Below, one piece after another: positions 1-64,000 of a DNA stretch of 64,000 nucleotides. Under the pieces are notes generated by a model. The model had not been told where the DNA came from. It searched no databases and worked only from the letters and a program-made list of their open reading frames with translations. Position 1 is the stretch's first letter, and each line of letters begins with the position of its first letter. The DNA lies in assembly GCA_964016885.1 (NCBI GenBank), contig OZ024741.1, forward strand, positions 300,204,001 to 300,268,000. The letters are read 5' to 3'. A program made the position numbers and the translations under genes. This DNA comes from Eledone cirrhosa (lineage: Eukaryota).

Positions 1-290
1 CAACATTAAATTCAATTTCCAAAGAAAATATATACTTCATATTACCAATGATTGTTAATATCTTTAGAAGATCTGTGTTTATGTATTGAAACACGTTATT
101 TATATGTTTTCTTTAATCGATGAAATCTGTTGAAGTAGGTCTGTTCCAGCAGCAATTTCAACAAATATCGCATAAGACATTGGTCACAATTTAGCGAAGA
201 ATTACCAATAGATAAGAGGTTGAATAATAGAGACAAAGATATTCGATTTCTTGTACGTTCAGCCGTATACGTTTGGCTTTCTATATTTAC

Positions 291-360
291 TGTATCTATA
301 TTATTGTTCTCCCTGTCACTTTTATTTCATCCCCTCTCAACATAAATATAATACACACAC

Positions 361-427
<67 letters not shown>

Positions 428-465
428 TTAAATATGTATATGTATGTGCATGTGTATACATATAC

Positions 466-503
<38 letters not shown>

Positions 504-535
504 GTATACACATGCACACACATATACATATTTAA

Positions 536-580
<45 letters not shown>

Positions 581-650
581 GTGTGTGTATTATATTTATG
601 TTGAGAGAGGGTGAAATAAAAGTGACAGAGAGAACAATAATGTAGATACA
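291..650. repeat. ~80-bp inverted repeat (291-370 / 571-650) flanking a (TA)n-rich tract
   Basis: tgtatctatattattgttctccctgtcacttttatttcatcccctctcaacataaatataatacacac reappears reverse-complemented at 571-650 with a few substitutions. Confidence 0.85.
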
Positions 651-851
651 ATAATGTGTATACCAGTTGGTGATATGGAGTTACATAGATACATTACATA
701 GATATATTCGATTAGTCTACACATCGATATTTTGCTATTTGAAACTATCGTAAATCTATAGATAAACTGCCACCTAGCTTCATATTTTATTTCTTTATTG
801 TTGAACATATTACCTCTCCACCCTTATCACGCTTTCTCTTTCTTTCTTTCT

Positions 852-923
<72 letters not shown>

Positions 924-2916
924 ACATGTGCTTCCTTTTGTTCTTTCTCCTCGGCACCAGGGTCTCAGTTGCTTCCGCCACTGGATTGGTGAAGTACCCG
1001 TACCTCGTCGTCACACTCTCCTCAGTCCGTCCAATCTCTCTCCTCTGTCGCTCCACACACACAGAGCACTGAACCTGTTCCTCACTTCTAATGTGAACCT
1101 CTCCTGTAGCTTCTTATCTTCCAGTATGTTGACACGATTAAATAGTGTGGGAAAAGACTACCTCAAAAAGTGAAATATAGATTCTCTTACCCTGAAACAA
1201 TCACTATGCTTAGAATCTTTTTTCAGTGACAGTAAAGGAAAACCAGATTACAGTTTGCCTCAGGTTATATGAAGCTACAACGCTACATTATAATAAGTAA
1301 ATGTACAGAATATAATATAAGTAAATGTACAGAATACAGCTCTATAATATAATAAGTATATAGAGTAAAGTAGAATGAATGAGTTAAAGAAATTAGAGGT
1401 GAATCTCCAAAATAAATACAATGATATAGTAATGAAATAGAAGACAAAGATAAAGGAAAACAATATAAACTTAAATTCGTAAAACATATTCAGTAAACAG
1501 TTGATATAAATATCGGTAAAATAGTTAATAAACTTAGGAGAATATAGATGAATAAATCAATAACTAGAAGCGTATACACTAAATATAATCCAATATACAA
1601 TAGTGTATCGAAAACTGAGAATATAAATAATATAAAAATACAATGATAATTACACCAGTACTTAACGAAATACAATAACTGAGTAGTAAAATATAAAAAT
1701 TGAAAATTTAATAAAATCCTTTCTCTATCGGTAAAAAAAAACTTTGGTTACAAGGGATTCATTTTAGTAACTAATTGATTTTAGAGTATTCATAGAGCTA
1801 TTGTAGTGTTTGTTCTGGCTGTTCTGAAATAAGTTAGTAAATGGATTGCTACATTGGACGCGTAACATACATATGCATGAATGGAAAAGTAGATACACTC
1901 GCACGCTCTCTCTAACACACAAACACTGAAATAAACATACACTCATAAATAACTATAATTATACATGGTCAAATTTACCTACGTACGCACGCACAACAGG
2001 AAGAAAGGGAAGGGAGACGTTGAGCATGAAAGATGGTTGCGGAAATATTTTAAGCTTTTGCCAATAACTTTAAATTCTATGTTAACTTAGCATTGTCCTT
2101 TGAATTATATACCTCACGATTTTTGTCACACACTATCCTACATTTGCATTCGATGGACCTCAAAAAAGACTTCATATTTATAGACTTAATTGTATTGCAG
2201 AGTAGTTGTTCATACTGTACTTGTATCGTATGTATGTTATAATTTCCTTTTGCAGTATCTAGATATAATAGAAACAATGTGATATATTATCTATTATGCA
2301 TTTGGAACTGATTTATTGCATTCACTTCTGTTTTCAATATATGATATATCACACATATCCCTCTTATCATATTCAATTTCTGCAAAGTGGTACAAAACAG
2401 GGCATGAATAGATAACGAGAATTTATTGTAAGTGCCGCATTTTGACATACGTAAACATATTATCATGAATGTTTCAAGAGGAATCTATACATAAAATAGT
2501 AAATCAGTAAAAATCAACTAAATATTTTGTCATTTATAGACTCCAGATTTCCTGTTTGGATTTTCTGTTTTGTTTCTTTTTTTGTTTGTTTCTTTTACTA
2601 CCATTTTCTGAGAGTGTATTTAATGTGTAGTTGTGGTGATGTAATTTTGTAGAGCGTTGAACAGACATTTAAAAATTGTTTACCATAACCAATATCGAGA
2701 GTGCTGTATGTTTATATTTTACGATAAATTTGAATCCGTTTTTCCTCGGCACTTTCACCTTTCAATTCCAAATGTTACCCCTTTTTATATTTATGAAGCA
2801 ATACCTATATACATAGAAATGGAAATAATGGGAATAAATGCATTTCCGCAGTAACGCCATATGTTCGAATTTCCTAAAGGCCACTGATTAAGCTTTCTAC
2901 CTCTCTCTTTCTCTCT

Positions 2917-2917
<1 letters not shown>

Positions 2918-3004
<87 letters not shown>

Positions 3005-3039
3005 ATGTCTGTTTATCTATCTATATATCTATCTATCTA
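2918..3039. repeat. (CTAT)n microsatellite abutting the 5' end of the Tx1 element
   Basis: Directly visible tandem ctat. Confidence 0.95.
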
Positions 3040-6000
3040 GAAACAGTATACATAAAAACAAAACACATTACACATACATAAAAACAAGAAATAAAGAACT
3101 GGTGAACACTGTCCGAAAGTACTCCAAAATACAAACGGAAGGGAAAACCTTCCCCACCAACGGCCCACCGCCAAACCTCAAACTTATCTGAGTAACAACC
3201 CTACAGTACGAAACTTTAAAAAGGAACTTCCCACTTGATGTAGGCCTCCCTTGCCAAAAACCCTTTAACTGCGTCCTGCTAAAAGGATTCCCTCCCTCCC
3301 CAAACGCCCCCAATTTGGACATGGAGATTGGACAACCCGACCTCCAGGATACGAAAAGGTAAGTGTTCCTGCCTTTTCTCTCCTTAACTCTTCTTCACCA
3401 ACATGTCGACTATACAAGTTGGATGTTTGAATGTACGTGACCTGGGCATGCCCTGGAAGCAGGGCCAGCTTTAAAATGATCTCAGGTCACATTGCATAGA
3501 TGTGATAGCCATCACCGAGTCCAGGATTCACAAGAAGCAGCAGCTAACCCCCATGTTCGATGACTTTGAGATCTACGCATCTCTCTGTCAGCCAGGGGGT
3601 GGAGGGGGAGTTGCTGTTCCGCTTCGTAAAAACTTGGTTCTCAAAACACAGACGATTCACTTGGACCCGCGGGGCAGCTTTGTGGTCCTGGACGTGAATG
3701 GTAGTGAAGGTGGAGCTTTCAGACTGGTGGCCGTATATGCCCCGACTGGGAGATCGCGACCAGAGTTCTTCAAGCGTCTGGAGCTATTCCTGGGAACGTC
3801 TCGCTCCTTAGTGTTAGTGGGAGACTGGAATGGCATCTTAGATGCACGTTGAGACTATGTAGGAGCTTGTGATAATAGAGAGGGGTGTAATACAAACATC
3901 TCATCAGCTAATTCCAACTGGCTGATAGTTATCGACTAGACTTCCCAAGTGCACGACTGTGGAGGTGAGCAACCGCACTGGGTCTTCTTGATAGATTTTT
4001 AATTAGATAGAATGATAAGGAAACATTAAACTGTCCACAAATGCACATGGTTGCCTATTCAGACCCCAAATTTGTCACCTGCGTAGTCAACCTTGATAGA
4101 ACACATGGACAGGGACCCTGATACTGGAAGCTAAACATGTCGCTTTTAAGGTCTACAGTAAACGGATTAGCAACTTAGTTAAGTACCAGTTGATGGGGGC
4201 GATCGTCAACAACAGGTGGTGGAGTTCTCTCAAGAGAGCAATTAGAATAGAATCGATAGCATTTACCAAGGGAGTAGCTTTAGATAAAAACAAAACCGAG
4301 AAGGAACTGGTAGCTAAAGTAGAAGAGGCACTTAGGAATGGCAGTACAGCTGACGTGCTAGCGGCGAGAACGGCACTAGACCAGCTCATCAACGAAGGTT
4401 GCATTGTCAAAAGTAGAACACGCGCTCTAAGAAACGAGGGAGCCAAAGCTGTTAGCTGGGCCCGAGTGGCAGAGGCGAAAAGTAGCAACAAATCCACAAT
4501 TCGGTCTTTGCGAGACAGAGATGGACGCATTCTACTTGAATCCAAGCAGATGTACACGGCCTTCCAGCAGCATTTTTCACAACTGTTCGAGCAAAGCGGT
4601 ACGTCGAGGGAGGTGATGGACTTCAGCTCCTACCTAGCCGGCGTACCACGACTTTCGAGCACGGATGCAGAGAGCTGAGAAATGCCGATCACAGCGGGCG
4701 AAATAGAAGATGCCCTAGGCCGCAAATCACCCGGTTTAGATGGTCTACTCTATGAGTTTTACATAGGCATGCCAGACTTGTTCTGTGGTGTCCTCGAAGC
4801 GGTCTACTGCAAATGGCAGCAGAACGGGAGGTTTCCCAGTTCTGTAGGCAGAAGCGTAGTAACGCTGATCAGGAAAGATAAGAATAAAGGGGATGAGATA
4901 AGCAATTTCAGGCCCATAACTCTGCTCAACACAGAGTTAAAGATTTTGGCCAAGGAATTAGCAGCGAGGATGGCGCTTGTCGTCAAGAACCTAGTAGGAG
5001 AAGCATAAACGTGTGCAATCCCGACCAGGTCCATATACGACAACCTCCACCTCATGCGATACATCATAGAGAAGGTAGGGCGTAAAGCTGGCTTCGGTGG
5101 GGCTCTGATCAAGTTAGATCAGTTTAAGGCATTTGATAGGGTCGACCATCAGTACTTGAAAGCGGGTCTCAAGGTGGCCGGCTCGATCCCGTCTTCAGAG
5201 GCTGGATCGCTGCCATGCACACCAGCATCTGCTCGGCAGTCAAGGTGAATGACTACATATCGGAGCCATTCAAAATCATGCGTTCCATCCGTCAGGGATG
5301 CCCTCTCTCCTCCATTCTGTATGTACTGACTCTCCAGCCATTACTGCGGAAGTTGGAGCTGTTGCAGGGCATCCCGATCGAACGGGGACTGCGGAAAGCA
5401 ACATCGGCCTATGCCGACGACATAACCGTAGTGGTGTCGAAAACCTCGGAAATCGGGGTTTTCGGCAACCTATTAAAGGAATACGAAACGTTGACAGGAG
5501 CAAGACTAAACCCAATCAAGTCTGTCGGTTTGCAACTCAGCATGATGGAGAATCAAACCCATGCCTTCCGACAGTGTCGTTGGACGCTGGACGGAAGGAC
5601 CAGTGAAATTGCTCGGGGTCTGGTTTAGTGGACAAGAACTGGAACGAGGTCACAGCGAAGGTGTTTGCACTCACCCAGAAATGGGCTGAGTGCAAACTCT
5701 TCTTGAAAGGTCGAGCGGAGGTGGCTAACACATAGCGTCCGTCATCTACTACCGCTTGACAGTCGTACCTTGTCCCCGCTAATACCTCACCAAAATGCAA
5801 CGCCTACTCTTCAAGTTCCTCTGGAAGAAACAGGCTCCATCGGTGAGGAGATCCACCTGCTGTCAACACCCTTCTAACGGAAGGCTGGACTTGTCGTGGC
5901 TGATGATGCGCAAACACGCGCTGAGGCTACGCCATCTCCAGCTATTCCTGACCGGTGAACCGGTGTGGCTGTCGTTTGTGAGACAAGCTCTTTTACAACT

Positions 6001-7028
6001 CGTCTCACTAACAGAGCTGCAGTCCTGGGTCAAGCGAAGACCTAGAGTGGATACCTGGCACCTCGAGTGCCTTCAGGGGCTCACAGCCCTCTACCAAGCG
6101 GAAACGGAAATCAGCGGAGACGCCACTTTGACATTCTATAGGGGACTAGAGGAGGTTAATTGCGAAGACGTTCTCGGGGAAACTCTAGGCATCGAGGAGG
6201 ACGTACTGACCAGTCTGTTCGGGAGGACTTTCCATCCAAGGCCTATGAATAACCTGCAGAGGTCTCTAGCCTGGCGGTTCTACCGAGGAGCTCTACTAGT
6301 TCGAGACAAAATCTACATGCAAGGACGCCCTGGCAGAGATCCTGCCAAAAGGACCTGTCAAAGATGCGAGCAGGACATTGAAACCGTTCTGCACGCAATT
6401 GTTCAGTGCCCAGGGGTGACCGACCTGTGGAATTATGTCGAACAGCTACTGTCACGTGTGCGACGCATTCAGTTGTCAGCCGAGTCCATCGTGAGGATCA
6501 TCCCGCTGCCTTCAATTAAGAATGAAGGAGAGGCGGTGTTCCTCTGTCTGGTGGCTATGGCGAAAGAGGTATTATGGTGGACGAGGCTAAAAAGACTGAG
6601 GGCAAATATCTTTCTCTCCGGACAACAATGTATCCCCTTCTTTAAGTACCACTTCAGATGAAAGGTGTGAGTGGAGAGAGAGGTGCTACACCGCAGTAAA
6701 TTCGCTGAAAGGTGGGTGAATTTGGCAAAAATGGCCCGAGTGAATGGGCCTTCTCTGTATATAAACCTGTAGGTTGAGGAAGTTAAACAGAGAGAAGACA
6801 GGAACACTTACAAAACGTGTTCCTGGTGTTGAGGGTTGTTCTATCCACGGGGTGTAAAACAACCCTGCAGTAACATTCCCCCCTATTGGGGATTTCATTT
6901 TTTTTTTTATTATATATAGTTTATTGTTATTTATTAATGTTAAAGTTATATGATTTTTATGTAAAACCCCCGCCGTCACGTCTTGTAATGTCCCATTTCT
7001 GTACGCCCCTGTGGCAAATAATGAAAGA
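3040..7028 (+). mobile_element. Tx1/L1-clade non-LTR retrotransposon, 5'-truncated within ORF1, decayed
   Basis: APE endonuclease, RT and C-terminal CCHC motifs occur in order; the 3' end (..gcccctgtggcaaataatgaaaga) runs into a (TCTA)-like tract. Confidence 0.9.
3403..6772 (+). pseudogene. ORF2 (APE endonuclease - reverse transcriptase - CCHC zinc knuckle) with many stops and frameshifts
   Basis: MSTIQVGCLNVR, AITES, VYAP, GDWN; KSPGLDGL, FRPITLLN, KAFDRVDH, RQGCPLS, AYADD; CQRC..ETVLHAIVQC. Confidence 0.9.
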
Positions 7029-8378
7029 TATCTAACTATCTATCTATTTATCTTTATGCATAGATGTTTTTCATTTTCTTAAGCATTAATTTGCAAACAC
7101 GATAAATTGGAGCATACCACCATACCATTAACGGCTGCTTATATTTGTGTGCATGTCCTAGTGTGTATGTGTGTGTGCATATGTGTGTCTGTGCCCTTCC
7201 GTGATATGTAAACAAATGTTTTAAAGATCTGTCAGAACACCAAAGACTCGGACATGTTAACCCAAATATCCTAATCCGCATTTTAAAACTATTCTTTGTC
7301 ACTTTTAAAAATAGGAAATTCAGTAACTGATGAATGACAAGTTACGAACCTGTAACTGAATATTACCTAACAATTTTCTTGAATAAAGTGCAAAATAAAT
7401 AAATATAATGCAATGCTTATTTAACACATTCAAATATTGTCATATTATCCATTTCGTAGGCTTTTTCTCGTGTAAATTGAAAGTACATTGTGTTGATATG
7501 GAAGGATACATCAGATACTATCATTCTAGAGACACTTTATCTGAGGATAAAGATAACATGAAAATTAGCGTAACGCAAGTAATCGGAGATCGGGCCGATC
7601 AGGTAAGACAAGTAAAATACCAAGAGCAAAAACAATTTTTTTTGCAACACTCGTATGATTACCTTGCATTTTAGCTGATAAATAATTATTGCCGATTCCC
7701 AAATAACAAACGAGACATGACATGTGTGATGGATACTTTCTGTGTTACTTTTTATACGAGTTTCTCATCAACAGATTAAGCCAACAAAACATTCTTATAG
7801 GAATTAGACAAGCCATATTAAATGATAAATGACTTGAATTTGTTACAATCTTATTGCGTAAAGGAAAAACAATGATTATCTTTTAGTAGAATGACCTTTC
7901 TCCGGTGGTTGAGTGAGTGGCCACAAAAAACTTACAAATAATTTTAAACAAATATAAAGAAATATAATTTGTTTTAGTATTTCTTTTTACTGTGTAATCA
8001 GAACTTTGCAAACGGTGCTCCAAAAATAACATGTTACAAACATGTTTTCGATAGTTAACAAACGAGAGTAACTAAATTTAAGCAATAACATTTAAATCTA
8101 GTTGCTTTAGAACAATTTCATTTACATTTAATTTAAATGTAGTACTTCTTAGGAACAGGTTTAAGACAATTCTTCGCGAAAGGAGAAACAAAAATTAAAG
8201 CAAAAATGTTCTAGTGACTTTCATTAATCATGAAATTTTGGTTTAAAGTTAACAATTTAAAAACATGACTAACATACTGTAATTTGACCTCAGTAATAAA
8301 GTTCTAACATGCTTTCGGGCAGACTATGAAATATTTGTTATGTTTCTTCGTAGAAAACATAGGTTTTAGATAACATAC

Positions 8379-8597
8379 GCGTTCTGCTGTGGTATACCAA
8401 AGATTTAATTCACCGCAATTCAGCGTTAATGAGTTCTCTTCAATATAACATATTATTTGGGAGGGCTGTATTAGACCAGTTTGTTCAGCTGTAATCTGAA
8501 GGATGCTTCCGCTTGTTATTGTTGTTTTGGGTGCAGTCCTCCACTTCCTCGTCATCCTCCTCCTACATATCTCCATGAATGTCCTGGTTTTTAAAGG
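8379..8597 (-). other. Possible 219-nt internal exon of an unidentified gene or lncRNA
   Basis: Minus strand ttAG | open frame PLKTRTFMEICRR..YTTAER | GTATGT; length divisible by 3; the polypyrimidine tract is weak and the peptide is not recognised. Confidence 0.2.
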
Positions 8598-9381
8598 CTA
8601 ATATATATATATATATACGCATTTTGTACATTATTTTTGCGTACTTAGTATTTGTACGTATCACCCATGCACTTAATCATTTGCCAAAACTATTCAAAAT
8701 GATAATATTTCTTAGAAATCGAATGAAAACAAGTCTGTTTATTTCTCCTTAATATTTTACTCTTCCTTAATGTAGACAAATCGTAAAATAATCAAACTTA
8801 CTATTTAGGGAAACAGATAAAGATATATAACAAACAAATGTTTATAGCTACTTTCTTAGTTATTTGCTGTTAGAAAAATAGCAATTGGCTATTTAAAAGT
8901 ATAGATTTGGTTTTGTCGTTATAATTCTGCGATGCAATCAATAAAATAAACAACCCCCAGACAGATTATATTATAGGACGAAAAAAACAGATTGTTATAA
9001 CATTTTCTAATTTTTCATTGAAATGTGATTTTTAATGGAGAGCATCTTTTGATAAAAAATGTATATCTATTATGAATTGGCTGTCATTTAGAAGCAAATT
9101 TCTACGTTTAAACATATAAACGTTATTGATGAGGCAGTGCTTATGTTAAAAAATGGAAAACGTATTGTCAAAGGTTGACGTTTGCCGAGTCTCTAATCTC
9201 AATTATTTAATAAGATGGTCGCGTTAATTAACATTGATATTGATACTAATATTGATATTTTAAACAAAATTACTTTAAATAAGAACTTAAAACAAATTGA
9301 TTATTACAACGTTGGAACAGAAAGCAACCGACAGCGCTGTTTCTTGTTGATTAGTTCTTGCTTCATTTGGAATAAATTTGA

Positions 9382-9961
9382 TGACGTCAGCGATCACTTT
9401 TAAAATTCATAGCTAAAGGCTTTCAAATGGTTATTCGAAAATGTATCGTATATAAAATTATATTATTCTATATAAAACCTTAATACACCCGTATGTATAC
9501 AGCTATCGAATACCTTAATTATAATTCTTAAGCTCCATATGTAAATGAAGCTAATCATCTCAATTACATAAGCGAAAAACACTATATTTCCGGCTTATGT
9601 GAGTTCCATTAAAAGGCAATGGAGGGGATACCAGACCATGACAACGGCCAATCAGCCAGAAGCAGCATTATCAATTGTTTCCCCTTCCTTCGGCTGGAAC
9701 ATGGTAGATGACGTCACTTATTACATGCACAGTTCATAGCTAAAGGCTTTCAGATCATTATTCGTAAATATATCGTATATTATTCAATTTACAACATTCA
9801 TATACATGTATCAATATAATATATTGGCATGAATCAGTAAAATAGATACAGAAAATACCTCGAAGGGAAAGGAAAATTGTTTTCACTTACTGGTTTTTGA
9901 TCATTATGAATTGCCGCTTCAAAATATATTCATTGTACATATTGGATTTTAAATGACGTCT
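9382..9961. promoter_or_regulatory. Cluster of CRE (TGACGTCA) sites with a CCAAT box
   Basis: TGACGTCA at 9382 and 9709, TGACGTCT at 9954, GGCCAATCAG at 9646. Confidence 0.4.
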
Positions 9962-10265
9962 GATGCAAGATATTTCAAATTTCCTCACAAAATGAGTATT
10001 TTAGATCATCATTGAATATAACGTTAAAAAAGTAAAAACAGAAAATACTGTCCAGCCAATAAATATTTATGAAATCCAAACATATAAAACTTCAAATCCT
10101 TTTATAACCTTTCCAAAAAGGTGTGGTTTTATAACAAGTAAGAACTGGTAATTTCATTTTACAATTAAAATCATATTAATTCCATCAGTATATCATGCAT
10201 CAGTATATCATGCATCATGAAAAGCGAAGGCTTACAGGTATGACATAATGTTTTAACCATAATAA

Positions 10266-10477
10266 TGGTTTCTGACATAGATACAAGACCAGCAATTTGA
10301 AATGGAGGGGGAAAGTCGTTTAAATAAGTGTGTCAATGGTACTTTATTTTATCAAGCCAGCCAGGGTGAAAGGCAAAGCTAACCTCGGTGGGATTTGTAC
10401 TCAGAAGGTAAATGACTGTAATTCTATGCTGCGAAGCAGGGTGTCCTATTCTCTGCTGATACTGCCAATCTACCGCC
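10266..10477 (-). mobile_element. Degenerate tRNA-derived SINE (family I recall as abundant in octopus)
   Basis: Contains ggtactttattttatc..gaaaggcaaagctaacctcggtgggatttgtactcagaa; homologous to 16820-16935. Confidence 0.65.
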
Positions 10478-11399
10478 ATTTTTTAGCCATAATAATCTTA
10501 ATTTATCCTCAGTGAAAATATTCTATCTGAAGCTTGAAAACTTCTTTGTGCACGCGTGCCTATTATACGTTTGTAATAGCCTTGCAATCCCACAATAACC
10601 TACTCCCATTTGTTGTAAAAGGAAACGAATGTGTAGCTTTGCTATAGCTGATAATAGAAAGAGCTAAGAGATCATGACTTATAATTCACACGCCAACCAA
10701 ATTCTTTGGAAATGTGTGAAGATGTAAGTCATAATTTTCTCAAATATATGAATAGCTACACATGGTAAAGTATGTTAATAACAAGTAGAATAATGACTCC
10801 AAATTTAGGAATCCGTATTCTTGTTAACGACGGCATTAATTCAAAACGATCAAACACCTCTATATGATATATTGGAAGGAATAATGACCAAATTGGGTTG
10901 TGCGGGTATTATAGCACTTACACGCTCAACATATACACTAATTCAACATATATTTAATTGTGTAATAAAACAACAATTTTATGCGACTATTTCAACGTTT
11001 TCTTTGAGGGGGAGAAATTAATTCTAAATTCCAGGAAATCGGTTACGATTCAATAATATTACTTTAATGCATTATTTCATAAATTACGCGTTCATTACAA
11101 ACCAAACAATATATATTAAATGTGTTTTTTTTAATCATTGAACTATTAAGAATAAATAAATTCCTTACATGTTTATAGAATTGTTGCCTCGTTCTCCATG
11201 TGAAACGTTTATCATGAGACAATACAATTATATACATATGTATAATCTCTTTAGGATAATCTCATCGAAAATATACTCTCGATGTAAATACATTTGTAAT
11301 CAGATTTCAATACGTAACAAAATTAAATATTCCATTCACATCATATATGTTTATGTAAAACAAAACTTATATAGAATATTATATTTTATCTATCATCAT

Positions 11400-11486
11400 T
11401 ATGTATATAATATGTGTATATAATATGTGTATATAATATGTGTATAAAATATGTGTATATAATATGTGTATATAATATGTGTATAT
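11400..11486. repeat. Short minisatellite, 15-17-bp unit (tataatatgtgtata)
   Basis: About five tandem copies visible. Confidence 0.85.
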
Positions 11487-13064
11487 TGACTTTATACCAC
11501 ACATTATTCAGAAGGGTACAATTTGTTAAATTTGATTGAGAGTTAATGTTATCTATCACGGAAGGATAAAACACAACAACAACGCAAGGAGGATAATTTA
11601 ATTATTTATAATACTCAAATTTACTACACTTTATAAACGCATACTCTCTTTCAGTTATATGAACCATAGAAAGTTTTATTTCCATAATGATTTATTCTTT
11701 ACAACTGTTATCTTTCCGCCATGCTGCTACACTGCGTTTTTTCACTAAACTAAATCTCTTATATTGCTGAATAATAATGCGTATTCTGTATTTTTTTGTT
11801 AAATATTATTAATAGAGATAATGTGCGTTTACAGTCATGGTAATTTTTTAAATAGTTATCTTTTCCTTAATGGAGCTGCTTTTCACAAGAAGACTTGAGG
11901 TAATTGTCTGAGAACAATCTTTGATTTCTCATTGTTTTACTAATTCTTCGTTAAAATACTCTTTTGATCATACAAGAGGGCGAAGTAAAACTACTGTACA
12001 TAGTAAAAGTAAGTGAAGCACTAACGACATTTGCAAAGATTTAAGAAGACCATTCAGTCCATATGAAATGGATCTTTGTGAGTGAAGAATTGTCGCGGTA
12101 CCAGTATTTATTTACAATCAATACAAATTAAAATCACGATGTTATGATATCTATGAGGTGCGGACAACCTTACATATAAAATAGTGGCAACAGATGGACT
12201 TAAAGTTAATAACCCAACGAAATGAATATAACAAATATTGTAAAACTACAGCAACCAAAGCAATATATCTTATTCATAAAACCGCTCATAGTCACGTATC
12301 CACCGTTGATTTCATGCACCCAAAATGCATGTCAAAATCTTGTGGACTGCAGAAATAGCAAAAGTTAAATGTAATCCGATGGACATTGTTGACATAAACA
12401 TAGGGACAAAGAATGCATTTCCCTCACAGCCTATGAAGCGATATTATGAATATATTCTCTCATGTTATGTTTGCTCATATGATTATGATATTCAGGAGGA
12501 CCTCATTAACGAATGCATCAATTTATATATCCATCATATCCCGACTGTTGAGTTTCTCAAAACTGAAAATGAAACTGAGGTTCTCCTGACTTTTTATTGT
12601 TACATTCCCCATTGATTTCTTTTATATCTTTGAAGAATTTCTCCTTTCTAACATTTAGTATTAGCTTCGTCAGCTTGCAATTCTTACGTATATTCAATCA
12701 CTTGCCTATTTGCAAACGATGAAATCATCTTGTAAGAAGGAGGGTGGGTTTCATTATCAGCCTCTTCTGAAATCGAGGCAGGGATGGGTTTCCGTTTACC
12801 AACACTCCCACCCACCCGAGTTTAAAGTGGCCATTCGTCTAACAGTGGATATGAAGCGGTAGCCACAGTTCTAACTAATGAGCTTTCCACCCTGCACGTT
12901 TGAATCCGAGCCCAAAGCGGGAAACTAACTCAAAGTAATTTTGTTTTCCTGAATGTTAGTAGTGATCACCTCATTCCCATTGTCATAAGACAATGTGGTA
13001 ACACCGTTGTTTATGGCCGGGAAACTATGATTCTGATCATTGGTTTTTAGGGATGAAATCTCTG

Positions 13065-13155
13065 ACGATAATGATGATGTTATTGATGATGGTGATAATG
13101 TACATTATGTTTATTATAATGGTGATGATGATGATGATAATGATGTTGATGATGG

Positions 13156-13198
<43 letters not shown>

Positions 13199-13252
13199 AA
13201 CTACGACGACGACTACGATACTGCTATTGATGATGAGAAATGTAATGATGAT
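13065..13252. repeat. (GAT)n-rich microsatellite
   Basis: Direct; it explains the poly-D and poly-M ORFs. Confidence 0.9.
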
Positions 13253-14424
13253 TTATATTTTAGAACGGGAAAACAATTAAAAAGCGCACATAAAACAAAA
13301 CAAAAATCAAAACAGTATCACGTTAAATATTTCTTAAGATTCTCTGACATTGATCTCTCAATATATAGCATTATTTGCATGTCATTCACCAATTTCGTCT
13401 TTTAAACATATCATTCTATTTTGCTAAGAGGTTATATTCAAATGCAAATATTAAATTATCGATTGATTATATATCTTATCAATATCATGTTCTTCCAAGT
13501 GTCCTTCAATATATTGTTTCTTTGCACGATTTTCATTTGAATATTCTTATTTGCTTTTCATTCTCTGTGCCAAGAAGATCAATATTTTTACATTCAGTTT
13601 TAAATAATCAGACAGCAAAAAGAAAAATATATACATAAAATATGAAAGAAACAAACAATTAAGTATATAATTGTCTTATATTTGTCATTGATCTGTCATT
13701 GATATTTGGTTTGGAGATATTGAAATATTTTCATCTTAAATGAAAAACTGTAGAATCTAATAATATTAGATTATGGCTTATGTTGGTTTTAATGTAGCAC
13801 ACTTTACTACATCTTGACAAACTAGTAAATTTACAAAACCACAAAACCGAAATATTTCACAATAAACTATGACCATTACCAAAGTCATTTTGCGATTTCA
13901 TTAATAATCTCCACATGCTGGGGTTTAACGGTGTTATTTGGAATTAGAATAAAAAGGACGTTCCTCATTTCCTGCTTCTCAGGGTTTAAAATCAAACACC
14001 GACGTGATCAAATATGTCTCTTTTCCTTTTCATGTAAAATGAACAATTATACCATTAAAATACTGCAATGACTGCACAACAACCTATCTACAACATTTAT
14101 ATAAATAGTTATTAATTTTGATTTCCTTTGCGTGGCTAACAGATTTTGAAAATTATATTAATTCAAAATTTTGAAAGTTATATATGTTCAAAATTTGCTA
14201 TCAATATAAGCACCACATATACATAATTAAAATAAGGTAGTGAGGTTGATAAATAACATTCCAATATCATGAGGTTAATAAATAACATTCCAATAAGCTA
14301 TTTACCATTTGGCTTTTGGTGTTGTTGGTTCTATTTTATTGACAGTGCCTTTCGAAATATGTGTGCTGTGACTGGTAGTGATATTTTTATATGCTGTTTA
14401 TTTATGTTTATGTTGAGGTTACAT

Positions 14425-14580
14425 TTGAATTGTGAAAGCATCAGGGCCAAATGCTTAACGAGTTTGCTTCCCAATCGTTTGGTCCAGGGTTTTTGGATAA
14501 GTGTAATTTAATATAGCCTCGGATCAACCAATACATTTTGAGTGAAGCTGCATAGTTGGAAGATGATTGAAAGCCCATCC
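14425..14580 (+). mobile_element. Highly decayed SINE
   Basis: gtttgcttcccaatc..tatagcctcggatcaacca..gagtga resembles a common cephalopod SINE body (from memory). Confidence 0.3.
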
Positions 14581-14832
14581 GATGGACTGTATTGTAATTC
14601 AAAGAGCCGAACGTATAACACGTTGCATCACCATGAGAATTACCTTAATGTTGCCGTGTCTTTGAAATGCTGAGTAGGAGAATGTTCCGGTAACAGTCAT
14701 CGTCGACACTGAAAGAAATCCATTTTATACCTGGAATTTAGACAATTTGTTCTGAAAAAGGCACCCGGAATAACAAATTAATTTACATTTAATTACTTAA
14801 GCATACATATCCCCACCCCACGAGCTTCTCAG

Positions 14833-14918
14833 GAGAAGAAGAAGAAGAAGAAGAAGAAGAAGAAGAAGAAGAAGAAGAAGAAGAAGAAGAAGAAGAAGAA
14901 GAAGAAGAAGAAGAAGAA
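14833..14918. repeat. (GAA)n microsatellite
   Basis: Direct. Confidence 0.95.
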
Positions 14919-15460
14919 ATATTTCACAATATCTTAATAATCGATAGGATATCAGTTCGTCCAATATATTTTATATTATCCTATCCTATCCTATGATAGG
15001 AAGAAAGAGAGAGAGAGAAGGAGGGGGGGGGGAATAAAGGGATGAGGTTTATGTTCAACGTGCTACAGGTAAGCCAACTATACCATATAAAATCCGACGT
15101 GAATGCTATTAACCGTCCCATACGTTTTCCCAATAATTCCTGAAAAGAAACGAAAGAAATATGATGCTGGATAAATAAAGGTATAACCTAAAATTCTATA
15201 TAGTACGCAGCAAATGAATATACGCAGACAATACCCAAAACGTAAAATAGTATTATAGGGGATATTTATCCGATTACTAAATCGTGAAATGAAAATAATT
15301 TGAAACTTTTATATATTCCGAGGTGAGAGAATCAAACGAGAAGGTGGCTCAGCATACACGACTCTAAGCTCCCGACCACACACACATACACACACATTCA
15401 CACACGTTCGTGCACGGACACACACACACACACACACACACACACGTACATACACACACA

Positions 15461-15496
<36 letters not shown>

Positions 15497-15498
15497 CA

Positions 15499-16035
15499 GG
15501 GGGGGACATTCCCATAATCAGCTGTCTGCTGGAGATTACGGACATTTCTACTCATTAAAGACAATATGTCTAGCTCCAGTTATAGGGTGGGTGGGTAGAG
15601 AAAAATATAACAGAAGGGAAAAAAGAAAGAAAAAAATGGGAAAAACATAGAGAACATAACGAAAAGGGAAACACGAAAAGCACATGTATGTATATGAGAA
15701 ACCAGAGAGAGAGGGGGGGAGAGAAGTCAGCTACTGGACCTAAGACCGAGGCTGTGTTGACAGTGAATTAGAGAGAGCGAAGGACAGACAAAGGGAGAAA
15801 GGTTGAGAAAGAAAGTGAAAGAGTTAATAGCACCAAAATAGATAGGAAGAAAGAGAAAAGAGGTCACAGCAAAATATTAATAGAAATTCTAAAGAAAGAG
15901 GGAGCTGTGTGGTTACTTGATGAAGTGTATTTAGAAATAAGAGGAAAGCACAAACGGGGGACATTCCCATCAATAGTTGTCTGCTGGCGATCACAGATAT
16001 TTCTACACATTAAAGACAATATGTTTAGCTCCAGT
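15499..16035 (-). mobile_element. Non-coding element with ~80-bp direct terminal repeats 455 bp apart, each a permuted-hammerhead motif (family H3)
   Basis: 15500-15580 matches 15956-16035; minus strand reads GACA-UA/UUGUCU..GAAA-UGUC..AGACAG-CUGAUUA. Confidence 0.65.
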
Positions 16036-16819
16036 ATGTCAATAATTATAGGAGGTTATATATATATATATGTGTGTACATAAGAAAGAGGATATGCTCC
16101 GAAATCAATAGACGTGTCCGAGGAACCTGCGAATCCAGAGTCAGGTCGATCCACACACAGATCGCACCTCGAGCTATTAGCCGGGAAAAAATTGTAACAC
16201 ACAATAAATTGAGTCCCGATGCATCACTGATTTTCCATATTCCATTATGAAAAATATATATATATATATACATACGGTAAAGTCTCAATTTAAAGATGTT
16301 TATGCCTCTGCTAACTCCCAGGATTGCAGGATACTGTTCTGCATTAGTATAACTACTACACATGTATTTCCCCTTCGATAATGTGCGTAGTAGATTAACC
16401 TATCATCATAATTCGGTTTATCAATGAATAACATCTCGCTGCTACACACACTTTCACGATCTGTATAGAATGAAGAAATGTGTAAACCACAAGAATCTAA
16501 TTCTTACATGGAATACATATCAATGACGTAGATTACCTCGTTAATAATTGAATAGGTATAATTTTATCATATTAAAACAATTTTGGTTATCCAACGTTAA
16601 TTTGCTATATCATTTTCTATATATTTTTAAGTTAAAACATCAGTTAGAATTCCAGAAAATTTCAAAGCCTGACAACTTCTTAAAACATAAATTAATTGTT
16701 ATGGACGGATAACTTTTAAGTATTAAAAATGCCTAATGAGATAGAAACATGCCGTAAGGTTTAATTTATAGTGGTTTGGATTTTTGCAGCTCTAGACATC
16801 TTCATTATTTTACTTCAAA

Positions 16820-16935
16820 TTCTGAGTTCAAATCCCGCCGAGGTTAACTTTGCGTTTCATACTTACAGGGTCGATAAAAGAAAGTACCAGTAATGCACTG
16901 GGTAATTGCTGGCCTTGTGCCAAAAGTAGAAACAG
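16820..16935 (+). mobile_element. 5'-truncated tRNA-derived SINE
   Basis: B-box-like GTTCAAATC followed by the same body as 10266-10477. Confidence 0.7.
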
Positions 16936-18115
16936 TTATTTTACTTCATGGCATTTCGATATAATACTGTGATTTATTTTGTTTAATGCAAATCTTCCTC
17001 ATAGTTATTGTAATGCTACAGTCTCTTGCGCTTTATTGAAAAATGCAAATAGTTAAATATTCTATTCTACATATTTTTTTAGACAATGCTTTTGACAACA
17101 CCAGTAATTATGGGCTTTAAGAGAATGGTGTGTTTTATTTTTAAGAAAATATTTGTTACATCAAATGAGAATCGATGTGAAGGCACATGGCCTCGAGAAC
17201 GTACCTCACAAGAAATTGTATTTCGCTCCCACTAAATGATGTTGTTTATTTAATTGTTTATTTATATATGTTATGAAACATGTCCATACGTATCAACTAG
17301 CTATACTATTGGCTATATGTCTATCATTATAGATGTAAACCCACAGAGAAGAGGATTGTTCATGGAAATTATATAGAAATATACCAACAGATAAATATTG
17401 AACTCTATCAATAATCGAAGAGCAGAGTTTTAGTTTCTACTTGTTACTTGCATAATATAGGTCAATCATGGTATTTAAAGTCTTGAATTTGCAGATGTGT
17501 GAGAATATTTATTATGCAAAATAGTCTCCTATAATATTTTCCCTAAGAAATGTTATTGAACGATGTTGTCTTTCATGAGATATGTTTGAAAGAAATCTAA
17601 TGTTTGATCTAGACTTGAAGAGAATCTGTTATATCTCTGGAGAAGCGGAGCTCCCCAAAGACTAAACATATACAGTAACAACAACAGGAAGATGAATTTG
17701 ATATAGAAATGTATTTTTCCCCCATTAGCTGCCTCCTCTAGATCAGAAAATAGAGGAAATTGTTGGGGTTTTTTTCATAAAATATAAACGTATTCAAATT
17801 CAGCACTGAAAGTAAGCAAGACATCTGAAGCATATATATATATATTCACATAAAAGCAGAAGATTAATGGTGCACACGAGATTAACCCACATGATTAAAC
17901 TGATACCATTACGAAATTCGGATTAGCTACTAAACCATATGTTGTGTTGCCATCTATTTCAAGTATTATAAATTAGCGTTCACATATAGAAGGCTCTTTC
18001 ATAATTAAAATTCACATTCTGATATCGATATATACATATATTCTCGAGAGAGAATATCATTTCATTCGACTGAGAAAGGTGGAGTATATTTCTATTCCTA
18101 ACATTTTAGCACTAA

Positions 18116-18242
18116 AGGGTGAGGGATTGGCAGAATTGGTAGAGTGGTATTTTTTCCGGTTCTATATATTCTAAGTTCAGATATCACCAACGTTAACAAG
18201 ATTTCCTCCAAATATACTCGCCTTGGACTTAGATTAGAAATC
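18116..18242 (+). mobile_element. Degenerate SINE of the same family
   Basis: ggtgagggattggcagaattggtagag..ttctaagttcagatatc. Confidence 0.4.
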
Positions 18243-19971
18243 AATATTTACACATTAATACTCAGTTAAGTCTGTGGATATGGGCTAAAAGTGTGACTTA
18301 AATTAATTGATATCTTATACAAGTATTTCCGGATGCTTGTAAAGGTAAAACATTTCAGCCTCAGTGTAAACTGGATAGGCAACGTATAAAGCTTAAGTTT
18401 GATCACTTATGTTTTGTTCATTTCTACGCTTCCTTGAGCTTCATGAGAGAATGTATACACATTCTCTATCCCCTGACAGATTAGTAACATATTGCTGTTA
18501 ATAATATTTATACTAGTTCTCAGCTAAATTATTTAGAGTAGTTGCTGAAATAGATCATGTGCATACTATAGGAATGACTTAAGATAAGTTCTAATGCAAA
18601 AGATACAAAAAAACATGATACCACATTTATCTTGTCTGTCCGTCGTAAGAAATTGTAGAATATAGTTGACTAGTGTGACTAAGAAGACTTTCACGAAGAG
18701 AATTGGTCAGGTCTTCTATCCTAGCACCTGTGTATAGCTATCGTAAGTACAGATGATGATGCAGTTGACCTGGTTATAGACATCACGTATGAACGCAACT
18801 GCCGATGACGTGAAAAGTGTAATTAAAAAACATACTATTGTTTTTTTCTGTATAAAAGTATCAGTGGTATTACCCTCCTGATCGCTCTGTTAATTTTCTA
18901 CTCTGCTTACGCTTTAATCAGCAAACCTGAAGCCATAAACGCGCGACGGAGACATTAGTAAGAGATATACATATTTCATACACTCTACGGGCCAGCTGAA
19001 CAGGCAAGTGTAATTTGTAACAGTCATTGATCTGATAATGTGATTAACACACTACACCGAATTTTTCAATAATTCGAAATATAAGATATAGGCTTTTTTA
19101 ATAACCATACAATTCTAGCCAAACAATGTAAAGTAAAGAAATTCTTTATATCCGTGGCAGGAAAATAAGGTATAAATCTTATAGGTTCACAGTTTACCTG
19201 GTTCTTCACCATGGGAAGAATATTCCCCTTATACCCACGTAGATTTCTATCTTATACCTATTTATAGTCGATATAAAATAAGATAGAGCTAAACTGGCCA
19301 GTCCAATTTCCATGATATAGACATGCCCGAAAAACCTAATTCATTTCATCATTTCAAAATGAATGCATTGAAATGTATACAATGCCAGAGAAGCATCGAT
19401 CTTAATAAACTTAGAGTTTTATTCCTCTGAAGAAAAACAAGAAAAGTGTGTATAAAAGATATTATCGCTATCTGCGCAGAAATTATAGAAATATAATTTT
19501 AGAATTCTTAGACTTTTATCAGAGAAACTCTTCTCGGATAATTTTTTTAGTTTACATCATTCTATTGTCTACTTTATCTAAGACGTATTTATACTGGTGG
19601 ACCTGATTACGCTTAAAGGCTTTGCAATATTAACTTCAACTAATTAATTGATAATGCATAATAGAATGTTATTAGATATTTTGAAATGATGTGAACATTT
19701 GATAATGAATCTTAAATGTTGGCTTCGCAGAGAAATGCACATGAATTTGATATGCTACAGAATTTATATCTTACTGAGATGAAAAAGTGATTTCAGTCAA
19801 TTGAACCGAATTGTTGATCTTATAGACATCCAATTTATATAGATTATCTAAAATATGATTCATCGAAACTGATCTGTCAAGTATACGTGATAGCACATCA
19901 TTGAACGCCCAGTTGATAATACAAAATCATTTGCTGATAATGTCATCAGTTGCAACAACAGAACATTAAAA

Positions 19972-20082
<111 letters not shown>

Positions 20083-20448
20083 TACCACGTGATAATTCTC
20101 CCTACCGAGAAGTTTTGAGGGTTCTCTTAAAATACCGTTAGCCTCACGACCCTAGTGCAATGTTGTTACACTGTGGCTGCATAGCAGTCGGTGAAAGTGT
20201 TCAGTAGGGACTTTGAAGAATAATTTAGGTATATTTTATTTTATTTTTCTTCACTTTGTTAATTGTTATATAGCTCTAATTAATCGATTATTTATTTTAA
20301 TTCTTTCAGTGATTAAGTAAATATGGTAATGGCGTGACACTATACACACACACACACACACACACACGCTCACACACACACACGTATACACACAGATATA
20401 TATATATGTGTGTGTGTGTATATACACAGACATATATATATACACACA

Positions 20449-21229
<781 letters not shown>

Positions 21230-21399
21230 ATATATATATATATAGTAAATGGGTGAAAAATGTACACATATGTACAAACGAGAGCCTAGATATACGCACG
21301 AATATATATATGCGTATGCATGTATATATATATTTAGGTTTGTTGGTTCACCACTGGATAGAACTGGTCATTCTGTATGGTCAACCTGGATGTAATATT

Positions 21400-21799
21400 A
21401 GGGAGAGCACTCGACGTAATGCAACTCACCCGTCTTCGTTTGTGTAGTTGGTGGTGCGAGTACGGAGTTAATTATTATAAAATAACAGGAGGCTGGACTG
21501 GTGAAATTTCTTAAAAGGTTTATTATACTATGATCATTTCAGTGACCGAGTTCAGTATGAAACCGGTGACATCATCAGGTATTCGAAATTTAACAAAGAA
21601 TATAATAGACAAAATCCATGGGGCTGAAAAGCAGGGGCAGGAGGATGGCCGAACATTTAGCAGCTTGGGCCGCCCTCCTGTCACTGTTTTTCAGCCCCAT
21701 GGATTTTATCTATTATATTCCTTTGTTAAATTTCGAATATCTGATGATGTCACTGGATTCTTACTAAACCCGGTCACTGAAATGATCATTGTATAATAA

Positions 21800-21804
<5 letters not shown>
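21400..21804. mobile_element. PLE pLTR remnant forming a ~290-bp palindrome (21516-21804) with a type I HHR on each strand
   Basis: Minus arm: auac CUGAUGA..GAAA ugauca UA guau AAUAAA; plus arm 21737-21794 is equivalent. Confidence 0.75.
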
Positions 21805-21869
<65 letters not shown>

Positions 21870-21870
<1 letters not shown>

Positions 21871-22465
21871 CGGCGATAAATTAGTTTAGCGAGGTTTTTT
21901 ATATGAAATCGTGTGTCGAAACAAATATTGTTATACTTGGGGAGGGTCATATTTGTGTAATATTGCCAGAATTAATAACAGAACACACTCACTGTTTGGT
22001 TGGTTTTCGCTTCTCGCTGTCTTTTATATCTGCGATCTAACTTAATCGGTCCTCAATGTTGCCATTGACTGACCGACGGTCAAAAATAATACAGATACAA
22101 TATAGACACAAACACATATATATAGTTTACATAATTTACATAAATCTTTCGTTGCACATCTGCAACATCGTCAGTGGTGTTATATTTTTTCCTCCTTTTG
22201 TGTTGTATGTCTACGCCATTTTTTATTCAGTCTGTCCATATATTTATTTATTTATTTGCTTGTTTGTTTATTTTATTTTGTCTTCTTTGCGCATGCGTTT
22301 GCGTGTGTGTACAGTGTTGTGTGTGCTGTGTGACTAGTGTGTATAGTGTTGTGTCTGCTGGGTGACTAGTGTGTGTTTATGTGCTTGTTGTTTATGTGCA
22401 TTGTGCATTGATTTTGCTGTGAAAAGATGTGTGGAGATGATCATTGAGAGTGAGGTGGAGTTCTG
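21870..22465 (-). mobile_element. Solo pLTR/3' UTR of the 39240-43010 PLE family, HHR at 22139-22176
   Basis: Near-identical to 30665-31120; ca CUGACGA u guugca-gaug-ugcaac GAAA gauu UA ug. Confidence 0.85.
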
Positions 22466-23009
22466 TTCAAAAAGCCACATAATATCAGCATACATTTACT
22501 TAACCGGGCTATTACATGTGTTCAGCAAGCGGGCCATCTCATGAAATAGGTATATACTGTGTGTGATAGCCAATTACTCCTGGATATCGCATCGAGGATT
22601 TCTTGCTATTCTCACACTCTGCCTCTAATGAAAAAGAGGAAGACTAAAATTATAGAATGAAACACGTGGTCTGGAGGTTAGATTGAAACAAAAACTCAAC
22701 TTCAACTGTCTTCCCGTATGTGCGCATATATACATAACGAGATGTATGGATATATACATATATACAAGCAAATAGCTGATTCGTGATACAAAGTCGAACA
22801 TTCAATACTCAAAATTGAATATTATTAAATATAAACAAGAAATATTGAAAAGTTTAACCTTATACAGTACAGGCGATTCAAATCAGCGCAGCTGGGAGTA
22901 TATCATATATATATATATATATAGATAGCAGCTGTTTTCAGGTGATGTAACTGTTATAGAAACACGTGTCAATATATTCCTTTTAACTAAACTGTATCCA
23001 TTCAAATCC

Positions 23010-23405
<396 letters not shown>

Positions 23406-23419
23406 GCATATATATATGC

Positions 23420-23561
<142 letters not shown>

Positions 23562-23599
23562 GCATATATATATGCATATATATATATGTATACATATAT

Positions 23600-23720
23600 A
23601 ACAAAGGAGTTATGGTAAGGAACCAGATAGACCATAACGCACCAGAGTACTCAATACTTTAGGTAGTATAGTGGGTAATAGGAAAAAGTATGACCTCTGC
23701 CGTCGGGGTCACACTTTTTC

Positions 23721-23722
<2 letters not shown>
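23600..23722 (-). mobile_element. pLTR terminal fragment of another PLE family, ending in a fold-back
   Basis: Homologous to 34122-34282 and 38854-38905. Confidence 0.7.
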
Positions 23723-23790
<68 letters not shown>

Positions 23791-23895
23791 CAAAAAAATA
23801 CGAACCACAGTGAAGGGAAAAAATATATGGGAATGAAAAATGCCGTGCTGCGTTGTTTCGAACATGAACATAGGAATAAAAATAGACCAAGAGAT

Positions 23896-23970
23896 TAAAT
23901 GTCCCTCATCAGTAGTCTGCTGATTATCGTTGGTATTTCTTCGCATTAAAGACTAGATACCTAAAGTCAG
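23896..23970 (-). ncRNA. Second intact copy of the permuted hammerhead (stem I fully Watson-Crick: UAGUCU/AGACUA)
   Basis: Reverse complement of the 24196 motif with all core nucleotides intact. Confidence 0.65.
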
Positions 23971-24195
23971 TGTGGGCGATAACTAAATGTAGTTATCGGG
24001 ACAGAGGAAAACAGAGGGAAGGATACAAATAACGTGTCTATTTCTTCTCGTCAATTTTATTTGTCGGACTTAAGCCCACAAGATTCATTGACTTGTCTCT
24101 CTTTTCCTCTCTTTACGTTGCATTACTACCATGTTGTTTGTTTCCTTCCCTCTGTTTTCCCCTGTCCCGATAGCTAAGTTTAGTTATCGCTCGTA

Positions 24196-24270
24196 CTGAC
24201 TTTAGGTATCTAGTCTTTAATGCGAAGAAATACCAACGATAATCAGCAGGCTACTGATGAGGGACATTTA
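24196..24270 (+). ncRNA. Candidate non-circularly permuted hammerhead ribozyme, predicted cleavage after AUC at 24210
   Basis: GGUA-UC (24205-10), UAGUCU (24211-16), GAAA-UACC (24227-34), AGGCUA-CUGAUGA (24248-60); stems I and III are in exact hammerhead register. Confidence 0.65.
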
Positions 24271-24332
24271 ATCTCTTGGTCTATTTTTATTCATATGTTC
24301 ATGTTCGCAACAACGCAGCACGCCATGTTTCA

Positions 24333-24381
<49 letters not shown>

Positions 24382-26518
24382 CATTCATTGGAAAGAAGGA
24401 TAAAGTCTACACAAAACAAATTTTATAGTTAAAAACTGAAGGTGAAAAATGCACAGTAGTATATTTAAAAATTATTTTTTCTATAATCCGTCAGAATATA
24501 TATACACCTTTACATATATATATATGTATGTATGTGCATGGGTACATACATGGGTGTATGGTTTTGTCTGTGTGTATATAGGTGATTTACTTTTTTTGCT
24601 GTGTACGTGTTTATGGTTCTCAAAATTCACCACATGAATGCGGTGATATTTAAATTATTCTAGAAATGTATACAGACGCATTAATCAACGGTTTGTTTTA
24701 ATGTTTTTAGAATGAATTATGACTGTTATGCATTTTAAATGCATATAATATAATCGGGATTTATTTATATTCATACTTAGATACTTACACTCATTCAATC
24801 ATAAATGTAAATCATGAAAGTGACATGCCTTTCGACGTAAGATATGTATATGTCAAAGAAATTCACTACTTGTCAAATTTGATTTTAAGCTGGTCTTAGT
24901 TATATTCTCTTTTTATATCAATGCTGGCTCTCTTTGAATATTTCAAATACGTTATTGTTTGAATGAATTGATTTATAGTTTGTTGTCTTTGGAAATTTCA
25001 GTAAGATTTATCGGCAAAGTAAATTTGTGTTATAGGTCAAGCAAGTTATATATGTAACTTCGTAAAAGTCACAGAGAGCTGGATATTATATTATTGGATA
25101 TGGTTACCATATGGTATGACTATACTTTTAGCAGCCATAGTTTTGTGAGAGATACATTTAGGAAATCAAAACAATTTCTCAAAGGTTATTAATATTGGGA
25201 ATGCAGAAACAAATGTGTGAATAACAAAAATATTCAATGTGCAAACGTTTTATATATTGGTTTTATCATCTTTCTGTTCGCCATCATTCAAAGCATAGGA
25301 AACAAGTTATTCATATCGTATATTTACCGGATTATAGCCAAGAAAACATAAAAAAAATATATCTCAGGTAAGTATTAATAAAACAGCATTGAAATGCCTT
25401 CGATTCTGACACCAACATATAAATATAGCTATTATTCACTCTGCAGGCATTTAAAAGCAATATATTGCATATAAACAAAGATACATGGATAGCCATAGCG
25501 CCATTCCCATGCATGAAACTTATATCACTTATGAAATACTTATATGCAATCAGCCTATTGGAGATTGACATATTTCACTTATACATACTCGTAAAATTGT
25601 TAATTTATTTTGATATATTGCTTTTGTTAACCCAAATCTTACGCACAAGTTTAGTTAAAAAAACATTTCTATTCAGAAGGCATACAATGTCATTCAAATA
25701 TAATTGTTCTTTATATTACATTTGTTTCCTGCCTTTTCCCTCTCAATAAATTATTTATCTAAATGTATCGTTATGAAACGATGCATTTGTTATAGAATGT
25801 GAGAACTAATGATCCGATATGAAATACAACATCGATGCAACAAACGTAAGCTACACGGTACTATAGATATTAAACCAACATTCAATGAATGTAAAAGCTT
25901 TCTCTTTATAATCTACATCTTCGTTAAAACGACAACCAAATGCCAGGTGAACTAGTTGCAAATCTAATTTGGGCTGTCATCCGGCGACTAAATAGGTGTT
26001 TAACTATCCACGATGTCACTGCTTAGAAACATGATATTATCAATTAATTACTAATGAGCTCAATTACTATGTTGCATAGTGTATTTATACATGTTTAGCG
26101 AAAACTCTATGTATTATGTTTGTCAGTTCAGCTCATGTGAACAGACTAACTTGTTCCAGTGATGTTAACGTGTTAAGAACTCCCATCTTCTTTCGTGTTT
26201 ATATATTCCAGTGGAATAGATTTCATCCTTTTATAACGGCACTGTTGAATGTCAAGGACATTTACGAAAGTAGTATATCTTTACCTAAGCATGAGAATAT
26301 ATATATATATATATAATGTATAATAAACAATACAATATAATTACCTCATTACCAGAGGTTTCCCGAATAAGACGAATGCGAATATCGTCCTCATTCGTTC
26401 GTCGGACAAGGCAATTTAAACTTATTTATTATACATTCAATTTTGCTCTGGTACTTACATAGAGCACTCTTCACTCCTATGACTTTTTCAATTTTCTACG
26501 GAAATATATATATTTTCA

Positions 26519-26559
<41 letters not shown>

Positions 26560-26565
<6 letters not shown>

Positions 26566-27414
26566 TATGTACACGTACATACATATATGCATACAGACTT
26601 ACAGTAGTATGTATATATATATACATATATGCACACATATATATATGTACGTATGGATTCACCGAAAATTTCTTATAATGCGCGGTGTGTTTGTAAACAA
26701 ACATCCCGTATTAAGCCGTGTGGTCTAGCAACCATCGTTGCACGTTTGTTCAACACTGACAAACGAACGCTGTACTATTTTCAGGCTTATTAGCTATCGT
26801 CAGCAACGTATACCTTCCTGCCAAATTGTTGAACGTATATACTTACCTTATGCATATTAACGGTTGAGTAGCCCAATTTGCATATCGAGTGGGTTAATCA
26901 GCCGGGTGCACCGAAAACGATAACGGAAACAATAAAACGAAATTTCATTTCCCACTCTTAGTAGGGCTCTTACTTAAATATAAGTATGTACACGTACATA
27001 CATATATGTATACAGACGGACAGTAGTATGTATATATATATGTACGTGTACATACTTATATTTAAGTAACATCCGTACTAAGAATGGGAAATGAAATTTC
27101 GTTTCATTTTTTCCGTTTATCGTTTTCGGTGCACCCGGCCGATTAACCCACTCGATATGCAAATTGAGCTACTCAGCCGTTAATATGCATAAGGTAAGTA
27201 TATACGTTCAACAATCTGGCAGGAAGGTATACGTTGCTGACGATAGCTAATAAGCTTGAAACTAGTACAGCGTTCCTTTGTCAGTGTTGAACAAACGAGC
27301 AACGATGGTTGCTAGACACTACGGCTTAATGCGGGATGTTTGTTTACAAACACACCGAGCATTATAATAAATGTTCGGTGAGTCCATATGTACATATATA
27401 TATATGTGTGCATG

Positions 27415-27506
<92 letters not shown>

Positions 27507-30014
27507 CTACTGTACGTATGTATGCATATACGTATGTACGTGTACATACTTATATTTAAGTAACAGCAGTACTAAGAGTGGGAAATGAAATTTTGTTTCA
27601 TTTTTTCCGTTTATCGTTTTCGGTGCACCCGGCCGATTAACCCACTCGATATGCAAATTGGGCTACTCAGCCGTTAATATGCATAAGGTAAGTATATACG
27701 TTCAACAATCTGGCAGGAAGGTATACGTTGCTAACGATAGCTAATAAGCTTGAAACTAGTACAGCGTTCCTTTATTAGTGTTGAACAAACGAGCAACGAT
27801 GGTTGCTAGACACTACGGCTTAATATGGGATGTTTGTTTACAAACACACCGAGCATTATAATAAATGTTCGGTGAATCCATACGTACATATATATATGTG
27901 TGCATGTATGTATATATATATATATATATACTACTGTACGTATGTATGCATATATGTATGTACGTGTACATACTTATATTTATTTAACAGCAGTACTAAG
28001 AGTGGGAAATGAAATTTCGTTTCATTTTTTCCGTTTATCGTTTTCGGTGCACCCGGCCGATTAACCCACTCAATATACAAATTGAGCTACTCAGCTGTTA
28101 ATATGCATAAGGTAAGTATATACGTTCAACAATCTGACAGGTAGGTATATGTTGCTGACGATAGATAATAAGCTTGAAACTAGTACAGCGTTCCTTTGTC
28201 AGTGTTGAACAAACGAGCAACGATGGTTGCTAGAAACTACGGCTTAATACGGGATGTTTGTTTACAAACACACCGAGCATTATAATAAATGTTCGGTGAA
28301 TCCAGACGTACATATATATATATATATACATACTACTGTACGTATGTATGCATATATGTATGTACGTGTACATACTTGTATTTAAGTAACAGCAGTACTA
28401 AGAGTGGGAAATGAAATTTTGTTTCATTTTTTCCGTTCATCTTTTTCGGTGCACCCGGCCGATTAACCCACTCGATATGCAAATTGGGCTACTCAGCCGT
28501 TAATATGCATAAGGTAAGTATATACGTTCAACAATCTGGCAGGAAGGTATACGTTGCTAACGATAGCTAATAAGCTTGAAACTAGTACAGCGTTCCTTTA
28601 TTAGTGTTGAACAAACGAGCAACGATGGTTGCTAGACACTACGGCTTAATATGGGATGTTTGTTTACAAACACACCGAGCATTATAATAAATGTTCGGTG
28701 AATCCAGACGTACATATATATATATGTGTGCATGTATGTATATATATATATATATATATACATACTACTGTACGTCTGTATGCATATATGTATGTACGTG
28801 TACATACTTATATTTAAGTATCAGCCGTACTAAGAGTGGGAAATGAAATTTCGTTTCATTTTCTTCGTTTATCGTTTTCGGTGCACCTGGCCGATTAACC
28901 CACTCGATATGCAAATTGGGCTACTCAGCCGTTAATATGCATAAGGTAAGTATATACGTTCAACACTCTGGCAGGAAGGTATACGTTGCTGACGATAGCT
29001 AATAAGCTTGAAACTAGTACAGTGTTCCTTTGTCAGTGTTGAACAAACGAGCAACGATGGTTGCTAGACACTACGGCTTAATACGGGATGTTTGTTTACA
29101 AACACACCTAGCATTATAATAAATGTTCGGTGAATGCATACGTACATATATATATGTGTGCATGTATGTATATATATATATACATACTACTGTACGTATG
29201 TATGCATATATGTATGTACGTGTACATACTTATATTTAAGTAACAGCAGTACTAAGAGTGGGAAATGAAATTTTGTTTCATTTTTTCCGTTTATCGTTTT
29301 CGGTGCACCCGGCCGATTAACCCACTCGATATGCAAATTGGGCTACTCAGCCGTTAATATGCATAAGGTAAGTATATACGTTCAACAATCTGGCAGGAAG
29401 GTATACGTTGGTAACGATAGCTAATAAGCTTGAAACTAGTACAGCGTTCCTTTATTAGTGTTGAACAAACGAGCAACGATGGTTGCTAGACACTACGGCT
29501 TAATATGGGATGTTTGTTTACAAACACACCGAGCATTATAATAAATGTTCGGTGAATCCATACGTACATATATATATGTGTGCATGTATGTATATATATA
29601 TATATATATACTACTGTACGTATGTATGCATATATGTATGTACGTGTACATACTTATATTTATTTAACAGCAGTACTAAGAGTGGGAAATGAAATTTCGT
29701 TTCATTTTTTCCGTTTATCGTTTTCGGTGCACCCGGCCGATTAACCCACTCAATATACAAATTGGGCTACTCAGCTGTTAATATGCATAAGGTAAGTATA
29801 TACGTTCAACAATCTGACAGGTAGGTATACGTTGCTGACGATAGAAAATAAGCTTGAAACTAGTACAGCGTTCCTTTGTCAGTGTTGAACAAACGAGCAA
29901 CGATGGTTGCTAGAAACTACGGCTTAATACGGGATGTTTGTTTACAAACACACCGAGCATTATAATAAATGTTCGGTGAATCCAGACGTACATATATATA
30001 TATATGTGTGCATG

Positions 30015-30091
<77 letters not shown>

Positions 30092-30488
30092 TACTGTACG
30101 TATGTATGCATATATGTATGTACGTGTACATACTTATATTTAAGTATCAGCCGTACTAAGAGTGGGAAATGAAATTTCGTTTCATTTTTTTCGTTTATCG
30201 TTTTCGGTGCACCTGGCCGATTAACCCACTCGATATGCAAATTGGGCTACTCAGCCGTTAATATGCATAAGGTAAGTATATACGTTCAACACTCTGGCAG
30301 GAAGGTATACGTTGCTGACGATAGCTAATAAGCTTGAAACTAGTACAGTGTTCCTTTGTCAGTGTTGAACAAACGAGCAACGATGGTTGCTAGACACTAC
30401 GGCTTAATACGGGATGTTTGTTTACAAACACACCTAGCATTATAATAAATGTTCGGTGAATGCATACGTACATATATATATGTGTGCA

Positions 30489-30536
<48 letters not shown>

Positions 30537-30643
30537 CTACTGTACGTCTGTATGCATATATGTATGTGTGTGTACATACTTATATGTAAGTAACAGCCGT
30601 ACTAAGAGTGGGAAATGAAATTTCGTTTCATTTTTTCCGTTTA
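26560..30643. repeat. Satellite array: 8 full ~400-490-bp units (starts 27042, 27536, 27960, 28362, 28794, 29216, 29640, 30120), one partial unit, and one inverted, more diverged unit at 26560-27030
   Basis: Direct repetition; length varies in the internal (TA)n. Confidence 0.95.
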
Positions 30644-30664
30644 TATATATATATGTATATATAT

Positions 30665-32680
30665 ATTTATACTTGGGGAGGGTCATATTTGTGTAATATT
30701 GCCAGAGTTAATAACAGAACACACTCACTGTTTGGTTGGTTTTCGCTTCTCGCGGTCTTTTATATCTGCGATCTAACTTAATCGGTCCTCAATGTTGCCA
30801 TTGACTGACCGACGGTCAAAAATAATACAGATACAATATAGACACAAACACATATATATATAGTTTACATAATTTACATAAATCTTTCGTTGCACATCTG
30901 CAACATCGTCAGTGGTGTTATATTTTTTCCTCCTGTTGTGTTGTATGTCGACGCCATTTTTTTATTCAGTCTGTCTATATATTTATTTATTTATTTGCTT
31001 GTTTGTTTATTTTATTTTGTCTTCTTTGCGCATGCGTTTGCGTGTGTGTACAGTGTTGTGTGTGCTGTGTGACTAGTGTGTATAGTGTTGTGTCTGGTGG
31101 GTGACTAGTGTGTGTTTATGTGCTTGTTGTTATTGTGCTTGTGTATGTATTTATTTATCTTATTTTATTTTATTTATTTACTTATTTATATTTCTCTTAG
31201 GTCAGAGTTGTTTGTTTGGGTGTTGTTGTTGTTCCACTCATTCTTTCTGTTTAGCTTTGGTCTTTTAATTTCTATTTCACTGGCCTATCTGATTTGCCTA
31301 TCTGCTGGGTCATTCCTATGTTTAGATATTATTCTAATTTCTATATTGTCTATGTTACCGTCATGTTGTTGTCTAGCATGTTCGTATAGTACTGACCCGC
31401 TTTTTCGTCCTTTTAGTTCCCCCCAGTGTTGGTCTATCCATTCACCTATGCTACGAGCTGTCTCACCTATGTATGTTGTTGTCATGTTTCTGCAAGTACC
31501 CTCTGTACATCTTATGCTATAGACTACGTTTCTAGTTTTACAGTTTATCCGGGGGTTCACCTTACATATGATACATTTCCTATTGGTACAGTGGGTTTTC
31601 TTAAAAGGGTAGGTTTTGCTGATCAGGGATTTTATGGTGGTTCCTGGCTTTTCTACCACCTTTATTTTTAAGTGGGTCTTTCTCAGGGCCTTTCTACACT
31701 GGCTAGCTAATTTCCCTCCAGGGGTGGCGTCCACAAACATGACACTCTGATATCTCTGGTTGTCGTACCATGATGTGGCCTTCCCTATCTTACGTCTAGC
31801 CCTATCTAAGCTATTCCATGATTTGCTCCTGTATAGTGGGCAAATTCCTTTCATGTCCAGTTCTATGAGGGTCTTATACTTTTCCATGGCTCCTTCGTAT
31901 ACTCTGACTCTGTCTCTTTGGTTGTAGCCAGAGAACTGCATGCGGTTGATGAAGTGTTGGATGTGTCTTTCCATTTCTGTTGGGTCGCACATGCTGGACA
32001 CATTCTTCATCACTCGTACCAAATCTGCGATCAGAATATTAAACTTAGCACTACTGGACATTGCTGAGTTTTTGAGTATCAGGTATTTGGAGGCCATGGG
32101 TTTAGCATAGTGTGAGTGGAGAATTTGGGCTCTCTCGTCTATAGTGTTAATCCAGAGTTCTGTGTCTAATACAGGTAGTCTATTGTTAGGGTGTTTGGAA
32201 GGGAAGTCGATAGTTACAGTTATACTCTGGTGTATGGAATTAGCTATCTGCTGGATGCTTTCCATCGTGCTACGTTCTAAATCAAACTTGTTAGTGCTCT
32301 CTAGTGGGGGTGTTCTTATAACTATATTGATATCGTCTACATAACGAGAGTACATGATGAGGTCTATGGAGCTTTCATTAAGGAGATCTTATAGTCTCCT
32401 TTCCCACCATACCATGAAAAGGTTGGCAACATCACCAGCTATGCTGACGCCGATGGCCGCTCCCTCATTTTGGGTGTAGATTTTCTCATTGAATTTAAAT
32501 ATGTGGCCATTTAGGGTAGTTTTGATACTAGCCCCTATTGCATGTGCGACCATTTTTCTTACCTGATCAGTATTTTGGGGGGTCCGTATAGCTTTGGTCC
32601 ACCCAATCCACCTTCCTATGGGAGTCTGTTTAGCCATTGAGGTTATGGTGGGGGTCTACATCTTATAGGTCTACTAGGGC
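30665..32680 (-). mobile_element. 5'-truncated Penelope-like element (RT C-terminal half + GIY-YIG + pLTR with HHR at 30877-30914)
   Basis: GAAIGVSIAGDVANLFM, RYVDDI, LPVLD, CTNRKCIIC, NVVY..YIGETAR. Confidence 0.92.
31285..32637 (-). pseudogene. PLE RT/GIY-YIG coding remnant (ORFs 31285-32355 and 32389-32637)
   Basis: Peptides nearly identical to 40253-41641. Confidence 0.88.
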
Positions 32681-32738
32681 AGATAAACTATATATATATA
32701 TATTTACTATATATCACACTAAACTATATTTATATATA

Positions 32739-32834
<96 letters not shown>

Positions 32835-33254
32835 GCCCTTCTCAAACCATTACGATCCGATTTATATCAGCTACAATAGCTTTTGTGTATAATTAGCTCT
32901 TTCATAACAATGTGTTCTGGTATAAGGTTGTGAACAACTTCGAAGATAAACTTCCAAGTATGCGTGCCGTTTTACTTAATAAGGGATTTTAATGGAATTT
33001 AAATTTCGGAATGTTCACTTACCAATATCTTGAACAAACACCATTTTTCCTTTGAGGAAATGTTAACAATCCTGATCTGGAAGATTACATTATGGATCAT
33101 CGAACACTCATTTAAGTTATTCAACAACTGACGCAATCTCTACACTAGGATTGAATTTATAATTTGCAATTCGTAATTTCTGAAGTAGGATAAAAGCAGA
33201 ACTTAGACGTTTGTGTTTACGTCATATATATTATATATATATATATATATATAT

Positions 33255-33905
33255 TTCGTTTCTGAATTTGTTTAGCAAGATTCTTTATCTGAAATCGTGT
33301 GTTGAAACCGATATTGTTATACTTTGGGAGGGTCATGTTGCCAATAAGAAACACACGCACCAGTTGCTTTCACTTCAATTTATTATATATTTATAAATTT
33401 ATAAATTTACAAATTTACAAACTTATAAATTTCTGGTTGGTTGGTTGGTTCCACAACCAGATAGTTGTTTATATATAGTCATAGTCCTTTCGTCACACAC
33501 TCTGTGACCTCTTCAGTGACTGGGGATTCCTTTCTTCGTTTCTGTGCCTTTCCTTTCTTCTATCCTACGCCATTATGTTTCTGTGTGTGTGTTGTGTGCT
33601 CAGTTTGCGCATGCGCCACATCCGGGTGTCTGTGTGTGTTTGTGTTCATTTTTTTCATTTTTCTATTTGTTTATTTATTTATTTATTTATTTATTTATTG
33701 TTGTTTGGTTGTTTGTTCTATGTGTGTGTGTGTTTTCATTTTGTCCTGTGTTTGTTTTCATTTTGTGTGTGTTTTCATTTTGTCCTTAATTGTAAGTTGT
33801 GATGTTGCTGTTCCACTCATATTTTCTATTTAATTTTGGTTTTAACTCTTTTATGCTTACTGCCTCTGTAATTTGCCTAAACATTGCGTCTTTTCTGTGT
33901 GTGGA
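33255..33905 (-). mobile_element. PLE 3' fragment of a sister family, HHR at 33477-33521
   Basis: [30 protein letters not shown]; aguca CUGAAGA g gucaca-gagug-ugugac GAAA ggac UA ugacu. Confidence 0.85.
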
Positions 33906-33945
33906 TATCTTTGTGTATACATGTATATATATATGTATGTAGGTA

Positions 33946-33983
<38 letters not shown>

Positions 33984-34121
33984 TGTGTGTGTGTATGTAT
34001 GTATATGTATATATATATACATATATGTATGTAAATATATATATATATATACATATATATATTTATATATATAGATATGTATGTGTATATATATATACGT
34101 ATATATATAAATATATATATT

Positions 34122-34277
34122 ACGAAGGAATTGTGGTAAGGAACCAGATGGACCATAACGCACCAAAGTACTCAATACTTAGGGTAGTAGAGAGGGTAAT
34201 AGGAACAAGTGTGACCCCGATGGCAGAGCTTCAGCCGTCCAAACGGCTTGACGTCTGCCGTCGTGGTCATACTTGTT

Positions 34278-34282
<5 letters not shown>
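34122..34282 (-). mobile_element. pLTR terminal fragment with an 84-nt fold-back (34199-34282) built from the 3' half of an HHR
   Basis: The arms match GAAAC ggc-uugagcucu-gcc GUC gggg seen at 38863-38890. Confidence 0.7.
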
Positions 34283-34316
<34 letters not shown>

Positions 34317-34317
<1 letters not shown>

Positions 34318-34868
34318 TTATTCCGGGTTGAATCGGGGGTAATCACACTAAGTAAGGTACTCAATACATTACAGAGTATAAAAGTTTTAATATAGAAGAG
34401 CTTCTATAGGACTAGAACTGTTTTATTCGTGAGAAATCATCAGGAAGCTGGCTGTCCAAATAAGTGGTAGTATTTATATCTTTCCTTTTCAGATGGTAGG
34501 AGAGGGTGGGTTGTTTGGATGGGTGGGTGTCATTGGTTGAAGCATTTAAAGAAAAGGGAGTTCATTAAAAGCTAATTCTTTATAGCTATAATATTATGAA
34601 AGGCAGAAAAAATACTGTGAACAAATTCATAATTGGAATACCTATCCTTGTTTATCACTTAGTCTAACAATGCATGTAAGACAGGTGTCTACAGAATTGG
34701 TAGCGTTCAATGATTTAAAGAAAAGCGAAATTCTTTAGAAATTAATTATTTAAGGCTGAAATAAGGGTGACAAGGGCAGAAAGGGTTCCTTTACAGATTC
34801 AACTGTTGGGGTGAACCCCCTTATTGTGAAGTTTCACTTAATATATATTCCAGGTTTCGAAAGCACAT
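34317..34868 (-). mobile_element. Naiad-type pLTR/3' UTR fragment with a mutated HHR (GAAA to AAAA)
   Basis: Homologous to 23079-23213 and 53870-54070. Confidence 0.75.
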
Positions 34869-35016
34869 TCATACACACTTACATAAGTACGCACACATAC
34901 ACACACGCACACACAGGCAGGCACACTCACAACAAACATAGATAATGGTACATACACACATACATATATACAAATATATGCATACACATATACATACATA
35001 TGAGTACATACATACG

Positions 35017-35079
<63 letters not shown>

Positions 35080-35083
<4 letters not shown>

Positions 35084-35697
35084 GCTTTGGGAGGGTCATG
35101 TTCCCAATATGAAACGCACGCACCAGCAGCTTCCACACCAATTTATTATGAATTTAATTTACAAATTTAAGAATTTATAAATTTCCGGTTGGTTGGTTGG
35201 TTCCACAACGGGATGGTTGTTCATATATTGTCAAAGTTCTTTCGTCACACATTCTGTGACCTCTTCAGTGACGGGGGATTCTTTTCTTTATTTTTGTGCC
35301 TCTCCTTTGTTCTGTCCTACGCCATTTTGTTTTTGTGTGTGTTTTTGCTTAGTTTGAGGATGTGTTAAATCCAGGTGTCTGTGTGTGTTTATATATGTTT
35401 ATTTATTTGTTTATTTACATGTTACTGGTTGGCTGTTTGTTCTATGTGTGTGTGTGTTTTCATTTTGTCCTTAATTGTAAGTTGTGATATTGCTATTCCA
35501 TTCATGTTTTCTAGTTAATTTTGTTTGGAGTTCATTTATGTTTATTTCCTCTGTGATTTGTCTAAACATTGCGTCTTTTCTGTGTGTAGATTCTATCTTT
35601 ATTTCTATGTTCTCTAATTTACCCTTATGTTCTATTTTAGCATGTTGGTGGAGTACAGATGATTCTTTTCTATATTGAAGCTCTCGCCAGTGTTCAA
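35080..35697 (-). mobile_element. PLE 3' fragment (GIY-YIG C-terminus + pLTR, HHR at 35230-35272)
   Basis: [32 protein letters not shown]; homologous to 33255-33905. Confidence 0.85.
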
Positions 35698-35895
35698 TTA
35701 TATATATATATATGTACATACACATACATATATATATATATATATATACATACATACATACATATACATATATATATATATATACACGCACACACACACG
35801 TATATATATATTCATACGTACACACATACATATATACACACGTACACACATATACATACACAAACACATACATATACATACATAAATATATGCCA

Positions 35896-35962
<67 letters not shown>

Positions 35963-35963
<1 letters not shown>

Positions 35964-36183
35964 GAGGCGCGTGACTGAGTGGTTAGAGAATTAGATTCGC
36001 AATCGTGAGGTTGTGAGTTCGATTCCCGGACGAAGCGATGCGTTATGTCCTTGGACAAGACACTTTATTTAACGTTGCTCCTTCTACCTGGAGTTGCGAC
36101 CGATAGATAGTATTAGCAATTGGAAAGACCAATGGAAACACTGTTTCCTCGGTCCGATTTGACAAAAAGTCGATCGCCTGTCG
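35963..36183 (+). mobile_element. tRNA-head SINE inserted in (TA)n
   Basis: A box TGACTGAGTGG and B box GTTCGATTC, followed by a non-tRNA body. Confidence 0.75.
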
Positions 36184-36184
36184 A

Positions 36185-36236
<52 letters not shown>

Positions 36237-36249
36237 TATATATATATTA

Positions 36250-37920
36250 GACTTTACTAATCTACCTAGCTGTAGACTGATTAATCCGGCTAAATCCGAA
36301 GTTGGCCTTGCAAGTAAAAAATCTTAAGAAAAATAATTCTCAAATTAGAACTAAGACTGACTTATCACAGTGGCTATATACAGCCTCTGTTATTTCTTGG
36401 TTTAATAATATACAAGGTAAAAATAAGTGTAGATTTCCTCAATTTGATGTTGTGGATTGTTACCCCTCTATTACTGTTTTCTTATTAACTAAAGCCTTAG
36501 ATTTTGCAAGACCCTTCATTAATATTTCTAAATTAGAAGAAGACATTATCTTTCATGCTAGGAAAACTCTACTCTTTACTAATGAAAGTATTTGGGTTAA
36601 AAAATCAAACCCTGAAAACTCTTTTGATGTTGCAATGGGTTCATATGTCAGTGCGGATGTGTGTGACTTAGTAGGATTATTCCTTCTCCACACCCTTAAA
36701 GAGAAATTTCCTTCCACTAATATCGGTTTATACCATGACGACGGATTGGCAGTTTCTCATACCACCAACGGCCATAACCTTGATAAATTCCGTAAAGATT
36801 TAATCAATACTTTTGCTAATCTAAACCTTAAAATTACTATAGATACGAACCTTACCAATGCTAACTTTCTTGACATTACTCATGATCTACTCACTGCCTC
36901 TTTTAAACCGTATCATAAACCTAATGAAAATCTTAGATATAATAAAGCCCTTAATCTTATTATATTAAAGCCCTTAATAACAGCGTCTTTCCAGAACACA
37001 TTAAATATTTACCTACTCCTACCCCTAAACCTAATCACAATAATAGGAAAAGGAAAATTATTTGGTTTACACCCCTTTCTCTCTAACTGTCAAAACTAAT
37101 GTAGGAAGGAAATTCCTTGACCTCTTAGACAAACATTTTCCCCCTAATCATAGATATTATAACATATTTAATAGAAATATAGTTAAAATCAGTTACTCTT
37201 GCTGCCCATCAATGAAGTCTAAAATCACCAATTCTCAGCGTACGAGAATAAATCCAGGATGCAGTTGCAGGAAATCGGATGAATGCCCATTACAGGGAAA
37301 ATGTAATACCAAATCCGTTGTATATGAGGCCAAAGTGACACCTTGATTAACAACTAGCCAGCCAGGAGTGAACGATATGTTGGCATGACTCAGGACAGGT
37401 TCAAAACCAGGTTTTATGCACATGTCGCTTCTTTTAAACACTCTGATAAAAGAACAGCAACGGCTCTCGCAAATAAGGTGTGGGAATTCAAAGATAAAAA
37501 CATCACGTACTCTATCGATTGTTCTATTTTAGACCATTCGAGGGAATACTAAAGGGGCACAAAGAATTGTTCTTTGTGTACCACTGACAAATTTAGAATT
37601 TTACAAAACTTGAAAGCCACTTCAACTTGCCTGAACTCCAAGACCGAGATCTTCAGATGTTGTCCTCACCTGAAATTACAATTGCTCTGTAACTGGATTG
37701 ACATTCCTACGATGACTCTACCACCTTGAACATCTTCTCTGCTCTCTACGCCTTACATCCACTACAATTTGTATTACTCTCTGAACTCACTTTCTGTACT
37801 TTTATATTCTTTTTCTCCCTTATCTGCCCTTATATTTAAACTTTTTCCTATGTTGTTTATTTTCCTTATTACCCCCTACTTTCTACCTTACCCTTTACAT
37901 ACCCACCTTTTTTATTTATA
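36250..37920 (+). mobile_element. Decayed Naiad-type PLE (RT-GIY-YIG), 5'-truncated with an internal deletion
   Basis: LINPAKSE-like start, FDVAMGSY, GLYHDDGL, NFLDIT, KHFPPNH, CSCRKSDECPLQGKC..VVY, YVGMT..FKTR. Confidence 0.9.
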
Positions 37921-37953
37921 GATATTTATTTATGTGTGTATGTATGTGTTGTG

Positions 37954-37985
<32 letters not shown>

Positions 37986-38161
37986 GGTGTGTATATAATT
38001 ATATATATCTGTATGTATATGTATGTGTATATATATATGTGTGTGTGTGTGTTTATATGTGTGTGTGTATTTTTATTAAGGTAGTGAGGTAACTTTTTGT
38101 ATATATGTGTGTGTGTATATTAGTGTGTGTGTGTGTATTTAGATATATATATATATATATT

Positions 38162-38828
38162 TAATCAAGGTTTAGCAAATAAAAAATGTTAAAATAAATT
38201 TTAAAACATTCACTATACCAGTTATGGTTACCTTTACCGTACGGTTGCGAGTCTCAAAAATAAATGGAAAGTCCTTACGAGCCTCCATTGAAAAGAAAAA
38301 CTCTCGTCAGAAGGCTCTTTTCACTCGGCGAATATTAAATTCCTGAGTTCGAATTACGAACTGGCTCTATTCAAAATTGTTCCCGAGATGAGAATGAATG
38401 ATGTGGAAGCAATTCTGTACAGTGCTGTGTGCAAAGATAGAAGGCAGAGGGAGGTCAATCTACTACCACTAGAAATAGCAGCAGTCAAAACGACCAAATG
38501 TTATCTCCACCAGGGGGACATTAATAATAATAAAATATATATCCCTACACGCAAAATACATATAGGGACACATGTATTATCCACCCATGTGCCAATGTGG
38601 TTCTATGGCAGGTTAATAAATTAACGAGCCGGAACATATATAATCAAGGTTTAGCAAATAAGAAAAAGTTTTAAAATAAATTTTTAAAATTTCACTATAC
38701 CTGCTATGGTTACATTTCCCGTACGGTTTCGAGTCTCAAAAATAAATGGAAAGTCCTCAGAGGCCTCCATTGAAACGAAACACACTCGTCAGAAGGGTCT
38801 TTTCACTCCGAGAATATAAAATTCCGAG
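38162..38828 (-). mobile_element. ~1.4 tandem units of a 482-bp HHR-containing non-coding repeat (retrozyme-like)
   Basis: 38162-38350 is repeated at 38641-38828; HHR motifs at 38231-38314 and 38713-38796. Confidence 0.75.
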
Positions 38829-38901
38829 TATATATATATTTATATATATATATCCTAGCCGTCGAAACGGCTTGAGCTCTGCCGTCGGGGTCATACTTTT
38901 T

Positions 38902-38996
<95 letters not shown>

Positions 38997-39239
38997 ATTT
39001 TTATGGTTGTGTGTGTGTGTGTGTGTGTATGTGTATATGCATAATTACATACAGAGTATTTAATGTTTATTTTCATTGATTATTTGTTCCAGGACTTGTT
39101 GAGTGCTCTAAATCAGCTATAAACATTTATACCTTTTTCTATTTATTTATTTATTTATTATTTATCGTATTCCCAACTATTTGTTTACCTCTTCCACATT
39201 TTTATTTTTATATATATATAATATTTATGTATTTTCTTA

Positions 39240-43181
<3,942 letters not shown>

Positions 43182-43191
43182 CGTATATATA

Positions 43192-43828
43192 TAAACAAGG
43201 TTTAGCAAATAATTGTTTCTACTTTAGGCACAAGGCCAGCAATTACCCAGTGCATTACTGGTACTTTATTTTATGAAAAAGTTTCAAAATAAATTAAAAA
43301 AATTGACTTTACCTACTATAGTTACCTTTACCGCTCGGTTTCGAATCCCCAAAATAAACGGAGACCATACGGCCTTCGTTGCAAAGAGAGATTCTCGTCA
43401 GAAGGTTCTTTTCATTCGAAGAATATAAAATTCATGAATTTAAATTACGAACTAGCGCTATCAAAACTGTTCCTGGGATGAGAGTGGATGATGTAGAAAC
43501 AGGTTTATCAAGGGCCGAAGTAAAGATAGAGGCAGAAGGAGGTAGGTCAAACTAGCCGCAGCTATCACTAGCAGTAGTCAGAGCGACCAAATTTGTTCTC
43601 AACTTAGAGGAGAGAGTAGTAATAAGATATGTGTTCCTTCACGCACAAGGCGCTAAGGTACGCATGTATTGTCCAACCAAATGCCAGTGTGGTTCAATCG
43701 CAGGTTAATAAATTAACGAGCCAGAACAAATATAAACAAGGTTTAGCAAATAATGAAAAAGTTTCAAAATAAATTTAAAAAAATTGACTTTACCTACTAT
43801 AGTTACCTTTACCGATCGGTTTCGAATT
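43192..43828 (-). mobile_element. Diverged relative of the 482-bp repeat: intact HHR 43324-43406, second HHR half at 43805, SINE fragment inserted at 43214-43274
   Basis: accuu CUGACGA gaauc..gauuc GAAAC cgagcg GUA aaggu. Confidence 0.75.
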
Positions 43829-44176
43829 TGTGTGTGTATGTGTGTGTGTATATATTTATATGTATGTATGTGTATGTGTAAGTGTGTGTATTGCTTACCA
43901 CGTGTGTTTGTTTATTTATTTGTGTCCTTTCCTCTATCGCTGTCAATTTTATAATAATTTTTATTTTCTTAAGTGGTATATTTTTTTATTTTTATGTGAC
44001 GGCCTATTGCATTATATGGTTGTCGATTGTTTTTTATTTTTATTTTTTCTTATAATTAATTGTGTGTGTGCGTATTTACGTGTGTGTACATATATCTATA
44101 TATGTGTGTGCGTATGTATGCGTGTATAAATATGTGTATGTATGTGTGTGTATGTACGTGTGTATATATGTATGAT

Positions 44177-44218
<42 letters not shown>

Positions 44219-44315
44219 TGTGTGTGTGTGTTTGTGTGTTTATGTGTATGTGTATGTATGGATATATATATATATATGGATATATCCATACATACACATA
44301 TACATAAATACACAA

Positions 44316-44374
<59 letters not shown>

Positions 44375-44402
44375 TAATCATACATATATACACACGTACA
44401 TA

Positions 44403-44442
<40 letters not shown>

Positions 44443-44640
44443 GGTATATGTGTGTCTAAGTATATGTGTGTGTATGTATGTGTGTATGTATATGTGTGTG
44501 TACGTGTGTGTGTGTGCATGTGTGTTTGTCTACTTTTATATTTATTCTTTTTCCTTTCCTTCTTCCTTTTCCAGCCTCACTTTCATATAGATTATATATA
44601 TTTTTTTTAAATCCACTGTCAATAAATACACCAGGATTTT

Positions 44641-44701
44641 TTTCATTCTGATGACTGAAAGCCCATTTTGTTTGCTTTCGAGAAACGACTGGTAAATGAA
44701 A
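44641..44701 (+). ncRNA. Type I hammerhead ribozyme in a solo pLTR (about 44540-44797)
   Basis: uuucauu CUGAUGA cu gaaagc..gcuuuc ga GAAAC gacug GUA aaugaaa (7-bp stem I). Confidence 0.75.
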
Positions 44702-45239
44702 TAATTATCTTATGTTGTTTATTATATAACTAATAAGCTCTGTAACCTACATAGAGCACTCTTTTTTCCTGGACCTTTCCGACGGAATTACTTCATTCAT
44801 ACATATATATATATACATATATAAAGCGTGAAACAAAAAAACATTTCATTTGTGCTGCATCTTTGTTTTTTGGTTTTTTTAAATCTCTCTTCATATATTA
44901 AACTATATATATATATACACACCCATATACATACATACACATACACACACACAAATATATATACATATATACATATATAGTATACTAGGGAGAGGATCAG
45001 GGGTGTATAATACTCCACTTATCCAACAGGCAGTATAAGGTTAGCTCGATGTCTGAGGACAGAGCCGTGATATAATCAATAACAAAGAACGCCTATAGCA
45101 TATGCATATCTTTACTTGCTAACATTGTTTCATCCGCACTATAAGTGGGACTCATCAGAGCATAAAGGTTAATTACATACCACACAAGCAATAACAAATA
45201 CAAGACATTGAAGAAATAAAGAATGAAAAATAATAAAAG

Positions 45240-45810
45240 ATAAAAGATATTGAGGAAGTAAAAATAAAAATAAAAATAAAAATAAAAATAAACATTGAAA
45301 AATAAACAATGAAAATTAATTGAAAAATTAATTGAAACATAAGGGGTGCTATCAGTCACAGTTGGGCGGGGTGCTGTCAACATATAGTTACATACAAGCA
45401 TACACATGGATAAGAGAACAGACAAGAATAGATAAGATAGATAGGATTAGGTAAGAGTAGATAAAAAATAGGTGAAAAATAGGTAAAAAATAGACTTATA
45501 ATATATATAAGAAAATATAAAAAAACATACATATAAAATATAAAATATACAGATAATAGTGATACAGGGTAAGGAATGAAATAAAATAGAATAAAATAAT
45601 ATAAAATTAAAATTAAAATTATATAAAATAGAATATAATATAATATAATAATAAAATAAGATAAAATAAAATAAAATAAAATAAAATAAACTAAAATAAA
45701 ATAATATAATATAAGATATAATTAAATAAATAAAATTAAATAAATAAAATTAAATAAAATGAAATGAAATAAAATAAAATAAAATAAAATAAAATAAAAT
45801 AAAGTAAATT
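45240..45810. repeat. (TAAAA)n-rich low-complexity tracts within the Naiad A 3' region
   Basis: Direct. Confidence 0.85.
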
Positions 45811-47185
45811 GAGATAAGATATATATTTTTTTAGAATATATTTCTTGAATATATCAGGGGCCCACGAAGGCACTAAGTGTCACAGTTATCAGTATCACTT
45901 GACCATTGCAATGCAATGGAGACGTCCCAGGTTGGGCAGTCTCAAAAGTTCACTCGAAAGTCACGGGTGTGCATTCACACAGTTGAGCGGTGGGGTAATC
46001 ACAAACCGGTTCACACCCGGGCAGGAGTCCAATGGTCAACAGAGGTACATCGAAGGAAGGTAGGAGAATTCACGTGCATCAGCAAGAGGCAGACAGGTGG
46101 GCCGAAAGCAAGCAGGTGCAGGCGGGCTAGCCGAAAGCAAGCAGACACAGTTGGGTCAGGCGGGTTAATATGCATACTCAACAGCGCATACAAAAGATAT
46201 ATAAAAAATAAGATATATAAAAAATAGCTTCAAGAGCCAATATCATGAAGTCACCGCATTGGGACATCTCAAGATTATACACACCGATATGTTCAGCACG
46301 TATATGCACATATACACACCACATGCATATGCAGAGACGGTATACATATATATATATTTTTATATACAGACATATACAACCACCTACACCCATACACATA
46401 TAAATGTATACACAGACACACACGCACACACACACAGCGTAGGACACCCGGGTCAAAGCTGATATTAAACACAGAAATACCACATTAGGCAAGACCCACC
46501 ACCACGGATAATACATTCAAAATAAATACATACATACGATGAGATGCAGTAAAATAAATCAAATTGAAATCCTACGGAGATAATCATGTCCGCACGTGCC
46601 ATTGCCAGATTCAAGTGTACACAGACCGTTAGTAACTACGGAGGGCTATCGGGGCCAAAACGTTACTTTCGGGATAATAACAACGACCGTCAATATATGG
46701 AAGGCCAATCGTGCTAGAAAGACTACAACCCCGGGCAAGAGCTCCCAGAAGTCAGCCTGTAGATCTTAAACCACAGAATAGGAGGGCAACACGTACATGT
46801 GCAACGTATCTACTGCTTACGGCGAGATGGCACAGGTCCGCCCACAGTTACAGGCTAAATTTCTATTTGTGCAGCCTATATCACAGTACACGCTCTACAT
46901 AGATACATTACATCATAACTCATGCGCATACAGAGGTACAGACCCACCAATGCACCAATGGTGGGTAGGCGAACGTGGATGGGTTACATCCGCTGTGCCA
47001 AACAGGGGTGCTTATTAACATACACACCCACTCACCTGTACACCGCAATATCCAGATCAATATTCTCCCGCAGGCATACGTATACACTCACTGACTCATA
47101 TACATAGAAGACAAACAATAGGAGACAGTTACACACAATAAGAGACAGTTACACAAGATAGCCCAACTGGAGAATTAAGGAAGTG

Positions 47186-49580
47186 CTAGCTAATAGGTTT
47201 AAAGTAGAAGAAAGAGCTTAATATTCGGTGGGGGCAAGAGGAAAATATTTCTGACTTTCTGTTTAGTAGAGGGCATTTAGCAAATATAATAGAGTGGGAT
47301 TCGGCAAGGCATAGGTTACATACTCTATTATGAGGAGTATATGGATGGGATTTAGCAACCTGCCGCCAAGTAAGTGTGTAATGTGTTCGTGCATTTTTTA
47401 AATTGTGGACGTACGCTGCCAAGGAGGTGGAGTTCCTCAGTTTATTGTGTCTAAAAGTGCACTGGTGAGAGTTAAACCTGGTCTTAAAGGGGGTGGAGGT
47501 TGATCCTATATAGGTTTTAGTGGACGCCGTAGTTACCACATCACACGCGTAAACTATGTTTCTAATAAGGCAGAAACCATTCAGGGGGCAGCCTGAAGCC
47601 CTTCTACAGTTACAATTTCTGGTGATGCTATTCTCAGAATGATCACCACTTGTGTTCCGGCCCGCTCTGTCCACTACCGTGTTTTCCCCTAGGCTTAGGT
47701 TGTCCAGGCCTTCCTTTATTTTCCTATTATTAGTAATGGCCAGATGAGAGGCCAGATTTTGGGTTGTAGAATACGAAAGTTTAACAACATTCTTATTGAG
47801 GATAGAGTGGTACCTATTACCAGGAGGGAAGTTCCTTTCTAACACAGAGAAGAAGGCCCTAGGAATATTTATAGCCACTTCAGAGTTAAAAGGGGGGTTG
47901 AAGTATGTATTCAATCTTCTTCTATTCTTTTTATTCTTTTTATTTCCATCACTATTATTAGCATTATTATTTCTACGGTTACTATGCTCACCTAGTTTAT
48001 GCGGGAAGCTGCGAGGCCTACCATTGCTATTACTTAGACTAATGGTGCCCTGCTGGTTCATTCCACCGGCATTTAGAACCCTCCCATTCGCGACACCTCT
48101 ATTACCAATGGACATATTATGTGTTATAACAACACTGGTAGAGCTACTATTAGGACTATTATTTCCCTGGGTATAATACAATTTGTCCCTAAAGCCGGAT
48201 CTAGCTAAGGCATCATTATAGTAATCAGCCTGCGAGTCAAACGCCGCTTCACTATGTGAGAGTGAACTTATTCTGTTAGATACGCCCTTCAGTATACCGC
48301 TGATGACCGACCTAGGGTGGTTAGAGTTGGTATTCACGTAAGTCAGCAATTCATTAGGCTTATGGTACGGTGTGTACGTATGGTTATCCAAGTCTAATGT
48401 AACATCCAGGAAGTTCACAGTTCTATCATTTATATCCATAGTAATGGATAGGTTAAAGGTTTTAAAAAAAGCTATGCAGCTTTTTCCTAATGCGCTCTAT
48501 ATTATACTTACTAGTATCTATGGAGAGTAGGGCGTCATCCCGGTACAACCCGCCCCTAAGGAATGGGAAGTTACTATGCAGTTCATTGAGGAGGTATAGC
48601 CCAACTAAGTCGGTGACCTGAGCAGAATCACTCGACCCCATAGTAATGTCAAAATTATCAGGTGTGTTTTTTCTCGTCCATACATTATCCTCAAACATGA
48701 TAATGGTTTTACGTGCAACGAGAACAATATCTATCTGTGGCCTTGTAATTGCCCCCCTCTGCATGGCTAGGATAAGGGCCTTATTGAGGATAATAGGAGA
48801 TATAGATGTATAATAAGCATCAATATCAAATTGGATGAATCTGAGTGAGTCACGACCACAATCCGTAGATAACCACCTAATGACTTCACTAGTGTTACCC
48901 CAAAGCTCAAGGAAAGTTTTTTCTCTAACCAGGGGAATAACGCTATCCAAGATTCCCTTACTAATAATCCCCAGGTCAGACTTGGAGGGGCAGATAAGCC
49001 TAACTGAGGGTCTGCTAATAAAATTTTCCTTGTGGTCCTTGAGGGTGAATCTAGGCTGCTTGGGGTAATAAGGCTGAGTGTGTTTATCCAGACCTAATTT
49101 TACCACTATGTTATACCCCTCCAGATTAATATTGTCTAAATTACTCTGCGTTGTTTTTTTGTAGTTCCTATGTAGTTCATTATAGATGAAGCCGCGATAG
49201 GTTTTATAATCCATACTATATAAGTTTTTAGTTTTGTCAGAGGGGACCAGAATGGATTTATTATCCCTAAAGTCCCTAACGATAGAACTTAGTTTACTCT
49301 GAAATTTATTGGTACATCTAGATTTTTTATATCTAATATTCCTAACGAGGGATAATAGCTCACTTTCGAAGTTATCCAACAGGCTATTATGCGGGGGGCT
49401 CCTATATGTCTTAAATCCATAATTATTAAAACTACGCTTCTCTTCAGGGCTATCATACTTCTTATCAAAATGGAACGCACGCCACCGAACACGTTTTACG
49501 AAGGAGTTTATGCTAGTTATCAGTGATTTCTCATATGAGATTTTAGGGGGGGGGGGAATATTCTTCAAGGAAATGGGTAA
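47186..49580 (-). CDS. Naiad A RT-GIY-YIG polyprotein: one frameshift at a homopolymer (~48462), first few codons missing
   Basis: SLKNIP, SDKT, TLKDHK, FDIDAYY, FDITMGSSDSA, LYRDD, FLDV, SNHP, CNCRRASGCPLNGFC, IVY..YIGST, CNLC. Confidence 0.85.
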
Positions 49581-49622
<42 letters not shown>

Positions 49623-49708
49623 GTAGGTCCCGGGTTGAGTCGGGGATAACCACAGTAAGTAAGGTACTCAATACATGGCAGAGTAAATTTTTTTTATTTT
49701 ATAGAAGG

Positions 49709-49759
49709 AGCTTCTACAGGACTAGTACTGTTTCATTCAGATGAAATCTTCAGGAAGCT
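49709..49759 (-). ncRNA. Type I hammerhead ribozyme, 3' pLTR of Naiad B
   Basis: agcuuc CUGAAGA uuucaucugaau GAAAC ag-uacuaguc-cu GUA gaagcu. Confidence 0.85.
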
Positions 49760-50323
49760 GGGTGTCATATTAAGTTCTGGTATTTATACATTTAGGTAGT
49801 GGCAAGGGAGGGGTGGTCTAGGGGGGGGGGGGGGGGTATTTAGATACACAGGACCACTTCATGTCACAGGCCGTTTTTTCTATGGGGAGTGGTCAATTAG
49901 CCAGAGTGCTTTTTTGAAATAAATAAATAAGTAAATAAATAAATAAATGAATAAATAAATAGATAAATGAATAAATAAATAAAATAAATAAAGAAATAAA
50001 TAAAAAATAAATAAATAAAAAACCCAAGAATAGTAATTAACAGATATATAGTAGGGAAATTTTTTAGGTGGGTTGGTAATAGAAATTAAACATTTAACAA
50101 GACCGAATCATGGCACAGACTGGGGTGAGTGGTCAAGTTAACATACAAGCCACAGGTGGCCAGAGTGTTTTAGTAGGATGGAAAGAATAAAATATATTTA
50201 CATACTCACAACCACATACAAAAACACTTACACACACACATACATATATACTTATATATATATACATACATATATACATATGTGTGTGTGTGTGTGTGCA
50301 CACCTACACATTCACACACATAT

Positions 50324-50371
<48 letters not shown>

Positions 50372-50795
50372 GTGTGCGCATACACATACATACACACACA
50401 CACATACATATACACACACACATACATACATACACATATATACATATATACACAGGACAAACACAAACACACAAATATACACACACACACGCATACACAT
50501 ACACACACATATATATATATATCTACACATACACACGCGCGCATACACATACATATATACATATATATGCATACATACACATATATATATATATATATAT
50601 ACACACCTACAAGTACGTATGTCTCTCTCGTGTAAACTATACTATACATACACATACATACATTTGCACACACATACATACACATACATACACACACACA
50701 CACACACATACATTCACACATATATATACATATATACACATACACACACACATACATATATAATCTCATATATATATATATATATATACCTATAC

Positions 50796-50848
<53 letters not shown>

Positions 50849-51675
50849 CATACATATACATACACACACACACATATATATACGTATATACATACACACG
50901 CATACACATTTACAAGCAAACACGCATACATACACATACATACATACAAATAAGTACACAAACGCATATGCACAAACACGCACTCGTTCGCACTCATACA
51001 TGTGTCTATAATATAAAGGTAGTGGGACAAATTTTAAATTTTAAATTTTAAACTGGGCCTGATAGAGGATTAAAATAATTAATGTCACTATTAAGTTATT
51101 AATAGTATCATCAAGTAATTAATTACTATTTATTATCTATTACTTACTATTTACCATTCACTATTCGTTACCTATCTTTTATCCTTTATCTATTCAATAC
51201 CTAATCATTCACTCATAAATTAATGAATAAATAAATAAATAAATGAAAGAGTTAACTAACAAACGAACAAACAAACAAGCAGATAAACAAATAAACCAGT
51301 AAATAAGCAAATAAATACACAAGTAAATAAATAAATGGATAAATAAATAAATAAGTAAATAAAGTAACTAAATAAATAAATAAATAAATAACTAAATAAA
51401 TATACAAGTTAAATAGATAAATAAATCATGAACGTGTGCGTGCAGCAGTTCATAACTGCACGTATGCAAACATGAGCAGGTATATACGTGAATTTGTGTG
51501 TGCGGCCACGGAACTTTACTCAGAGGCATACAACACAATATATAAGACCTGGAGGGGAGGAAAGAAGGTAATAATGAGGGATAGAGGGGAGGAAAGAGGG
51601 TAACAATGAGAGATGGAGGGACGGAAATGGGAAGGGGGGCTGGGGTGGGTTGGTGATATGAGGGGGGGGGGGGGT

Positions 51676-53827
51676 TCAGTCGGGGGGCCGGGGGGGTCTG
51701 TAGTTTTTGTAATTTGCATAGTTCTTGTGCATGCAATTAGGGGAGTGTTCCGAGATCTTGTTGAGGAGAGGGCCTTTGGCGAATAGAATCTCATAGCTCT
51801 CGGAGATACAGAGCCCACAGCAATTATGGCCTCCCGTGTATGATCGCGCTCTCTGGAGTAGTCTCCATTGGGTCTTGAAGGGGATGGAGTTCCTTTTTAG
51901 GTGCCAGATGTGGGCGGCGAGTGTAGTTTGGTTAGATTTGTCTGGGCGCCGGAACGAATGTGTGTGGGCGTACCAGCGAGTCTTAAAACTATTAGAAGTC
52001 ATCCCGATGTACGAGTTTCTTTTTTCATCGGGGCCTGACAGTACATCGCATATATACACGAGATCTTTTTTTAGACAGTTGTTGTTGAGAGGGCAAGTCG
52101 TCTTATCAGGGAATTGCAGTTGCTATCGGTTGCTGGATGGGCTTCGGAAAAAGTAGACTTATTTAGCTTCTTGATGTTGTTGTTGGCTAAGTTTCTGGCT
52201 AGATTAGGTGTGGTAGAGTAAGAGAGTCTAATGGTATTCTTATTAAGGATAGTATAGTACCTATGTTGGGTGGGGAAGTGTTTTTGTAAGAGAGTGAAGA
52301 AAATTTTAGCTACAGGTGTTGAAACTTCTCGGTTGAAGGGGGGGGGGGGGGGGGGGGTTGTACCAGCTAATGTGCCTTCGCCTATTCTTCCTGGGTGGGC
52401 GTGGGGCTATAGTAAGGTAGGTGATCTTATCTCTAAAGCCGCTGCGGGCCAGGGCCTCGTTGTAATAGGGGGCTGCTGCTCTAAAGATATCTTCATTGGC
52501 GGCGAGGCTAGATATCCTAATGGAGACACTTTTTACTAGGTTGTCTAATATATTTTTGGGGTGGTTAGAATTAATGTCTATATATCTAAGGGATTCATTA
52601 GGTTTGTGGTACGGGTAGTAAAGGGAAGTTTCTAAGTCGAGGGTAACGTCTAGGAAGTTAGCTTTAGTTAAGTTCGAATCTAAGGTAATCCTAAGGCCTA
52701 AGTTTTTAAAGAAGGTGTAAAGGTTTTTCCTGGTCCCATCCGTGGTCCTGGGGTTGATTTTGTGGAGGGCAAAGAGGCCGTCATCTCGGTAGAGACCGCC
52801 GGAGAGGCCTGTGAAGAGGGTCTTCAACCTGTGGAGGATGAACAGACCCACAAGGTCACTAATTTCAGCTGAGTCGCTAGCACCTATGCTAACGTCGAAG
52901 AGGGTCTCAGATTTGTTGTTGATCCAGTGGGATCTGTCATGGTAAAGAAAAGTCTTACGTGCATGGAGGATCACTTCCTGCTCGGCTTCGGTAATTGTGG
53001 TTAAGTTCCTGGCGAAGTTAATCGCGTCAATCAGCAGGCTCTCTGAAATGGAGGCGTAGTAATCCTCGATGTCTAGCTGCAGGAAGCGGGTGTTGCTTTT
53101 GTCGGGCAAGTCACGGAACCACGTGATTGCCTCCAATGTCCTATTCCAGAGTGGCAGGGGTGAGGCAGCACGTAGTCTAGGTAGAATCCTGTCCAAGATT
53201 TTCTTACTGACGGATCCTATGTCAGACTTGGTAGGGTTAATCAGCCGGACCGACGGTTTATTGTCGAAGTTGTTCTTGTGGTCTTTCAAGGTGAAGTGTG
53301 GACCCTACCCTCAGAGGTTCTGTCCGGTCTTCCAATTTAAGGGAAGTGGCGATCTTCTTTCCGGCTAAGTTTGTTTCAGTCAAGGTGGTGTCATCAACTT
53401 TTTTGTACTTTGCTGTGATGGCATTATCAGCAAGCTTGTTGTAGGTGTCGGGAATAACCGCATAAGTGTTTTTAGTTTTGTCTGAAGGGACGTGGAGGTA
53501 CGGGGAACTTTTCATTTTCAGAAGTTTCTCCTTTAAGTCCGTTTGGAAAGGTATGTTGACTTTCCTGAATTTAATATTTTTGATCATTTGAAAGAGGTCT
53601 TCTTCAAATGGTTCAAGTAGGCTGTTGGTGGGTGGAGCCTTATTAGATTTAAAGCCGTACATCTCGTTATTGGTAGATGCTACATCAGGGTGGTCGAAAA
53701 AGAACGATCTCCATCTAATTCGTTTGATGAATTCATCAGTCCGTATAATGAGGGTTTTTAGGTACTGTTTCCTTGGTGGGATAGGAATGTTCTTCAAGGA
53801 GGTATTGAGGTCGATTCTTGTTAGCAT
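51676..53827 (-). pseudogene. Naiad B RT-GIY-YIG ORF from its ATG, broken by a few frameshifts
   Basis: MLTRIDLNTSLKNIP, SDKT, KDHK..RLINPTKSDIG, LYRDDG, SNHP, YIGMTSNSFKTR, CGLC. Confidence 0.9.
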
Positions 53828-53959
53828 ATTTTCTTGAGGATGGTTATAAGGGCACTAGGGTGTGCTTGGATACGTAGGTCCCCGGTTGAGTCGGGGATAA
53901 CCACAGTAAGTAAGGTACTCAATACATGGCAGAGTAACATTTTTTTATTTTATAGAAGG

Positions 53960-54010
53960 AGCTTCTACAGGACTAGTACTGTTTCATTCAGATGAAATCT
54001 TCAGGAAGCT
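53960..54010 (-). ncRNA. Type I hammerhead ribozyme, 5' pLTR of Naiad B
   Basis: Identical to 49709-49759. Confidence 0.85.
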
Positions 54011-54746
54011 GGGTGTCATATTAAGTTCTGGTATTTATACATTTAGGTAGTGGCAAGGGAGGGGTGGTGGATGGGGGGGGGGTATTTAGATACACAGGAC
54101 CACTTCATGGCACAGGCCGTTTTTTCTATGGGGAGTGGTCAATTAGCCAGAGTGCTTTTTTGAAATAAATAAATAAGTAAATAAATAAATAAATGAATAA
54201 ATAAATAGATAAATGAATAAATAAATAAAATAAATAAAGAAATAAATAAAAAATAAATAAATAAAAACCCCAAGAATAGTAATTAACAGATATATAGTAG
54301 GGAAATTTTTTAGGTGGGTTGGTAATAGAAATTAAACATTTAACAAGACGGAATCATGGCACAGACTGGGGTGAGTGGTCAAGTTAACATACAAGCCACA
54401 GGTGGCCAGAGTGTTTTAGTAGGATGGAAAGAATAAAATATATTTACATACTCACAACCACATACAAAAACACTTACACACACACATACATTTATACTTA
54501 CATATATATACATACATATATGCATATGTGTGTGTGTGTGAGTATAAATATACACACACACCACACACACATGTGTGCGCATACACATACACACACACAC
54601 ACATACATATACACACACACACATACATACATACACATATATACATATAAACATAGGAAAACACAAACACACAAATATACACACACACACGCATACACAT
54701 ACACACACATATATATATATATCTACACATACACACGCGCGCATAC

Positions 54747-54793
<47 letters not shown>

Positions 54794-54987
54794 TACATAC
54801 ACATATATATATATATATATATATATACACACCTACAAGTACGTATGTCTCTCTCGTGTAAACTATACTATACATACACATACATACATTTGCACACACA
54901 TACATACACATACATACACACAAACACATACATTCACACATATATATACATATATACACATACACACAAACACATATATAATCTCAA

Positions 54988-55124
<137 letters not shown>

Positions 55125-55186
55125 CATACATATACATACACACACACACATATATATACGTATATACATACACACGCATACACATA

Positions 55187-56115
55187 AATGATTCTGGACA
55201 TCGTTCAACGACTCTTGACCACATATCTTGACTGGACTACATATGAATACACCGACACACACATACATACCCATTCAGAAACTCACATGCACATGAATTC
55301 CTTCCGCTACTGACCTAACACATAACCACAACGCTCATGGGTACACAAACATACACATATACACACAGTCTTCCAACAGACACGTCGAAAATACACGCAC
55401 ACTCACACACACACAAACGTACACACTCAATCATCCGGCACACACGTGAAAATACACACTCACACATAAACACTAGAAAAAAGTCAAATGCATAGAAGTA
55501 ACACACACACACAGACATACACAAACAAACACACACGTTCACAAAACTTCCCTCTTTAGGTAATACAAAACCACCAACACCCGCGCAGACACACATACAC
55601 ACATATACAGATACACACACTCATTCGCCACACACGCGAAAATATATATACACACACACAAACTTACACACTCACATATATAGAACTAATAGGAAACTCA
55701 CTTATACACACACGAATGTGGACACACTCATACACACTCACCCGACATACATGTGATAATACAGACACACACAATCGTATACATTCAGGTACTTAGAAGA
55801 AACGCCCCCCACCCACCACACCCCCGCACACATGCACTCACACACACTCACACGCACACACATGCACACAAATCCCTGAGAACCAACATACACAAACACA
55901 CCAGTTTGCTCACATCAATCTCCTCCCAACACCCTTTTTCTAACTTCCTTTCCTAACTTTCACACATTACCTGTTATCTCCTTATCTCCTTATCCCAATT
56001 TCCTGATGAAGGACTTCTGTCCGAAAATCGAATTCTCCTCCTTTTCCTCGAATCCTGAATCTAATATAACTGTGTATTTCTGCATCCCTGTGTTTGTTTT
56101 GTATGCGTTATTAAC
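55187..56115 (+). mobile_element. Probable decayed PLE-derived 3' region (CA-rich) ending in an HHR-like remnant at 56003-56026
   Basis: CTGATGA a ggac-ttct-gtcc GAAA; stems I and III are poor. Confidence 0.35.
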
Positions 56116-56441
56116 TATATAGACATATATGTACATATAATCATGTGGTAGCAGCGTCGCACTCATTCATATCCCTTACGAAATCGGTTTGCATGGCACA
56201 AATACCTTAGGCGTGAAGTGATTGCCGAGTGTAGGTATTATAAAATAATATAAAACTTTATATAAATCTCATGCAGATTATATAACATACGAACTAAGTT
56301 CTCTTTTCAGAGTGTCTAGGTAAGTGTTCAGAAAGGCCATTTTAATTAATTTGACGTTTAAAACCATTGGTCTCGTAGTCAAGTTACATTTCTAGCTTGG
56401 CACTGGATGTGTAGATACATTAGTAGCTTACAAAGCTACAT

Positions 56442-59400
56442 CTACTAGAGAATAATAAAAACATTTATATACAAACACAGAAAGTGTATTTCATTAAAAT
56501 GGAACAATACCATATCAAGAAAATCAATGTACTTTCAGAACTTACGAATAACGGAGAGAAGAGTGATTGATGGAAAAACAATGTTGACAAAACGAAAAGC
56601 TTTTTTGGAATGCAAATACGAAGCAGGAAAGTGAGATAAGCAATACTTGTGCTAGGATTGAAAACGTTGAATAATAGAATGGGTCCTGTTACTGCTAGCG
56701 TAATCATTTAGTGAAGTAGAGCTGGCAAAGGTGAAAATTTGTATTACTGGAGTGCAATAGGGGAAAAGGCATTTTCTGTATTTTCTTTGACAGATAGCAA
56801 AATAGTGCACGTTACCTAGAATATCTACAAATACAGGATCAACCAATTAAAGTGTAATTGTAGAATTCCTTTAGATGTCCCACTTCAACTGCATTGTCTC
56901 ATGGAGAATGTAGTGTGTATAAATATACCGTTGTCCGAGAAAAGAAACACACGCAAATAACTATATAGGATTCATATTTAGCTCGTGTAAGTAACGTACG
57001 ATTTATATATACATCCTTTTAAATATGAAAGTCAGAAAAATACTCCACTTCTACCATTATTTGGTGCTTACATAATTCCAACATAATTGATATTACTAAT
57101 CTTTACAAATGGCATGCGTCTGAATATGCCATATCGTAGCTCCAGAAATAACTATATCGGATTTTAGCCGTTCGAATCACCAACATGCAAATATTAAAAT
57201 CATTAGTTGAATGGTTGCCAGTCATACCCAAATTCGTCCGTACTTTCCCGCCGACGATCAAAATGTTATGTGCAAATCTCCTCTTGGCCTCCGCTACATA
57301 TCACTTCCTATACTTTCTTTCTTTCAACCTTTTTCTCATTCAGTTCTGCTTAGGGAAATATATTCGGGTGGTTTTCATTTAAAACGTACTGGTTGTATTT
57401 AATGTTATTCTACTTTATAGGTACATCATGTTTCAAATATCATAAAAATGCTATGTAATGATGATGTCGTTTAACTGGCATTACTTCTTTAAATATATTA
57501 TACTGCTTTGATGATATACGAATGAACGAAATTAACATCCAATTCTTGGAGCCAATGCCTTTATATAATTCTGCCTACAATTTTACAAACGTGTGTTAGA
57601 AGAATATGATGGCTTACTATTTCCATCTTAAGCATTATTGTCTTTGTGTCAAAGCCACAGCTTCAATATCGTTTGTGATATTGACGTACATGAAATATGT
57701 TACCTTAATACATTTTGCTGTATATATCTCATACGAGAAGTGATCACTTTCTTTCTAAGTGTGGAACCTCATTCCGTTTCAAGAGCTATTGGCGTGTCTG
57801 TATATTACCGTTATATATATATATAGGGGTGTATGTATGTGCGTGTCTGTAGGTGCGTACTGTTACAATACCATCTCAAATATTCGATCGAAACAAACCC
57901 CGATCGACACACAAAGAGAAAATACAATTGTAAGCAATACGGTATGTGCTCCACAATGGAAAAGCGCATTTTTAAAATATCACTTACTAAGGTGAAATTA
58001 GAATTAATCTGGGGACATATAAATACGTAGGCGTAAACTCTTACTAGAAAAAAATTACTATATGTACACAGCTACTCGTTTAAAAACCCGGACCTGCGTA
58101 AATCAACAGCATTCATAAAGTAAATCTTAGATTTGAAACAGAGTAATATAATTTATGTGTTATTATGGAAGATATAAAGATCTTCCAGGTCTTATCAGGG
58201 GGTAAGTGGAGATTACAAACATTGCTCTTTCGAAGAAATGGGTATTATGTCTGGGAAAGGTCTATGCAATTTAAGACTCGGCAGAATTTTTAATTGCCAA
58301 CATAGAACACTGAGAGGGAGGGGTGGGGGTATTGGCTCGTATATGTAGACAAAATATATATAAGAAACTAATGTGACTTATTTTATTTCCATTACTTGTT
58401 TTAGTTACATATATCCGTCTGTTCTATGTTAAGTATTTTCTATTGAATATTACAATTTTTGCTAGGTTGTATGGAACATAATAATTGATACTATCAAACT
58501 GTAGTTATATTAAATGTACCTCCATCCATATAGGTGATGCGTATTCCAGTATTTCGATTAACAGTGCAGACTGCAAATGAAATTGACGTACAAGAGACTG
58601 AGCATTAGAGATTCAGAGTGACATTGTGTGTGATAAAGGCTCTTTGAAATATAGGTGCAGCCTTTTCAACGGGCGTACAACATGTTCCGTTCACCTAGCT
58701 TCACATGAGTCGATCTATCGATCTATCCTATTCGAAACGTAATGATTGCCAACCAGACTGATTAACCATTCAGCCTTCTTCACCCATCGTTAGCATATTG
58801 CCAAATATATTAAAACATTTATATTGCTAATAGATCCTAATATATATGTCGTGTATAATGGTCAATGAAAAGCGAACTCTACTTCATGAATATCAAATTA
58901 AATATGAGAGTAAATCAATAATCCTTCTCATAAAACAAACGCCCAATAGACTTCTACTCAAAACCAAACAGCAAATGAGTATATTATCCGCCTTCCTCTA
59001 ATTACGGCAAATAACATTAGATAGCAGGAAGTCTTTCACCTAAAGGTTCATTCCATGATGCAAACGTAAGTGTGAAACAATATCTTTCTGACAATGAACT
59101 ATGATACACCCACTCTATTTATAGACGATATTTATGTAATACTTTGCATTACTGTTGTCTTAAATGAGGTGCGTCTGTGTATGTTTGTACGTAGACATGA
59201 ACACGAACAATCATGATTGTTCCACGTTAACATTAGGTACGTTATGAAACAAATGGCTTTGCTCGATTTACAAAACATATGAACGCATTCCTTATTTATT
59301 TAAAAATACGTCTTTGTAAAACAGGAAATAGCTTTGAGCAGAATTTTGTACTTAGAAACATAAGAAAAATATTCATCTCTCTATAACTGATCCATTTATT

Positions 59401-59471
59401 CCATTATATAGATATGTAGTGCATACATAATTAAGCTATAAAATTAAATATAGATATTTGATTGGCACATG
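56442..59471. repeat. Left arm of a >=3-kb inverted duplication
   Basis: Reverse complement of 60956-64000; matching ORFs on opposite strands. Confidence 0.97.
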
Positions 59472-59624
59472 TATGTATGTGTGTATGTACATATATACAT
59501 GCACATACACACATACATACATGCACTTACATATATATATATATATATATATACATAGAATAAGGAAAAGCGAAGTAGTTTCAGATATTCAAGTCCTTTA
59601 ATAATAATGCTGTGATACATATTT

Positions 59625-59830
59625 CAATGGCGACAGTGGCCACACTGTTCCGTGCGCCACTGCCGCGACATCGTCAGACACCTTGTTACATAATAAAGTT
59701 ATGTTTCCGAGGCAATCCAAATTGTCCGTTTTCTTGTGAGTACCAATTCACCCAACTGGTCTGCGCAGGCGCAGGTCCGAAGGAAGTTGACCTTCAGCTA
59801 CCACAGAGTTCAACGAAATTCGCCTAGGCA
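59625..59830. promoter_or_regulatory. GC/CpG-enriched promoter-like patch with an NRF1-type site
   Basis: TGCGCAGGCGCA at 59762-59773 and a GGAAGT ETS-like core nearby, in otherwise AT-rich DNA. Confidence 0.45.
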
Positions 59831-60955
59831 GTTCCCCCTCTCAACCAAACAATGACTTATTCAGGCCTGTAATATATAGCTTACTGCTAGCCACCCCATA
59901 AGTGGCAGTAAGCCGAAAGCTAGTGGGGTTGAGAGGGTATGAGTATCAATAGGTCTCAATACTACCCTACATTAAGCATGGACAATAGAATTGACCATCA
60001 ACCTCAAAGAGAAAATATACTTAATTCTAGGTATTATGGTTTCACAGTGGAAATTATGAATGAGAGTTGGAAATTAAAACTAAAAATAAAAAATAAAAAA
60101 TCAGAAATCAAAAATTAAAAATTAAACAAATTTACAAGTGAGAATCTAGATTGAAGTGAGTAAAAATATGTGCACCTATACTAACTAATACATAGGGAGA
60201 TGTTTAAGTAAGAAATGTGAAAGGGGCAGTCACGATATATCTTATTTAGATGCACTATTTTCTGTTTGTTTTCGCATCTTAAGTGTAAGGAACGAAATTT
60301 CCGTATGATTGACGTCTCGTATATACCATTTGACTCAGTGTCACTTGAATCACTGCAAATATGTTTAAAATATAAATATTCCATTTATTCAATAATAGTT
60401 CGAATATCAGTATGTAACAGAAGGTTTGACATAATAACTTCCTCTACAACATCGTTTCCTACAAGTTTGAACTTGCCGTTATATATAAATATGTTGAAAA
60501 TAACTAAAAGCGAAATCATACAGAATTTGAGTCAAATCAAATACTGAATAAGATTTGACATAAGCATATTTGAACATCAATCTGACAAGTTTCTTATTAT
60601 TTCTATAAGTTACGAAATGTAGTCATTCAAGTTTATTCTTTATTGTACGCATATTAGTCTTTTTTTTATTTTGTAAAATAATATATGGTGTAATATATCG
60701 CGTAATTTCTAGAAAGTGTATTTCTATCAGTATTTCTAACAGTATTATAATAAGTTACTAATTTGTAACATATGATAAATACGATGGTAGAAAGCATTTG
60801 AGAAAATAAACACATATACTGGCCTTTTATTAATTTTGTATATGCCGCAATGTTAAAAAGCACTATGATGAAGTTAAAAAGAAACGCTCAAAATTATTTC
60901 ACCTATCACACAAGATTAATCTTTAAGTATCAATCACGCCATCAAAATCTGTGAC

Positions 60956-63900
60956 CATGTGCCAATCAAATATCTATATTTAATTTTATAGCTTAATTAT
61001 GTATGCACTACATGTCTATATAATGGAATAAATGGATCAGTTATAGAGAGATGAATATTTTTCTTATGTTTCTAAGTACAAAATTCTGCTCAAAGCTATT
61101 TCCTGTTTTACAAAGACGTATTTTTTAAATAAATAAGGAATGCGTTCATATGTTTTGTAAATCGAGCAAAGCCATTTGTTTCATAACGTACCTAATGTTA
61201 ACGTGGAACAATCATGATTGTTCGTGTTCATGTCTACGTACAAACATACACAGACGCACCTCATTTAAGACAACAGTAATGCAAAGTATTACATAAATAT
61301 CGTCTATAAATAGAGTGGGTGTATCATAGTTCATTGTCAGAAAGATATTGTTTCACACTTACGTTTGCATCATGGAATGAACCTTTAGGTGAAAGACTTC
61401 CTGCTATCTAATGTTATTTGCCGTAATTAGAGGAAGGCGGATAATATACTCATTTGCTGTTTGGTTTTGAGTAGGAGTCTATTGGGCGTTTGTTTTATGA
61501 GAAGGATTATTGATTTACTCTCATATTTAATTTGATATTCATGAAGTAGAGTTCGCTTTTCATTGACCATTATACACGACATATATATTAGGATCTATTA
61601 GCAATATAAATGTTTTAATATATTTGGCAATATGCTAACGATGGGTGAAGAAGGCTGAATGGTTAATCAGTCTGGTTGGCAATCATTACGTTTCGAATAG
61701 GATAGATCGATAGATCGACTCATGTGAAGCTAGGTGAACGGAACATGTTGTACGCCCGTTGAAAAGGCTGCACCTATATTTCAAAGAGCCTTTATCACAC
61801 ACAATGTCACTCTGAATCTCTAATGCTCAGTCTCGTGTACGTCAATTTCATTTGCAGTCTGCACTGTTAATCGAAATACTGGAATACGCATCACCTATAT
61901 GGATGGAGGTACATTTAATATAACTACAGTTTGATAGTATCAATTATTATGTTCCATACAACCTAGCAAAAATTGTAATATTCAATAGAAAATACTTAAC
62001 ATAGAACAGACGGATATATGTAACTAAAACAAGTAATGGAAATAAAATAAGTCACATTAGTTTCTTATATATATTTTGTCTACATATACATTATATATAT
62101 TTTGTATACATATACATCTCAGTGTTCTATGTTGGCAATTAAAAATTCTGCCGAGTCTTAAATTGCATAGACCTTTCCCAGACATAATACCCATTTCTTC
62201 GAAAGAGCAATGTTTGTAATCTCCACTTACCCCCTGATAAGACCTGGAAGATCTTTATATCTTCCATAATAACACATAAATTATATTACTCTGTTTCAAA
62301 TCTTAGATTTTCTTTATGAATGCTGTTGATTTACGCAGGTCCGGGTTTTTAAACGAGTAGCTGTGTACATATAGTAATTTTTTTCTGGTAAGAGTTTACG
62401 CCTACGTATTTATACGTCCCCAGATTAATTCTAATTTCACCTTAGTAAGTGATATTTAAAAAATGCGCTTTTCCATTGTGGAGCACATACCGTATTGCTT
62501 ACCATTGTATGTTCTCTTTGTGTGTCGATCGGGGTTTGTTTCGATCGAATATTTGAGATGGTATTGTAACAGTACGCACCTACAGACACGCACATACATA
62601 CACCCCTATATGTATATATATAACGGTAATATACAGACACGCCAATAGCTCTTGAAACGGAATGAGGTTCCACACTTAGAAAGAAAGTGATCACTTCTCG
62701 TATGAGATATATACAGTAAAATGTATTAAGGTAACATATTTCATGTACGTCAACATCACAAACGATATTGAAGCTGTGGCTTTGACACAAATACAATAAT
62801 GCATGAATAGTTAAGATGGAAATAGTAAGCCATCATATTCTTCTAACACACGTTTGTAAAATTGTAGGCAGAATTATATAAAGGCATTGGCTCCAAGAAT
62901 TGGATGTTAATTTCGTTCATTCGTATATCATCAAAGCAGTATAATATATTTAAAGAAGTAATGCCAGTTAAACGACATCATCATTACATAGCATTTTTAT
63001 GATATTTGAAACATGATGTACCTATAAAGTAGAATAACATTAAATACAACCAGTACGTTTTAAATGAAAACCACCCGATTATATTTCCCTAAGCAGAACT
63101 GAATGAGAAAAAGGTTGAAAGAAAGAAAGTATAGGAAGTGATATGTAGCGGAGGCCAAGAGGAGATTTGCACATAACATTTTGATCGTCGGCTGGATAGT
63201 ACGGACGAATTTGGGTATGACTGGCAACCATTCAACTAATGATTTTAATATTTGCATGTTGGTGATTCGAACGGCTAAAATCCGATATAGTTATTTCTGG
63301 AGCTACGATATGGCATATTCAGACGCATGCCATTTGTAAAGATTAGTAATATCAATTATGTTGGAATTATGTAAGCACCAAATAATGGTAGAAGTGGTGT
63401 ATTTTTCTGACTTTCATATTTAAAAGGATGTAAATATAAATCGTATGTTACTTACACGAGCTAAATATGAATCCTATATAGTTATTTGCGTGTGTTTCTT
63501 TTCTCAGACAACGGTACATTTATACACACTACATTCTCCATGAGGCAATGCAGTTGAAGTGGGACATCTAAAGGAATTCTACAATTACACTTTAATTGGT
63601 TGATCCTGTATTTGTAGATATTCTAGGTAACTTGCACTATTTTGCTATCTGTCAAAGAAAATACAGAAAATGCCTTTTCCCCTATTGCACTCCAGTAATA
63701 CAAATTTTCACCTATGCCAGCTCTACTTCACTAAATGATTACACTAGCAGTAACAGTTCCCATTCTATTATTCAACGTTTTCAATCCTAGCACAAGTAAT
63801 GCTTATCTCACTTTCCTGCTTCGTATTTGCATTCCAAAAAAGCTTTTCGTTTTGTCAACATTGTTTTTCCATCAATCACTCTTCTCTCCGTTATTCGTAA

Positions 63901-64000
63901 GTTCTGAAAGTACATTGATTTTCTTGATATGGTATTGTTCCATTTTAATGAAATACACTTTCTGTGTTTGTATATAAATGTTTTTATTATTCTCTAGTAG
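60956..64000. repeat. Right arm of the inverted duplication (runs off the window)
   Basis: Reverse complement of 56442-59471. Confidence 0.97.

Follow-up and report, generated by a model that had tools for sequence, protein, structure and literature searches.

The window analyzed here, a 64,000-nucleotide stretch of the Eledone cirrhosa genome (contig OZ024741.1, positions 300,204,001 to 300,268,000 of the forward strand), contains multiple copies of a small bulged hairpin that is real and found across the Hydra clade of Penelope-like elements (PLEs). The elements carry it twice in the pLTR: A first hairpin (BH1) follows the hammerhead ribozyme, a second one (BH2) is located in the 5′ UTR of full-length copies, and the (TA)n-joined 3′ ends of insertions fall almost always just 5′ of either BH1 (end site T1) or BH2 (end site T2). 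The twin hairpins probably act as RNA binding sites, which position the reverse transcriptase (RT) of the element at two start points. This arrangement is apparently undescribed: We found no earlier description in a literature search that included the available text of a preprint (bioRxiv 10.64898/2026.07.22.740005), with closed journals and Repbase outside its scope, and the word “hairpin” has zero occurrences in the main text of Craig et al. 2021 (PMC8557442). The hairpins bear on how PLEs, the closest mobile relatives of telomerase, choose their template and acquire a one-sided tail and fold-back ends; in vitro study has so far covered one PLE, with no conserved RNA signal named. A 25-nt motif that is conserved in coral and sea cucumber elements as well as in this genome and predicts both end sites in each family can serve to recognize Hydra elements and derivatives of them that lack coding capacity, helps curators to delimit elements, and gives exact mutations for testing.

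Occurrence and architecture of the bulged hairpin

On the forward strand, BH1 occupies positions 44737..44757 in Hydra family C, where it is followed by the conserved ACU flank, and positions 26445-26465 in family E. The reverse strand carries BH1 of family B (45044-45065), two copies of family A in the 5′ pLTR (53917-53935) and in the 3′ pLTR (49666-49684), the latter from a copy whose T2 end lies in (TA)n near 49619, as well as copies in the 3′ pLTR of an A-like family (34359-34377) and in the fold-back insertions of families A2 (23125-23143) and K (34170-34193), a damaged version in a second family K copy (23649-23673), and the long-loop BH1 of family J (21409-21468). All copies cited in the preliminary description were recovered in their places and on their strands, and its claim of a location 25-60 nt 3′ of the ribozyme cleavage site held as well, the distances from the predicted cut, counted by hand, being 42 nt (family C), 55 nt (B), 30 nt (A), and 60 nt (J). 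Ribozymes in the window include the minimal hammerhead of family C (44641..44701, + strand; predicted cut 44694/44695; motif layout following PMC4209133), that of family B (45118-45161, − strand), whose copy ends at T2 near 44976, and that of the family A 5′ pLTR (53962-54008, − strand). In the 5′-truncated copies at 26445, 34171, and 23649, the arm with the hairpin has no ribozyme; a U3-A8-type core is present in the 34171 family where copies are full-length. The core UUGA.AA, which corresponds to the U3-A8 covariant of PMC4209133, was seen in family K (L309, L317) and in family H (L031-L033), and the family K hammerhead also has long helices II and III.

A genome scan over 3.0 Gb for a ribozyme core followed by CTC..THGAG yielded 3202 matches, mostly from one family, compared with 51 for the reversed pattern. 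Among 86 Hydra loci from other hosts, drawn from metagenome and MAG contigs and grouped into 68 families, we counted the motif 118 times in ORF orientation and seven times on the opposite strand, compared with zero to two occurrences per shuffle in 20 shuffles. A covariance model built solely from 38 instances of other hosts returned nine of the ten cited window copies as its top matches in the window (E 3e-7 to 0.42; next match E 4.9) and missed only the long-loop copy at 21409. When applied to 26 non-Hydra loci, the model gave six matches, of which three are neighboring J or K copies, one is an ORF-unlinked motif copy, and two are ambiguous. The hairpin had been claimed to be absent outside its host clade, and indeed the motif was found in none of the 31 copies of one non-Hydra family and at none of the window's ten other ribozyme sites that are non-Hydra or unassigned. 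Comparison of the whole window with Rfam gave only microsatellite-driven miRNA matches among the 150 listed of 280, the clean pLTR at L133:2950-3250 gave two chance matches (E 2.7 and 2.9), and none of the 41 pattern matches in viral contigs was confirmed as a relative. Hydra PLE contigs were also encountered in 11 loci of bacterial genome records (L186-L196), where they are likely host DNA carried into bins.

The consensus motif reads GCUC-stem-loop-stem-UH-GAGC-ACU and thereby takes in the conserved 3′ ACU; a UA-rich tract upstream also belongs to it. It is present in 44 of the 68 Hydra families from other hosts, where BH1 follows the ribozyme GAAA at a distance of 37-78 nt, and BH2 was located in 28 families (29 before dropping one duplicate). 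The remaining 24 families gave no BH1; those listed stop short of the hairpin, are interrupted by the contig end, or carry a variant, which accounts for part of this set. Since the search in other hosts allowed at most one mismatch to GCTC and GAGCACT, the conservation of these parts follows in part from the search itself; independent of it are the bulge U, which is present in 42/44 families, and the second bulge base, which is never G. Of the bulge and the CUC/GAG element, both previously described as fixed, the bulge U largely conforms, whereas CUC/GAG is replaced by CAC/GUG in two foreign instances: The A-U pair is flipped in L189 and L191, and likewise in BH2 of family A. In published coral and sea cucumber consensuses, inspection by eye revealed the motif in Hydra-2_Amil, in Hydra-2_Ajap, and twice in Hydra-1_Ajap, and a deviant form in Hydra-1_Crog and Hydra-1_Amil. 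The 3′ half of the motif, T[TCA]GAGCACT, occurs four times in the six Hydra consensuses of the supplementary archive of PMC8557442 and has one match each in the Naiad and Chlamys files, line breaks being able to hide further matches; the occurrence in the Naiad file was read by eye as lying inside an ORF.

The upper stem covaries strongly, but not completely as had been stated: In BH1, the successive upper pairs are formed in 42/44, 36/42, 31/36, and 18/27 families, compared with shuffled means of 32.6, 21.1, 15.0, and 11.3, and 34 double changes compare with 10.9 after shuffling, a number reached in 0/500 shuffles (which ignore relatedness). The register with a 2-nt bulge on the 3′ side pairs at a fraction of 0.89, compared with 0.18-0.51 for seven other registers. 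In BH2, covariation is clearly above chance solely at the first upper pair. Because RNAalifold on the gapped alignment recognized the invariant lower stem and nothing more, the upper pairs were counted from the anchors and on the named structure. Single-sequence folding returned the exact structure for one of six window copies, and the pair above the bulge has a median probability of 0.54 in BH1 and 0.10 in BH2. This weak stand-alone folding leaves room for a fold that is stabilized by protein or for a signal at the DNA level. The lower stem folds equally well on both strands; GU outnumber AC combinations by 10 to 5 over five BH1 pairs, which weakly favors the sense strand.

Judged by the domain order and motifs of the ORFs in the window, the hosts of the hairpin are Hydra-clade PLEs and not Naiads, as which they had been introduced. 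With the Hydra PLEs of Craig et al. 2021 (PMC8557442) they share the marks of this clade, i.e., the order RT-CxCX5C-GIY-YIG as well as RWK-like and DKT motifs, and in addition the hammerheads, the (TA)n targets, and the one-sided tail. A single ORF encodes the RT followed by a C-terminal GIY-YIG endonuclease (829-aa ORF of L003; 714-aa profile matches); RWR and DKT are present in the window ORFs, and RW[KR] in 115/120 homologues. Family B has the CxCX5C linker as well as CxxC and CxH replacing CCHH, and these three motifs recur in 113, 114, and 111 of 120 homologues, respectively. In the window, the Hydra ORF of family A (51676..53827, − strand) is broken by frameshifts, and that of family B (47186..49580, − strand), with RT, CxCX5C linker, and C-terminal GIY-YIG, is 5′-truncated and frameshifted. 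Family C (44737) is linked to 714-aa Hydra open frames and family K (34171) to Hydra ORFs with E about 1e-173. A Naiad would have its GIY-YIG N-terminal to the RT, a change of DKG to DKA, and a pLTR without canonical hammerhead; here the endonuclease of families A and B is C-terminal, the window ORFs have DKT and the homologues DK[TS] (120/120), and hammerhead cores are present. A SECIS element, which in Naiad selenoproteins would go with in-frame UGA codons in the ORF and a SECIS core in the 3′ UTR, was likewise discarded: The 829-aa frame is open under table 1, Rfam gave no such match over L133:2950-3250, and by eye the motif lacks the SECIS core.

The protein of family B contains a long Asn/Gly-rich insertion with internal repeat just before its basic patch (window 47186-48496; L003). 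Family J (21409) retained both hairpins and showed a Hydra ORF in 0/12 internal loci, from which it looks non-autonomous. Its loci L297-L308 have a common short frame after BH2 that is broken in most copies and has no Hydra match; with at least 115 internal copies, this frame is probably cargo of a non-autonomous element.

The second hairpin and the element ends

The hairpin had been taken to be single and anchored to the ribozyme. While the hairpin itself stands, its anchor is the end of the element, and there are two hairpins, spaced by 55-83 nt in other hosts (median 64, n=25) and by 67-144 nt in this genome. We collected 204 (TA)n-joined 3′ ends from ten families, of which 201 lie -3..16 nt before BH1 (T1, 91) or BH2 (T2, 110), at a median of 3 nt before the hairpin; the range was chosen after the first end data (74/75 in the first set), the two ranges make up about 12-15% of each reference, and TA microhomology makes the exact offsets uncertain. 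Of these 204 ends, 148 come from families K, C, and J, as do 40 of the 43 fold-back pairs considered below. Ends without (TA)n junction were counted apart and fit T1 or T2 in 24 of 31 cases; in other hosts, 10/11 TA-joined ends and 6/18 other alignment ends fit. The idea that 5′ ends also cluster at these sites failed, since only two of 18 5′ junctions with (TA)n were located there, and because of this lack of clustering, slippage of alignments in AT-rich sequence does not explain the 3′ ends. The UA tract is part of the same arrangement: TAT or ATA occurs ≤10 nt before BH1 in 42/44 families, compared with 7-17/44 in four control windows, and before BH2 in 19/28, compared with 6-10 in controls.

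The position of BH2 was predicted before it was looked up in the two held-out families, for which the search pattern gave the 3′ half loosely and did not name GCTC. Counted by eye, BH2 comes directly after T2 in 98 of 100 matches listed out of 115 for family J and in 98 of 100 listed out of 317 for family K. The hairpin following T2 was assigned by visual inspection in families A, A2, C, and E, where it is either a variant or a degenerate copy. In family A, this is a hairpin with a GCAC/GUGC stem just past T2 (53852..53865, − strand), about 25 nt before the ATG at 53827, which the covariance model missed. In family C, the segment from BH1 up to T2 (44737..44803, + strand) is joined to (TA)n as a “tail”, and internal copies show a degenerate BH2 following it. 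Families C and E (L225, L217-L222) were also observed to hold three hairpin copies, namely BH1, a degenerate copy at T2, and, closer to the ATG, a well-formed copy; the third was not used as an end in the copies examined. The 3′ pLTR of the A-like family (34314..34576, − strand) ends at T2. Seven pLTR units of family K with a period of 299 nt, each with a T2-BH2 junction, were noted at G000:C2:356030060-356031907 and are likely a non-autonomous tandem array derived from a Hydra element.

Fold-back insertions display both end sites at once. Among 44 of them, 42 combine T1 with T2, one has T2 at both ends, and one has an off-site end; 42/43 pairs of the type T1+T2 correspond to p 5e-12 against independent ends. 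Fold-backs were required to be free of an internal (TA)7 run, whereby seven candidates were dropped, and many loci were fetched by T2-ended queries, with no selection on the partner arm. In the window, the family A2 fold-back (23078..23267) has a left arm with BH1 ending at T2 and a right arm without BH1 ending at T1; that of family K (34116..34282) ends at T2 (34116) and T1 (34282), and that of family E (26311..26520) at T1 (26311) and T2 (near 26520). The left arm of the family J fold-back (21327..21804) contains the long-loop BH1 and ends at T2, its right arm stops 46 nt short of BH1. The second family K copy (23595..23695, − strand) contains the damaged BH1. The asymmetry of T1+T2 fold-backs equals the one-sided tail in the legend of figure 2 of Craig et al. 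(PMC8557442), and we infer that the T1-T2 interval is the PLE tail. Its length of 55-144 nt, with two hairpins as bounds, differs from the 30-40 bp given for the tail in that paper.

Possible function of the twin hairpins

The preliminary description had suggested an RT recognition or priming signal. The positions of the element ends support this idea, and from them we infer binding and priming as follows: The element protein would bind each hairpin, the cut (TA)n target would anneal to the UA tract just 5′ of it, and copying would begin there. Since copying would begin just 5′ of the hairpin, the hairpin would position a start without itself being copied. A single RNA carrying two RT units would serve both DNA ends of a double-strand cut, with priming at T1 for one end and at T2 for the other; the T2 product would carry BH1 and the spacer as one-sided tail, and joining of the two cDNAs would give the fold-back structure. 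Two-ended priming, if true, would be a distinct way of retrotransposing. A more far-reaching version, which we consider possible but rather unlikely as a whole, is a two-ended TPRT in which an RT dimer reads two TAR/7SK-like arginine-sandwich hairpins with an RxR patch and primes both break ends, so that tail and fold-back would be primary and any twin-hairpin RNA would insert into (TA)n.

The closest experimental parallel is the Poseidon PLE PAc (Frangieh 2024, PMC11167929): It has two internal RT starts downstream of the hammerhead, the interval between them is the tail, RNA 3′ of the starts is needed, and the enzyme, a predicted dimer, cleaves and extends both strands. However, this element belongs to another clade, its starts are located within the ORF in an AC-rich stem-loop for which the available text names no conserved repeated motif, and there is no homology between start and target, whereas the UA tract of Hydra elements matches (TA)n. 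The hairpin cannot explain all PLE tails, since a non-Hydra PLE family has several end sites without the motif.

The best surviving alternative, though an improbable one, is that the motif acts on DNA as cruciform, cDNA hairpin, or plain sequence, with the GIY-YIG endonuclease cutting beside it and the ends arising when a longer intermediate is resolved. In its favor, endonuclease-mediated resolution is the origin of the tail given by Craig et al. 2021 (PMC8557442), and on plasmid DNA the endonuclease of D. virilis depends on the tail (as cited in PMC11167929); furthermore, GAGCAC with its flank is nearly palindromic, and the lower stem folds equally on both strands. Against this, the upper pairs covary in a register with one-sided bulge, which suits a single strand, the tail ends of the Poseidon element are RT starts on RNA (PMC11167929), and the target-matching UA tract sits where a primer would anneal.

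A less probable reading sees the hairpins as control sites of translation or transcription, i.e., as a protein-bound operator or a TAR-like elongation signal, with their nearness to the ends being secondary. It draws on the 28 foreign cases in which BH2 precedes the ORF start by about 15-51 nt and on the resemblance of the bulge to TAR and 7SK, and such a role could add to the main one; yet the hairpins keep a much more constant distance from the end site than from the ATG, no ATG follows BH1, and the translation signal proposed earlier has become less likely with family J, which keeps both hairpins while lacking a Hydra ORF in 12/12 loci. Least probable, by a small step, is that the hairpins direct RNA processing by a host nuclease, polyadenylation, or pausing, thereby generating two RNA 3′ ends that prime like non-LTR RNA: The ends do keep a constant distance on the 5′ side of a structure, but with independent RNAs half of the fold-backs would be T1+T1 or T2+T2 (seen in 1/43), and the Poseidon enzyme starts internally on unprocessed RNA (PMC11167929).

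With RT positioning as the preferred reading, the hairpin can be compared with known signals of related enzymes. LINE 3′ stem-loops are copied into each insertion. Here, the 91 T1 ends are without both hairpins, and the 110 T2 ends are without BH2. In the stringent LINEs UnaL2 and ZfL2 (PMC1636434, PMC4176376), a small stem-loop with a needed bulge is bound by the protein for template choice, as would be the case in Hydra elements; however, it is single and located in the 3′ tail, whereas Hydra elements have two, each 3′ of its start and with a sequence common to families. The template boundary element of telomerase and DRT10 (PMC12632851) is a stem-loop beside the template that fixes where a related RT works, but it lies 5′ of the template and stops synthesis, whereas the Hydra hairpins are 3′ of the end sites and 5′ junctions are unclustered (2/18). 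By analogy, the Hydra hairpin would thus work like an RT-recognition stem-loop, yet it matches neither the LINE 3′ stem-loop nor the template boundary element.

The bulge further resembles the arginine sandwich of HIV TAR and 7SK ASM3 (Pham et al. 2018, PMC6189040), in which a paired purine and a bulged U are followed by G-C, A-U, and G-C pairs (A22, U23, G26, A27-U38, and G28-C37 in TAR; two-U bulge U40U41 in 7SK). The first upper pair of the hairpin is Y-R in 42/44 BH1 and 27/28 BH2, and the bulge has its U in 42/44; GCTC/GAGC in this comparison is part of the search anchor, with two flipped variants. The Hydra hairpin differs in that the loop closes the other side, an ACU flank is added, and the A-U pair flips in the instances named above (two foreign ones and BH2 of family A). 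On the protein side, a basic patch precedes W(F/Y)NPP in 116/120 homologues, and R488 and R490 are 98% conserved among 50 aligned sequences, within a flexible block of pLDDT 67. Such a basic patch may be a nuclear signal instead, and arginine-sandwich recognition of the Hydra bulge, for which this likeness argues, is conceivable but doubtful. The protein model (pLDDT 90.9) retrieved TERT first in a fold search (E 1.7e-8) and gave no clue to the RNA site.

Other elements of the window

A high-copy CCHH-type PLE with CX4CxxC linker, which is Neptune/Nematis-like (window 30642-32683 and 39215-42372; L321-L350), has its CCHH-endonuclease PLE segments at 31285-32388 and 40253-42372 and is motif-free in 31/31 copies. 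Its copies meet (TA)n at about 218-230, 259-270, and 283-287 after the ribozyme, and it may have another end signal. A tandem array of a roughly 424-nt unit with hammerhead core and (TA)n (27456-30644) is retrozyme-like and hairpin-free, and an inverted copy lies at 26530-27068. The window also includes a broken non-LTR element with matches to APE endonuclease, RT, and zf-RVT (3475-6661) and a 3-kb inverted duplication with 98% identity (56442-59471 and 60956-64000).
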